A stretch of 63,143 nucleotides of DNA, the filler included, from Dugesia japonica (taxonomy: Eukaryota): assembly GCA_001938525.1 (NCBI GenBank). It is 6 parts of 6 records of this genome, joined end to end, with 100 filler letters (N's around TTAATTAATTAA, not from the genome) between each part and the next. Parts side by side here need not be neighbours in the genome. Positions count along the whole stretch, not along the records: positions 1 to 12,123 come from MQRL01590504.1; positions 12,224 to 22,350 come from MQRL01621098.1; 4 more parts are not named here. The stretch is one strand, 5' to 3'. The translations under genes were made by a program, and so were the position numbers. This document shows positions 1-63,143 of this stretch, one piece after another. Below the pieces are notes generated by a model, which was not told the origin of the DNA, did no database searches, and saw only the letters and a list, made by a program, of their open reading frames with translations. The first letter of the stretch is position 1, and each line of letters begins with the position of its first letter.

Positions 1-1806
1 CAAGTAAATTTAAAACAATAATTTGTCATAATTCTTTTAGTTTTTTCGATTATTTAAAATTTTGAATTGTAGTATATTGCAAAATTAATCTAGACAGTTT
101 TATTTCCAAAATTATCTTATATGATATTTATAACATATTTTTAATGATATTTTATAAGCATTAAACTGGACACTTATAGAAAATTATTAAAAAACATCCA
201 AATATTATTAATACTTCAAGGAAAAAATAACAATTTAGTTAGAATAATTTGTTAACATAGATTAAATAATCTCTCTTCGATGAGTTCATTATGAAAACTG
301 CATTGTGAACATTTTTCTTTACTAATTTGATGGAAATTAAGAGAATAGTATATTAAATTATTCTTATTATTTATTATTGGGATGCAATAAGGTTGCATGA
401 AATGGGAGTTTTCATTGAGACAAATGNNNNNNNNNNNNNNNNNNNNNNNNNNNNNNNNAGAATTTTTAAAAATACAACAGATTCAGTATTTGTTGTGTTA
501 ATTGAAGACTCACATCAGCAGGGAGTGTCGGAAAGTAAGAAACAGATTTGAAAACTGGTGCTACGATGTGGAAGTAAACAGTAAGTACTCTGTTAATAGA
601 GGATAGAAAGGGTACCTTTAACAAGGAGAAGCTAGCCTTTACTGTATATTAAAAGGTGCGTTCGGTAGAATATCCTCGGGGTATGGAGAGTTTAGATGAT
701 GTGAAGACGACAGGGGAAAAAGAGTTTAGATTTATGAGTACAGTTTTTCAAAGAGGAAGTGAGTCCGGAATCCGTAGGTACCATGTAGTTGGATTGATGA
801 CCGCTGATTGAGTATAAATTTCAAGGTAGACCAATCGATGGTGTACTAATCGAGATAAAAATGGTACAATGTTTTGCTGGATAATGTGTTGAATTAATAT
901 GTTAAATGGATGAGTATTATTTAAAATTACGCCGTACCAGCTTAACAATGCACATCATTGATACTCTTCATGGCAGTGGAATTTGATTCGCATTTAAGAT
1001 CATATAGCATACAGTAAGATTATATCGACAAGATTCAATAGTTCTGATTAAATTAAATTATTCTTTTCGTAAAAATGCTTTTTCATGTCGATCAAGCAAT
1101 AGTTAAAACGAAGTAAAAAGGCTATATCATTTATGACCATAATTTGAAAATAATAAAATTACTATGCTATCAAATTTACAACAAATAAGCATAATAAATT
1201 TACTAAAAAAATTATTTAAAAATGTCTTATAAGTAAGTTATTTAATTAAAACATAACGGTACCAAATTAAATAATTTTAAACAATCAAGCAAAGTTCGAT
1301 TAAATATTTTACACTCACAATAAAATTGATTTGCACTAAGAGAAAAAATTGGTACTACTTACAGTATTATGACAATTATATAAATGAAGAAATTACTTTT
1401 TTATTGTAATGTTTCGGTAGTATTGTTTAGCTTTCTCAAAAATTTAATATCGTATGTTATGTTTAATTTAACTCACATTTCAATTTTTATTTTGAAATTT
1501 TTTTTTAAATATTTGATAATGAAAATTAAATTACAAATTGGTATTTATAGAGCAGCTTATGTAAAGTAGTTATTTGGTATTAAAACGTTTGGAAGCGAGA
1601 TTAAAGTGTTTATAGTTTTCTTGTATGCGTTTTAGCATTTTACTTTTCAAGTGTATAATTTCTTGTTTACTTTAACAAAATATTTATATGAAATCGTATT
1701 TTACACCTAAATATTATGAAGTTTGTTATTAATTAAATATACCATATTTCTGATATTTAATACATTTGGTGGAGTAATATTTGGCGAAGCATTTGATATC
1801 TCAGTA

Positions 1807-2155
1807 TTAGTCAATTCCTAATAAATAATTTTAATAACAAAATATGCATATAAAATAAAATAACCATGCTATTATTTTGATTACCAGTAGATATGGTCAA
1901 AGAATTTTTTAAATCATTAGCAGCATCAAACTGAGAAGATAGTTGCATATAACTATCTTTCAAAGAATTTAATTTATTAAGCATAGATTCAAAATGCTCT
2001 ATTTGTTCGGCAACATTCTAAATACAATGATATAAAAAATTATAATTACAATATCTCACTTCAGTTTTTGGACGTCTTTTTAAATCTATTAATATAGATT
2101 CGGCTTCTGAAATATTCTTATTGATTTTAGTAATCTGTTCGGGTATATGTGACAT
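1807..2155 (-). CDS. Small three-exon orphan gene, helical/coiled-coil-like (~79 aa), possibly a pseudogene
   Basis: Exons 2155-2060, 2017-1885 and 1817- are joined by GT-AG introns (the first is 42 bp). They read MSHIPEQITKINKNISEAESILIDLKRRPKTE|NVAEQIEHFESMLNKLNSLKDSYMQLSSQFDAANDLKNSLTIST|GID*. No family recognised. Confidence 0.4.
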
Positions 2156-2822
2156 TTACTATTATTAATATAAAAATTGATAGCAAAAATAAATTAATTA
2201 ATTGTTGTAAATTTGTGATATAATAAAACTTATTAAAACAACCCTTAACAACAAAATATTATTGAATAACAAATATTTGAAAATTATGAAATTTCTTTAT
2301 CTTCTTAAATAATTCTATTTGAAAAACATAGAAACGTCAAAATTTTCGTTTTAAAATTGTTAATAAGATGTCAAAAATATTATCCTATTTGATTTACAAA
2401 AATTCCATAATTTTGAAAAATTTCCAATCAATACATTAATTATAATTACAATATAAACCCGAATGCTTTAAAATCAAAATCTATGCCAGACTACATCATT
2501 TAAATTAAAGTATGTTGACTTTTTAACAAATTTTATTAAATAAAATAATTAATTTTTAATGTAAATTGCTAGTCATTTTTCACGACCATTGAATATCATT
2601 GAAATAATATCCAAATCTCTAAAAATTATTATAAAAAGTAAGATTAAAGCATTAAAAATCAATTAAACAAGAGTCAAATGGCGTCTGCAGTGTAAATTAG
2701 AAAAATTGAAAAAAATTAAAAATTTGAGTAAAATTATTTGAAAATTTGAGTTATCAAAACATATTTAAAGAACTAAAATAAATTATGACACGATTGGTCA
2801 ATGCTTATAATCATATAAAATC

Positions 2823-2922
2823 TTCGACGCTCATACTAGGTTGGTTAGATCCGAACTCGTTCGATCTTGGAAGTTAAGCAGCTCTAAGCTTCGTTACTAC
2901 TTATAAGGTGAGCAGCGTCAAC
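2823..2922 (+). pseudogene. 5S rRNA pseudogene, internally deleted
   Basis: The 5S hallmarks CATAC, CCGAACTCGTTCGATC, GAAGTTAAGCA and GTTACTACTT...GGTGAGC occur in the correct order. The 5' TCGACGCT can pair with the 3' AGCGTCAA (helix I). About 20 nt of the 3' arm are missing. Confidence 0.8.
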
Positions 2923-2949
2923 TGAGTCTGGGTGGGGTTTAGTAAGGAA

Positions 2950-3260
2950 TAACCTTACACATTTACAGNGCAAAAAAGAGTCCACAACTTTGTATGTATT
3001 GCTTGCTTGTTCCAGTGATTTCGGTTAAGTCCTTTCAAATTATCTTAGAATTCCCTGCCTTAGAAGAATTTTGATCTATAAATCATCAAAAAAACACTCA
3101 AAATCAGCTAACAGATTCTGAATTCCTGCTATTTGATATCCTTACAACATCTAATCTATGGTACCCAGCAATGAGGTCTTCACTCTGAAAATGGCTTTGT
3201 TTATCGAAGTGTACTAAATACGTGTTGTTCCCTCTTTAAAGATTTAATTGGGTGCTTCGT
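2950..3260 (-). mobile_element. Possible highly decayed LTR-retrotransposon integrase fragment
   Basis: Broken frames contain NNTYLVHFDK, xGREFxD and ITGTSK..CVR, loosely resembling the rve core (SDQGREF...ER). Confidence 0.3.
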
Positions 3261-5199
3261 ATAATTGTTCACATTCGTACTGGTGATATGCAGAAAACAC
3301 TAAAATCAGAACAAAAACAAATAATAAAATATTTATTTGAACAATAATTAAAAATATTTTCTTTCGTTGGCTCTGATTACTTAATCAGCTTATTGTCTAG
3401 CAAATATATCGCTCTTAAATGATCAGAGTATTCTTTTAAATCAAACATAATTTTATAATTATCCTCCTTCTGTATATTCTTTGACCAATTTTCTTTGCAT
3501 TTTTTCTTTAAAAGTTTTCAAAGAATCTATTCTTGGTTTTCTGTTAATTTTCCATTGATTTGTAACTAAAAAATACGCAGGTAATATTTATTGAAACAAA
3601 GTTCTTCATTTTTCATTTATCAATTTTGACCTTGTATTTTTTTATTATTTCATTTTCAAAATTAAGTAAAAATTATTAAAAATTCTTTTGTTGAAGTAAC
3701 ATCTAGGCAACTCAATTTTAATTTAACTTTTGAGTAACACATCTAGTGAAACTTCTCAAAGAATTTGATCTAGTGTTCCTGTTATATATTTTTGGAATAA
3801 AGCCAGTGTTCCGTAGTTTGAGTGCATGTGCGTATTTCTTTGGTTTGGGNNNNNNNNNNTATAAGACTCACTTTGCTTTTTTTGCCTCTATAGCTATTTA
3901 GTTTCTGGAAGCTTTTGTAGAAACTATCCTTAGCCGCATATTTTTCAATATCTGTCCCCCTCAGTGCGACATCTATTTACCCATGAAACGGTTCTATTTT
4001 AATTTTTTAGTGGTTTTTTTGGACAATGTAGTTCTAATATGGTGCTTATTTTTGATATTGCCTCACATACATCGTTATGTTTATCGATTTCATTAATTAC
4101 ACTTAATGTGAAAAGAACTCTTTCGTATCTAATTTGTGACATTAAGTTATTAGTAAAGTATATTTGCACTCGCAAGGGTATTATGAAGGTAGGTAAATAC
4201 TGAAATAAAAAATAATCATACGCACATATTAGTGATAAAAAGCTAATTAATTAATTTTCAAAACTTTAATGGAAAACAGTAGTTCTGGAGTATCATCTTT
4301 AACTCTTCAAGAGAATATCAATTTATTCTCTAAATATTTATTCATCCAACTCAAGAACATGTTTTTTCAAAGCATACAATTATACATTCATTTATTTCAT
4401 TTTGGAGAATCTTTGTTCACCTTATTAATTCAACCAATTCTTTTATCTAATTCACTAACATTATGACCCAAACAATATTCTTCTGCCCTTGGAAATGGCA
4501 CGGATATTCACCCAGATGGGATTAAACTTGTTTATCTTCTTTTAAGCTGTAAGTAAGAGTAAAATTGTTATTGATTTATTTTTCTGACATTTGCTACCGT
4601 ATTTATTGTTGTTTCTGGTACAACTCATTCTTCTCATTAGATAATCTATATAATTTCATCTTTTGAGGTCTTTTAATGACTGTATTTATCACTCCACATC
4701 ATACCACTTTTTAATGGCCAATATTTTGGAATTTCAAAAATTATGGAATCCAATCGACATTCCTTCAAACCATTGTAACGTTATAACTGTTTGAACTATG
4801 ATTTTCTAGTTTTGGTCTTTGGAATCTATAAATCTGTTTCATCGATAATTATCTCTTTCTTAAAGGGAAATTTTCGTTTTCACCTGTTTTCAGTTTTTCT
4901 GAAATTAATTTCATTTTTGTAATAAATTATTTTAATTTGGATGATTTATTTTATTTATAATATATTATTTATTTATTTTATTTCTTTATTAATTTATAAT
5001 TAATACATGTTTCAAAATTAATGAAAATTAATATACATATAAATTTCATTAAAATTATTATTAAAATTATTACTTCAATAAGTAATGTACTAATTTGATT
5101 AAAATTGGTGTTAACTTCATAAGAATATCTACATAATTTACATAATTATACACACAAATTTTAATAAGGTCACTAAAACATAAATAAATATAAATTATT

Positions 5200-6025
5200 T
5201 CAGGACTAAGTAAAGATTTAGGACTTGCTCTCAAAGAATATGAAAAATACAAAGTTAAGAGAAACATTGACAACACGTCTTGTTATCAAATTCACGGAAA
5301 TGAGATCCGTAGCAAAGATACACGAAGACAAGGTACATTATCAACGAATTTCTAAAAAGGAAGATATCTGTATGATACAAAAAAGATGAGTTATGCAAAT
5401 GTAGTGAAACCACATATTAATAGAGTTTAAGAGGATAAAAAGAAAATACGTGTAAATAATTTGTCATTAAAAGGAACACACAACCAGTGATTATGGAAGA
5501 ACACAGGTAATGATGCGTAAACCGACAGTATTGATGAGTTATTACGCAAGATGTTAGTTTAATAAATATAGAGGATTTTCAGAAACTTGTGAAGAGAAAC
5601 TTCAAGAGGGACAATGTTATTGCTGTGGAGAACATGGACATAAACGATACCAATGCTCGTTAAGAGACAGGTGTTTAATTTGCAGCAAGCCTGGCCATAA
5701 TTTTAGATACTGTCCGATTTTATAGGGTTGGTCTAATGGAAGGAACACTAAACTTTTATAATAATATTATAATATCCCAGAGAGGATAAGATGTTCATAG
5801 ACACTGGCGCTAATTTTAGAACATCAGTACATTCCGTAGTCAATGCAAAGAGGAAACGGAAGCGGAAATGGATCCAGACATTTGACAGCTCATGAAAAAG
5901 TATACTGTGTGACAAGTAAAGAACTATTAGCTATACACGGATTTGTACAAAAATTCAAACAATATTTGTATAGAAAGAGATTTCTAGTAAGAACAGACCA
6001 CAAAGCGTTGGTGTTTCTGAAAAAC
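5200..6025 (+). mobile_element. Ty3/gypsy remnant: gag zinc knuckles joined directly to an RNase H fragment
   Basis: 5615-5713 reads CYCCGEHGHKRYQC..CLICSKPGHNFRYC (two CCHC knuckles). 5775-6025 reads YPREDKMFI..SRHLTAHEKVYCVTSKELLAI..KQYLY..FLVRTDHKAL, nearly identical to 57170-57430. Confidence 0.9.
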
Positions 6026-8115
6026 AGATGCTGTTGAGGTAGGTCGTATATTAATCAATGCGTTATATAAGATATCCAGCTTGCCGATAGATTTTTCAAT
6101 AAATTCTATTGGCGAAATTCTTTTTTCAGTTTATTATATTTATTATCTGTAATGGAACTTATTGCATTTTGCAATTCTTTTCGTAATCCAGCTTGTGGTG
6201 ATAATTCTANNNNNNNNNNNNNNNNNNNNNNNNNNNNNNNNNNNNNNNNNNNNNNNNNNNNNNNNNNNNNNNNATATATTTGTTCCATTATTTTTTCAGC
6301 AAATGAAATTGCTGCATTTTTTGAAGAATTTTGAAAATAATCGTTAGAACTTGGTACATTCCTACCACGTAGATAAATGATAAGTGCCATTAAAACTGGA
6401 TCTCTTTTTTCATTCATCCTTCTTTTAATAGCATGTAGCAGCTTCTTGGGATAAGTTGCAACTTTTCAAACAAAAATTTGTAAATTTCCTCAACTGTTAT
6501 GAGATCTGCATTATTTTTTCTTAATTAACTAACGGCAGCTTTAATTAGTGAAAGAACATCAATATGGTTTTGTAGAACGAAAATATCATTTAAGGAAATT
6601 GGTTCTAAATTCAATTCCACTAAAGATTTATTGACACATTCTGATAAAATTAAAAATCGTCTAATCATTACAATCAAAGAATTCCGTCTTGTTTTGATGC
6701 CAATTTCAACTCCAGTTTTTCCCCATTTTTGAACTAAATTTTGTTGCAAAACNNNNNNNNNNNNNNNNNNNNNNNNNNNNNNNNNNNNNNNNNNNNNNNN
6801 NNGGTTAAAAGATGTTAATAATTTGACCAAAATCAATACTCAATGTCATAACATCTTTATTATCTTCAACAAACTCCAAATTGTTATCTAAATACAGATC
6901 TTTTCTGAAATCTTCTACTTCATAATCTTCAATTTCATCATCAACAAAATTTTCGATATCGTCCTAGTCCAACGCTTTATTAGAAGTAGAATTTATTAGT
7001 ACATTAAAACAGTCCATTACGGCCAAATGGGGTGCATGATTATAGCAAAGTTTATTTAAAACATCCTATATTTTCCATTATTTTTTCATTACAGCTGCTG
7101 CGTCGTTAGTTGATACAATAACATCACTTTTTAAAGAATCTCAAAGTTTGCATGCTTAGCTTCAACTAAATGTTTAATAGTTTCTGCATTTCCTTGCTTA
7201 AACATTTCCATTGAACGCAGTTCAATTTATTTTGATTCTATTCTAAGTGCATGAACTGTTACGTTTACATAACGTAAGATGCTGCAATCTGTCCATTCAT
7301 CCACAGTTATAGCAAATTTACGATTTGGTTTTTAAAACTTTTCAAATTTATTTCGCAGTTCAATACGTTTTTCTTTATTAAAACTGATGATGCATTTTGA
7401 AATAGTTGTTGGCATTTTATAATCCTTTTGTTGCACGTATCCAGCTATTGCATCAGATTTGCTTATTGCTTGGATTAATATACCATCAACTGCTGAGACT
7501 TTTGACAATATTTAATTAAAAGACTGTTTATTTTACAAAGTTCAACTATAGTACTTGTTTCAATTTTTGGCTTTTTCTGCGGAACATTGTTTTCTTCATA
7601 ATTTTCACTTGATACAGATTTAGATATAAATATGTTGTGTCCTAACTTCAAATTATTAATCATAGGAGTGGTTGAACTTTTACACCCTACATTCGCGTTA
7701 CAGCTACCACATGTAGCTTCACCAGTTTTTTCTTCTTTCTTAAAAAACTTCCACACCTCGGATTTTTTTGAAATGGTTAAAAATCTAAATATTAAAAATC
7801 TAAATAATTTTGTAAGATAATCTAAAAAACTTCAATTTGCCTTTCAAATATAGGAATATCCAAAGAAATTAATGTAACAATTGATTACGATGTAATGACA
7901 ATAAAAATTACTTATTGCTACTGTTTTTCAAAAGCCAACTAAAATAATGTCACACAAAACACATAACGAAAATTCAAAATGCAATTCTTTCAAACTTTTT
8001 TCAAAGCTTACTTTGATTGAATTTTTACAACTTATAATTTTGTATCTTTCAAAAATATTCGAATGTGAAATAGTCAACTAACACACAAATATATTCAAAT
8101 ATCAAGTATTCGAAT
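6026..8115 (-). mobile_element. hAT transposon remnant (BED-finger transposase pseudogene)
   Basis: BED finger SEVWKFF..ATCGSC..H (7630-7765); FAITVDEWTD..RYVNVTVH; STNDAAAVMKK; CYNHAPHLAV; TRRNSL (RWNS motif); C-terminal LYNALINIRPTSTAS truncated at 6026; TATTCGAAT subterminal repeats at 8057-8115. Confidence 0.9.
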
Positions 8116-8687
8116 AGAATCTATAAGAATCTATAGAATCTATTAGAATCTATAATTTATTATTAATATTACTACAACCGCCATTATTCATTATTGCGAC
8201 GGTGATTACAAATAGTTACCAGCGACATTATATTCAGTATTATTTTGATCCTTCCACCCTTACCGCCCATGAACACCATTAACCTTACTGTGATTATTAA
8301 CAACGTTCACATCTAAAATCCAACTTCCTATCTTTTTACAAGGAATAATAATTAGTAAGGTTGTCCTTATAAGGCTTTCCAAGTTACTGCGCCAAACTTA
8401 TGCTAATTTCGGTCACCATTTCTAATAGTGACCAGCCATACTCTACCTTTTAATATACCTTTAGTGAACAAAACCAAACGTGTTACATAGAAGTTATACA
8501 AGCTAGACGATGGTTTGAGAAAGATTAATCGTTTAAGTTAATCCTACGTTGGTTTGTAATTTCAGACTATGGATGGCATACATATAAAGATGTAAACAAC
8601 CGCACTATGTTTCATCGAGTTCTGATTTCTTAAATCTTGTGGATACTATTGCGTTGTTAATTTACTCGAAGTTAATTTAAGTGGAAG

Positions 8688-8858
8688 TTTGAACCCGACT
8701 CAAAGAGATCCGAGCAGGCACTCAAATTAAGGTTATGAGTCAATGTCTCCATTCAAAAACTCTAATTATGAAATGTTAGATCAAATTCTTCGCGTATTCC
8801 AGTGAGGACTGAACCCTAGTCCCAATTTTTAACACACAACTCCGGTGGGACCCAAACA
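8688..8858 (+). mobile_element. LTR-like terminal repeat, copy 3 of the structured family
   Basis: Collinear with the reverse complement of 10034-10210: GAACCC, GCACTC..GAGTCAAT, TTAG..AAATTCTT, TGAGGACTG and CAACTCCGGTGGGACCCAAACA. Preceded by purine-rich AAGTGGAAG. Confidence 0.75.
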
Positions 8859-9139
8859 ATTATTTAACATGAGTTTGAGTATGCATGTTTTGAAATTTAT
8901 TATGTTTATTAGATTGATGTATTTGTGACTGAGTATGTCCTCCATTACGAATACAGTAAATATTTCCAAAATATAAAATAAAAAAACTATGCCATAAAAT
9001 ATAATTTAACTGTCAAAAGACAAAAATTTTATTGCTGCTGGCTTGATATCAATAGCGTATTTAAGTTTTTTGAGAATTAAACAAGAAAGTTTTTAGTTCC
9101 GAAACTAAAACGAAAGAAACTATTACAGAAGACTTAGTC

Positions 9140-9549
9140 TAAACAAATCGGAGCTCCTGCTCATTGGTCTGTAAATGTTCGGGAATTTTTTAATGAAAAT
9201 TGGGTTGGATGGGGTGGTGCTCTTGCATGGTTTGTATGATACTCAGAACTTGGTTCGCCCGATGTTTTCCTTTGGGGTCAACTGTAAAATATAGTTTACA
9301 AGCGAAACCCTGAGTAACCAATAGAATTCATCTAAAATGAATATTCTAAAATAACTCTACAATTGATAAAAAATTTGGTGTTGACTTATAAATATCGTTT
9401 GCAGCAATTAAAAGTTATAAGAAATCTTGTGAACACTACAAGCTTTAATTAATACATTTTATAAAAAATGTCTTTATTTTTCATTACCTTTTTGTTTTAT
9501 GTGAGTAGTTGATGAATTAAATTAGAGATACTTATCAAACCACCTGTAT
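9140..9549 (+). mobile_element. Tc1/mariner (DD37D/maT-like) transposase 3' remnant
   Basis: KQIGAPAHWSVNVREFFNENWVGWGGALAW..SELGSPDVFLWGQL*NIVYKRNP matches the family pattern QQDGAPxH..WIGR..WP.RSPDL.P.DFFLWG.LK..VY. Ends in TIR-like CACCTGTA. Confidence 0.8.
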
Positions 9550-9983
9550 GTATACGACATTTATTATTTTTAATTTCAATATCTTGGTAGCCAGAAACTT
9601 AATAAAATCAGGACTGTTAGACGAAAATATAATTATTTAAAAGAACTTTATGATTAAATAAGTAAATAATCACATGAGTTTTAAAGTTGGAATACCGATT
9701 TAAGTAATCTCAGAATAAGACAAATAAGTCTAATAAAAATAAAGAAAATTAATTGAAAAGAAATAAAATCTAGAAAAATATAATCAAGGGAGTTAAAACA
9801 TAATTCAATATTTTATGTTTTAAAATTTAATTATAACAGAAAATGACAACTAAGTAAAAAACTTTAAAAAAATTTTTTAAGGGCATTTCAAATGCAAACG
9901 TAAAATCCAACATGAAAATTCTCGATAAAATATAAAAACGTCGTTAAATATTATCATCATTATACTAAAAACGGTTTATATAT

Positions 9984-10033
9984 CAGGGCTGTCCAAAGTC
10001 TGGTCCGCAGTCTCATCCAAAAATTTATAAAAT
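9984..10033 (+). mobile_element. hAT (Buster/Charlie-type) terminal fragment interrupted by the LTR-like element
   Basis: CAGGGCTGTCCAAAGTCTGGTCCGC resembles the Buster-type TIR CAGGG.TGTCCAAA..GGCCCGC. Confidence 0.45.
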
Positions 10034-10210
10034 TGTTGGGGTTCCACCTGAGTTGAGTATCGAAAAACGGGTGGCTGGGGAGAAACAGNCCTCAGGGGAC
10101 CCTTTCAAGAATTTAACCTAAAGTCCCTAGTTTAGGTATTCAGCGTAGAGTGATTGACCTCCTACTTCATAGGAGGTGCACACTCGTACACCTTTAATTT
10201 GGGTTCATCA
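10034..10210 (-). mobile_element. LTR-like terminal repeat, copy 1 (177 bp, TGATG...CAACA), with PPT-like AGAGGAAA at 10219-10212
   Basis: Homology with 19409-19583 stops sharply at ...CAACA. Termini are TG/CA. A purine tract lies immediately 5' on the minus strand. Confidence 0.75.
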
Positions 10211-10277
10211 GTTTCCTCTATAAGCATAGACAATTAATTAAACAGAAATTAAGAAGAAACATCTATTATAATGACAA

Positions 10278-10658
10278 CTATAATTCCTCCAAAACTCCAG
10301 GATCTAACCACTGGGCTGGGTCAGTCACCACAAAATCAAAGGCGGCCATATCAGCGCTATTGTCCCACTGTACCCAAGTGGGGTTGCCCAGCTAGCGAGA
10401 AAGATCCGAGATGTATTGCTTTAAAAAGTCTATTTTTCGTTGGAGCAATTGCTTGGTTTCTTCTACGAGAGCTTTGGTTTGAACAGCCAGTTCGCTCTGT
10501 TTTCTAACAACCAGATCGAGCTTTTTTATGAGTTTTTTTCGCTGGTCAAGATGCTTAAGGATTGGCCTGTCTGCTTTTCGTTTAAGGTGCGTCTCTACTA
10601 AAAGACGGCGCATTTCTGTGACATCGTCATAGGCTATTAGGAAAAGTAATTTGACGCA
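10278..10658 (-). pseudogene. Accessory coiled-coil ORF A of the LTR-like element, copy 1 (disrupted)
   Basis: After acceptor TTTATTTAG|TG it reads RQITFPNSL*RCHR/..LIKKLDLVVRKQSELA..KIDFLKQYISDLSR*LGNPTWVQWDNSADMAAFDF..AQWLDP. It aligns at protein level with 19651-20022. Confidence 0.75.
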
Positions 10659-10832
10659 CTAAATAAAAGGACATTAATGACATTCATATCTCGCTAATGA
10701 TACTAATTAAATATAAAGGTTAGAAAAAAATTGGACGAAAATAAACACAAAAAAAATATAATTTTATTAAACCGCATTTAAACAAAGTTTACGGACGAGA
10801 GGTCTGGACCCCCTTGTCCACCATAAGTGGTG

Positions 10833-11226
10833 TCAGTGGCATGATTTCCTTAAATTCATAATATCACCAACCAGTTTATTCTCCCTGTCTTGGTAGGACC
10901 AGATAATTTCGGTAAGTGACTCCAATTGGGCTTTCCAAACCCTTTCCTGCTGGTGGGATGCCTCGGCTTCTTCTTTAAAGGCCAAGGTCTTATTTTTATA
11001 GCGCCGAACTTTGGCATCAGCAGATGCGACATCGGCTCCCCAGCGACGTTTGGCCAATTTATAGAGATCCCATGTGATTTCGGTTTCGTCACTGGAAGCT
11101 CTCATTTTCTTGGTCGGGGCTGTAGCGCGATTCAATGATGAGTGCACTAGAATAAACGAAATCAATAAAACACTATATAAAGATTTGGGTTAATTGCATC
11201 AACCACTCACACCTAGTTTTGCTCAT
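10833..11226 (-). CDS. Accessory coiled-coil ORF B of the LTR-like element, copy 1 (two exons)
   Basis: ATG at 11226, exon to 11211, intron 11210-11147 (GTGAGT...TTCTAG, 64 bp). The splice gives in-frame MSKTRL|HSSLNRATAPTKK..AKVRRYK..DRENKLVGDIMNLRK. Homologous to 20204-20511. Confidence 0.7.
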
Positions 11227-12123
11227 TGGGCACTCTCCAGTCATTACCTTTATTCTTTAAAAGAAAAAAAACAAACTATTGACAAAAAAAAATTTGTTTT
11301 AAGTCTTGAAACAACTATATTTTTTATTGGATTGAAACTATAAACAAGATGGATCACTATTTGGTAGGTGCTGAGTCGATTACGGGTGTGGTATTCTCAG
11401 AGTCCTCAACACCCGATAGTTCTCTTACACCCCAGAGCAGATTGGTGATAAATAATCATATAGATTATACACTTAAATGGAATAAAACATAAAATATACA
11501 TTCTATTTTACACAATACTTAAACTCAAAATAAAATCAAAATAAAATCAAAATTAATTACTAGAATATTACATTGTCAATTGTAAGGAGGAAAACTAATT
11601 GAAGATACCAACTAGACATTATCACAATAATCCACCCTGGGGGCTCTACGATTGATGTTGATGGGGCAGAAATTTCACCTACATTTGCATAATGGTAATC
11701 TTTCCTAAATAATTTACAAATGACTTGTCGCTAATCCACAAGAAGAAATTTCGAGGTGTCTATATCAATTTATTTTTGTGGTTCCCCTGGCTAAATGATC
11801 TGATTAAGAATTTTCATACTAAAATATCCATACATTTCTAAATTAGTCAAAGAAGAAACGTCCAAAACTCAGATTCAGATATAATTTGAGGATAAGTGGA
11901 TCTACAGTAATTCCCTGGTAACCCATAATTACCGAAATTCCAATGAGATGTTTTGGATTTTTCAATTTGGCAATAATAAGAAAAGACAGAAGTGAATAAA
12001 GTTGGAAGAATTAATTAAATTAAAGATGAAAAAATTGCCAAATTAAAATAACAATTGAAGAATAAATTAAATTAGATGCGAATAAACTGCTAAAATAAAA
12101 TGTCAAAGAAAAGTGAATAAATA

Positions 12124-12223
12124 NNNNNNNNNNNNNNNNNNNNNNNNNNNNNNNNNNNNNNNNNNNNTTAATTAATTAANNNNNNNNNNNNNNNNNNNNN
12201 NNNNNNNNNNNNNNNNNNNNNNN
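12124..12223. other. Artificial scaffold-joining linker
   Basis: 44 N + TTAATTAATTAA (stops in six frames) + 44 N. Confidence 0.97.
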
Positions 12224-15124
12224 AAAATCTATTATAAAATGATATTATCAAAACATATTAACTAAAGACAAAATTATAACCTAAATAAACCAAAATTATC
12301 GGCTGGCAATTCAATTTCGCAACATAAAGTTATCAGTTCCTCATTTCAATTGAACCTCAAACCAATATAAAAACTTAATTATTTATTTATCTGAAACCAT
12401 TTATGATTCCATAAGGAAAAAGAGGAGAAAATATTCAATCGAAGAAACTTGTTGACAATTATTTATATTTAACTTGCATATTTAAACAAGTGATTTGTTT
12501 ATGATTTGTAAGTGTTTATTCATTTATCCTTCATTTACGATTTTCTTTGCTTTAAAGTTTAATTTTCAACTAAAAATTTATATTTCCATACAAACTAAAT
12601 TGATAATAAATGAGATATTTTAGATACTTTTTAAAAAGTTATTTCAATATTGAAGTTTTGTACATGAGTAAATTTAATTAAAAATTTTATCTAAATTTTT
12701 ATTTGTAATTAAATTAATTAAAATTATTTTGACCAACTTTTATTGGTCAAAATTTTTCTTGAAATTTATAATTAATTCAAATAATAATTATAATTCAAAT
12801 GAAATTCAAAGAAATTGAATATAATTTAAAATATTTTCAATAAAATTTTATCTTCCTTCTAGACGTCATTGTATATTACAAATTTAAATTGTTTAAACAA
12901 ACTTGTTATTTTTATAAACTGTTATTTATTATAGTAACAACATTTTACTTTTTAATTTCGATATTCAATTAATAAATTGAAATAACCAATTAATAATTAA
13001 TATAAATAAATTAAATATTTAATAAATTAAATAAGTAAAGAATTTCTTAAATGTACAAAACACAAATTGGAACATTNNNNNNNNNNNNNNNNNNNNNNNN
13101 NNNNNNNNNNNNNNNNNNNNNNNNNNNNNNNNNNNNNNNNNNNNNNNNNNNNNNNNNNNNNNNNNNNNNNNNNNNNNNNNNNNNNNNNNNNNNNNNNNNN
13201 NNNNNNNNNNNNNNNNNNNNNNNNNNNNNNNNCAATTATGTAATTTCTTCAAGTAATCAAATTAATTGTGAAAAATTGAATTAAGACCCTGAAAGACTTG
13301 TCTAAACATTAATAAAGGACCAATCTATTTAATAATCAATGGTTAACATATAACTTTCACCAAATAGTTTTTAACGTTTCAGCAGAAATTGTAAAATTGT
13401 TTATACTAATAACTGATTTACAACCAATACTTTGTTTAGCAATTTTATTTCGACTACCAACTTGTACAGAGATAACGGGTAATCTCCAAAGTGTGTGGCG
13501 ATACACTCATATTTATAACCAATGTGTCATAATACTTATATGCATTGGAGAAACGTACGTCATCTCTTCAATATATAATTATATCAATATATAAGAACCT
13601 TTTAATGGATTAAAAAATTATACCTGAAGATTATTATTATCATCATCATCATTATAACAATATTATTGACAATGACCACAAAAAACATATTTATATATTT
13701 AAATAAATAAAATAATAAATATTTTATAAGACGATATTTATAAAATAGCATTTTAATCAATAATATTTAAGAAAAATAAAATTATTTTCAATGGTTAAAA
13801 AAACTAAATATTTTTTAGTCGGTAAATAATTAATATAAAATTTTTCACTAAAATTCATTTGAATAAATTCTATTATTATTTTTTCCCATTAATTTACTCT
13901 TAAAAATATTTAGTTTACGGATTTCAGATTTTGTCAAGTCACATAATAACAACGCTGATATTATTTTGGAAATGAAACCTGTCACAATGGTATACAGTGG
14001 ATCATTGATAATTAATTAACTACCTTGACAACACAACGCTTTGTTTCGTTTTACTTACTGCTTCGCTGAATTTTTATACTCTTTTCAAAGAGAATTTTCA
14101 ATACAACAGTCTAATACTACGTATACAAACATAGGTAATAATAAAATTCAATTTAATTTCAAAATTTTTAATTGAATTTTAAATATAATCTACGAATTTA
14201 TTTTAACAAAGATTTGTTTAATTTTATCGATTTAAATGGTTAACAGGTTTTTCTTAATAAAACATTCAACTTCTCAAACGAAACACTTCAAAACAAACTT
14301 ACTTTATCTGAGACGACTCTGAAAAAGAAAAACTTTTAAATATTAAACGAAATACAAAAAAATTACTCAGTAGAACGATGATCTTTATTCATATCGGACA
14401 TATTTTGAAAATAATTAATCTACAACGAATGACTAATTTAACTATGAATAAATGAAACACTTTTCAAAATATAAATAATTAATTATTTAATAAAATTGAT
14501 GTATTAAAAGAAATATGACCATGAAAAATGTTTTTTTCATAATTTAATATAAATATAATAGAATTTGTAATTGTTTTATCTTTGCTATTTTAATAATGTT
14601 TTTTTCTTTTATTATTTTATTATATTATATATTATTATATTTTATTTTATTCTTTATTAATTGTACTTATAATAGTAGCAATAATAATAATATTAATAAT
14701 ATTTTTTTTAATATTTACTTTAACATAAAAATTGCATGAATAATATTTTTGCTACTTTTTAGAATTTTGTTAATCTAAATTAAATGATAAAATCTAAACA
14801 GCTAAACTTTGATTTCTTAACTTACATTATTAACTTTAACTCAAATTTATTTTTTAAAAATCTGTGAATGAATTGTGAACTGTGAGTTAAAAAAAAAGAG
14901 GCGACATTGTTTACTGAAAATTAAAGTTTGAATAATATATTGTATCAGTTATATATAAATGAAATTACTTTAAACTTTTTATAAAATCTTGTAAATACAT
15001 GATTTTCCATTCCAATTTGAAATGGCAAAAGTCAATTTTGACAAAAACTAGATTATTTAAATAAACTACATTTAATTATTTATTGGTATAGATACTAAAC
15101 TTGGTAAATATAAATGCATATTTC

Positions 15125-17105
15125 TGAATCAACTTTCACAGTCAGAGGTCGAAAATCCAGAAAGAGACGAATGTCTTCTTTTCTCCAGATACTTATNAAC
15201 GGGGTGTTCCATGTTGAATTGCACTTTCGTATAATTCCATTTTCAAGAAGATTACGTATCCCTTCGTTTATCTTATCCTCTAGGTTCATATGTGTCTTCC
15301 ATAGCTTAAAATCTATAGGTCCTCCTTTTGATACTCTTTTATGCTTCACCAGTTTTGTACATTTTATGTCCCATTTGTCTGCTATAAAGATATTTGAATG
15401 TTTTCTTATCAACTATTTGATTGTGCTATTTTCCAATGTATTTATCTCACTCAAAGCATTTTGACATCTTTCTTCATCTGTAATAATTCTTCCTAAATGC
15501 GCCTCGATATATCAAATCCGATCCTGATTATCACACTACTGTATCTCTCCAATTTAGTTCTATTCCAAAACTGGTCTGCAACTGAATGCCACCAATTATG
15601 CTGGGGATTATCTGTTCCATAACTATGAAATTAATCCATCTATTCGTATTGCATATCTTCACTTCTATTTCAAATCTTCCTTTGGTACTTAATAAACTGT
15701 CTTTAGCTCACCGTAGTCTATCTTTTGTTGTTAATAACGAGATATCCTTGAATTTGTTAAACACATCCATAAACATCACATTAATTCTTGCTCCGTTATC
15801 CAGTAGGCATTCAAACTCCATGTTTTGATTCTTTATCGTAATACTCGGTCTACTCTGAATTGTACCCAATCTAACCACACTTTTCCCCATTCTTCCACTG
15901 TTGCGCTTGTTGGTTTCACTGATGTTTCTCTCTTGATTACTGATATCTCTTTCTTTTAAGAATTATAAACTCGTTCTTTGACATCATCCTCTATATTATT
16001 GATATGACTACTGTTACTATAACTGTCGATATTTTGGGGATCACCCATTAGATTTTGAGTTCTACAGCTCCTACTATGTCCTCTGTTGGCGGAGCTTCTC
16101 TGTTTGGGTTTCTCCTTGATTCATATACGTTTGCGTCATATCTGTTGTTACCAAATCTAAAGTTTTCATATCTGTCGTCCTCATATTCCTTGTTACTTGT
16201 CTCATCATCTTTCACTGCATTGATGTTAACATGCCTACATGAAAATGGGAGCATTTTTACATCATTTCTCTTATATTCCTAAAGGATATTCGTTCCATCT
16301 CTTGTACTCCATCTTTGTGAAAATGTTTTCGGCTTGATAACTGTTCTTGTTGCATTTTTCGCACTTTATCTTGTTTCACTGTCTTCTTATATGCCCTACA
16401 CTTCCACATGCGTGGCATGTAGGAGGGTTTCTGTCTGGGTACTCCCAAATTATGTGTCCCAACACATTCCAAAATTCTGTTTTCCCTGTTCTGAACTTCC
16501 TTCTGGTATTTAGCCATTTGAAGGTTGATTCCAACATCCTTGGTATTGTTCTTTTTGGTTCTGCGTATAATGCCTCCTTGTAGCTACACATCACGGTTAT
16601 TCCTTCTGTCTTTTTGTCGATTCTTCAAACGTCTGTGATAATTTTTTTTCTTCCGGTTCTGAAACCTTTTTCATCAAAATCTCTTTCTTTGCCTTCTTAT
16701 GTGTCGCTGCGTTTATCAAGAGTGCTGATATTAACTACTCTATTCCCAGATTATGGCTAAGCACTTTATCTGCCAGTTTTTCTACATCGTGGTAGACTAA
16801 CTCATTATTGGTATCACCCTGCCTGTAACAAATTCTAGGTCTTCAAAAACGTCTCTTGATTTTTTCACCAGTAGTTGTAGCCTTGCTTCAAACCCTTTGA
16901 CTTTGTTCTCTGGTGCTTCATATTTTTCTTCAAGCTTCGGGTCAATCATCTTACCGATTACAATCTCTTGTAAATCTTTGGGAATTTAGCCCGCTTTGAA
17001 GAATCGACCGATGTCTTTCAAGAATATGACAAGATTGTCACCTAACGTGAAAGGTCTCGGGCGTAACAAATCTGTTATTAAGTTTGAGCTTGTTGTGGTT
17101 GCCAA
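15125..17105 (-). mobile_element. Ty3/gypsy gag-protease-RT(N-terminal) remnant
   Basis: Gag start LLRPRPFTLGDNL..RFF; knuckle TCHACGSVGHIRRQ; protease CLLDNGARINV; RT start GIIRKCNSTWNTP..IRLFLDFRPL. Many stops and frameshifts. Confidence 0.92.
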
Positions 17106-19408
17106 GTTGCATAACCTATTAGCAAGAAAAACGTTTTCTTCATCAAACATTTATTTAAGACAAAGTTACTGTATATTGAAAAACAGAATTAGGAAAGTTA
17201 TAATATTCAAAAAAATATGCGCAATAATTATTTTAATTATTTTCTTGAGATATTTTAAATTTCAAAAATTTTATAAATACTTTAATTGCGCATAAACGAT
17301 TCAAATATCATTTTCACAAACCCTATTTTTGATGGCAGTCATAATTTTATTTTCAGATCTTGAAATATCTTTTTGTAATCTTCTATTTTCTATTGAATTC
17401 AAAAATTGAGAATAATGAGGTAAATTAAGAACTTCATGATTGTTATGTCTTATTGAGAATTTTTCACTTCTTGTCATTCATGTAATATTTAGATTAATAA
17501 TGAAGTATAAATACAGAATGTATATTTATTAAAGGTATTCAGCTTTTAGAATATAACACCATATCAATAGTTTAAATTAAGTTTAAATTATTTATTTTTG
17601 GTCAAAATTAAACTTCATAATGTCAAATTGGGGCGAAAATCCTATAATTGAGGAAATTTTGATTACAAATTATAATTTTATTTCTTACTATTTTGACAAT
17701 TCTTATCAATATAAGAATTACCAGTTAATTATGTTTTTAGAAACTTAATATTTCAATAGAAATAAACATAGAGATATTGTTTGCCTTATTAAATTCTTTT
17801 AATTTGTTATATATTATGGGGATAGGTGTACACCAGACCAGTTGTAAATATATAAAAGTTTTTATAATTTTTCAATGATTTTTTTAAAGTTTATGTAAAT
17901 ATTTAAATAGTTCTTGTAACTTTTTGAGAGGTTACAAGAACTAATTATTAAGATTTATTTTAAAATTATTTAGTAAAGTGTATTCTTGTGTTTGTATTTT
18001 AAAAATGATAATTTTTTAAAATATTTTGTTTTAAAATTCATTAAAATAAAAGCTTCGATCAAAATTTGTTTTTTTGGTTTTTGATACAAAGGAATTGACT
18101 TCTGACATTTTCAATTTAGAATAATTTAATTTAAATTTTAAAAATAATTTTAAAAATTAACTGTAAAATAGATTTTAGTAAATAAAAATAAATCTTTAGT
18201 TTTTTTTACCTTAAGAACCCGGACAATTTTTTGTTTACTCTTCCCATAATTTTCCGCAACTTGAAAATATCCCATAAACTCGTTCGTTAGTAAATACCTC
18301 CAACCTATCTTCTAGTGTTGGAACTCGATTATTTTCGTATTACAGATATTTAAAACGTGATTAATAGTAATTGCGAACGGGTAGATAAATTACTGGTAAG
18401 GTTTTTCAATGAGTATCACATTATTTAATATTGAATGGGTTCTGTGATCATTTTTCAAGAGAAATGTTCTCACTGCTGTTGCTTGTTATTTGTATTTTAA
18501 ACCTATTATTATTTATGAGACCAATAATTCTAAAGTTCCTTTATCATAATTTTATTAATTATATGACAATAATATGATACTTAAATTAANNNNAAAATGC
18601 ATACCTGTTTCTACAACAGGATATAAATAGGTTCAAATAGATTACTTAGCTGGAATAATTGATTTATCACGAGAAATTTGTCTCAATTAGGCTAATAAAA
18701 CTTGACAAAACTTCTAAATTTCTTTTGTAGAATTATTTTGAAATCTGATTTCTTTCTGATTGGTGATCTTTTTTAAAACTTTTTCTTCGCCGTCTGATTG
18801 GATTTGTATTTTTAAATTTTCTGTGTTGCACTTGGTTTTTTATTGGTGGGTATTTTAAGCAATCACTTGATTTTTCATGCTTTGTTCTAAGTCTTTTTTC
18901 TGGTCCCTTATTGGTCTATTCTTCATAGCCTTTTCCAGGTTTTCTTGAAGTTTTCTCATTTTTGGCATAAACAAAATTGAACTCCCGTTGCTGAATTCTA
19001 ATCAATTTTTCTTGTCTCGATATTTTCCAATTATTCGTAGCGAAGTTATTCGTGTTTTCTTCTTTTTCTACTAATTGACCTTTGTTTTTTTAACTAATTA
19101 ATTAATAATTTCTTTATTCTTTCCATTCTATTTTTTCTAATTTTAATAAATTTAATTCGTATTTTTAATATATTTTAATTATAGCTTATCAAATGTCTTC
19201 TTTTTTTCTATTCTAATTATTTTCTTTATTTATTCTATTATTTTCTTAAATAATTCCTAATTATTTCTAAATTAATTAACAAGAATTCTGAATTTTCTTA
19301 ATTCTTTTTATATTATTCATAATTGATTAAGACTCTGTTTGATTGGGGTCCCTCTACTTTTGATCGTCTCTTTTTCCGGGTGTTTCACTCCAACCATATT
19401 ATTACTAT

Positions 19409-19583
19409 TGTTGGGATTCCACCTGATTCAAGTGTAGCAGAAGGCGGCTGGGGGAAAAGACAGCCCTCAGTGAACCCTTTCAAGAATTTACCTAATGCCC
19501 CTTTTTAGGTTTTAGATGTGAAGTTGCTGACTCCCAACACTTATTTGGAGTACTCACTTAGACATATTTTTATTCGGGTTCCA
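19409..19583 (-). mobile_element. LTR-like terminal repeat, copy 2 (~175 bp), with PPT AAGGGGAAAG at 19595-19586
   Basis: Aligns with 10034-10210 and shares the ...CCAACA end. The polypurine tract is adjacent. Confidence 0.75.
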
Positions 19584-19650
19584 GGCTTTCCCCTTATTTT
19601 ATTTATTAAAAGCAAAACAACATAGTTATAGCTTGTAATAAAAATTTTAT

Positions 19651-20022
19651 TTACAATGATTCACATAAAGTTTAACGCTTCAGGGTCAAGTCACTGGGCA
19701 ATCTCGCCATTCGCAAAATCAAAGGCGGCCTTATCGTCATCGCTGTTCTATCGAACCCAGGTTTCTTGTTCGAGGCGGTTTGACAGATCGGCGATGTACT
19801 GTTGTAAAAATTCAATTTTATGAATGAGAATTTGTTTAGTGTGTTCAGCCAGTTCACTTTGCTTTTTGACTATGACGTCGAGTTTTTTAATCACTCTATT
19901 ACCTTGCGTGAGATGGTGCAGAAGAGCACGCTCATTCTGGCGCTTAACGTGACGTTCGAGTAAGAGTTTTTGAATTAACCGGTGGCAGCGGTGAAGACTA
20001 TTTGGAAGGCAAATTCTGGGCA
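19651..20022 (-). pseudogene. Accessory coiled-coil ORF A, copy 2
   Basis: Acceptor TTTTCAG|TG; reads PRICLPNSLHRCHR..KKLDVIVKKQSELA..ETWVR*NSDDDKAAFDF..AQ*LDP. Its stops sit at positions that are Trp in copy 1. Confidence 0.75.
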
Positions 20023-20203
20023 CTGAAAAGAAACACCTAATTAAGAACCAAACCAAATATGATTGACATAAAAATAGAAAATAAAATTACCATAAGAAAT
20101 TTTGTTAGATGAAAACAAACCAGTTTANNNNNNNNNNNNNNNNNNNNNNNNNNNNNNNNNNNNNNNNNNNNNNNNNNNNNNNNNNNNNNNACATATCAAT
20201 CAT

Positions 20204-20511
20204 TTAAAATTCTAACGGCATATGTTTCCGTAGCTCCAAAATATCGGCGACCAGTTTATTTTCACGGTCATGGAGGGACCGGATAGTATCAGCGAATGAT
20301 TTCAGCTGTTTCTTCTACAGCCGTTCCTGCGAGTGAGAAGCTTCTGATTCCAGCAGATATGTCTGACATTTGGTCCGATAACGCTTAACTTTTGCGTTGG
20401 CGTTAGCCGTGTTGGCTTCCTCCTTTCTTTTTTGCCAGCATATCTCAATGTCCTTGCTGGTTTCGCCTACTTTCTTAGTGGGAGCGACTGAATGGTTGAG
20501 CGATGAATGCA
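20204..20511 (-). pseudogene. Accessory coiled-coil ORF B, copy 2
   Basis: Acceptor TTCTAG|TG; candidate donor A|GTAAGT at 20617/20616; reads HSSLNHSVAPTKK..AKVKRYR..ERL*KKQL..DRENKLVADILELRK. Confidence 0.75.
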
Positions 20512-20814
20512 CTAGAATTTACCTACAATTTAATTTGATTAAAGAATCTATTAACAAGATAACAACAAAAATTAAGAGTAAACAAGTTAAGCATATGATT
20601 TATGTAACTGACTTACTCAAAAGAAAATAAGAGATAATTGTTGGAAAGCTTCATTTAAGATAAACTAAATTTATGAACGGAAAACATTTATTTAAAGAGA
20701 AAAGTAAATGCGATTAATTTACGATATTGCCAGATGGTTCAATGTTTTCAGTGTTATTAGCATTCCCCGCGTCTCAAACTCTTCACAACGTGTTATCAAT
20801 TAATCCTCGCAACA

Positions 20815-21134
20815 CTACAATAGAAGAGAAGTGCTCTGGAAGAGAATGTGGGGTGTAGTTTCCCTCCACTTACGACGTTGATGTTGTACACCCGAGGCGT
20901 CGGCGGTAGTAATTGTTATCGCGGAGAAGGTTATACGGCTTCGATTCGGGCCGGTGCAATCTGAAAAAGCCTGTCTTTTGGTAGCGTCCCAATATCGGTC
21001 ATAGTCTGCATCGGTGGTTGAATAATTGGCCCGTTCCACCAGGACGGCGGCATTTCGGTTGAACGGATTCACCTACCGTTTAAACATCATTCGGCTTGTA
21101 GTTTTGTGCTGGATTAATTCCCACTTAAATTCCA
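20815..21134 (-). pseudogene. Accessory ORF C of the LTR-like element, copy 2 (unknown function)
   Basis: Acceptor TTATTCAG|TG gives EFKWELIQHKTTSRMMFKR*, in frame with the 85-aa ORF VNPFNRNAAV.... It forms a GC-richer island co-oriented with ORFs A and B. Confidence 0.55.
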
Positions 21135-21257
21135 CTGAATAAGACAAATAGATATTTACATGTACAACAAAAGAAATGAATCAACAAAGTAGTAAATAAG
21201 AGCAAAAACTAATCATGACAATGAACACATTTATTAAGGAATTTCAGAAATTAAAGA

Positions 21258-21693
21258 TCAGGTTTCATGATCTAAGTCGACTCGGTCGGCCTTTGACAGC
21301 GGAAATAATTCAGCGAAGCATCTGAGGTCCGTCTCATCTGTGTGCAGAATAAGAGTCGGAGCTAAAGTGTGCCCGGTCAATTGTTTCCTGTGAGCACTTT
21401 GCCTCTCCTTATGGATAAATCTTAGTGTTTCTATTAGGATGGAGGACATTATTTATGAATATTCTGAGCTCTAAATACAAAAATTTAAGAACTACGATAA
21501 TACCCACGAAATTTTGTATTCTTGATTGCCCCTTGGTCAGGAAAATTCTTAAGTGAAATAAATCGCACTTCCTTTTAATAACTGGATAGTAAAATATGTG
21601 TAAATGATTTAGGTTAAATCCAATACAAATAAAAAAAATATAAAATGTTTCATGAAAACTTGATATCCATAGTGATGATGGGACCTTCCCCAA
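21258..21693 (-). pseudogene. Accessory ORF D of the LTR-like element (frameshifted, unknown function)
   Basis: Overlapping ORFs 21409-21693 and 21258-21449 lie on the same strand as ORFs A-C, and AATAAA follows at ~21230. Confidence 0.4.
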
Positions 21694-22280
21694 TCAAGGG
21701 CAAGCAATTAAAACACTTAGATTGACAAGAACCGATCAACGTTTGGGAAAGGTGATAGCGAATAAAATAATGATAATTATTAGAATCAATACCACATATT
21801 TAATAAAGTAAAACATAATGACCATTTTAATAATGAAATTAATAATTACTCTAAAATTAACAATAACAGAATTGATATGTATGATAATAATTGTAATGTT
21901 AATCATAGTAATAATAATCATGATAATAATGCCGATAGAGATAGGAATAATTTTCGTAAAAGTGATGGTCACAAAATCACTAGCGGACGTTCAATAGCAA
22001 ACTGGAAACATAGAACCAATTGATAATCCTTCCCGGTCGTAGTGATGCTAGAACATCCACTAATTTAATATAAAATGTGATACAAAAAATCCCATGTAGA
22101 TAAGTCCATCAAAGGTCAACACGAAAATTCCATTGTGAGTGGGGAATAATGGTTCTCATTCGATGGAGGATATGAAAGTCAATTTAGAAATCAGTTGGTG
22201 AATTCTATCAAGTCAGGCAATGAATACTGATGTATTCTTGAATCGATAATTTCCCGGTGCTAAACGGTCAGAGATGATTT

Positions 22281-22294
22281 TTATTATTATTATA

Positions 22295-22350
<56 letters not shown>
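22281..22350. repeat. (TTA)n microsatellite at a scaffold end
   Basis: Direct reading. Confidence 0.95.
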
Positions 22351-22450
22351 NNNNNNNNNNNNNNNNNNNNNNNNNNNNNNNNNNNNNNNNNNNNTTAATT
22401 AATTAANNNNNNNNNNNNNNNNNNNNNNNNNNNNNNNNNNNNNNNNNNNN
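22351..22450. other. Artificial scaffold-joining linker
   Basis: 44 N + TTAATTAATTAA + 44 N. Confidence 0.97.
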
Positions 22451-22756
22451 GCATTTTTGGGTCTGTTTGTGAGATGTTCTTTTCCTTTCTAAACTCCATA
22501 ACCTTGATTTTTGATAAGCTCGGTAAATTTCAGTTGACCACAAAATTTCCCAAGGAAGACAAGTTTCATACTTATCAGGAAAAAATACTTTGAGAACAAC
22601 CAGCCAAAATTTCAGTTCATAATCATCACCAAATAAAACNNNNNNNNNNNNNNNNNNNNNNNNNNNNNNNNNNNNNNTAGATATAGAAACATGCTTGAAA
22701 GATTCCAGGAATTGACTGAAAATTGAATAATAGGATTTTGAATCAAACTAAAATTA

Positions 22757-23077
22757 CTAATTATGCAATTGTTCAAAAACTTTTCTTAGTTTTGGATCTT
22801 TAATAATATCTTCTTCTGATTGCCATAGTGAAGGATAAACAGAAAATTCTGATCTCCAAGGTTGATGTTGTAAATAATGTTTCAGGACAAATGACATTTT
22901 AGGAGGNAGTAAAGAAAGACAAAATACAGGCTCTAGAATACAAACATGAAATATCAACCCATCTGGTAAATTAGTTCTCAATGTTTCATATTCAGTGTTT
23001 GTTAAATTTAGAGAAAATATTATATATATTTTGGTTAACGGTTTGATACAAGCTTTTAAAAATATAGATACATCCAA
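22757..23077 (-). CDS. Unknown ORF fragment divergent from pPolB #1, probably Polinton-borne
   Basis: 106-aa open frame, head-to-head with pPolB. No motif recognised. Confidence 0.3.
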   Translation of the reverse strand: MDVSIFLKACIKPLTKIYIIFSLNLTNTEYETLRTNLPDGLIFHVCILEPVFCLSLXPPKMSFVLKHYLQHQPWRSEFSVYPSLWQSEEDIIKDPKLRKVFEQLHN

Positions 23078-23732
23078 ATCTTTTATAAAGCCATATTGGC
23101 ATAAATATCAGGTTATAAATTATAATGAATACTAGCGGGGTCTCATAACTAAATCTTTTGAAATTCTATTGCGGTTCTTGAATAACATTTAATTTATTAT
23201 TCTTGCGCATTTATCTTGTACTCTACTGTAATTGAAGAGTTTTTACGTGTTTATTCAATATTTCTGCAGTAAATGATATTTTATTACATCTTTTTTAAGT
23301 GCATTTTTATAACATGGAATTAAAAATGTTCATATAGATGATTGTCTATTTATTTTATTATTAAAATTTTGTTCTGAATAAATGAAATATTTAGACTATT
23401 CCCGACAAGTAATTAATTCTTTCAAATTAAACAAAGCAACAATCAGAATTTTCAATTCCATGCAATGGNNNNNNNNNNNNNNNNNNNNNNNNNNNNNNNN
23501 NNNNNNNNNNNNNNNNNNNNNNNNNNNNNNNNNNNNNNNNNNNNNNNNNNNNNNNNNNNNNNNNNNNNNNNNNNNNNNNNNNNNNNNNNNNNNNNNNNNN
23601 NNNNNNNNNNNNNNNNNNNNNNNNNNNNNNNNNNNNNNNNNNNNNNNNNNNNNNNNNNNNNNNNNNNNNNNNNNNNNNNNNNNNNNNNNNNNNNNNNNNN
23701 NNNNNNNNNNNNNNNNNNNNNNNNNNNNNNNN

Positions 23733-26204
23733 GAAGAAGACATCATATTACATGAATTCAATGCTGTAGAGGAAAGTAATCAAGTTGGTGGTGCATTTAA
23801 TTTAAGTGTTTCAAATGAATATGTTTTTATAGAAAAGGGACTTATATAGATGTCACCAAATTATAAAAATTGACATTTAAAGTTGGAATACTAATCAAAT
23901 TATACTACCAGAAAATTTGATTAACCAACTATTTAAAATAATAGATGAAATAAAAGAAGTTAAAATACAATTTGGACTCAACGTGGAATTTATAAGGTAT
24001 GAGAAGATCAAAACTTCTGGAATATTAACTTGAGCTGTTCTACTAAGTGACAGATTTTTTGAAGATGGTATTAAACAATTGAATGAAAAAATTCCCATAA
24101 GGACTGAGCTCGGTTCTAGTTGGATACTGAGTAGGACTTTGGAAGGGAATTTCAAAATCTTAAAGATTCAAATTATAAACAGACTGTCGAGACATAGTTA
24201 TATACCGACACCGGAGAATTTGAAAAAGAAAAAAGCAATTGTTAACGTTAAAAATAGAGATAATAAATGCTTTATTTACAATATTTTAGCTATTACTAAG
24301 TATGACCAAGTTCATACAAACAGATTTAGAGAATCAAATTATCATAAATATATGTCTGAGTATGATTATGAAGAAATAGACATGCCAATGTGGTTGGATA
24401 ATATCAGAAATTTTGAAAGAAAAAATCCTGAACTTTCAATCAATGTCTTTTCATGGAATGTAAACGATGTAAAAGATAATGATCAAGATGTTTTTAAACA
24501 TCCCAATTTGGATAGTATCCATAGATCCAAGGTGGTTGATGGTGAGAAGATTTATTTGTTGATGTTAGAAAATGGTAACAACTACCATTATACAGCTGTA
24601 GTTAACTTAGACAGTTTAATGCATAGAGATGATAAAAACAAAGTTACAATGATCCAATCAATATGGTGTCGAAATTGTTTTAACGGATTTAGAAAGGAAA
24701 TAGCTTTTGAGAAGCATCAGGTAATTTGTGAGAAGATTCAAACCGGAGCAACATTATATACCATGCCAACAGATAAAAACTTAGAATTCAAGGAATTCTC
24801 TAAGATAATGACACCACCATTCGTCATATATGCTGATTTCGAATCAGTTTTATCATCAAATGACGTATATTTTCATAGACATATGCCGGTTTCAGGAGGA
24901 CTTTTATTAGTAAATAATTTTACTGACAAAACAACATATAAACAGTTTATCTGTGATACCTGTATATATGATTTTTTGAAGGAAATTCATGAATAAATAG
25001 AATTACGGAGGCTCCCTATTACGAAGAGAATGGAAATAAGCCAATGGTAATATCAAGAGTAGACGAAATATCGTTTGCTGCCACCACAAGTTGTTATTTA
25101 TGTAAGAACACATGGTCTGTACCAGTTCGAGATCACAATTACTTTACTGGTCATTATTTATGTGCAGCATGTTCTAAATGTAACTTGAGTGGAAGTGTGA
25201 AAATGCAACTACCTGTTGTATTTCACAATTAAAGAGGGTATGATTTACATCATATATTGAAATATGGATTAAATTTTCACAGTGGAGCCTAAATTGTATT
25301 ACAACAACAACAGAAAAGTTTCTATGCTTAATAGGGCATGAAACTAAATTATCAATAATTAAGTTCATAGATTCATATCAATTTATAAATTCTTTACTAG
25401 ATTCAGAGGGAAAGTCCTTAAAAGAGACACCTTTGACTTTTAACGAATTTAAAGATAGAAAAATTGCAACGTCAAAGGGGATATTTCCATACAATTATGC
25501 AACCAGTTTGTAAGTTCTGGTTGAAACAACACAAATGCCACCAAGATGGAATGAGATCACAAAGGAAGAATATAAAAGGCAATGGAAATGTGGAGAATCA
25601 CCGATTTTAAGAACCTTCTGGACTGGTTTATTTGAAATTAGATGTTTACTTATTGGCAGATTTCTTCCAAAAGTTCAGATTGAAATCAATATCACACAAC
25701 AAATTGGAGCCATTGAATTTCTTTGGTATACCTGGTATGAGTTGGGCATCAGCCTTGATGTCATTGAAGGAACCTGTAGAACTGTTGATGGACTATGACA
25801 TGTATACCTTTTTCGAAGGTGGTATAAAGAGTGGATTGACATTTATCAATAAACTTTATGTCGCCGCAAATGAAAACACAGATTTGTTATATATAGATAT
25901 GAACAATCTGTACGGATGGGCACTAAGTCAAAAATTACCATATAAAGACTTCGAGTGGGTGCATACTGATTTAGAATCAGTATTACACAAATGTCAAGAC
26001 GATTGATCTGGATGCGTTGTCATACGGATACACTATGGAGGTAGATATCGTTATCCCTGAAGAAATCCATGACAATCTAAAGGATCTACCAGTAGCTGCA
26101 GAACATTAATGTGCTCCAGGTAGTAATATAAAAAAGCTAATGTTGACTCAATACGCTAAGGATAATTATGTTTTATATTGGAAACTGCTACAAATGTATA
26201 TGAA
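23733..26204 (+). mobile_element. Polinton/adintovirus protein-primed DNA polymerase B pseudogene #1, 3'-truncated
   Basis: SYIPTP..AIVNVKNRDNKCF; zinc finger WCRNCFNGF..H..C; ExoI VIYADFES; CYLC..VRDH..TG..CSKCNL; PVVFHN*RGYD; FIDSYQF; KGIFPY; LDVYLLAD; motif A LLYIDMNNLYGWALSQKLP. Motifs B and C are absent because the gene is cut at 26204. Confidence 0.93.
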
Positions 26205-26425
26205 AGTAGTTGTTAAATGGGCTGGATGACCCCCATAGCGTCTTTCTGGATTTTTCATCATGTTCAAAATGATTGTTTTGGTGGGGTTTTCCCATTTAAT
26301 GACAGAAAATCCAAAATTTGAATCAATTAGTTAAATTTATTAAATTAAATAAATGGAACCATGCAAAAAACGGCAAAAAATCCAAAAAAACGCCACAAGT
26401 GCTATCCAGTCATTTAACAACTACT
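26205..26425. repeat. Imperfect inverted repeat with AGTAGT...ACTACT ends, putative left terminus of Polinton #2
   Basis: AGTAGTTGTTAAATGGGCTGGAT..GCGTCTTTCTGGATTTTT matches the reverse complement of 26375-26425, AGTAGTTGTTAAATGACTGGAT..GCGTTTTTTTGGATTTTT. Confidence 0.75.
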
Positions 26426-26501
26426 ACACTTTGATAAATAACATTATTTTCAATAAATAAGATAAATAATAATAAAAAGCTATTTATACAATAAAAAAAG
26501 A

Positions 26502-29500
26502 CATGCCGGCATTACGAAGAAATAATAATCCCAATTTACCTCCAATTATAAGGAGAAATAGGATAAATAGAAGTAATAGACCATCCTCTCTCTTTAATCA
26601 CATAGACGTGCGAAGATATAATTGGGAAAAACAATAGATTAATAGATTGGAAGCAATAAATGTTCACCCTTTTTATTTTAAAGAATCTATATTTCATGAT
26701 TTACTTTTAACTGATAATATTAATACATATTTATCTGGTTTTGAAAATACAATCAGAGATAAGATAGAACACTGTCCTTACAAAAAATTCAAATCTATAA
26801 TCTCTTGCACCGTTTATATGAAAAGAGATGACCTATTAATTAACGAAGAGATAGAAAATAGAAATACTTAAGAACAGGATATATTAATTCAGTCGCATCC
26901 TTTAACTTGTTTTAATAATAGTAGAAATAATTATGAAGAAATGTATATTTGTATAAATTATGTTTTCGACAATAAGATGAACAGTTTACAAGGAATCAAT
27001 TGGAGAATAATAGGTTTTAAAGATTTTTCAATAGAATTCACCAGAGTTAAATTTCTACGCGGAGGACATATTTTAAATCTCCCATTTAGATCCATTTCAA
27101 TAATAAAACTTTAAAACAAAAGATAATTTCTGCATATTTTGGCATATAATTGCGTATTTATTTCCTCAACCAAATGATTCGCATCATATAATCGATTTTA
27201 AATATTATTCAAAATATTTTAAAGGAATAAATATTAATATATTAAAATGGTATAGATGTAAATCAAATAATGAATACGGGTTTCCAATAAATAAGATTAG
27301 GATTTTGGAAAAATTATTCAACATTTTTATAAATGTTCTTGAATTATATCCAAAATCATTAGAAAATGATAATACACTCCGAAAAAATTATTTATCATCC
27401 CCATTGCATATTTCGAATAATGAAATAAAAACCGACGGTTTCCAATATGAGGTTTTAAATAATTTTCACGAGCAATAAAATTATTTACACAAATTTAGAT
27501 ATTTAGAGCCAGATTGTAATAATATGTCTCTTAATAAATGTAAACTCTATCTAGGATATTACCAAGGACATTACTTTTGGATAAAAAGATTAAAGAGTTT
27601 TCTCATTGAGGAGTCTTCACATACTGGAGCTGGTTCATACTTATGTGACAGATGTTTTAATTATTCGAGAACGTCATAATGTAGGTGGAGGATTAAATAT
27701 AGAATCAGCAATTCTTGAATCAGTTTCTCCTGACGCTTTATTTGAAATAATTAAGGAAAAAGGAATATATCCATACGAGTGGATTGATAATCCGACAAAA
27801 TATTATGAAACACATCGTGATTTAAATGGTAGATTTTGCCTTTTACTATTAGAATCGTTTTATTCAACATTACACGGAAAAGGAATAACTGGAGAGAAAT
27901 ATAAAAGATATAAAGATGTTTATCAAATATTTAGATGTTGAAATTTCCTTGATTGCACAATTCTATATAATAAATTGGATGCATATATTATGGCCGATGC
28001 AATAGAAAAATTTAGAGTAATAAATAAATTTGATCCAACATATTTTGTCTCTGCTTCTGCTTTAACATGGAAAAAAGGTTTAAAACACAGGAATTTCATT
28101 AGATTTATTACAAACGCAAGAATTGTTTGAATTCTTTGAAAGACGAATAAGAGGGGGAATCTCAACGGTGTTGGGAGATAGATATGTTAAACAAAATAAT
28201 AAATATACTAATAGTAAATGTGACAGATATAAAATATTAGATAAAATAGAACGCCAAGATATATTAGATGCTTTAAAAATAAATGGCAGGAAAACAACTA
28301 AACTTAAAGAGGCGCTAAAATCTAATTATTTATTATATATCGATGATAATAATTTATATGGACATTCAATGAGTCAACCTTTACCTTATAGTTATTTTGA
28401 ACAAGCCGCAAAAGAAGTAATAGATTGTGTGAACCAAAACCTGATGCAAGGATTACAATTTATGTTTAATAAAGCAAAAGAAATACATAATAATGAGTTT
28501 AATGTTGGTTATGCTTTTAAAGTTGATTTACAATATAAAGATGATGCAGCAAATTAGCTAATAGAAAATATCCATTAGCTCCAGAGAAAAGAAAGATAAA
28601 AATAAATGAATTATCTAATTATCAGAAAAATTTATTAAATCAATCAAAACAAAAATTTTTTGAGACAGAAAAATTAGTTTTAGATTTAAATCCAAAAACA
28701 AATTACGTTGTTTATTGGAAAAATCTAGAATATTATCTTCAAAGAGGAATGGTTGTAATAAAGATACACGCAGTAGTTTCATTTAGAGAAAAACCTTGGT
28801 TAAAAGGTTATAAAGATTATAATACAAGAAAAAGAACTGTTGCCACAGCTGATTTTCAAAATGATTTTTGGAAATTTATGAATAACGGTTTCTTTGGTAA
28901 AACAATGGAGAATATAAGATTAAGACAAAATATAGAATTAGTTAATACATCAGAAAAATTTATAAAAAGAACTTCTTAACCAACTTTTAAAAGTTTAAAA
29001 CAATTTCATGAAAATTTATTTGCCTGTCACTTTACAAAGAAACAAATACAAATGAATAAACCAATTTACATTGGATTTTTTATATTAGAATTATCGAAGT
29101 TGCATATGTATAAAACGTTTTATGAAAAATTAAAACCAAAATTAGATATTACAGCAATATAATCAGATACGGATAGTTGGGTGTTAAATATCAAATCAGA
29201 TGATGTATTTAAAGAAATAAGAGAAAAGAATTTAAAAGAAATATTCGAATTTAGTAATTACAAAATAGATAGTAATACTGGTAGAGAATTACAATTAACT
29301 ACTGAAGATTTGACTAAGCATAAAAAATAATTGGTTATTTTACTGATGAATTAGGAGGACAAATAATGAAAGAATTTTGTGCTTTAAAATCCAAATCTTA
29401 TTGTTTTATAAATGAAGATAATAAAGAGGAAATGAAAAATAAAGGAACAAGTAAAAGTGTTGTTGATAAAGAAATACACATGAATAATTATAAAGATGCA

Positions 29501-29572
29501 ATAAAGAATGGTAATTTACAATATAATATCAATTATAATATTATATCGAAACTACATAATGGTGTAGGTTGA
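26502..29572 (+). mobile_element. Polinton/adintovirus pPolB pseudogene #2, internally deleted
   Basis: YLCDRCFN finger; KGIYPYEWID; IRGGIS; LLYIDDNNLYGHSMSQPLP; KFMNNGFFGKTMENIR; KPIYIGFFILELSKLHMY; *SDTDS; EFCALKSKSY; KNKG. The exonuclease block is missing near 27680. Confidence 0.95.
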
Positions 29573-30190
29573 TTTATTATAGTTTCCAATTTCTTTAGCT
29601 TTGTTAATAAAAAAGTATTATATTTATCTATTTCTTTTTCTTCGTTAACTTCAATATCAGTTTTAATCTTTAATATTTTATTTTTGATTTCATTAACAAT
29701 TGTTTTACTAGTATTTATTTCTTCATCTGTTAATATGTTATCATGTAAACATTTCTAATGATAAATAAATAATTTATTTTTACTAGTTTCTAATTCTTTA
29801 ATTAAATCATTATATTTCTTCTTTTAATTAATCCTATGTTTAATATACCATGAATAATTGAATTTGTTAAAGGAAATGTACCAAGAATAATAACAGGTAA
29901 AGTTAAAATAACTATACTACTTTTAGCAAAAACAGTTATTGTTATACCTGCTGCACTAAATAAAGTTCCTATTAAAATATCAGTATATCTTACACCCATA
30001 TCAAACATTTTCCATCTTTTATATAATTTATTATAATGATTTATTTTATCAGTTAAAAATGTTTAATCATTTTCAAAATCTTTAATTCTTAATGTTTTTA
30101 GTTTATTTTTATAATTGGCTATATATGCAGTTCGATTAAATTGATCTTTTTTATTTATATCAGGATAAATACAATCATATTTTTTTCCAT
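29565..30190 (-). pseudogene. Two-TM coiled-coil ORF resembling adintovirus gasderminX-type proteins
   Basis: MEKKYDCIYPDI..INHYNKLYKRWK, then a hydrophobic hairpin, then KNKLFIYH*KCLHDNILTDEEI. This layout is what I recall for Polinton membrane-active ORFs. Confidence 0.55.
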
Positions 30191-30249
30191 TTTTTAATAA
30201 AATAAAGATTTTATGCTTTTAATAAAATTAAGATTATATGCTTTTAATT

Positions 30250-31797
30250 ATAATATTTTGTTTTTATAATTCTTTCATCAGGCTTCGCCTTAGAAATATG
30301 TTCATCATTATTATTTTTATTGTCAAACTCTGTTTGGCCGCTCTTAGGTGCAACGTCTCGAGCTACTCTTGTTTGTACACTATAAAAAGGATTAAAATGT
30401 TGAAACATAGCAGTTGTTTCACCACAACTAGTTTCGTAACATAAACATTCATAAATAAATCCACTCGTATTTTTATCGCCTATAACTAGTTTTCCAAATT
30501 CAAAATCTTTTTTTTATAGTAATGTATTGTTCTTTTCCATAAAAACCTCGATTAAGGGTAATTTGATTTCCTCTCTTTTCAATATGCAATAAATTAGGAA
30601 AAAGTTTAGGAGGATCATTCATGAACGTTAAATTAACTTTTTGATAATGATATAATTCTTCATTATTTATTTGCAAATAATTTGTATATCCTTTATATTC
30701 TCCTAATATATTTTTATTTGATTCACCTCCTTGAATAAACGCGCCTTTTGAATCGGAATAGCTTTCTCTATTAAAAAGAATATAAAAAAAAGTCTTTTTT
30801 TAAATTCAAAATTAGAAATAAATTGATCTCCTTTATTTAAATAAAAACATTTATCACGACTTTAAGAAGAGGTATTTCCCAATGACGCATTTCTCAATCT
30901 TAATTCAGGTTTTCCTTTTATTGTTAAACCACCATTTATCTCTCCAAAATGAAAATTATCGTTTATATTATCTAATCCGAAAGGAAAATTAGATGATAAC
31001 CAAAACTCAATTTTTAAATTAGAATATTTTTCATATCCTCTTATTCTATTAATTACTGATAATAAACTTATATTAAAACTATTAATATATAAATGTTTAA
31101 AGAAATGTAATCGTGAATCATTATTTAATTTATTACTAAAATCTATTTGAAGACTCTTTAAAGTCGTTTCCTGTTTCAGTTTAAAAGAATTAAATACAAC
31201 TTGATTAACTTTATCATTTGATTTTAATTCGGCATCTTTTACACTATCTTTTAAAGATTTCATTTCTTTATCTTGATCTTGTTTAAAAGAATTAAATTCA
31301 ACTTAATTTATTTTATCATTTGTTTTTAACTCAACTTGTTTCATTGCATCCTTTATAGAATTTATTTCTTTATCCTTTAAAGAATTTATTTCTTTATCTA
31401 TTAGATCTTTAATTTCTTTATCTAATTTAGTTTTAAATTTTAATATCTTAGATTCAATCGTTACATTTACTCTACTAATTAATGAGTCTATTCTAAAATT
31501 TGTTCTATTCTCTATATCCTTTTTAATCTGATTAATATATTTCTTTAAATATTTGTTTTTAACAACATCATTATCAGTTTTAGGTTCATTAATAACTTCT
31601 AGTTTTTCTATTTTATCGCCCGATTTATTTACATAAACTTTATCAAGATTATTTATCTCACTAGTAACTTTATTATTTAACTTGTATTCTAAAGGTTTAG
31701 CTAATTTATCTTCAGCATGTTTAATTACATCTTTTAAATTAAAATCATTTGATTGATTAGTTGAACCAGGTTTGCTTGTGGGAATAAAAGTACTCAT
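30250..31797 (-). pseudogene. Fibre-like Polinton ORF: neck motif, coiled-coil repeats and a globular C-terminus; broken into several ORFs
   Basis: EPKTDNDVVKNKYL (PxxxxDAxxKxY-type); repeated KEINSLKD and ELKT/SNDKI/VN*(Q)V; C-terminal GFIYECLCY. It lies directly after the protease. Confidence 0.5.
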
Positions 31798-31801
31798 TTT
31801 T

Positions 31802-32260
31802 TCAAAAGTGTTTCCAAATCTGAGTAAATAGAATCAATAATTTTGTCAAAATAATCTCTGTATTGTTTAACATATATAAAACATAAAGACATAATATACC
31901 ACANNNNNNNNNNNNNNNNNNNNNNNNNNGTATTTTGTTATAAAAATAATTTTTATTTAAAATAGCTTCTACTTCATCTGTAGGTTTAATACCATATGAA
32001 TCAAAATATATAATTTTATCCTTGAAACCAACCCAATGAGAACCGATTTTATTTGAGCTTTGATAATTAATAATTACGTTATGTTTCTTAGTCGTCTTTA
32101 ATTTATAAAGCTCATCATTCATTAATATTTTAACAGGCAAATTTAATTTAGTAGAATAGTCTTTTAAATCAAAATTTATTTTAGTACTAATACCAAATGT
32201 TTTTAAGAAATCAAGTATCGAATAGTAAATCGCTTCACGATTTATCGCAGAATAATTCAT
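31802..32260 (-). mobile_element. Adenain-like cysteine protease of a Polinton
   Basis: IINYQSSNKIGSHWV, IYFDSYGIKP and CGILCLYVL supply His, Asp and Cys motifs in adenoviral-protease order. Confidence 0.92.
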
Positions 32261-32269
32261 TTTTATTAA

Positions 32270-32358
32270 ACTTGCTTTAAATATAAAATATACTAATAGT
32301 TTCACCGTTAAAATCTATTAAATTATTATATTCATCAACAACAGAAATCCTTATTGAT
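32270..32358 (-). mobile_element. 3' end of a Polinton minor capsid (penton) gene
   Basis: SIRISVVDEYNNLIDFNGETISI matches the IxIxxxDxxxxxIDFxGE penton C-terminus. It lies immediately upstream of the protease and is cut by the scaffold end. Confidence 0.65.
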
Positions 32359-32458
32359 NNNNNNNNNNNNNNNNNNNNNNNNNNNNNNNNNNNNNNNNNN
32401 NNTTAATTAATTAANNNNNNNNNNNNNNNNNNNNNNNNNNNNNNNNNNNNNNNNNNNN
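32359..32458. other. Artificial scaffold-joining linker
   Basis: 44 N + TTAATTAATTAA + 44 N. Confidence 0.97.
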
Positions 32459-32559
32459 ATATATATTTCGATGAATCAGAAGTGATTCAGTATAAATTTT
32501 GATATCTAATAAATATTTATAATAGATTGGTGTTGGATCTTAACCTAACAACTATCAAG

Positions 32560-33000
32560 GTAAAATTTTAAAATACTAACAGAGTAAAAATTCAAAACCA
32601 ATACACTAAAATCAATCTATATGAAAATATTAAAATAAACACATGAAAAATCTTATATAGAAAATTAAATACCACTGTGAAAAAGATTTTAAAATACTAT
32701 CAGAGTCAAAAATATCACCGTGTAAAAATATATATATATAAAATTAAATACTACCGAGAAAACTTCTAAAATAAACCGATGAAAATCTTATATAAAAAAT
32801 TTAACTACTTAAAAATTAACTGTATACATTCAACAGGTTAAAATACTACTGGTGAAAAATTTTAAAATACTCATAGTTAAAATTCAAAACCAATACACTA
32901 TAATAAAATCTATGTGAAAATACTACCAAGATTCATATAATAAAAATTTTAAATCAACTGCAGAATAAACTTATGAAATAATACTATCTAGTAAAATTCA
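32560..33000. repeat. Degenerate tandem repeat (AAAATACTAC..GTGAAAA units; ~290-bp higher-order duplication)
   Basis: AAAATTCAAAACCAATACACTA occurs at ~32587 and ~32879, and AAAATACTA recurs. Confidence 0.6.
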
Positions 33001-33617
33001 TAAAATCTATGAAAAATTTAACCTAATTAATATTAACTGAAAAGATTATATAGTAAAATTATAAAGTAAAATTAAAATCTAAATCTTTAACGATTGGATT
33101 ATTCAATTTTAATTATTTAAATTTTATTCGCCATTTTTACACTGTGGATTATTTAATTGATTGTTAATTTTATTAGTTTCAGTTAATCACATTATTCATG
33201 AGTTAATTTACTTTGTTATCATTAACTCATTTACCACATCCTAGCTCTACTAGTTTTATTTATCTAATTATTTAAATTAGGCGTTTCGGATTCTAACAAT
33301 TTTGATTAATTAAATTCTAACTGGAAGACTAGTAGATCAAATCGAAAATGCCATGTCCCAGCTAGTTCTAGAAAAGACTTACAACCTCGGTGCCCAATAC
33401 GTTTAATTTTGAAATAACTAAAAAATACAACGGCCTGAAAATATAATTTGATTATTTAATACATATTTTTACCAATCAAGTCTCTTATTGCACTTTCTTG
33501 AAAAGTTATTCAAACACTTCAGTGAAATATAATTATTTCAGTCATATTTAAAATTTCATAAAGAAAAAACTTAAATGCTTTTAAAAGCTTATAATAAAGA
33601 GAAATTCAACACTTTTA

Positions 33618-34124
<507 letters not shown>

Positions 34125-34444
34125 CTATTAATACTTTACTATTAATATTTTCATATTATTTATTTAACTTAAAAATAAACATGTAGATTTTTTATGAATA
34201 TAATAGAATGAATAATATATTAATATAAAGGTTTTTAAAATTAAATAAATGCGATTCACAATAAAAATACCCTCGACCTTTCTCTCCGAAATTATTGTTC
34301 GTGGTTTTCTAACTAAATTTGCTATTTATTACTTCAATGAAGTTTGTGTTACGCTAGAACCGCAGTAGGAGGTTATGGCCTTACCAGACCAGATGATTGA
34401 TAAAAATTTCAAATCTTCTTCAACTGCTTCATTTTCAATGACAA

Positions 34445-34880
34445 GTCACTTCACACCTTAATGTAAGCAATGAACTTTCTTGCCCTAATTGTAAAATTCA
34501 GACTTTTTAATAAAACAATAGGTGTGTAAATTTACACTTTAATTGTAAACAATGGATTTTCGCATATATATTATTATTTTATTGCTTTTTTATCAAGCGA
34601 ATTTCCACACCTAATAATTTCTTTAAAACGTGTGAAATTTATTTTATAAGCATGTGAATTATCACACTTCAAATATGAGTTTATGGAAAATTTAAAACGT
34701 TATGCATTGAGCATTTCTATATGAAAATCATATTATTATTATTAAAAGGTATTTTCACAGCGTGAACACCTTAATGTAAACTGCGATATTTCACATCTTT
34801 GGCGTGAACTTTCACACCCTAATCTTCAAAATTTATTCATGAAAAATGAGAAGCCTAAAAAATTATTTTCAAGCGTAAAA
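34445..34880. repeat. Degenerate TTTCACACC/GTGTGAAA repeat cluster, probably TE subterminal repeats
   Basis: CACACCTTAATGTAA-like units recur in both orientations. Confidence 0.45.
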
Positions 34881-34919
34881 AAATATCATATTTTAATCAT
34901 AACCTTTCAAACATCATTC

Positions 34920-35099
34920 ATCATTATTATCATTACTATTATTATTATNNNNNNNNNNNNNNNNNNNNNNNNNNNNNNNNNNNNNNNNNNNNNNNNNNNN
35001 NNNNNNNNNNNNNNNNNNNNNNNNNNNNNNNNNNNNNNNNNNNNNNNNNNNNNNNNNNNNNNNNNNNNNNNNNNNNNNNNNNNNNNNNNNNNNNNNNNN

Positions 35100-35162
<63 letters not shown>
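34920..35162. repeat. (TTA)n microsatellite spanning a gap
   Basis: Direct reading. Confidence 0.9.
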
Positions 35163-35163
<1 letters not shown>

Positions 35164-35554
35164 CAGGAATATGAAATACTTATTTTCATTATTACTTCAA
35201 TTCAATATTTAGATAATAAGAAAAATATTAAAAATATTGCCAATTTATTATTTATAATCATGTCTAAAATTATATTTTTTATTAACACAAGCAAATTACA
35301 CTAAATATCATTATTTCTTTAAAGATGTTATAGAAAAACAATTATTAACTACTATTATTTGGATGTCTTTGTAAACACTTATGGAAGTCATAATTATTGT
35401 TTATAGGAATAAATAAATAAAACAACACAAAAAAAAATAAATGTGATAAAATAAAAATCACAAAAAAAAGTCAAATCTTCTTCAGCTGCTTCTTTTTCAT
35501 TGAATTACTGGTTGCATAAAAAACAGCGATTATATCTTTAATTTTAATTAATAA

Positions 35555-38400
35555 TTATATAATGGCCATAGGCCACGCTCTTATTTTTTTTAATTCAAAA
35601 GCACTAATGATAACGCTCGTTTTTGGTTTCGATTGTCTCGAATATCTGGTGATTAATTGATCGAAAGCTTGATTGTCAGATACTTTTCGATTTTCCGTTA
35701 TATGAATCCAAATAATTTTGATGTTGATATATCCGTCGGCTTTAAGCTTATACTTTTTGCCTTCAACATTTCGGCATTTGAAATATCCATTCAGCATACT
35801 CTTCTCCTTATCCTTCATCTTTGAATAGTCCGATCTTGTTGGTCACTTCACTTGAGTAGAGTGGGTGATCTCTTACTTGTATCCAGTAGACCATTGATTT
35901 TCATTTCTGATAAAAACTGGTTTTTGTCTACTCCAGTGCATTAAATAAAAAAGCTGTTTGTATCACAGCAATAACATCAATTATACATTCAAATCACTGG
36001 CGACATTTCTCCAACTCTTCATATTGCAGCTGATATTTTCGCAATTTACTTATATCCAATACTACTTGACAGATATAACTTGGTCAATCTAGACATATAT
36101 TGTCTTTATCCAACAAGACTTCTTTCGCACCTTCTGCGATATCAAACGTTTCCTTAAATGTTTTTTACCTGTATATGTCACAAATGTTTTGTCATTATTG
36201 CACAACAAGAGATTCACACGCTTCTGTAAATTTTTCACTGTTTTGCCATAGAACGTATTGTTTAATAATTTATAAAATACTTTTTCAAATCTTTTGCTTG
36301 ATTCTGCTCTTTTTTTTGTATTGGCATTGATATAACTGAAAAAGATTTCAGTTTCTTTAAATTTGACTATTTGATGAACACCAGTTTCATGAGTTGTTTT
36401 ACATATCATTTTAATAATTTCCAATATATAATGTAATGACATTTTGGTTCATGTGTTATTAGCAGTTTTTTAATTTTGATTCTGGTGGACATTTGTGTTC
36501 TGGATCCAATGGAAATTGATCTAGAACATCATGATGTTTGATAGGTATTTCGAGATCAACTTCTAATAAAAATCCAATTTCATCATTGATCTTGTTAACT
36601 GACAAAATATCCTTAAACATTTCTTCTACCATATCTACAATTCAAGGTCTCTAGATAACAAAGGCTTTGTTAAGGCCCAACAATATAGATTATTTACATC
36701 TATATAAAACAAAGACTTAATCTCATCTGCATGTATATAATGACGATAAACAAATGTCATTTCCCCGTGAATTCCTAATTCAAAACAGGATGTCTTCGAC
36801 ATTTCATTTTCTTTCTGTGTAATTTCTGGCTATTTACCAGGTAATTATTTTTAATTTACAAATATTTCGTAAGATGTTGCGAATATATAAGGAAATATTC
36901 CTTTATTCTGATGTGCTCTCAAAACTTCTGTTAATGTTATTGGTCAGCGTTCAATGGTTGCAGTCATTGATGATAATGATCTGCTCAGGAACGGAAATAA
37001 GTCTATGAATCTTATTGTGACACAATCAACCCATTTGTAAAGATTGCAAAGAATCTTTCAGTGGTTTTTGATATTGGTTTCAGCTCCCAATGCTTGAATT
37101 GATTGAGCGCACATTTGATTTTATGATGTTAATCATAATCTTTTAAGTTATAAAACACAACAGTTAACTCCATCCTAATCTTTCGTAATAAGTTGCACTG
37201 ATTGAATACAGGCCCAAAATATTCGCCGAAAATGTGATCATGATCACAAACTAGATTCCCACTTTAATCTTCACACATGTAACATTGCGTACTATTACTA
37301 AATTGATTTTGATCCAATGTTGTGATGACTGTATCTTTATTCATATTTTTCTTGTACCAGAACAAGACTTTATCAAATTCTTTAACAAACGATCGATGCA
37401 TTCCAGACGTTTAATCATTCAACTCTCTCCAGAAAACAAGTAATATTCAACTCTTTTCCTAGTATCCAATAAGGGAATTCCCAATGGCCCAACGGCTATC
37501 GGTAAATGTTTAACTCAACCACTATCTTCAGGTATCAATTTTGCTTCTTTATTTGCGTAAACTTCAAATGCTAGTGTCATTGTTTTGCCATAATCTTTGA
37601 ATCGCAATCCTTTCTCCTCTGGCATTATGTATAGAATTGTTTTTTTCTTGTTATTTTGGTGCATAGAGCTATATGTCGATAGAATATAGTCAGTGTCTTG
37701 AATCCATGCAGATATTTTTGATACCATTTCCTTCTAATTTTACATTTCAGTGTCAGGCTATTTAAATTTTTTAATCGATCATAATTTACTACAGCTACAT
37801 AATGGAATCTATGTTCATTCTCCAAAATCAGCAAATTCATGTGAAGCCTATTAGGGGTTTTGGTCCTGAAAATTATATCTATGTGCGGATTTTTGTAAAA
37901 ATGTTTCTTTATTCGATGTTTCGTCGTTTTTAAATACTGTTATTGGTAGGTTATTTTGCGTCTAAAATTCTGGAATGCTGATGCGCTTCATTGGCATCTT
38001 GTGCTCATCATAATTAATTTAAAAAACTCTCATATTTTGAGGACGCCAACGATGACTTTTGATTAAATTGTACTTGAGCCCCGCCAAGATTCTACAAAGA
38101 AAGCACTTCTTGTCCTTATTATGTACATTCACTATTCCTTTGCTTTGAATTAATGATGCCGGACTTTGAATGTATGACCAGTTCAATATTAAAGGTGAAA
38201 ATATGACTGAAATAAACCTGAGCTCCAATATTCTTTTAATTTTCCATCCACCACTGAGCTTGTGTATGTTGCAATTTCTTCATTTACTTTTTCTGTTACT
38301 TTTATTAGGAATCGCCTATGTATTCCGTTGCTTTATATGACCCGGGTCATTCTTTAATCTCTACATCTTTGCCTTCTTCTATGAATTCCGAATTGCCCCT
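35555..38400 (-). mobile_element. Polinton pPolB pseudogene #3, near full length and heavily decayed
   Basis: SYIQSP..GIVNVHNKDKKCF; HYVAVVNYDRL; FEVYAN; CYMC..DHDH..G..QCNL; KGIFPY; FYIDVNNLYCWAL; YKLLNNTFYGKT; CCDTNS; IGLFKDEG. Confidence 0.9.
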
Positions 38401-40564
38401 TACAATTTTCAAATTTTCCTACTTTTTGATCAACCCGATTTTATAACAATAAATTTTGAATTTAATAAAGACAACATTAAATATCCAATATTTATTAGTA
38501 GATAAATATAGACTTTGAAACTTGAAAACAAAACTATTAAAATATATAAATTAATTCAATAAAGCTTATGTATAACTTAATTATTAACCTCGAATTTATA
38601 TATATAAGGTATTCTTAATTATCATTATTACCATTTAATTGACGCTATGCTGTTCATTAATTATATCGAAATGTTTATTATCATAAAACAGAATCATTTA
38701 AATCCTGTCCATTAATTATGTTGAAATTACAGCGAATATGCTTACGTGGAGAGAAGAAAATCACTGATATACCGTAGTATATGATGTTAAAAAATAAGAA
38801 AAATTATTAGTTGATGTTGATTTGATCATCTTGTAAATGTTTAATATTAAAGAAAGAGAAGTTTTTATATATTAATTAGTTTGTATTAACGAAAATACTT
38901 ATTTTGAAGAAATAGTGTTAAGTGAATGAAATGGAAATGTTGATTTTTGGTTAGGAAGAAGCAATTATATGTTGTTGACTTTATTACTTAGAAATTTTCA
39001 TTGAATGTGCAAAAACTCTCGTGGTGATAGTCCTTCTCGAATTACGTCTATGATTTTAAGGATTGTAAAGTTTATTCTTATAAAATTATAAAAGTATAGA
39101 AGAAGTTCACAGTGAATATGTACTGATTGTTTGAAATAAATAAAAAAAGTTTTGAACAATTACTTCAATTTATTTGAATAATTATTTTATTGATTCACAT
39201 TTTTTTAATTTTCTATTGATTTTATTTCATTATTTAACGATAGTCATTATTATAATTAATAATAACTATTAATAATGATTAAGGTTCTATTAAAATAAGA
39301 TAAGGCTTCGATCAAAACAAAATTTATTTGTAAAAAAGTTCAAATTTTCGACAATAGTCTTNNNNNNNNNNNNNNNNNNNNNNNNNNNNNNNNNNNNNNN
39401 NNNNNNNNNNNNNNNNNNNNNNNNNNNNNNNNNNNNNNNNNNNNNNNNNNNNNNNNNNNNNNNNNNNNNNNNNNNNNNNNNNNNNNNNNNNNNNNNNNNN
39501 NNNNNNNNNNNNNNNNGATAAATATAGCTTTCTTCCTTTTAATTGATTACGATAACAACTATGGTATAAAGTTAACTAATATCATTGATAATGAAAATTA
39601 AGTTTTAGATCACTAAATAGTGTCTATTAATCTTTACAAGCATCTCGTGCTTGTTCAATAATGTCAAGTACCTTATTTTATTATGCCATCCGGATTCACA
39701 ATTTTTGTATAATGATAAAAATGATTATAAATATTAGCTTGAATAAAGAAATGATAATCTCGTCTTATAGACGTTAAAATATGAAATGTACGTGACTTAA
39801 AATCAACCAAAATCTTTTGGATCATTGGTTAGCCGGGAAGTGAGAGTTCCTGAGAACAATAAGGTACGAACTCTTGTCGCCGAATCTCATCTCCTTGCTC
39901 GTGTAGAAACTTAAATTATCTTTAACCTCGAAATTTAAACCGTAACTATCGTGTAAATAAACATTTATAAAATCAAATAATAAGTACTGAAATTAAGTCA
40001 TGAAGAGAAAAGAGCAAGATAATATCTGAAATGTCGAAGGCCAACATTATAATTATTATTTTAAAAAAATCTAAATTAATAAAAGATTTGAATTAAAATG
40101 AATAAACCTTTTTTTAATATTATAAAAATTATTCACAACTAAAATATTTATAATAATATCAATTAAATTATGCAAATTATCACATGGAAAAAAGCAAATT
40201 TTTGTTTTACAACTAAAGCAAAAAAATATTAATGATAATAAAACTGACTATAATAAAAACAAAATTATCTATATTTTTAAAGTTACAATAAAATTTAATG
40301 ATTTATTTAAATAATAAACCTATAAAAATAGTAATTTTAATAACAATAATATATAAGAATTATTTGATCTAATAGTGTGAAGTATTAATATTATATTATT
40401 ATTAATATTATCATCATTATTACAATTATTTATTTTGATAAATTTTTAAAATTTAATCTTTTATAATCAATGAACGATTTTTTAAAATGATATATTGAAA
40501 AAAGGTGACAAATTTTTATAAATATTTAAAAATTAACAAATTAACATCACACATTTATAAGTTC

Positions 40565-41020
40565 AGTGGTAGTCATACATTATTTCCTTGATAATCCACA
40601 AGGAAACTTTAACATGATTAGCATTCATTTGTATAAAACCATTTGAAGCAATTTTGAAACGGTACTTTATTGATTTTGGCATCTTTTCAATTTTCGGCAG
40701 ATTACATACAAATTTTTACTTCATATTTTTAATACTTTTAATATTTACCTGGCAGGTGAAGGTAATTTTGTACTGAATCAAATAAATTTTCATTAAATTC
40801 TAAACCTTTATCTAATTTTTTTATTGTTAGTCTCATTTAATCCAGATCGCATTGCATCATATTCTTTATTGTATAAAAAAGGTTGGGGTTTTTCAATTTC
40901 CACACTGTCTTCAGTATTTACAACAATCGGTTCGTTCAATATATGAAAACAATAAGTATGAATGATGAATTCTTTTGGCTTTTGTTCATTGTTGTTTGAT
41001 AATAATGTAAAATCCATCAT
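40565..41020 (-). pseudogene. Unknown coding-like fragment
   Basis: A 70-aa ORF plus a downstream exon-like frame after a GTAAAT donor near 40748. No family recognised. Confidence 0.25.
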
Positions 41021-41273
41021 AAATAATTAGTAGGTAGTAGTGGAAAACCAGGCTACCCCCGGGGAGAAAACGTTTTCAGGCTGGCGATTTTATTCATGAG
41101 AATTTAGGTGAACATTTTTAAACACATTTTGGAATTTTTAATTTTCCCCAATGCACACACACAAAAGAACTTTTTAAAATTTGCCATGTCTTTAATCATG
41201 ATAGTCATCATTCGAAGCAAAAATTTTACTATGAGTAAAAATATCATAGTTAAAAGTCAAGATTATATATATA

Positions 41274-41806
41274 CAGTCTGTTTCAAAAGTCTGTTCGCAC
41301 CCATGTAAATTCATAAGTCGATACGTATTTTTAATTTTTTTCCATTTGTTTAATTAATATAAATTTGAAAGATTTAGTAAATTATATTTTTAAAAATTTT
41401 ATCAACTTATATTAAATGTATTTAATATTATATGACACATTTTAAATATAATGAATAATCGAAACGTCCTGATGAAGCACAAAATAATAATTGCAGATTT
41501 GATGATGGAAGGGTATAGAACTTGCTCAATAAAGCAAATAATGACGGACAGTCATCAAATTGATGCATTCAAAACATTGTCCACAAATATAAGACCGAGG
41601 TAATGTATGTTGATCGGAAACGCAGTGGAAGACCACCGAAATTTGCAATACGGTCACACAGATTTATTCGACGCGTATGCCTGAAAAATAGAAGCATGTC
41701 GTTAACGGAAATAGCATGTACTTGTAACATGGGTAGCATTCAACAAGTGTCCAGATGCACAGTTCACCGCATTCTCAAAAAGTACGGATTAAAAAGCTAT
41801 TGCTGA
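41274..41806 (+). mobile_element. Tc1-like transposon 5' half
   Basis: TA|CAGTCTGTTTCAAAAGT TIR start; paired-like HTH region DRKRSGRPPK..R..KNR..VSRCTVHRILKKYGL. Confidence 0.85.
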
Positions 41807-41809
41807 AAA

Positions 41810-42065
41810 CAAAACAGTTAGTTTAGAGACAGTAAGACACAATTTAAATGAAGCAGCAAATAAAATGGCAAATTTTGAAAAAAAAAGCGTGGACAGAGAA
41901 TTTTTAAAGTAGGGGAGTGAGTGTTAGTTCGTGTAAAACCACACAACAGAAAGAAGAATAATTTTCAATATGAAGGACTATATCAAATAATGAAATTCAT
42001 ATCAGATCGGCAAGTAGAAATCAAATTTCTTCACGGTTCAAAGTACAAAAGAATAGAATGGCTAG
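41810..42065 (+). mobile_element. Gypsy integrase C-terminal (GPY/F) fragment
   Basis: GE*VLVRVKPH..YEGLYQI..VEIKF..G.K..RIEWL is homologous to 58690-58850. Confidence 0.8.
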
Positions 42066-42344
42066 AATAAAATAAATATTGTTATATTTAAATGAAGTCT
42101 GATTTTGAAAGTAACTTAACTTCAGTTATTTGGTTCTATTGAAGAATCCTCGAGATCAAACTGTGGTTGATTATGTTTCGCCTCAAGCATTTCCTTGACA
42201 TCTGATGTATTTCGTGATGTTACCACAAAAGCACATGAATATCTATTTAATTATTTTACACGACAATATCCTGATGATGAACGAGTTAAAGCCAATATTT
42301 TTAATTCGCGAGGAATAACATCTTACAAATCATTGGTATAAACA

Positions 42345-42660
42345 AAATTAGTAATTATTAAAAACAAGAAATGAATCAAATCTGGTAAAGATATTTTGTT
42401 GGCTTTAACGAGTATGTTCAAAAATGTACAGCCTAGAACTATTGAAAAGGATTTTGGTAAACAATTTTACAATAACGAAGTAAAATCATTATTGAAACAA
42501 TTTGGTATACTGCACTATTCAGTATTTCCTAAGTACAAGGCTGCTCTAACTGAGTGATTTAATCGAACATTATGCACTCCATTAACCAAGTTTTTACCAA
42601 ACATTTTAATAAGAAATGGATACATATTTTACCAAAATTGACTTATGCATAAAGCCATAC
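42345..42660 (+). mobile_element. Maverick/Polinton retroviral-like integrase fragment
   Basis: IKSGKDILLAL..PRTIEKDFGKQFYN..LLKQFGILHYS..KAALTE*FNRTL..KWIHILPKL..Y matches the c-integrase pattern TDxGKEFYN..KAxxxERFNRTL. Confidence 0.85.
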
Positions 42661-42834
42661 TAAAATCAACATAAGACAGGCCACGATCATGTTTAAAACA
42701 ATTATGAAATCTGATAGTAACATGGAATTTGAGTTTAATTCGTTGTTTGATGCTCAATTAGGTGGATTTAAATCACAAAAGAAAGAAAACAAAGTAATGA
42801 ATTCAATGATTGAATCAGATACTTAAATATAGGA

Positions 42835-43219
42835 TAATATTGTCAACACTTGTGTTAAATTAAAATTTACTGAAAACAAAACAGAAAAAACTACTTTGAA
42901 TTTGAAAGTGATTTAATGGTTAACCATCTAGATAATATGGTTACATAATTTCTAATATTAAGCCATAAAATGTTTTTAATAGATTCAAAATTTGAACTGG
43001 TCATGTTTAAATTACGTGATAATGTTGAATATGTATCATTTGATGAGAGTCTTTCGTTAATACTTGGTCTTTCCTCAGCCAAATTCTACAAGTCTACAGA
43101 ACAAGTAAAGGGTTTAGTAACATGGGCTTATTGAATGTAGACCGAAACAATTGCATTACAATGGAAGAATTTAAAGATTCATATACGTTTGCTACCTTTA
43201 TATTAGTTCCGGACTGTGC
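42835..43219 (+). mobile_element. Maverick capsid-gene fragments: penton-like piece, then the major capsid C-terminal region
   Basis: VSFDESLSLILGL is penton-like. 43105-43219 reads GLLNVDRNNCITMEEFKDSYTFATFILVPD, matching the hexon NxIxxxEYxxGYxLxxFDLTPD pattern. Confidence 0.65.
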
Positions 43220-43319
43220 NNNNNNNNNNNNNNNNNNNNNNNNNNNNNNNNNNNNNNNNNNNNTTAATTAATTAANNNNNNNNNNNNNNNNNNNNNNNNN
43301 NNNNNNNNNNNNNNNNNNN
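43220..43319. other. Artificial scaffold-joining linker
   Basis: 44 N + TTAATTAATTAA + 44 N. Confidence 0.97.
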
Positions 43320-43519
43320 TTATTATTTTTATTAATAATTAATAGTTCATCATTCATCCAAAATTTATACATTTTGGAAAAATATTTACTTTTGTCACCA
43401 TAGAGCTCTGCCTACTATCACGTTTTCTTTTTTCCATATATTCAATCTTTTCACTTGTAACAAGATAATTTCTTTGTATTTCTTTGATACGAAATTTATT
43501 AAATTATTTTATCTAATAC

Positions 43520-44040
43520 ATTGATTCTTTTAACCCGAAATCGTTCTCCCTTGGCATCTTGATGTGACGTTTAACATTGTGAACACCAGTATTCTCTTAT
43601 TATTGAACATTCGTCAGCATTTCTATGTGCTGCTCCTTTTCTGAATTCAACATTGAATTTATTTTCTACTAAATTTGTTATCCATGTTTGGAACTGCGAA
43701 CTAATAGGTTTACTCGTCATCGTCATAAATGTCAGAGCTTAATGACCTGTTCTTGTTCTAAATTTCCGTATAAATAATGTTTGAAATACACCATGAACTC
43801 GTGCAACGCAATAATTTTTTCGTGATCATTTAATATTTGTAACTTGGTGTAACTCATTCAATTACCCCAAAACTAGCATCTGTATCTAATATAATTTCAT
43901 GTTTAACATTTGGAAAAGCCAAGATAGGATCAATACATACCTTTATCTTTAACATTTGGAAACTATGCACACATTCGTTTGTCCATTTGATGTTTTTTCT
44001 TGCCCTGAAGTGGCTGCATATAATGGTACTGCAATAAGAG
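43520..44040 (-). mobile_element. Gypsy RT-connection/RNase H remnant
   Basis: WTNECVHSFQMLK..PILAFPN..ILDTDASF; FKHYLY; PISSQFQTWI; FRKGAAHRNAD; CSQC. Related to the 57-kb element. Confidence 0.88.
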
Positions 44041-44899
44041 CATAACATTAAATTGATGACGAAAAATAGAATACTTAATGTTGTAGACTATTTATTCAGC
44101 TATAAAATATTTGAACTCCCAAGTGAGTTCCATAAATATGTCAACTAGATCAAATATTAAGACGAAAAATTTCTATACTGAAAATATTCTTTCTCAAAAG
44201 AATAAATTTACTATGAGAAAAAATGCCATTAAAATTGAAGCTCAGAAATCGTCAAAAGATAATTGATTTTCAATATCAGAAGTCATAATTTTAGATATAT
44301 TTTTATTCACAGTAATCAAAAATAAAATTTTATTAAAACATTATGTAATAGAATTAAATTCTCTAATAGTAATCATTTTAATCAATTTTCATAATTATTT
44401 ATTTCATTATAAAAATAACGTTAGCGATTTCACTACTCTTAAATACATTGTTCTTTTAAAATCGGTCCTTAATAGTTGTAAAATAGCACAATTAAAATAA
44501 TTAATCTTAAATAAATATGGTTTTGTGGTTAGTTTTCTTGTCAACACTAGTTTCAATATAGAAAATCTCTAAATATGTAAATGATTTAGTGCCACGAACC
44601 TTAAAAGTTATAAATAAAAGTCACGAGATATAATGATAATGATTTATATTTCAACTGGTTTGAATAAAAATAAATTAAATTGGAATACGTTACTAGTGAG
44701 AATATAATTTGCCTGAAATGATCCCAATACAAAAAAAACATCATTATTATTGATAGATTTGCCTGTACTACTCTGAACACCTATATATTTATGTAACAAT
44801 CACCCACAAAAGATTATCAATTACTGAACAAAATAAATTCAGTAAAAAAAAATAAATTCAGAGAAATATGAGAACCCAATAAAATCTTTACTTTTAACA

Positions 44900-45830
44900 G
44901 TTAAATGTCATAAACCAGTTCCATCCTTGACGTACTGTGTTCCTAAAGCTCATAATTCAACAATGAAAGGAAGACCTATTATCAATGCTTCTGATACTCC
45001 ACAAACTGCATTACGCAAACTTATGACAGATGGATTAAGATCACTATTCAGTTTTATTTCGGTATATTTGAAAATTAGTTATGAGTTTATTGAACGAATT
45101 GAACATTATGACTGGAAGAGTGATGATAAATTTGGTTCATTGGATGTAAAAAATTGATATAAATCAATTTCCATTGAAGGACCTAACATTTCATCACCAT
45201 TGCAAGTAATTTTATTGAAAAATACGAAGAACGTGCAGATATACTAGAAATCACCAAAAATAATTTCAAATGTCTTATCAATTTGTGTATTCACTGATAG
45301 GATTTTTAACGGTGAACAACTTCTTAAACAAAAAGGTGGTATGGGAATCGGTAATAATTTGTCTCCTATTCTGGCGATAATATTTATGAACTTCAATGAA
45401 AGTCAAGTAACTCTCAAAGCAAAGAAGAAAATATATCTATGGTTTAGATACTTAGACAATATAAAATATATGTATCTTTTATAAAATATTTTTGAATTAG
45501 CCAATAGTATTAATGAAAACATCAAATTCACTTTAGAGAACTCAATCGACTATCAGATTCCCTTTATGTACACATTAATTCCAAATAAACCTTGTGAAAT
45601 ATTACTTACGCAATTATTTATGAAACCATTTCACAGTTGACATGTATTACCCTAGAGTAGTAGTACTAGCATCAGACAGAAAATTGGGATAATCAAGGGT
45701 GAAAGAATTAGAGCTGAGAGACTTTCTTCAAATGAAGAAATGTAATTGACATTTCTCAAGTTGATAAAATATAAATTTTTTAATAATGGTTATCCATTTA
45801 AAATTATATCTAAATATTTATCTTCGAATA
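44900..45830 (+). mobile_element. Penelope-like element RT remnant
   Basis: YCVPKAH..GRPII; SLDVKN*Y; FNG..QKGGMGIGNNLSPILA; WFRYLDN; IKFTLE; IPFM; YMKP; NGYP. Confidence 0.88.
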
Positions 45831-46367
45831 TAAAATTTAGTAAAATCAAACAAAACAGAAACACAATAATTAAATGACCTTTTATTAATGAGAAATAAAT
45901 CTAAATCATGCAAAGTATAATAAAAAATCGAAACTTAAAATCAATGTAATTCTATAGTATTTAATATAATTAAAATAAACTTTAAGAAATTTAATTTAAA
46001 TTAAATTACAATAATCCAATAAAATTTAAATGCAAACAATTTTGTAAAATTGTCTAATATTAGTTAAATCAACCAAAAGGTTAAATTCCTGAAGACAATA
46101 GTAGAAAATTCTGATACATACCAAAAAAGAAATAAAAAGATCTTAATTGAAGATCTTAATTTAATCAAATCTAAAAGGAAAAAAACAAACATGGCCAAAT
46201 ATTTAATTATTCAAATATTAATTTAGAATGTTTTACTTTATTCGAAGTTTGATTGGAAGCTTTTGCTTTATTTATCAAAAATACTATCATCTTTAAAATA
46301 TTATCATCATACTCTTGTAAAAATGATTAAGTTAATTTTTATTCCGGAATTTTAATTTTGAAAATTA

Positions 46368-47578
46368 TTAGGTTGTAAAGAAATAAATAGCGGTTTTTAA
46401 TCTTCAACTTTAAATGTAAAGATCTCAGCTTACAAAACATTTTATTAATTAAAACAATACTCATTAATATTTACACTTTTCTCCAATAAGAATAAAAATC
46501 ATAAGTGTTGGATGCAATGAAATAATTGAAGGCTTTTATGACAACATCTTGATTGTTGAAGGTTTTCCAGTTCTAGAATTTGTTCAAATGCTTAAAAAAT
46601 GGTAATCAGTAAGCGAAAAGTCTAGTAAGTATGCTGAGTGCAGCAGATTTTCATAGTTTAACTGGTTTAATTTTTATAAGGTATATTTTGCTGCACGTGT
46701 CTTCTTTTTGTTGATAAAAGTCGGATAGCTCAGTTTAAGTTTCTGGTTTATTTAATCAATTCGTTCACAATAAGCTTCTGCCGTAATTGTTTCACCAGTA
46801 TTCAAGAAGATGAAATGGATCAGACCAGTAAGAGACCAAGAAATAGTCACCATTATCTTTCGTTGGCGCAGTTTTGGCTTAGAAAAAAGTTTAGGAGCCT
46901 CATTTTGATGTAAGTATTGTTTAGAATGACGACTATTGTCGTAAAGTATCATTTTCTCATCGCATGTCACAATCAGACCAAAGAATGATTCGTTTTTAGT
47001 GTGCAAAGAAGTGCTGACGATTTTTTTGATTACCTGTCAATTCGTGGAATATCTATATGTAGATCTTCCTTGATTTCTCAACTTTTTGCAAACGGTTGAA
47101 AACAGTCATGAATAATACGCCTAGTTTAAAAGCTAGTTCTCAAACAGTTGTACATAGACCAACTTTGACGAGCTCCTTCAATCAATTATTGTCGATTGCA
47201 GGGTTTTGTCTACGGTCTTCTTCCTCTTTAAGACATTTCATCTTCATTTTTAAATTTCCGAAACCAACTGTCAGCAATATATTTGCCTGTAGTCCTTTTG
47301 CCAAATAAACGATTGACATTTCGAGCAATTTGGATAGCTTTATCACCTTTTTTGAACTCATAGTAAAATTATCTTTATTCATTTTTGTTCAAATTTTCTA
47401 TAAATGCCAAGAAAGATTTTCAATAATTAATTTAAATAAAATTTTATTATATTACTTTAATCGAAAAACGCTCTTCGAAATGATGATCAACTTTAGTATA
47501 ACAAAATAAAATGTTATTGAAAATATCATAATAAAAAACAAAATTTCCCAAATCCGACATGGTTTCTTTACAATCTAA
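46368..47578 (-). mobile_element. Near-complete mariner (cecropia-like TIRs) with a decayed transposase
   Basis: TIRs TTAGGTTGTAAAGAAA and TTTCTTTACAATCTAA are flanked by TA. Motifs IVTCDEKMILYDN, KIMVTISWS..GETITAEAYC and DFSLTDYHFF. Confidence 0.93.
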
Positions 47579-47902
47579 TAATTTCCATAATAATTATTTT
47601 GCTTTATGCTTCAATATTAATAGAAAAGAACGAAAAAAATGATTTCTATAACAAAATAACAGAAAATGAAAAAAGTACCAAAACCAAATATTTCTGTTAT
47701 ATCATTCGAACAAATAGTGAAATATATGAAAAACAGTTACGATAGTTATCATAAAAGTAATGACCAAGAATAAAACAATAAAAAATAAATATAACATCTC
47801 AATGTCCCGTTTTAAATCATTTATTCTCTTAGAAAATAAATATTAGATTAAAACAAAAAATAAATTTTTCTGATATATAAAAGTATCGACTAAGAACTTA
47901 AC

Positions 47903-48155
47903 CCATTATTGCTATCACTTCATCATCTTGAATTACTTCCAAAGACCCGGAAACTACAAAGCATAATTGATCAACACTTTCTCCTTGGTGAAAAATCAGA
48001 TCTCCTGGAGCTGTATGCATGGTAGTAAAATTGACAGCTAGGGCTCTCAGACATCCATCACTTGCTAGTCGAAAAGCAGGATGACTGTTAAATACCATTC
48101 GATTTAAATGAACAGATAAATCAGCTTTCATATCTTTTGGGCAGTAATTGAGTAC
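47903..48155 (-). CDS. eag: EAG-family (KCNH1/5-like) K+ channel exon, C-linker/CNBH domain
   Basis: A 253-bp exon between CTCAG and GT reads [77 protein letters not shown]. Confidence 0.95.
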
Positions 48156-48647
48156 CTGAGACGAATTAAAAGAAGTAAAATATATTATTAAAATGTGGCA
48201 TATTAAAATACTAAAATTTTAAATATAAGAAACGTATATATATAATTATACATAATTAATAAAAAATATAAAAGTATATATAAATATTGTAAGGAGTTTG
48301 TGACTTACGTAGAATTTTTAAAGTTGGGTTGTATACTTATTATTAATTCTGTGAGGCTTAAATGTTTATGTAAATATTAAGAGATTCACATGTTCTTTAT
48401 CGTAAAACTATACTTTAGTAGCTTCTTACATTTAAATTAATTTATTTGTTCAGAAATTCTGTAGGTCCCAAGAGAGTTTCCAAAATAAACAAAAGTATCC
48501 GTGTAGGGACACTTAGGATGAATAAGATATACATGTATTAGATAAGATATAAAATAAACTACAGGATCATATAAAACAAAAAATAACAAAATTAACTAAA
48601 CGATATTTTAACAGATTTATTAAAAGATAAAAACTAAATGTAAAAAG

Positions 48648-50745
48648 CAGGGTTTCTCAAACTCAAACCAGTTTATTTTGATCTCGATCTTTCAATGAAT
48701 TTCTTTTATTAATATGATGGTTGGGAATAATAACGGCTTTTTATTGTAGATTATTTTAAGACTATCAGATGGATTTGAACTCACAACTTGATTCCATAAA
48801 AATGTATTCAAAAATACAAAACTATAACCATCGCCAGTTGTTTATTCAAACAAATTAAAACTCTATGTTTAATCAGAAATCTTATTCTTAATTTAAAATT
48901 AAAATTAAATTTTCTATCTAAAACATTTTGCAATTTTACACGAAATAGTCATTTTAATATTTTTAATTTTCAAAATTTCAACTTTTAATTTCCAAAATGA
49001 TTTTCAAGAAAAAGATTTCCAACGAAATAACCAAAGCTTCAATTATGCATGTATATACATACACTTTTGTAAAAAAAAGCCTACCTTTTTTCTAAATAAT
49101 AACATTACACTTATGATTGATTTATTTTGTAATATTTGTAATATTGTGCTTACGGCTATTCACTGAAGACTAACTTGTAAAACATTGTTTTCTAAATACC
49201 AGGGAAATTCTTTGCCATGATAAAAAGAAAAACTTTGAAGAGATAAGTTTGTCTGCAAATATCGTCGCCAGTAGGGTTACGCAGTTAGTAAACGGTGTTC
49301 AAAGCAGCTGGCTCATATTGTAAAAGATTTTGAAGCATAATCAATTGTTTATAATGAGAGTTCATGCATAACAGGTATAACTCGATGTACAGTATTCATT
49401 CAAAAAATTGACAAAGCACTGAATATAACTGAAAAATTATTAGATGTTCTCTCTCTAAAAGGTATAATAACAGAAAACGAAATATTTCATGAACTAGAAA
49501 TATACATTGATAGCTCTGAACTGCCACGGGATAAACTTTTATCAGTAGCAATTAATAGTGCATCACCAATGTGCTCTTAAGACGTTAGCGTTTTAGAATT
49601 ATTGAAAGAAAACTGAAACGCTTTGATGTGACAAGAACTTTTACGGTAATACATTGCATAATTCATCAGGAAACGTTATATCGCAAAGGTCTACAAATGA
49701 ATAAAATTTCGGACATTGTTGTACACACAATTAACGTTATACTTGCAAGAGATCTCAGTCACAGATAGTTTGGTTCCTTTCTGACTAGCTCAGATAGTGA
49801 GTATGGCAGATTACTGTATTACATTGAAGTTAGATGATTAAGTATGGGAAACGCTTTGAATAGGATTTTGCTCTGAAACAAGAAATAGGGCTCTTCCTGA
49901 CAATGAAAGACAGAGATGTTCCTCAGCTTGCTGACTTGGCATTCATATTTTGTTTAGAATTTTAGAACAACATCATTGACCACGTGAATGAACTGAATAG
50001 GAAAATCCGAGCACCAATCAAATGATTTTTTCAATGTTCAATAGCGTAAAGTTTTTCAAATACAGGCTTCTGTTAAGGTCTAACAAGTTTGTCATTAATA
50101 AAATGACTCATTTCTTAGCCGTGCCGTCTTTAGGAAGAGTGAAAAAGAAGGAATTTGATGGTATAATTTTAAATCTTTGGAAAGAGTTCGATCGCCGTTT
50201 TTAGGAATTTAAAAAGCTTGAATCACAATTTAAAATTTTTGTTACGTCATTTGCAGGAATGCATACGGTGTTTCAGATCCATTGCCGATGAAGATATCGA
50301 AACTTCAATGTGACACCATTCTGAAACAGAATGTTTGCAACATGAAAAGTGTCTAAACTTAGTCTCCGTGTACCATGATGGTTTTAATGTTTAGCAGTAC
50401 ATCTATGTATGAACAATCCTTTTCGTCAAGTGACACAATCAAGTGTCACCGATTAACATTTACGAGTAACCTTACGACTGATTATCACGTGACATAAAGC
50501 CGACTGTATATGCTCTGGTGCATGCAAAATACTGCCATAGAAGTAGCCATAGTAACGAACCTTTGGATCAATGACAATTTAGTTAATAAAACTTAGAAAA
50601 CTAAATATATAGAATTTATTTGCAAGAAAAATTTCAGAGTTTCAAACCTTCAATATTTTTTAATGGTTTTCAAAAATATTGCGATACACCTGAAAATCTC
50701 TCATCAAACGCATTTGTGTCGTGACAAACCATTTGGAAAACACTG
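48648..50745 (+). mobile_element. hAT Buster/SPIN (GTF2IRD2-like) transposon remnant
   Basis: Ends CAGGGTTTCTCAAA and TTTGGAAAACACTG; ISLSANIVASRV; LPRDKLLSVAINSASPM; IHCIIHQE; LLYYIEVR*LSMG..L.R. No matching TSD, so the left end is uncertain. Confidence 0.85.
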
Positions 50746-52259
50746 AAACAATCATTTGAAATAGGATTTAAATAAAATGCGGTATCAAATAATCGAATTT
50801 AATGTAAAATTAGCCATTTTAATTGACAAAAATTTTTAGGAACTGCCATAAAATTATCAATATTAATTATTTACTACAAATATTAGTCTAAAAGCACAAC
50901 GATTTTTGTAGTAGTATCATCATTTTAACTCAAAATCGCTAGACATGCATGTAAAAATTGTAACCCACAGGTTGTGAATCATTGATATTATAACTTCTAT
51001 ACTATAATATATAACTTCGAAAATTTTATAAAGTACTGTTAAATTGTCAGTTTCAGCAAGCATTTTCGAGGAGATCGTTGTGATTGTATAACTTTGAATT
51101 GATTGTATAGAATTATATTTCTATAAAATGTACACTTTGAATCTTTTACGGACTTGGGCCGCGGGCCAAATGTAACAGTTCCAGGCAGCGGGCTGTATAT
51201 CATTGGTCTAAATGAATTACAACGTACGGTATTTTAAATTCAGTTTTTTAAAATTTAGACCGAATATTTTCCAAAAATTCATATTGCCAATTTATCCATA
51301 GAGCGATTTAAATTGATATACCATTTCAACTATTTTCGATTACTTATATAGATAAAAAATGATTTTATCATTTAATTATTTATCATTGCTAGGGATTAAG
51401 TTGACATTTTTTCAATCATTAGAAAACAACTTTGAACATTTAATTGATTCCAACACTAAGATAACAATTAAACAATAATTTCCAATTGATATGATATCCG
51501 ATTATTTCATATTTGAATTCTCAATTAAATTTTATTTAATATTTAATATATTTAATAAGCGATATTTTTCAAATATTTTTGAATACCTGATTATCTGTTT
51601 GTGGTGACATTCGTTTTTAAAAAAATCAATCAAACAATATTAAATTAAAAGCTTCGACCAAATTTTGTTTTTAAAATTATTTTTAGTTGTTAGTAATTCG
51701 AATTTTTGACTATTGTTTTCTTCAGGATTTTTATTCGAGATTTCTTGAAATAAAAAGGTTTTGGAATTTATTTTTAGGTTATTAAATTTCAATTGGTTAA
51801 TTTATTCAATTCTTATAAATTACATTGATTTTTAAGTTTATCTTCTTTAATTAAAAATTCTTCATATTTCTTTCTGTGAATTGTGAAAATATTGTCTGTT
51901 CCTAGTGTTTTCCATGTTATATGATGTTGTTTTGGTGAAATCTTATTTTGATGTTAAAAGAATTTGAAGACTTCACCGTTCTTCCTACTTGAAATCTTCT
52001 TTAATTCTTGTACTGATGGTTCTGCATATTTCAAATATGTTTCTTTATTTTATAAGTAACATTTTTTTATTGCATATATTTCTGCCATTTCAAATGCATT
52101 TGGGACCGTAAAAATTTTGTCGCAGTTTTTGTATTTAGATGCTCAAAAGTGCTTGCGTTTTGAATATTATTCCTGTAATTTTGAATGATTTTGATTACAT
52201 AAGTAAAATAGAAGATGTTTTGAAAGGACCGCAATTTTTTAAAATTAATAAATTTCGTA

Positions 52260-52930
52260 AAAAATGGTAAATTGCAACCAATCAAAGACGACGAAAACTT
52301 TAATGACTTATTAAAAAAAATAATTAGGGATAAACTTCTTGATTCTGAATTTTATATGGTTCTTAAGATGGTTGGTTCACAGCTATCTAAGTTGCATGAT
52401 CTTCATAAGGTCCATAAGAGTAATGTTCCTATGAGACATAAGTTATCTATAATTTACACAGCTCAATATAATTCAATTAGATAAGAAAATTAAACCTTTG
52501 ATTGATTCCAAATATGAATGCAACAGTAGCTTTGATTTTTGTAATTTTAATTATAATTCTGATGTGGTTAGTAGTATTAAATGTATGGCGTCTTTTGATG
52601 TTGTTAGTTTATTTACAAATGTTCCATTAGATGGAACTATTAATCTCTGTTGTGAATTATGGGATAAAACTTTTTCTGAGCATAATTTGTTAAGTGTGAC
52701 TGCCTTTATATAAATTTTGAGCTTTGCTACGTCTAATATACGTTTTTTGTTTAATGATGAATGGTACAAACAAGTTGACGTAGTTGCTATTGGTTCACTT
52801 CTTGATCCTACTTTAGCTTCTTTGTTTCTTCTTTTTGAATATTGAGGGAAAGATTAATTTTGCTATTAGAAACAAACCAAAATATTTAAACGGTATGTGG
52901 ATGATATTCTTCTGGTTTTTAATAAACAAG
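52260..52930 (+). mobile_element. Penelope-like element RT remnant, second lineage
   Basis: LHKVHKSNVPMR; MASFDVVSLFTNVPL; FLFNDEWYKQVDVVAIGS.L.PTLA; FKRYVDD. Confidence 0.9.
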
Positions 52931-53084
52931 TAGATTAAAAGATAGTTTTTAAAAGAACAGATTTAAAATTTTTAATCTTTAAAAACGGAATTTGGTAAAA
53001 TCAAAAGTATATTTAAAATTATATCAAAAAAATAAACTATAAAATAAATTACTAAAATTTAAGGAGTTTTTAAAATATAAAATG

Positions 53085-53430
53085 AAATGAATAAAAGATT
53101 ATTATTTTAATGTATTTTTTTAATCAAATATATTTTAAAAAGAATAAAATATAAAATTAAAATTTTATTGTAATGTATTTTTTTTAAAAAAATCAAATAT
53201 ATTTTAAGAATAAAATATAAAATTAAATTTCTATTGTAACGTATTTTTTATAAAATTAAATATAATTTAAAAAGAATAAAATATGAAATGAGATGAATAA
53301 AAGATGTTTATTTAAATATATTTTTTTAAAATCAAATATAAATTTAAATATAATAAAATAATAAAATATAAAATTAAATATTTGATTAAAAAAATAAAAT
53401 AATAAAATATAAAATTAAATATTTGATTTT
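53085..53430. repeat. AT-rich tandem repeat (~60-bp unit)
   Basis: AAGAATAAAATATAAAATTAAA..ATTGTAA.GTATTTTTT..AATCAAATATA recurs. Confidence 0.7.
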
Positions 53431-53734
53431 TCCTTTTTTGAATATGAATTTTTAAACTTGTTTGTTTAATTAACTAATGATATTATAGTTTTCTATATTA
53501 ATAAATCGTTGTAATGAATTTGAATTCTGATGTTAATAATTCGATGAGTTTTCAAAACCCAACTAAACTATATTCATTCGTTGCATAGCAGCATTAAATT
53601 CACTACAGAAATTTACTGAATTTTTTTTTAAATCTTTCTTTTTGTTAAAGTATGAAATAGGAATTTACTGAATAACAGTCCCTGAAGAAGTTTATGCCGT
53701 AATATATTGAAAATAAAATAACAGTAATTTCAAT

Positions 53735-53834
53735 NNNNNNNNNNNNNNNNNNNNNNNNNNNNNNNNNNNNNNNNNNNNTTAATTAATTAANNNNNNNNNN
53801 NNNNNNNNNNNNNNNNNNNNNNNNNNNNNNNNNN
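53735..53834. other. Artificial scaffold-joining linker
   Basis: 44 N + TTAATTAATTAA + 44 N. Confidence 0.97.
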
Positions 53835-54089
53835 GTCTATTAATTAAAACAAAAAAAGTCTATTAATTAAAACAAAAAACAATTTTAAAAAAAAGGTAAA
53901 AAAAGGTTTAAAAAAAGGGTTAAAAAAAAAGATAAAAAAAAAGGTAAAATAAAAAATGATAAAAAAAACCATCCCAAAAATCATGTCACCATCGTAATGT
54001 GTTTTCGAGCCCCCCCCGGGGAGGGGGGGGGTCCGCCCAGTGCCATGTGAGTAGTGACAATGCGCCACTATCCCCCTACTGAGATCAAC

Positions 54090-55290
54090 TCTGTTCGTAT
54101 TTACGATCTCGTAGAAATTTCCAGCTGGGAGTTGAATCGTGAAAGGCTGGAAATAAAAGGTTAACAACTGCATTATGCATTAATGAAATAAATTTGAGTT
54201 AGCTGGACACGATCCAATCACATGGTATTTCGATTCGACATCTTAATTACATTTCCGGCAATGTTTTTTATCTTTCGGATTATTGTTTATTTTATTCTTT
54301 ATTGTAAATATGAAATTGGACTTTAATGAAGAAGTATTTACGCCTTACAACAAAAATAAGATTAAGAACGTTAATTAAATTATGAATTAATTTGTCAAAT
54401 ACAGACTTATACATTTAATATCAGTAATGGTGTTAATAGTCGTTGTTAATTTTGTTCTTTAAATAATATACTTAATTACTTCCTCCTCGAATTCCATAGT
54501 AATATACAATTCTAGGTTATCTGAATAAATTCCGAGTAGGCGAGAAAATCGCGGGTGCATTTTGGTTATCGATACTGTATTTAATTCTTTGATGATATCT
54601 TTTCGCTCTTGAAAAATTAATTTTTTTTTCAATAAATATGATTTAATTAATATTTTGTAATTCGTATCTTTATATTTCCCTTTGAATAAGTTACCGNNNN
54701 NNNNNNNNNNNNNNNNNNNNNNNNNNNNNNNNNNNNNNNNNNNNNNNNNNNNNNNNNNNNNNNNNNNNNNNNTTAAACAAAATATTACGGTGCTATCGAA
54801 CAAAATGTAACATTTGATTTATGATCAATATCGTAATCATACATATATTTCTCATTTTCCATTTCCATTTTATCAATAAAAAACACAACATTTTCTATTT
54901 TATCATTACAATTATGAACGAAATTTTCTTTAAATTCATTTATTAGATTGAAATTGGAATATCTCATAGAATATACTTGGTTCTTACAAAATATTGTTTC
55001 TATTTTCAACTCACCAGTAACTCTATAAATTTTTATTTAAAAACAATAAATAAATAAATAATATGTTCTAAATACTTGACAATCACTTTTATCCAATCAT
55101 CGTCGAGTAAATTACAATTTCCCAATTTTTGTTCATCTCTTAACTCTTTATCAGTTTTCATGTCCTTAAGAATTGGAGATGACGAAAATTTATTTATACT
55201 ATTGAGATGACTTTTCAATTCAAGAATCGTCATCGTTTTTTGTATTTGAATGAAATCAGGAACTCTTCGGTTTGATTGTAACTTACATAT
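54090..55290 (-). CDS. Multi-exon gene or pseudogene with a divergent protein-kinase N-lobe-like segment
   Basis: GNLFKGKY..ILIKSY..IIKELNTVS..HPRFSRLLGIY..LYITMEF resembles kinase subdomains I-V. Neighbouring ORFs are separated by short intron-like gaps. Confidence 0.5.
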
Positions 55291-55854
55291 TAAGTAATTG
55301 CTGAATATTTTTATTCGTAAAAATAATTATTAAAATGAAATGTAAATCATTTTCATTCAAAAATATTAAATAATTTTTAATTTTGTAAGAGTGATTCATA
55401 GATTTTACATATCTATGAAATTTTTTTTTAATTTTGTATATATTATATTATTTTTATATTGAAATTTATTCTTGAAATATTTTAAAATTATTTCAAATAT
55501 TAATAGTAAAAAAAAGTTCATTACAGATTTTTAAAATAGAAAATATTTGTTAAATGTGAATTGATTTAAATAATTACTATATATTATATTAAGTAAAATT
55601 ATAAAAGTATGAAATTTTCTTAAGAGATTATCTTAAAATTAATTAAAGTATATGTAAAAGTATTTATATTTTTTAAAACGATAATCGATATATTTAAAAT
55701 ATTTTATTTTAATGAATTTGAAATTAAATTTCTCAGATTATCTGTTTAAATACTATGGATTATTCTTGCACTTTTTTTACTTTAATCAAACACGTGATAA
55801 TAAATATAACTTAACTAACTAATTTAACTAATAAATATATAGATAAAAAATTAT

Positions 55855-56105
55855 ATGAGGCAACCATTTACAGACTTTCTGTTTGTATCCAATGGCTTTT
55901 AATCGTCTGCTTAATCGTCTGACATTGTTTTAATTGTTTCGGATCGATCTTTGATCAACACCTTTTTCAAATCTTCATTAGAAAAGCGCTTTGGTTGACA
56001 TAGACGTTGTTTATCCTGCAAATCAAAGTCACACATTTTAAATTGCCGAAAACATTCTCAGCATGTTTCAGACAGAGCATGGTTGCCATAAGCTTATATA
56101 AAAGG
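55855..56105 (-). mobile_element. Mariner (Mos1-like) N-terminal fragment
   Basis: AYGNHALSETC*ECFRQF..DFDLQDKQR..PKRFSNEDL..RRLKAIGYKQKVCKWLPH (WVPHEL-like motif). Confidence 0.8.
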
Positions 56106-56225
56106 TTGATCTAAAAGTTCGTTCAGTTTTTAGATTAAAATTTAACACTTATCATTTTGAGTTTATTATTGACAAACAATTATTTCCATTTATTATTTCT
56201 TTATTTTCTTTAACAAGAAGTGAGG

Positions 56226-59200
56226 GTATACGTACTGTTCATCAACGGACTGTTTATCAAGAGGGATATTCATCAAAAGACCATTCATCAAGAGGATTGT
56301 TCATCAAAAAACTGAAAATCTAGGAAATTTTAATACTATTGTATATAAAACCAGGAAACTTTATATATGCTGCGAAATTATCCAAAGATGTGACGCAAAC
56401 AATAAATATTAGTTGATCAAAGAACACATAAATATTATATTAAATAATATACAAATTAAAAACATATAGTGGCTTTAGTAACATATAATTGTAGTAAATA
56501 TTCTTTTCATAAAACTGTTTATCTTAGATAATTGTTTTGCTATTACATTTGATTGTAAATTTTTATTTTTATAAGTTTTTTGTTTTCACTCCATCATACA
56601 ATATATATAATCAGAAATTTCCTGTCAATATTAGTGATTTATTCTTTGAATTAATTTAACAGGATTAGTATAACTTAAACAAAAATGAATTAATTTATAA
56701 ATAAATTATGTGTAATAATCAAGATTTTAATTTACAATACACTGATTTTATTTTAGTTCCAGAACTAAATAGGCGGCGGCGCACATTTGTGTACATTACA
56801 TAATGTAATTAATCTCGTCGCGAGATCATTACATAATTTGGGGTTATTTTTCCCTGTGTATTTAGTTGGGAAAATATTTTGCTCACAAATTATGTCATGA
56901 GATTAATTTCATCGGTGAAATTTTATGTAACAGGATTAACTAGTGTTTAATTTTTCATGTGTATTTAGTTTGGAAAAATTCTTTTTAGGCTTTTTAAGCG
57001 GTAATGTGATGTTTAATCTTTCCTGTGTTGGGAAATATTTTTAGGCTCCATTCGTTTCATGGACTAACTAACTACTACAGGTGTTTCATAAAAAATTATG
57101 CCAAGATAGCAGCTCCTTTATATGAAGCAACATCAGGTTGCAACAAGTTATGTAGTGCTCCAGTATTAGAATATCCCAGGGAGGATCGGATGTTCATTTT
57201 AGACACTGACGCTAGGTTTGGAGCTATCGGTGCAGTCCTAAGTCAATACGAAGAGAAAAAGGAAGTGGTTATAGCGTATAGATCCAGACATTTGACAGCT
57301 CATGAAAAAGCGTACTGTTTGACAAGGAAAGAACTATTAGCTATACACGAATGTGTACAACAATTCAAACAATATCTGTATGGAAAGAGATTTCTGGTAA
57401 GAACGGACAACAAACGTTGGTGTTTCTGAAAAACATAAAGAAATCAATCAGTCCACAATTCAAAACGTGGATGGCGAATTTGGAAGAGTATGATTTTGAA
57501 CTCAAGTATAGAAAAGGCGAAGAACACAAGAATGCAGATGGGTTGTCGAGGCTAAAGGAGAGTTTATGTTCACAATGTATCATGAAACACATAGACGCAA
57601 AAGGACAAAAAGCCAGAGTGAAACATAACAATGGAATTCAACACGAGACCGATGTAATTACAATGATTCGACAAGCTCAGACAGAAGATTTAGAAATACA
57701 AGGCTGTGTAGCAATGTTACGAAAAGATGGTTTAGAGACTAAAATTAGTGAACAAGGAAGCTATTGGAATAAACTGAGGCACGAATTGAAATAGTGAATA
57801 GTTTGTTAGTAGTAGAAAGAGGAGATAAAAGTTTGTTAGTGGTTCCGACAAGCATAGTTGATAAAGTGATAACAGAAATTCATGAAGATTTATGTCATGT
57901 GGGAAGGAAAAAGTTATTTTCATATGTACAAGATGGTTGTTTCTGGCCAGGGATGTGCGAGACAATTAATGAAAGTAATAATAAATGCGAGATGTGTGCC
58001 AAAAGCAAAGTAGTACAAAGTCGTACAAAAGAAAAACTTATACCATGGAGTAGCCAAAATTTTTTAGAACAAATCGTAGTGGACATAGCTCACATGGAAC
58101 AGACCAAGTCTGGAAAAAAATAAATGGTGGTGATTATTGATCGTTTTAGCAAACTAGTCAGCTTATATACAGTTTCAAAGGTGGATGAAGAGACGATTTT
58201 TATGATAATTTTGAACAAATGGATATACCGTTTTGTTAAACCACAATCAATTCTGAGTGAAATAGGTAAAGTGTTTGAAAGTTAAGTGATGGCAAAGAAA
58301 TTAGGAAAATTTGGAATTGTACAGGAATTTAGTTCCCCGAATCAACACCAGTAGAACTGTTTGGTAGAACGGATGATCCGAAAAGTGAGGGATATGATTA
58401 CGATACAAATAAAAGGGAAATGTAATGAATAAGATTGGGAGACATTATTACCGAGAGTCGAATTTAGTATTAATGCTACCATACAAGAGTCAACGAAATT
58501 CTCTCCTTTTGAAATTGTATTTGGTCGAAAGATAAATCTGCATACCAAAGAGGAAACGCTCTCAAAAAGAAAGGACAGACAGAGAAGAGATATTGTGACA
58601 GAATTTGGAGAATGCGGAGCAGAAAATGGAAAATGTCGAGAAAGATTAGCGAGGACAAGGATACTTTAAAAAGTATGAAAGAGTATGAGGGAGAGTGGGT
58701 ATTAGTCAGAGTAGAACCACACAAACAAAAGAAAATCGGTTTGCTGTATGAAGGGCCATACCAGATATGGAGGTTTGTATCAGCACATAAAGTAGAAATC
58801 AAGTTTCCAAATGGTTTAAAAACCAGAAGAATAGAATGGCTGAAAAGATAGAAAACGTTTTGAAGGAGGGGAGAGTTATGGAAATTCTAAATAACGTTGT
58901 TTAAATAATACAAATTAACATTATAATTTTATATTTTATAAATATTCTGATTACTTAGTTTGTTATTGAAATATGATACGGGACAAAGATATTGTAACTT
59001 ATATGATAGTATTAAAATTTCCTAGATTGTCAGTTTTTTGATGAATCGTCTTTTGATGAACAGTCTTCTTGATGAACAGTCCGTTGATGAACAGTTTGCA
59101 TACAGTTTTATATACAATAGTATTAAAATTTCTTAGATTGTCAGTTTTTTTTGATGAGCATTCCTCTTTATGAATGGTCTTTTGATGTACAGTCTTCTTG

Positions 59201-59255
59201 ATGAACAGTCTTCTTGATGAACAGTTCTAGGTGGACAGTCCTTGATGAACAGTCT
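56226..59255. mobile_element. Foldback-type element: long TIRs made of ~15-bp ACTGTTCATCAA subrepeats
   Basis: 56226-56350 is the reverse complement of both 59005-59103 and 59105-59255 (subrepeats plus ACTGA.AATCTAGGAAATTTTAATACTAT). Confidence 0.75.
57045..58890 (+). mobile_element. Ty3/gypsy pol 3' half (RT end, RNase H, integrase) plus PPT
   Basis: SFHGLTNYYRCFI; FILDTDA; ELLAI; HKNADGLSR; IHEDLCH..WPGM..CEMC; IVVDIA; IIDRFSK; VERM; YEGPYQI; PPT GAAGGAGGGGAGAG at 58862-58875. Confidence 0.95.
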
Positions 59256-59274
59256 TAAAATCGAAGTTAGAGAG

Positions 59275-59460
59275 GAGAATATTCACGATGTTTTTATTTC
59301 TTACTTTTGTAAAGGAAAAATCGCAGCCTAAACACAAAGGAAAATATGTGCAACTTACGGAGAGGATGCTATGACCAATCGAAATTTTCAAAAGTGGTTT
59401 TCAAAATTTAAAGCAGATGAACAACGACCGCCGATCAATGATGAACTTATAATGAGCTTA
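59275..59460 (+). mobile_element. Mariner N-terminal HTH fragment
   Basis: YFCKGKIAA*TQRKICATYGEDAMTNRNFQKWFSKFK. Confidence 0.75.
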
Positions 59461-60039
59461 TAATAAAGTAATCATGTATGAGCTTAATTTAATGAGCTTA
59501 TTATAAATTTAATTGAATATTGATTCATTATTTAGAAGAATTAACAGATAAAAGATATAAAATAGACTTATTTCGCAATTCATGGTAAAACAAATGAAAA
59601 TTTAACTACCACTGGCATGATGAATGGAGTTGAAAAAAGGAAAATTTTAAAAGAAGATGTATTTTCATTAAAGAAAAAATTGAAATTTTAAACTGATTAA
59701 AATCATGTAAAAGATATTTCCAAAGAACTTCAGTTAAATAAAANNNNNNNNNNNNNNNNNNNNNNNNNNNNNNNNNNNNNNNNNNNNNNNNNNNNNNNNN
59801 NNNNNNNNNNNNNNNNNNNNNNNNNNNNNNNNNNNNNNNNNNNNNNNNNNNNNNNNNNNNNNNNNNNNNNNNNNNNNNNNNNNNNNNNNNNNNNNNNNNN
59901 NNNNNNNNNNNNNNNNNNNNNNNNNNNTTTAATGAAATCTCAAATGCGATCAATGGTTAAGTCCAACAATTATTCTCACAATAATTATTGTAATTATAAA
60001 ATTCAGTTAAATAAGTCCACACTTAGCTAACAAGTAGAA

Positions 60040-60400
60040 ATAATGAAATCAAGATAAGAACAAGTGTTAATACTAAATCGTTACAAAATTTAAGGAAAAC
60101 TATACGGATCAAGGATTAATTAAAATCAAAAATGGAAAAGTGTTTAATGGTTTGGGTGGATGATTGTAATCATAATTAGTAAAGTAATTAGTAAAGAAAT
60201 TCTTTTACCTTTACCCTTGATAGATAATGAACGGATTGTAACTTGAGCCAATTTACTGGATGAGAAATGATTAAATAATATGAACGTGGAAAATATATCA
60301 AAATTCATTAATAATAAGGAAAGTTGGAAACATCTTTTACAAACAAAGAGTCATCTATGGAGCGCCCTACAACTTTAAAAGAATTTTCACGAATGTTTTG
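60040..60400 (+). mobile_element. pogo/Tigger-like remnant
   Basis: KMEKCLMVWVDDCN resembles the CENP-B-type HTH entry (MExxLxxWxxD). The rest is decayed. Confidence 0.5.
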
Positions 60401-61067
60401 CTCCATATTTTAAAATTTAGACAGTGTTAGAAGCTATGGAAAAGTAAAATTTTACCCCAATTAATCACTCAAAAAGTTACAATTAGTGCTGGAATAGAAA
60501 CATTCGCTTCTACTCAATCTTTTTGCTGACAAATAAATAATGAATTAATTTGTTAAATAATTTTTTTATGCGCATTGCTCATGAAATAAAATATGTTGAA
60601 CTTTTTTAATGTAAAATATATTTCTTTTAATATCTTGCACTAAACGATCATATTATATTTGATAATAATCATTTTAATATTATTCGTGTTAAACAATATT
60701 TTTACTCGTTCGACGCGATTTCCTATAACCGGAATATTTTTTGCATATTTTGAAGACAAATATTTCCTTACTTCTTAATAATATTCTTCTCCTTCTTCCT
60801 TTTCTTTTTTTTCCTTTTTATTTTCCTATTTTTTTTCTTATTTCCATTTTGATTTTCTACTATTTTTTCATATATTACTTATTTTTCTCTTTCTTCTTCT
60901 TCTTATTATTATTACTGTTTTAAAAAATAATTAAAATTACTTTATGAATTAACTTTCATACTTTTTAATTTTTAAAATCAATTTTAAAAATCTTGTAAAT
61001 TTAGCAAATAAAATTTAATTATTGAAAATTACTAATAAAATTAATTAAAAAAAAAAACAAATTCAAC

Positions 61068-61326
61068 CTGGGATCCATTTTATAATCCATTTCACATATA
61101 AATAATTTTTCCGAAGAATCAATTTGTGACATTAAATAATTATTATCCTGAAGCTTCTTGTTTCCAAATTTTATAATCATAATTTTATAATCATCGGGTT
61201 TTGCAGTTGGCAACTTGGTACATATCCGTCTTTTGATTTGTACTACGTTTTCATTATTCTGAACATTCAATTCAATATGTTTGCAAAATCCGGAAATCTT
61301 AAATTCCATGACGTTTGACGGAGATT
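61068..61326 (-). CDS. Exon encoding a ubiquitin-like domain
   Basis: Between TTTTAG and GTTGAA it reads MEFKISGFCKHIELNVQNNENVVQIKRRI..IKFGNKKLQDNNYL, a UBL-style pattern. Confidence 0.55.
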
Positions 61327-62218
61327 CTAAAAGGTAGACAGTTAATATAATAAAATACAATNTGAAATGATTACATAATAATATAATTGAAACAAGTTAT
61401 GTTTGATTGTATGTGTGTATGATAAAGTTTGTGTGTATGATTTAGTTCAGTCATGTGCTACCTGTTGGTAATTTAAAAAAGATTTTTTTGCTTTATTTTT
61501 CGAAGATAAAAAATGTTTTCAATTTTTAAATCTTATGAAAAAAAAGGTGTTGAATTTATAATAAAGTACTTTAGTATAATCTGAATTATTAAAACTAAAA
61601 CCAAAAAAAACTATAGTTATTTCACATTTTTTTATTTTATGTTCCTCGTTGTGACGCAAAAAATTTTAGCAGCGGTTCCAGGATGCAAGTGTGTTGCACA
61701 TTCCTGATTGAGTGTCATTAATTTTCCCTAGACTGTTGGAATTCAAGACTATATATATATATAAAAGAATAAATTTTGGAAAACTTATTTAAAATTTTTA
61801 ATAAAGTACATTATATTATTTTAATTATATTTTAAATTTTCTTCTTTTGTANNNNNNNNNNNNNNNNNNNNNNNNNNNNNNNNNNNNNNNNNATCAACTT
61901 TAATAAATATTAATTATTAAGAAAATGTAAAAATGGTAATGTCGGAAATCCCTTCTTTTCATTGATATTTATGAATATATAAGAATCATATTGAATCTCA
62001 AATTAACTTCCAATCGACTTTGCTTGTTTTTAATTTGCAGATATTATTTAACATTTGTCAAACATGATCAATTTGTAATTTTATTGTTTTAAAGATCAAT
62101 CGATAATCTTATAAATATTATTAAACAATTAATAATTTTCAATTTGATAATTTTATAATATTATTGATTATTGAATTATCTAATAATATTATTGATTATT
62201 TGATTATCTGAATTAAAA

Positions 62219-62331
62219 AAAAGCTTCCATCAAAATTTGTTTTTTTTAAGAAGTTAATTCCTGACGAAGACAAATTTGAAAATTAGAATTATTATCAAAA
62301 ATAAAAAAAACAAATTTTGATCGAAGCTTTT
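62219..62331. mobile_element. ~110-bp MITE with AAAAGCTTCGATCAAAATTTG TIRs
   Basis: An inverted pair is present here. Single copies of the same TIR occur at ~18048, ~39303 and ~51647. Confidence 0.65.
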
Positions 62332-62395
62332 TGGTGACTCTTACCCGACGTTAAGAGTGCATGAGCGCGTTATCTGAATGTTATTTGGGTTCGTT
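62332..62395 (-). mobile_element. Truncated, diverged copy 4 of the LTR-like repeat
   Basis: The minus strand reads GAACCCAAAT..GCACTCTTA-loop-TAAGAGTCA, the same motifs as copies 1-3. It lies ~100 bp downstream of a co-oriented coiled-coil ORF and is cut by the MITE. Confidence 0.5.
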
Positions 62396-62493
62396 TACCG
62401 TGGCGATAGAAGCCAATTTTAAATCAATTAAATGAAATTAATATTAAACGATAATATTTTTATAAATACTGTACATCATCATTACAAGTAGTG

Positions 62494-63066
62494 TCATTCG
62501 TCATCAAAACATAAATCGACAAATGTTCGGCGGGCTTTCTTAGGAGGTGAAATACCCGATGAGGTGTATGGAGAGTCCAATTGTAAGTGCCACAAGCTCT
62601 CATTTTCGTGTCGAAGCCATTCGACCTCGGCTTCCAACTTCCAAATCTTCATTCCCTGAGACTCATCTCTCCGGGTATATTCAATATTTTGTTTTCTTAA
62701 GGCNNNNNNNNNNNNNNNNNNNNNNNNNNNNNNNNNNNNNNNNNNNNNNNNNNCCAATTTTAATTGCCACAAGCTCTCATTTTCGTGTCGAAGCCATTTG
62801 ACCTCCTCTTCTAACTTCCAAATCTTCATTCCTTGAGACTCATCTCTCCCGGTATATTCAATATTCTGTCTTCTTAAGGTGGAAACCTCTACCACTTATA
62901 TCGCTATCTTTTCCTGTAGAGATTGGCAGGTTTGTGATCAATTTGTTGTTGTGGCAAGCTGACTGTCCGTGTTGGCGGAAAACTGAACTGCAGCGCCGAA
63001 TGTTCGACTAGGACGACTGTCGAAAAGCTGTCGGTTCTGGGGTAGCTCTGGAGCATTTTCGTTCAT
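62494..63066 (-). pseudogene. Coiled-coil ORF with an internal ~39-aa duplication, probably an accessory gene of the LTR-like family
   Basis: ATG at 63066 is in frame through two stops into the 133-aa ORF. The repeat is LRxQNIEYTxRDESQGMKIWKLExEVxWLRHENESLWxL and the C-terminus is SPPKKARRTFVDLCFDDE. Confidence 0.55.
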
Positions 63067-63143
63067 CTTAAGTATTTCAGATTAATTCAAGCTTAATCTG
63101 TAATTCGTTATGCGTTAACGAATTTCATTTGGGATTTCCTTAC

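Follow-up and report, generated by a model that had tools for sequence, protein, structure and literature searches.

Tf1 of yeast starts its reverse transcription without a tRNA: RNase H cuts off the first 11 nt of the RNA, which then prime the minus strand of the DNA, within a 5' UTR described as a 'pretzel' (PMC10085805). Tf1/Tf2, Tj1, Tosmo and sushi are presented as self-primed Ty3/gypsy elements in the reports cited here (PMC10085805, PMC7175516, PMC4600332). In these accounts yeast Tf1 is a demonstrated case of self-priming, and the mechanism is predicted in TAR copia elements and, across fungi, vertebrates and non-seed plants, in the Tf1/sushi group; no invertebrate case was found in a search of mostly non-subscription literature. 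In the Ty1 RNA, nucleotides 1-7 are reported to pair with nucleotides 264-270 in a 5'-terminal pseudoknot (PMC4974528). Fungal GalEa Ty1/copia elements are described as carrying a Conserved Hairpin Site (CHS), a palindromic conserved 9-mer after the LTR with its complement 12-41 nt further on (PMC5445492). Burro and GYPSM1 are giant planarian Ty3/gypsy elements, with decayed fragments described in a related species (PMC6431247); their giant polyprotein is characterised by MATH, BIR, BCL2, ankyrin and env domains.

We analysed a 63,143-nt stretch of Dugesia japonica DNA (the window), in which a unit of ~200 nt, the end of an abundant repeat, occurs in five diverged copies (c1-c5, Table 1). Our main reading, to which we give a probability of roughly 0.4, is that the unit is a two-state RNA signal for self-primed reverse transcription. 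As in the Tf1/sushi group, no tRNA site was found (here with the tRNA table of one planarian), a segment inside the putative LTR is complementary, in two copies, to a candidate site past the LTR end, and two further duplexes can be drawn between the sequence flanking that site and LTR sequence downstream of the candidate primer. Several features set it apart from that group: 7-9 bp can pair, not a perfect 11; a distance of 11-12 nt separates the site from the best-conserved AACA; the candidate primer forms one arm of a covarying hairpin and would be hidden there; spliced accessory exons are carried within a long putative LTR; and one of the three copies fails. The unit shares with Ty1 a 7-bp long-range pairing between an R segment and the leader, linked in Ty1 to initiation of reverse transcription, but Ty1 has a tRNA-iMet site. 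It resembles the GalEa CHS in having a hairpin at the LTR end, where a tRNA site would be; here, however, a stem of 4-5 bp changes in sequence together with the hairpin-1 arm, whereas the CHS consists of two conserved 9-mers, and the bases following AACA differ among c1-c3. In being abundant, long in its LTR and rich in accessory ORFs, in an AT-rich animal genome, it is similar to Burro/GYPSM1, but the ORFs scanned here, from a window that lacks the internal regions, contained no Burro domain.

The repeated unit and its probable working strand

Copies c1 (10.0-10.2 kb) and c2 (19.4-19.6 kb) are homologous, with 78% identity over 111 nt, and c3 (8.7-8.9 kb) is inverted relative to both. Over the aligned unit, identity between copies ranges by segment from 49/92 to 61/82. 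The unit is the best-conserved part of the repeat: DNA contig depth, which is not a copy number, is 27,602 over 10092-10219 in c1, falls to 1,045-3,474 in the four to five bins that follow and is 14-20 where the sequence is unique. In the 62.3-kb copy, to which a hairpin had been assigned in the initial annotation, hairpin 1 is the only one present; a small inverted-repeat element cuts this copy. In the decayed fifth copy, hairpins 1-3 are largely broken and the long U5 stem is retained; it has no downstream motif of its own.

Table 1. Features of the repeated unit and of its surroundings (positions in the window)
Copy	Feature	Position	Strand	Remarks
c1	Hairpin 1, extended	10143-10191	-	Stack of three stems separated by internal loops, the uppermost at 10157-10177; z -5.74
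c1	GAACCC box, then ATTAAA-type A-rich word	10201-10206	-	~30 nt before the hairpin-1 arm
c1	Hairpin 2	10116-10137	-	Compensated variant in RNA reads
c1	Invariant AAATTCTT linker	10107-10114	-	Identical in c1, c2, c3 and c5
c1	Long U5-type stem	10034-10106	-	Hairpin 3 (10073-10090) on top; CCCAACA at end
c1	Sequence beyond first AACA	9984-10033	-	Like c2 motif; no pairing with c1 arm (-3.1 kcal/mol)
c1	Two decayed coiled-coil-like accessory exons	10270-11146	-	Predicted acceptors AG/TGC at 11146 and 10658
c2	Hairpin 1, extended	19516-19565	-	5' arm ACTCCAA (19551-19545), candidate self-primer
c2	Hairpin 2	19490-19510	-	Stem as in the initial annotation
c2	Linker, variable segment (19481-19468), hairpin 3 (19446-19465), end box to CCCAACA	19409-19489	-	
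c2	Candidate primer site (19396-19387) and leader (19386-19378)	19378-19396	-	Leader pairs with variable segment
c2	Two decayed accessory exons	19672-20511	-	Predicted acceptors at 20511 and 20022
c3	Hairpin 1, extended	8706-8754	+	5' arm 8720-8728, candidate self-primer
c3	Hairpin 2 (8761-8780) and linker (8783-8790)	within 8761-8858	+	
c3	Variable segment (8791-8804), hairpin 3 (8806-8822), end box to first AACA	within 8761-8858	+	
c3	Second TAACA (8865-8869), candidate primer site (8870-8880), start of leader	8865-8884	+	
c4	Box and hairpin 1 alone	62337-62392	-	Cut by small inverted-repeat element at 62218-62332
c5	Fifth copy, decayed	3668-3858	-	15.6 bits, E 0.006

The unit ends in an LTR-type AACA and therefore reads as the R-U5 region of an LTR plus the leader. 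The LTR 3' consensus is given as YNYAACA (PMC3601003), which is fitted by CCCAACA in c1 and c2 and TTCAACA in c5 at the first AACA, and by TTTAACA in c3 at the second site. The terminal motif was matched at the 3' end only, and the 5' end of the LTR was not found. The GAACCC box is kept in c1-c4, and an N gap cuts c5 at that place; in c1, the box and the following ATTAAA-type word may represent a core promoter or a poly(A) signal. Among 207 RNA reads from three runs, no pile-up of starts or ends reached the threshold, and the strand was not decided by the reads; no RNA dataset containing the c2 stretch was found. The functional strand is most likely that of the spliced accessory exons upstream, which is minus at the 10 kb and 19 kb copies and plus at the 8.7 kb copy. 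These exons lie on the strand of the unit, their predicted acceptors are conserved, the c1 and c2 proteins share 50-52% amino acid identity, and the top score was obtained in the sense frame (99 vs 57 bits).

Covariation in the hairpins

All ten stems of the initial annotation (10/10) were recovered with the positions and letters given there, and the AAATTCTT linker between hairpins 2 and 3 proved invariant as claimed. The structure is larger than first described: hairpin 1 is a three-segment stem of ~49 nt, and hairpin 3 caps a longer stem. With the structure derived from the same three copies, 10 of the 23 pairs in hairpins 1 and 2 together are changed on both sides, a number reached in 0/500 shuffles (mean 4.0), and 92.8% of cells pair, compared to 23.5-40.3% when the partners are slid. 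With a structure taken from c1 only, the pairwise comparisons, which are not independent, gave 7, 12 and 9 two-sided changes in 29 pairs, where 3.1, 7.2 and 4.6 would be expected (p 0.002, 0.0004 and 0.0009). The lower stems of hairpin 1 covary most strongly (4/8 pairs). A held-out family member represented in RNA reads of two runs (9 and 3 reads) has CCTAGC/GCTAGG as hairpin 2, in which two pairs are altered on both sides. The loop of hairpin 2 is G-rich in c1, c2 and this read variant.

Covariation thus exceeds the available controls, in an alignment of three full copies plus read fragments. The test of whether pairing is kept, given which sides have changed, was weak (p 0.13, 0.046 and 0.13), and hairpin 3 was absent from the RNAalifold prediction on the sense alignment. 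Short stems are common in the window (2,441 stems of at least 5 bp), but three GC-containing stems of at least 5 bp co-occur in only 17 of 2,941 intervals of 120 nt. Compared with shuffled sequences, hairpin 1 folds better in c1 (z -5.74) and not in c2 (-0.87) or c3 (-0.40). We consider a selected RNA structure at the LTR end probable. The proposal of a selected structured element in an LTR-like repeat is upheld by the covariation and by the conservation of the unit; the TAR-like, packaging or accessory-protein-binding roles put forward with it would be speculative. With Rfam 15, 0 matches were obtained at the gathering score over the window and 0 at E up to 1 over c1 plus c3 and over c2, and none of its ribozyme covariance models matched. 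Pattern scans gave 0 matches in viral contigs, and the matches in metagenomes (11/11) and prokaryote genomes (3/3) all lacked the hairpin context.

Predicted pairing between the hairpin-1 arm and the putative leader

Three features absent from the initial annotation point to priming of reverse transcription: the stems at the base of hairpin 1, the long stem in U5 and the complementarities that reach beyond the LTR end. The 5' arm of hairpin 1 is complementary to 7-9 nt just beyond the LTR end in c2 (7 bp) and c3 (9 bp with one G-U); this and the other long-range pairings were recognised post hoc, from three copies. When the unit is compared with the first 28 nt beyond AACA, the longest Watson-Crick helix that c2 and c3 have in common is 7 bp long, begins at the arm and contains one matched change; 7 bp was reached in 1/1,500 column shuffles. 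The energy of arm and site is -9.4 kcal/mol in c2 and -9.3 kcal/mol in c3 (equalled for c3 in 10/5,000 shuffles), and in both copies the cognate pair is the best. The arm of the held-out c5 copy (3823-3815) is a perfect 9-nt complement of the c3 downstream motif, and this was the best of 20 combinations (-11.6). The site adjoins CA in c3 only. In c1 the arm and the downstream motif fail to pair with each other, which counts against self-priming. The c1 flank seems partly homologous with that of c2 and pairs with the c1 variable segment; it also fits a hAT-end pattern, an ambiguous match.

The variable segment has its own leader as its best partner in all three copies, with -10.9 kcal/mol in c2 (65/5,000 shuffles) and -6.5 kcal/mol in c3 (601/5,000, not significant alone). 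The 3' arm of hairpin 1, once freed, can pair with the end box (8 bp and -14.7 in c2, -5.3 kcal/mol in c3). Hence three pretzel-like duplexes are possible in c2 and, more weakly, in c3, and c1 lacks the central one. Pairing of the 3' arm of hairpin 2 with the linker before the site is strong in c3 (-7.1; c1 +0.4, c2 -0.5), and for the variable segment and the end box the cognate combination was best only for c1 and c5, of four. In the three cases computed, the two folds differ by about 3 kcal/mol or less.

We propose that the unit comprises the R-U5 end and the first leader bases of an abundant family of retrotransposons with a long LTR carrying accessory genes, and that it would function as RNA on the strand of the accessory exons, with two folds. 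Fold I, for which LTR sequence would suffice, would consist of hairpin 1, hairpin 2 and the long U5 stem topped by hairpin 3, and would conceal the 5' arm of hairpin 1. Fold II would require the leader: the arm would leave hairpin 1 for the 7-9 nt site beyond the end of the LTR, its former partner, the 3' arm, would bind the end box, and the variable segment that follows AAATTCTT would pair with the leader, giving the three duplexes described for Tf1. Transcription would start at the arm, and cleavage would free the primer. An RNA that can switch in this way, as in two of the three testable copies, might start its own copying without a host tRNA. In a more specific version, which we regard as unlikely, the self-primer would be locked in the covarying hairpin in the 3' LTR copy and in accessory-gene mRNAs, and only at the 5' end of the genomic RNA would a three-way strand exchange release it onto the site, at a distance of 11-12 nt from the end of the LTR. 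If this version is true, the element has an RNA switch of its own that keeps priming apart from the expression of the spliced accessory genes encoded in the LTR, which belong to no known family. Against the main proposal, an RNA starting at the arm would not include the lower part of hairpin 1, where covariation is strongest, since it lies 5' of the arm. In a family of very high copy number, with thousands of natural variants, one alignment could test both folds and also show how the primer is concealed in the 3' LTR copy.

The same place and strand could instead hold a conventional R-U5 signal, either TAR-like or serving poly(A) control, packaging or strand transfer; the pairing of arm and leader would then be a Ty1-like 5'-terminal helix or incidental, and priming would rely on a tRNA site that we did not recognise. 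We find this possible though doubtful. The most-covarying lower stems come directly after the AATAAA/ATTAAA word in c1 and c2, self-priming fails in c1, the G-rich loop of hairpin 2 would fit such a signal, and the 7-bp pairing of the first bases of Ty1 with its leader is described as needed for reverse transcription and not as a primer (PMC4974528). Set against this, the downstream motifs vary among copies and track the arm in c2 and c3, and they are complementary to no tRNA 3' end in the table of S. mediterranea, a single species that may not be the host. No tRNA genes were present in the window. A 9-nt match of the c1 flank to the anticodon arm of tRNA-Met is probably due to chance, as it has no counterpart in c2 or c3. 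Should this plainer reading hold, the unit would still be a covarying R-U5 structure outside the Rfam families, of moderate interest.

The sequence past AACA may also have been kept for a local fourth hairpin with the LTR end, like the GalEa CHS. RNAalifold predicts such a stem of 5 bp in all three copies, c1 included, with one two-sided change; yet it covers only 5 of the 7 complementary bases, leaves the co-change of the hairpin-1 arm unexplained and lacks the conserved 9-nt palindrome, and we consider it improbable.

Nature and strand of the repeat

It is slightly less probable still that the repeat is not an LTR, being instead the end of another retroelement (DIRS/Ngaro- or Penelope-like) or the bearer of an unknown ribozyme. 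No paired LTR or target-site duplication was seen in the window, where c1 and c2 reach contig ends (12123 and 22350). The accessory exons had no relatives by word search, by a full HMMER scan or among viral loci; Pfam matches were weak and below the cut-off, and Atlas matches were low-recognition only. A decayed gag-PR-RT lies 2.2 kb beyond c2 on the same strand (gag-pol at 15-17 kb, with an RT piece that is Ty3/gypsy-like through P0001), but across an N gap at 18590. The LTR-type end motif, the A-rich leader on the sense strand after c2 and the lack of any Rfam match at E up to 1 argue against a non-LTR origin.

There is a slim chance that the matched changes reflect DNA-level repair of quasi-palindromes, or a single-stranded DNA signal, and not selection on RNA. 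The shuffle results for c2 and c3 would agree with this, as would folding energy, which does not choose the strand (the consensus is slightly better on the opposite one, -23.8 vs -21.25). Internal loops and a 1x1 mismatch, however, stay in register among the copies and have not been perfected, G-U pairs replace Watson-Crick pairs on the exon strand, hairpin 3 included, and the long-range pairings covary too.

Least probable is that the opposite strand works, its conserved end box serving tRNA-Gln as a primer site ahead of packaging hairpins. In c3, an unbroken run of 10 bases is complementary to the 3' part of a planarian tRNA-Gln as given in PMC7962491, and a G-U-rich long-range stem is predicted on that strand. 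We rejected this site, as in each of the three copies the bases facing the 3' CCA of the tRNA do not line up with it, c1 and c2 match at 8/10, no repeat is found on the side required for a 5' LTR (depth 17.9 at 9836-9963) and the accessory exons have the reverse orientation. Loose ends resembling poly(A) at 10738-10771 lie on a genomic A-run and were dismissed.

Copies of the repeat end and covariation in its hairpins

The ~200-nt repeat end that carries hairpins 1–3 (the unit) was found in five copies in the window, which has a GC content mostly of 13–40%, many decayed mobile elements throughout and the look of a draft animal genome rich in AT. Copy c5 scored 15.6 bits (E 0.006) with the covariance model, the next match reaching 11.4. 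Unrelated contigs of ~10 kb are joined here by artificial spacers (N44-TTAATTAATTAA-N44 at 12124–12223, 22351–22450, 32359–32458, 43220–43319 and 53735–53834), so neighbours across a spacer are not genomic neighbours. Small elements with long terminal inverted repeats, like the one in c4, also lie at 18040–18086 and 51639–51730. A 177-nt tandem repeat is located upstream of c4 (62577–62879); each of its units agrees with the beginning of c1 exon A at 16/17 nt and has an open frame of coiled-coil-like type.

Positions of the unit copies and of the accessory exons
Feature	Position	Strand	Remarks
c1	10.0–10.2 kb	-	
c2	19.4–19.6 kb	-	
c3	8.7–8.9 kb	+	inverted
c4	62.3 kb		interrupted directly after hairpin 1 by a small inverted-repeat element (62218–62332)
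c5	3668–3858		decayed; match to covariance model from c1–c3
Accessory exons, c1	10270–11146	-	more short frames out to contig end
Accessory exons, c2	19672–20511	-	more short frames out to contig end

Mapping of 4,705 contigs of DNA run X1 on 8300–12123 gave a summed depth, which is not a copy number, of 27,602 over 10092–10219, 1,045–3,474 in the next five bins and 44–13,276 from there to the contig end, compared with 14–20 in unique bins, 9836–9963 included. These values do show that the repeat is very abundant, that the hairpin core is its best-kept part and that the repeat boundary lies just left of the core. The c3 subfamily is rare (depth 45).

All ten stems listed in the initial annotation were present exactly as written, and hairpin 1 exceeds its earlier description, comprising 4 + 4 + 5 + 3 bp with internal loops held in register. 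We aligned c1–c3 without reference to structure and folded the alignment with RNAalifold, which predicted 38 pairs, 11 of them with two-sided changes. Hairpins 1 and 2 showed two-sided changes in 10 of 23 pairs (shuffles 4.0 ± 1.5, 0 of 500 as high) and pairing in 92.8% of cells versus 23.5–40.3% with slid partners, the structure behind both figures having come from the same three sequences. When the fold of c1 itself served as a blind template (29 pairs), double changes numbered 7, 12 and 9, against 3.1, 7.2 and 4.6 expected. Seven helices of at least 4 bp are common to c1–c3, and the hairpin-1 core has three covarying pairs, matched in 2 of 150 column shuffles. Independently of the window, RNA reads from two runs, 9 in one and 3 in the other, give hairpin 2 as CCTAGC/GCTAGG. 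The change A10171G was found in DNA contigs (9,576 of 9,796 depth), and the matching C stands at the partner position in a loose-end consensus of 34 contigs (agreement 0.74). Counted against these results is a conditional covariation test (p 0.13, 0.046 and 0.13); c2 and c3, each alone, folded no better than shuffles, and pairing falls to 79% once c4 (misaligned by MAFFT) and the decayed c5 are included. Whatever its role, a selected RNA structure at the LTR end is likely, with palindrome repair at the DNA level a lesser explanation of the matched changes. The observation itself is confirmed, and the proposal of a selected structured RNA is partly supported by covariation; proof of R-scape grade would take more than the three full copies available.

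Strand and anatomy of the unit

Two decayed exons, homologous between c1 and c2 (50–52% amino-acid identity), lie upstream of the unit in both copies, and each starts at a predicted acceptor, AG|TGC, that is conserved; the best exon frame scored 99 bits versus 57 on the other strand. No relatives of these exons were detected in the searches made for them. These spliced accessory exons, which fit no known family, lie within or beside the LTR-like repeat, and a second depth peak (13,276) falls in one part of exon A (10860–10987). Read on the exon strand, the unit has a GAACCC box and an A-rich word ahead of hairpins 1 and 2; the invariant AAATTCTT and a variable segment come next, then hairpin 3 and, before AACA, a conserved end box. 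This end matches the LTR 3' consensus YNYAACA (PMC3601003). For 800 nt after c2 the exon strand remains A-rich. Beyond c2, at 17150–15095, come decayed gag (zinc knuckle), protease and RT; this piece matches P0001 at 45–52%, and the RT part reads as Ty3/gypsy-like through P0001, whose best structure match was the Ty3 RT. Because an N gap intervenes, its linkage to c2 is a candidate only. RNA reads from three runs (20, 152 and 35) lay in both mate directions, with 1 of the 207 at least 99% alike and no start or end pile among them, and the strand is not settled by RNA. The consensus energy was slightly better on the opposite strand (-23.8 versus -21.25) and the covariation term on the exon strand (-1.55 versus -0.44). 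The unit very probably acts on the exon strand; a tRNA-Gln site on the opposite strand is a lesser alternative.

In c1, c2 and c5 the variable segment and the end box form a long stem (z -1.7, 0.08 and -1.82, respectively) topped by hairpin 3 or another hairpin; c3, when folded by itself, takes a different structure. By eye, the invariant words AAATTCTT (10107–10114) and AACAAT (10031–10037) are complementary apart from a C-C mismatch and would close this U5 stem; the same pairing is seen in c2 and c3, and a perfect version in c5 with bases past AACA. At 10086, 11 reads of RNA run X11 exit the repeat just left of the inner arm of hairpin 3 and run into AT-rich sequence ending in TGTTAAGT. They perhaps represent a shorter-U5 or deleted subfamily, with an end starting with TGTTAA.

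A candidate self-primer in hairpin 1

The reading we consider most likely, with a probability of roughly 0.4, is an R-U5-leader RNA with two states, the leader being the sequence past the LTR end. Hairpins formed from LTR sequence only would conceal the 5' arm of hairpin 1 wherever no leader follows, and the second fold would offer this arm on a primer site in the leader, for cleavage and extension. The longest Watson-Crick helix by which, in both c2 and c3, the unit can pair with the 28 nt after AACA has 7 bp (ACTCCAA/TTGGAGT in c2, ACTCAAA/TTTGAGT in c3) and begins exactly at the 5' arm; this length arose in 1 of 1,500 shuffles. In c3 it lengthens to 9 bp, the site lying directly after a second TAACA, and the arm of c5, which took no part in finding the helix, is a perfect 9-nt complement of the c3 site (-11.6, top of 20 combinations). 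Two more duplexes can form beside the site. One joins the freed 3' arm to the end box, at -14.7 (c2) and -5.3 (c3); in the other the leader pairs with the variable segment at -9.6, -10.9 and -6.5 (c1, c2 and c3), the cognate pair being best in all three copies; shuffles were as good in 65 of 5,000 cases for c2 and 601 of 5,000 for c3. Constrained folding of the two states gave -43.1 versus -44.7 and -47.8 versus -50.5 in c2, favouring hairpin 1, and -36.0 versus -32.7 in c3. Ensemble probabilities from shorter segments favoured the long-range pairing at 8 of 8 start points in c3 and 6 of 8 in c2. The two folds are predicted to be close in energy.

The Tf1 'pretzel' comprises a central primer:site duplex and two further duplexes, both joining sequence next to the site to LTR sequence (PMC10085805), and in Tf1 RNase H cleaves after base 11 (PMC7175516). 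The arm:site helix with its two flanking duplexes resembles this layout, and on the best reading the unit would work as Tf1 does; it is not classed as a Tf1/sushi member because it shows no defining feature in full (other literature: PMC6431247, PMC4600332, PMC6317226, PMC8532177 and PMC13524379). No invertebrate case of self-priming came up in the literature searches made for it; the LTR, or its primer site, may already have been shown in the Burro genome and Tf1 structure papers.

The second-ranked reading, somewhat less probable, takes the unit for an ordinary R-U5 signal in which a long-range helix of the Ty1 kind (PMC4974528) forms and the primer is one not recognised here. The motifs past AACA matched none of the tRNA 3' ends in one planarian tRNA table (PMC7962491 supplement). 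The arm of c1 does not pair with its own downstream motif (-3.1; probability near 0). Should the c1 flank be foreign, c1 would represent a solo or 3' LTR, uninformative for self-priming; the flank matches a hAT-end pattern at 9984, one of two such matches in the window. Alternatively, since the flank is similar to that of c2 and pairs with the variable segment of c1 itself, c1 may be a genuine 5' junction that contradicts self-priming. The LTR end could be at the first AACA or at a point 11 nt beyond it. In hairpin 1, the lower stems require 14 nt upstream of the arm, so only the 3' RNA copy could form them if transcription starts at the arm; this would suit hiding of the primer and, equally well, an upstream start with a TAR-like hairpin, TAR and poly(A) hairpins being the comparisons here. 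A GalEa-like terminal hairpin (PMC5445492) and a non-LTR element are lesser explanations. Nine bases of the c1 flank (10010–10018) are identical to the anticodon arm of tRNA-Met, up to and including CAT, as given in the planarian table; c2 and c3 have no counterpart.

Other elements in the window

A separate, compact Ty3/gypsy pol family is present at 5765–6026, 41912–42076 and 57010–58880 (+), with an integrase zinc-finger match and a purine tract near 58864; tblastx gave no link between it and the 15–17 kb piece, and the two cover different domains. Decayed frames at 24034–29500 (+) and 36000–38100 (-) resemble, by eye, the protein-primed DNA polymerase of Polintons, and Pfam gave no match for the one piece searched. 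An exon at 47898–48218 (-) resembles, by eye, a cyclic-nucleotide-binding domain as in EAG-type potassium channels and would belong to a host gene.

What the first reader, a model, noticed from the sequence alone, without database searches (positions are those of the whole stretch)
10034..22280. LTR-like element family carrying an array of small spliced accessory genes (copies at 10034-12123 and 19409-22280)
Seen: two scaffolds carry diverged copies of the same minus-strand layout: upstream ORFs, coiled-coil ORF B, coiled-coil ORF A, a purine tract, then a ~175-bp TG..CA repeat. ORFs A and B are conserved at protein level (KKLD.VV/IVKKQSELA, AAFDF, DRENKLV) while the spacers have diverged. ORFs A-C start at canonical splice acceptors, and most ORFs are followed by AATAAA. 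Known: PPT plus TG..CA marks a 3' LTR, and simple Ty3/gypsy elements carry at most env or one extra ORF there. Inference: this is a retroelement with several 3' accessory genes, organised like a complex retrovirus. No gag-pol is attached in the window, so the class is unproven. It may belong to the large planarian LTR families already described (Burro/SLF).
Basis: partly seen in the sequence, partly recalled or inferred. Interest (0 to 1): 0.82.

Follow-up and report, generated by a model that had tools for sequence, protein, structure and literature searches.

The report
Retroelement tail with small spliced genes
An AT-rich animal genome holds old, broken copies of a probable retrovirus-like jumping element whose tail carries several tiny genes with no known relatives, followed by a short folded end repeat; the element's core genes were not found, so its class is unproven.

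Summary
Two scaffolds carry diverged minus-strand copies of ORF B, ORF A, a purine tract and a ~175-bp TG...CA repeat. A and B evolved under purifying selection (pN/pS 0.39, synonymous sites saturated), but both copies are now broken. Their upstream ORFs are not homologous to each other.

New here: the repeat has four copies (45-68% identical), all ending AACA. Three share hairpins with compensatory changes, favouring the ORF strand. All five A/B/C acceptors read YAG|TG in phase 1, and the first in-frame ATG is distant or absent. This suggests one shared leader exon, possibly completing an A|TG start codon.

No homologue of A, B or C was found in any library searched. No 5' LTR, primer-binding site, target duplication or linked pol was found, and all four repeats look like 3' ends.

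Best reading (0.55): the 3' end of an LTR retroelement lineage with several spliced accessory genes. Single spliced accessory ORFs are already known in invertebrate LTR elements; an array like this was not found in the papers searched. It does not fit Burro. Host taxon and splicing are unverified.

The parts
10034..10210 (-). Terminal repeat copy c1 (177 bp, TGATG...CAACA), putative 3' LTR with conserved hairpins
10211..10219 (-). Purine tract (AGAGGAAAC) directly before c1; putative polypurine tract
   Evidence: sequence
10278..10658 (-). ORF A, copy 1: helical/coiled-coil exon after acceptor 10659 (phase 1); two stops and one frameshift
10789..11146 (-). ORF B, copy 1: helical/coiled-coil exon after acceptor 11147 (phase 1); frameshift near 10845; the homologous tail continues in another frame; AATAAA at 10768
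11340..11470 (-). GC-raised ORF-like island F in copy 1; broken, weak acceptor, no homologue in copy 2 (uncertain)
11560..11837 (-). ORF-like island E in copy 1 after acceptor 11838; own ATG, hydrophobic C-terminus, three in-frame stops; no homologue in copy 2 (uncertain)
19409..19583 (-). Terminal repeat copy c2 (175 bp, TGGAA...CAACA), putative 3' LTR
19586..19595 (-). Purine tract (AAGGGGAAAG) before c2
   Evidence: sequence
19661..20022 (-). ORF A, copy 2, after acceptor 20023 (phase 1); two in-frame stops; AATAAA at 19651
20191..20511 (-). ORF B, copy 2, after weak acceptor 20512 (phase 1); two in-frame stops; runs into N gap 20128-20190
20815..21134 (-). ORF C, copy 2 only, after acceptor 21135 (phase 1); one in-frame stop; GC about 50%; no homologue found
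21258..21430 (-). ORF D, copy 2 only; acceptor candidates 21431 and 21471 (phase 1, not followed by TG); AATAAA at 21235
8690..8858 (+).
3689..3849 (-). Terminal repeat copy c4, most diverged; 5' end cut by N gap 3850-3859; purine-rich sequence beyond the gap; no ORF A/B homology upstream

Best explanation
These are decayed 3' ends of an LTR retroelement lineage with many diverged families in this genome. Between the (unseen) pol and the 3' LTR each family carried a row of short terminal exons. A and B, nearest the LTR, are conserved between the two families that have them; the exons further upstream are family-specific. SHOWN: A and B were selected helical proteins; every A/B/C exon starts at YAG|TG in phase 1; the repeat is dispersed, ends in AACA, follows a purine tract and keeps covarying hairpins. 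INFERRED: (1) one transcript from the 5' LTR is spliced from one leader donor to whichever acceptor is chosen, giving one small protein per mRNA; (2) since TG follows each acceptor and a nearby ATG is lacking, the leader probably ends in A and splicing completes the start codon, or else the leader supplies a short phase-1 peptide; (3) the purine tract primes plus-strand DNA synthesis; (4) the folded LTR RNA acts in export, 3'-end formation or packaging of the unspliced genomic RNA, and A and/or B, basic oligomerising helices, are the partner proteins (a Rev/CERV-like role). Step 4 is the weakest, about 0.2 on its own.
For: Selection: pN/pS 0.39 (bootstrap 0.32-0.47), codon-position identity 63/75/37%, 0 of 2000 column shuffles as low; nucleotide-guided alignment gives the same third-position drop. 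Four repeat copies ending AACA, with purine tracts at the inner edge of c1-c3 and TG starts. Unrelated flanks beyond the CA end. Structure in c1-c3: 9 of 35 pairs fully canonical with a change on both sides, shuffle mean 3.0, 0 of 60 block shuffles reached it; energy z -3.6 sense against -1.7 antisense; control alignments z 0.4, -1.7 and +1.5. Acceptors: 5 of 5 read YAG|TG in phase 1 (three independent exons; TG follows 5.4% of YAG sites in the window); first in-frame ATG at codon 14, 119, 97 and 15, none for c1 A. Precedents read: spliced coiled-coil or TM ORF3 in rotifer LTR elements; env start codon split across a splice junction in springer-clade insect ERVs; spliced CERV export protein of Cer1.
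Against: No 5' LTR, PBS, TSD or linked gag-pol. 4 of 4 repeats look like 3' ends, which is 1 in 16 if 5' and 3' LTRs were equally common, and less with solo LTRs. Purine tracts are only 9-10 nt. The 5' ends are a poor inverted match to CAACA in c2 and c3. Internal AATAAA sites would have to be read through to make genomic RNA. Single copies are not unusually stable folders (z -2.7, 0.0, -0.1, -0.7) and c4 fits the common fold poorly; covariation rests on three sequences, and the triplet control has lower GC. Exons D and E do not start with TG, and the 20512 acceptor is weak. No RNA evidence. No homologue ties A, B or C to any retroelement.
Confidence: 0.55

Rival explanations
1. 3' ends of 5'-truncated target-primed retroposons (Penelope/Terminon-like, or an unusual non-LTR element). 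The folded repeat is the RNA end recognised by the RT, and the coiled-coil exons are retained accessory genes.
For: 4 of 4 copies look like 3' ends with differing amounts of upstream sequence. The fold favours the ORF strand. Terminons carry coiled-coil and TM ORFs and are mostly 5'-truncated.
Against: No hammerhead motif (one isolated CTGATGA in c1; 0 of 8 strand-regions with the full pattern) and no telomere-like tandem. No Rfam match below E 1.3. No poly(A) or tandem tail. No RT adjacent to the repeat. A purine tract plus TG...CA is not expected here (own knowledge).
Confidence: 0.14
2. The repeat is a long terminal inverted repeat of a DNA element with an integrase-type transposase (Ginger-like or new). 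The purine tract is part of the TIR, c1/c2 are right ends, and c3/c4, which lack ORF A/B, are left ends. A DNA element would tolerate one poly(A) site per gene.
For: Outer ends read TGTTG in 3 of 4 copies, matching Ginger TGTNR; Ginger TIRs are 40-270 bp and some Ginger1 genes have introns. It explains why every copy keeps the purine tract and why c3/c4 lack A/B.
Against: The outer 4-bp flanks are AAAT, CTAT, TAAT and CTTT: 0 of 4 fit Ginger1 CCGG/CCGT or Ginger2 TATA. No transposase is linked. Strand-biased RNA-type covariation is unexpected for a TIR.
Confidence: 0.12
3. A non-autonomous LTR derivative (LARD-like) or operon-like cassette in which each small gene has its own poly(A) site and is resolved by spliced-leader trans-splicing, not by cis-splicing to an element leader.
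For: AATAAA lies 100-109 nt upstream of 3 of 5 acceptors (6% of random positions fall at 90-115 nt), similar to nematode operon spacing (recalled). No pol was seen.
Against: A flatworm leader ends in AUG (recalled) and would read phase 0, which closes within 4-15 codons for 4 of 5 acceptors; the fifth is open only because of the frameshift. Other known leaders end in AG and give no start codon (recalled), yet nearby ATGs are lacking.
Confidence: 0.12
4. An ordinary host gene cluster (two coiled-coil genes) whose paralogues share a conserved 3' element.
For: Purifying selection on A and B.
Against: Both clusters are pseudogenised; the repeat occurs twice more without A/B; all flanks are unrelated and full of transposon debris; it ends sharply in AACA; there are no first exons or start codons; no homologue among 1.84 billion representatives for A.
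Confidence: 0.05

Closest known systems
Bdelloid rotifer Vesta/Juno LTR retrotransposons with CC, TM or enzymatic ORF3 (PMC5408684, passages read)
   Same: An extra non-env ORF between pol and the 3' LTR, including a coiled-coil type; described as expressed from spliced messages.
   Different: One ORF3 per element, against at least 3-4 separate exons here; no sequence link was shown; pol is not seen here.
Drosophila insect ERVs, springer subclade env (bioRxiv 10.1101/2023.08.03.551782, passages read)
   Same: A 3' ORF is spliced to a 5' leader that supplies part of the start codon or a short peptide.
   Different: There the split is AU|G and serves one F-type env; here it would be A|UG and serve several ~110-aa non-env exons. 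The split here is predicted, not mapped.
C. elegans Cer1 and its CERV protein (PMC10309623, abstract and passages read)
   Same: An invertebrate LTR element with a spliced accessory protein with coiled-coil parts, needed to export unspliced RNA; the model for the proposed function.
   Different: CERV is one large five-exon protein sharing sequence with Gag; A and B are small separate terminal exons next to the 3' end.
Drosophila MDG1-group sORF1/sORF2 (bioRxiv 10.1101/2025.03.14.642691, passages read)
   Same: Two small selected accessory ORFs (~110 and ~70 aa) with an internal poly(A) site between them.
   Different: They lie upstream of gag and are unspliced; sORF2 is a membrane protein, while A and B are soluble-looking helices.
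Planarian Burro elements (PMC6431247, passages read; Grohme 2018 not read)
   Same: Invertebrate LTR elements with accessory coding capacity in AT-rich genomes.
   Different: Burro has up to 25 kb internal region and a ~4,900-aa polyprotein with BIR, BCL2, MATH, ankyrin and env parts, with an accessory ORF upstream. None of these domains was found here.
Complex vertebrate retroviruses (deltaretrovirus pX region, foamy bel genes, HERV-K Rec/RcRE; recalled, search listing only)
   Same: [quoted passage not shown]
   Different: No env or pol seen; the LTR is far shorter; no homology; the resemblance is in architecture only.

Membership tests
LTR retrotransposon (any superfamily) | Terminal repeat bounded by TG...CA | tested here: met
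   c1-c3 start TG and end CA; c4 ends CA with its start in an N gap
LTR retrotransposon (any superfamily) | Polypurine tract directly before the 3' LTR | tested here: met
   9-10-nt purine-rich tracts before c1, c2 and c3; short
LTR retrotransposon (any superfamily) | Two near-identical direct repeats flanking the element | tested here: inconclusive
   No pair in the window; copies are 45-68% identical; c1 and c2 run into scaffold ends upstream
LTR retrotransposon (any superfamily) | Primer-binding site after the 5' LTR | tested here: inconclusive
   0 of 4 copies has TGG directly after CA; expected if all are 3' LTRs, but no 5' LTR was seen
LTR retrotransposon (any superfamily) | gag-pol (RT, RNase H, integrase) upstream within the same element | tested here: inconclusive
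   No such domain in any frame of the available upstream sequence; only 0.8-1 kb is available beyond the small ORFs
LTR retrotransposon (any superfamily) | 4-6-bp target-site duplication | not testable with these tools
   Only one end of each element is in the window; no eukaryotic contig collection was open
Ty3/gypsy versus Bel/Pao versus Copia | pol domain order and RT phylogeny | not testable with these tools
   No linked pol
Burro (planarian giant gypsy) | Giant polyprotein with BIR/BCL2/MATH/ankyrin/env domains | tested here: inconclusive
   No such Pfam match in the ORFs present; the core is not in the window; no Burro sequence was available to compare
Ginger1/Ginger2 DNA transposons | Termini TGTNR | tested here: met
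   TGTTG in 3 of 4 copies, TGTTT in c3
Ginger1/Ginger2 DNA transposons | Target CCGG/CCGT (Ginger1) or RTATAY (Ginger2) | tested here: not met
   0 of 4 outer flanks match
Penelope-like / Terminon / retrozyme | Hammerhead ribozyme in the terminal repeat; telomere-complementary tail for Terminons | tested here: not met
   Pattern search 0 of 8 strand-regions; Rfam negative
Complex-retrovirus-like organisation | Several accessory proteins made from alternatively spliced mRNAs | tested here: inconclusive
   Sequence signals fit; no transcript data
Complex-retrovirus-like organisation | Regulatory protein binds a structured response element | not testable with these tools
   Conserved structure seen; binding untested

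The most novel reading that the evidence does not exclude
An undescribed, family-rich invertebrate LTR lineage that independently reached complex-retrovirus organisation: one leader exon ending in A is spliced to any of several 3' exons starting TG, so each splice makes the start codon of a different orphan accessory protein, and a conserved coiled-coil pair (A, B) works with a folded RNA element in a 175-bp LTR to get unspliced genomic RNA out of the nucleus.
Probability: 0.22. Interest if true: 0.82.

Novelty: new variant of a known kind. Interest (0 to 1): 0.58.

Why it matters
Multi-gene spliced accessory regions are seen as typical of complex vertebrate retroviruses. The invertebrate LTR elements in the papers I read carry one spliced extra ORF, or two unspliced ones. 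A lineage with an array of spliced accessory exons, new protein families and a structurally constrained short LTR would show that this organisation arose again outside Retroviridae. It gives a sharp test: all junctions should share one donor, ending in A. It would also mean that repeat libraries miss selected small proteins in such elements. If the class turns out not to be LTR, an abundant repeat with a conserved RNA fold and orphan genes would still be unclassified.

Tried and rejected
Homologue searches, all negative. ORF B alignment against the 5.8-billion set: 0 of 17 candidates at near length and 0 of 1684 longer; shorter lengths not searched. ORF C: 0 of 1 candidate. Pfam: no match above a curated cut-off for any of these ORFs. 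PHROGs: 0 of 10 proteins. PDB sequences: best E 0.19 and 0.36. ESM Atlas: low recognition, unnamed or generic helical hits at 0.88-0.91. BFVD fold search of A: 0 at E 0.001 or better; B's model was not searched because it is a single helix. GTDB contigs: 0 of 69 pattern hits confirmed. All queries were decayed copies, which lowers sensitivity, and eukaryotic repeat proteins are thinly covered.

Rejected ideas. ORF A remnants upstream of c3 and c4 seemed plausible by eye but scored at null level among 938 control segments. A and B are not paralogues (z within +/-0.6). A short private first exon for ORF B: GTRAG donors exist upstream in both copies (11210, 20616) but are in different phases, are not homologous and occur at about chance frequency. 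An integrase C-terminus in ORF D and a Penelope RT start downstream of c2 were eye-level resemblances with no Pfam support. tRNA/SINE: none. Known ribozyme or IRES: none. The gag-protease-RT remnant at 17150-15095 has no repeat copy at its 5' side. No complex prediction was run.

Literature: searches found no description of this architecture in a flatworm or other invertebrate; the library lacks most subscription papers. PMC3383448 held none of my terms. Unchecked: Repbase, Dfam, eukaryotic assemblies, RNA-seq, and the closed viral and metagenome contig collections.
Full report
SETTING. The window is six scaffolds of about 10 kb joined by N44-TTAATTAATTAA-N44 spacers, 27.5% GC. It is mostly transposon debris: gypsy-type gag/protease/RT/RNase H/integrase pieces, Polinton-like polymerase B, and mariner/Tc1 and zf-BED (hAT-like) pieces, plus a few host exons. 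One exon is most like NDR/STK38 kinase. So the host is a eukaryote, very probably an animal (inference).

THE OBSERVATION. Two scaffolds share, on the minus strand, ORF B, ORF A, a purine tract and a terminal block. A is 54 of 101 and B 51 of 97 aligned residues identical between copies. Over 198 codons pS is 0.80 (saturated) and pN 0.31. pN/pS is 0.39 (bootstrap 0.32-0.47) against a shuffle median of 0.92, and 0 of 2000 shuffles were as low. Identity by codon position is 63/75/37%, and a nucleotide-guided alignment shows the same third-position drop. The two copies therefore belong to long-separated families whose A and B proteins were under purifying selection. Each inserted copy has since decayed: c1 A has two stops and a frameshift, c2 A two stops, c1 B a frameshift near its end, c2 B two stops, and c2 C one stop. 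AlphaFold2 on two-sequence alignments gives one long helix for B (residues 18-102, pLDDT 85, pTM 0.45) and a long helix plus two short ones for A (pLDDT 79, pTM 0.42). A and B are not related to each other. The ORF-like, GC-raised islands further upstream (C and D in copy 2; E and F in copy 1) are not homologous between copies.

THE REPEAT IS A FAMILY OF FOUR. A profile of the two known blocks found a third copy at 8690-8858 on the plus strand (E 6e-11). A three-copy profile found a fourth at 3689-3849, cut by an N gap (E 8e-7). Reversed-window controls gave E 0.89 and 19 at best. Pairwise identity is 45-68%. All four end in AACA, with unrelated sequence beyond. c1-c3 begin with TG after a 9-10-nt purine tract, and c4 has purine-rich sequence beyond its gap. 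None is followed directly by a TGG-type primer-binding site. The sequence upstream of c3 and c4 shows no ORF A or B homology against 938 control segments. Four diverged copies in 61 kb suggest an abundant, family-rich lineage (inference from one repeat-rich window).

THE REPEAT KEEPS A FOLD. c1 and c2 are 65-68% identical in the repeat although synonymous sites next door are saturated, so the repeat is constrained. Alignment folding of c1-c3 gives a long 5' hairpin and a second short hairpin, with 97 of 108 cells canonical. With tighter ends, 9 of 35 pairs are canonical in all three copies and changed on both sides; the block-shuffle mean is 3.0, and 0 of 60 shuffles reached 9. Energy z is -3.6 on the ORF strand and -1.7 on the other (3 of 60 and 8 of 60 shuffles reached the antisense values). 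A gypsy RNase H triplet and the ORF A and B pairs gave z 0.4, -1.7 and +1.5. Against this: single copies are not unusually stable (z -2.7, 0.0, -0.1, -0.7), c4 fits poorly, three sequences are few, and the triplet control is lower in GC. Rfam has no match at gathering level and none below E 1.3. There is no hammerhead pattern or telomere-like tail.

SPLICE SIGNALS. For A and B, protein homology begins exactly at a conserved YAG, so these sites are not picked at will. All five A/B/C sites read YAG|TG and open in phase 1. For c1 A the phase-1 frame is broken early, but it is the frame that aligns with c2 (11 of 18 residues). The first in-frame ATG lies at codon 14 (c1 B, not conserved in c2), 119, 97 and 15, and is absent in c1 A. 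No conserved donor was seen before the stops, so these look like terminal exons. The simplest account is one upstream leader spliced to alternative acceptors. If the leader ends in A, each splice completes an ATG; otherwise it supplies a short phase-1 peptide. Both arrangements have precedent for insect ERV env, where the leader gives a peptide or an AU dinucleotide (passages; supplements not seen). Limits: the 20512 acceptor fails my pyrimidine filter, D and E do not start with TG (E has its own ATG), and no RNA was available. AATAAA lies within 25 nt of 4 of 7 scorable ORF ends against 8.4% by chance, which is suggestive only, as I set two of those ends.

NO RELATIVES. A: 0 hits among 1.84 billion representatives. 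B: 0 of 17 and 0 of 1684 candidates, and 0 of 69 in GTDB contigs. C: 0 of 1. Pfam, PHROGs, PDB, ESM Atlas and BFVD gave nothing usable. The queries are decayed and eukaryotic repeat proteins are thinly covered, so this shows 'not in these libraries', no more.

WHAT IT MOST LIKELY IS. A purine tract, then TG...CA, with a sharp outer edge and no tail, is the anatomy of an LTR element's 3' end (part 1 of 3 read). I put this reading, with spliced accessory exons, at 0.55. The main worry is that all four repeats look like 3' ends and none is a 5' or solo LTR, and that no pol is attached. The gag-protease-RT remnant at 17150-15095 is on the same strand but 2.3 kb outside the c2 end, with no repeat at its start. 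Rivals are 5'-truncated target-primed elements (0.14; hammerhead test not met), a long TIR of a Ginger-like DNA element (0.12; termini fit, targets 0 of 4), a trans-spliced cassette (0.12; phase 0 is closed in 4 of 5) and host genes (0.05). For function, I favour a role of A and/or B with the folded LTR RNA in handling unspliced genomic RNA. An element with several internal acceptors and poly(A) sites needs such help, and Cer1 CERV is a precedent. This step is inference only, about 0.2.

COMPARISON AND NOVELTY. Rotifer LTR elements have a single spliced ORF3, sometimes coiled-coil (passages). MDG1 elements have two unspliced small ORFs upstream of gag (passages). Burro packs its extras into a giant polyprotein (passages, section 8). 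Two planarian papers gave no element-level annotation in the passages seen, and PMC2774666 passages list accessory genes for Retroviridae, Caulimoviridae and some plant and fungal gypsy clades. Nine searches found no invertebrate element with an array of spliced 3' exons. The library is limited, Repbase and Dfam were not available, and I recall, unverified, reports of accessory ORFs in some C. elegans Cer elements. It works like the 3' region of a complex retrovirus; membership of any named family is not established. I rate it a new variant of a known kind, interest 0.58.

Noticed in passing
window 15095-17150 (-): Decayed Ty3/gypsy-type gag (zinc knuckle), protease and start of RT, on the same scaffold and strand as copy 2 but outside its terminal repeat.
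   Followed up: partly
window 24034-29135 (+) and 36000-38279 (-): Two homologous decayed Polinton-like polymerase B regions with endonuclease VII and GIY-YIG-like matches, all below Pfam cut-off.
   Followed up: no
window 57010-58886 (+), 43520-45484, 5765-6026 (+): Three related gypsy pol remnants; the longest has RNase H and integrase zinc-finger domains and ends in its own purine tract near 58862-58877, with no copy of the 175-bp repeat after it.
   Followed up: partly
window 10810-10789 (-): The tail of ORF B in copy 1 contains DKGVQT, which resembles a dynein light chain LC8-binding motif (recalled); the matching part of copy 2 falls in an N gap.
   Followed up: no
window 11560-11640 (-) and 21736-21990 (-): Hydrophobic stretches upstream in both copies; the copy 2 one overlaps ATT-type low-complexity sequence. 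They could be remnants of membrane-protein genes; no homology between them.
   Followed up: partly
window 8690-8858 and 10034-10210: Repeat copies c3 and c1 face each other tail to tail 1.2 kb apart, with a Tc1/mariner-like remnant (about 9140-9310, recognised from recall) between them.
   Followed up: partly
window 6300-7831 (-): Decayed zf-BED transposase (hAT-like) that limits the sequence upstream of c3.
   Followed up: no
window 33618-33851 (-), 47901-48218 (-), 55036-55326 (-): Probable host exons: NDR/STK38-like kinase, cyclic-nucleotide-binding domain, ubiquitin-like domain.
   Followed up: partly
window 56226-56351 and 59000-59240: Related short repeats built of GATGAACAGTC-like units, in inverted orientation between the two sites and tandem at the second.
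   Followed up: no
window 18600-19090 (-): Lysine-rich decayed ORF-like stretch 300 bp beyond the c2 end; no Pfam match above cut-off.
   Followed up: partly
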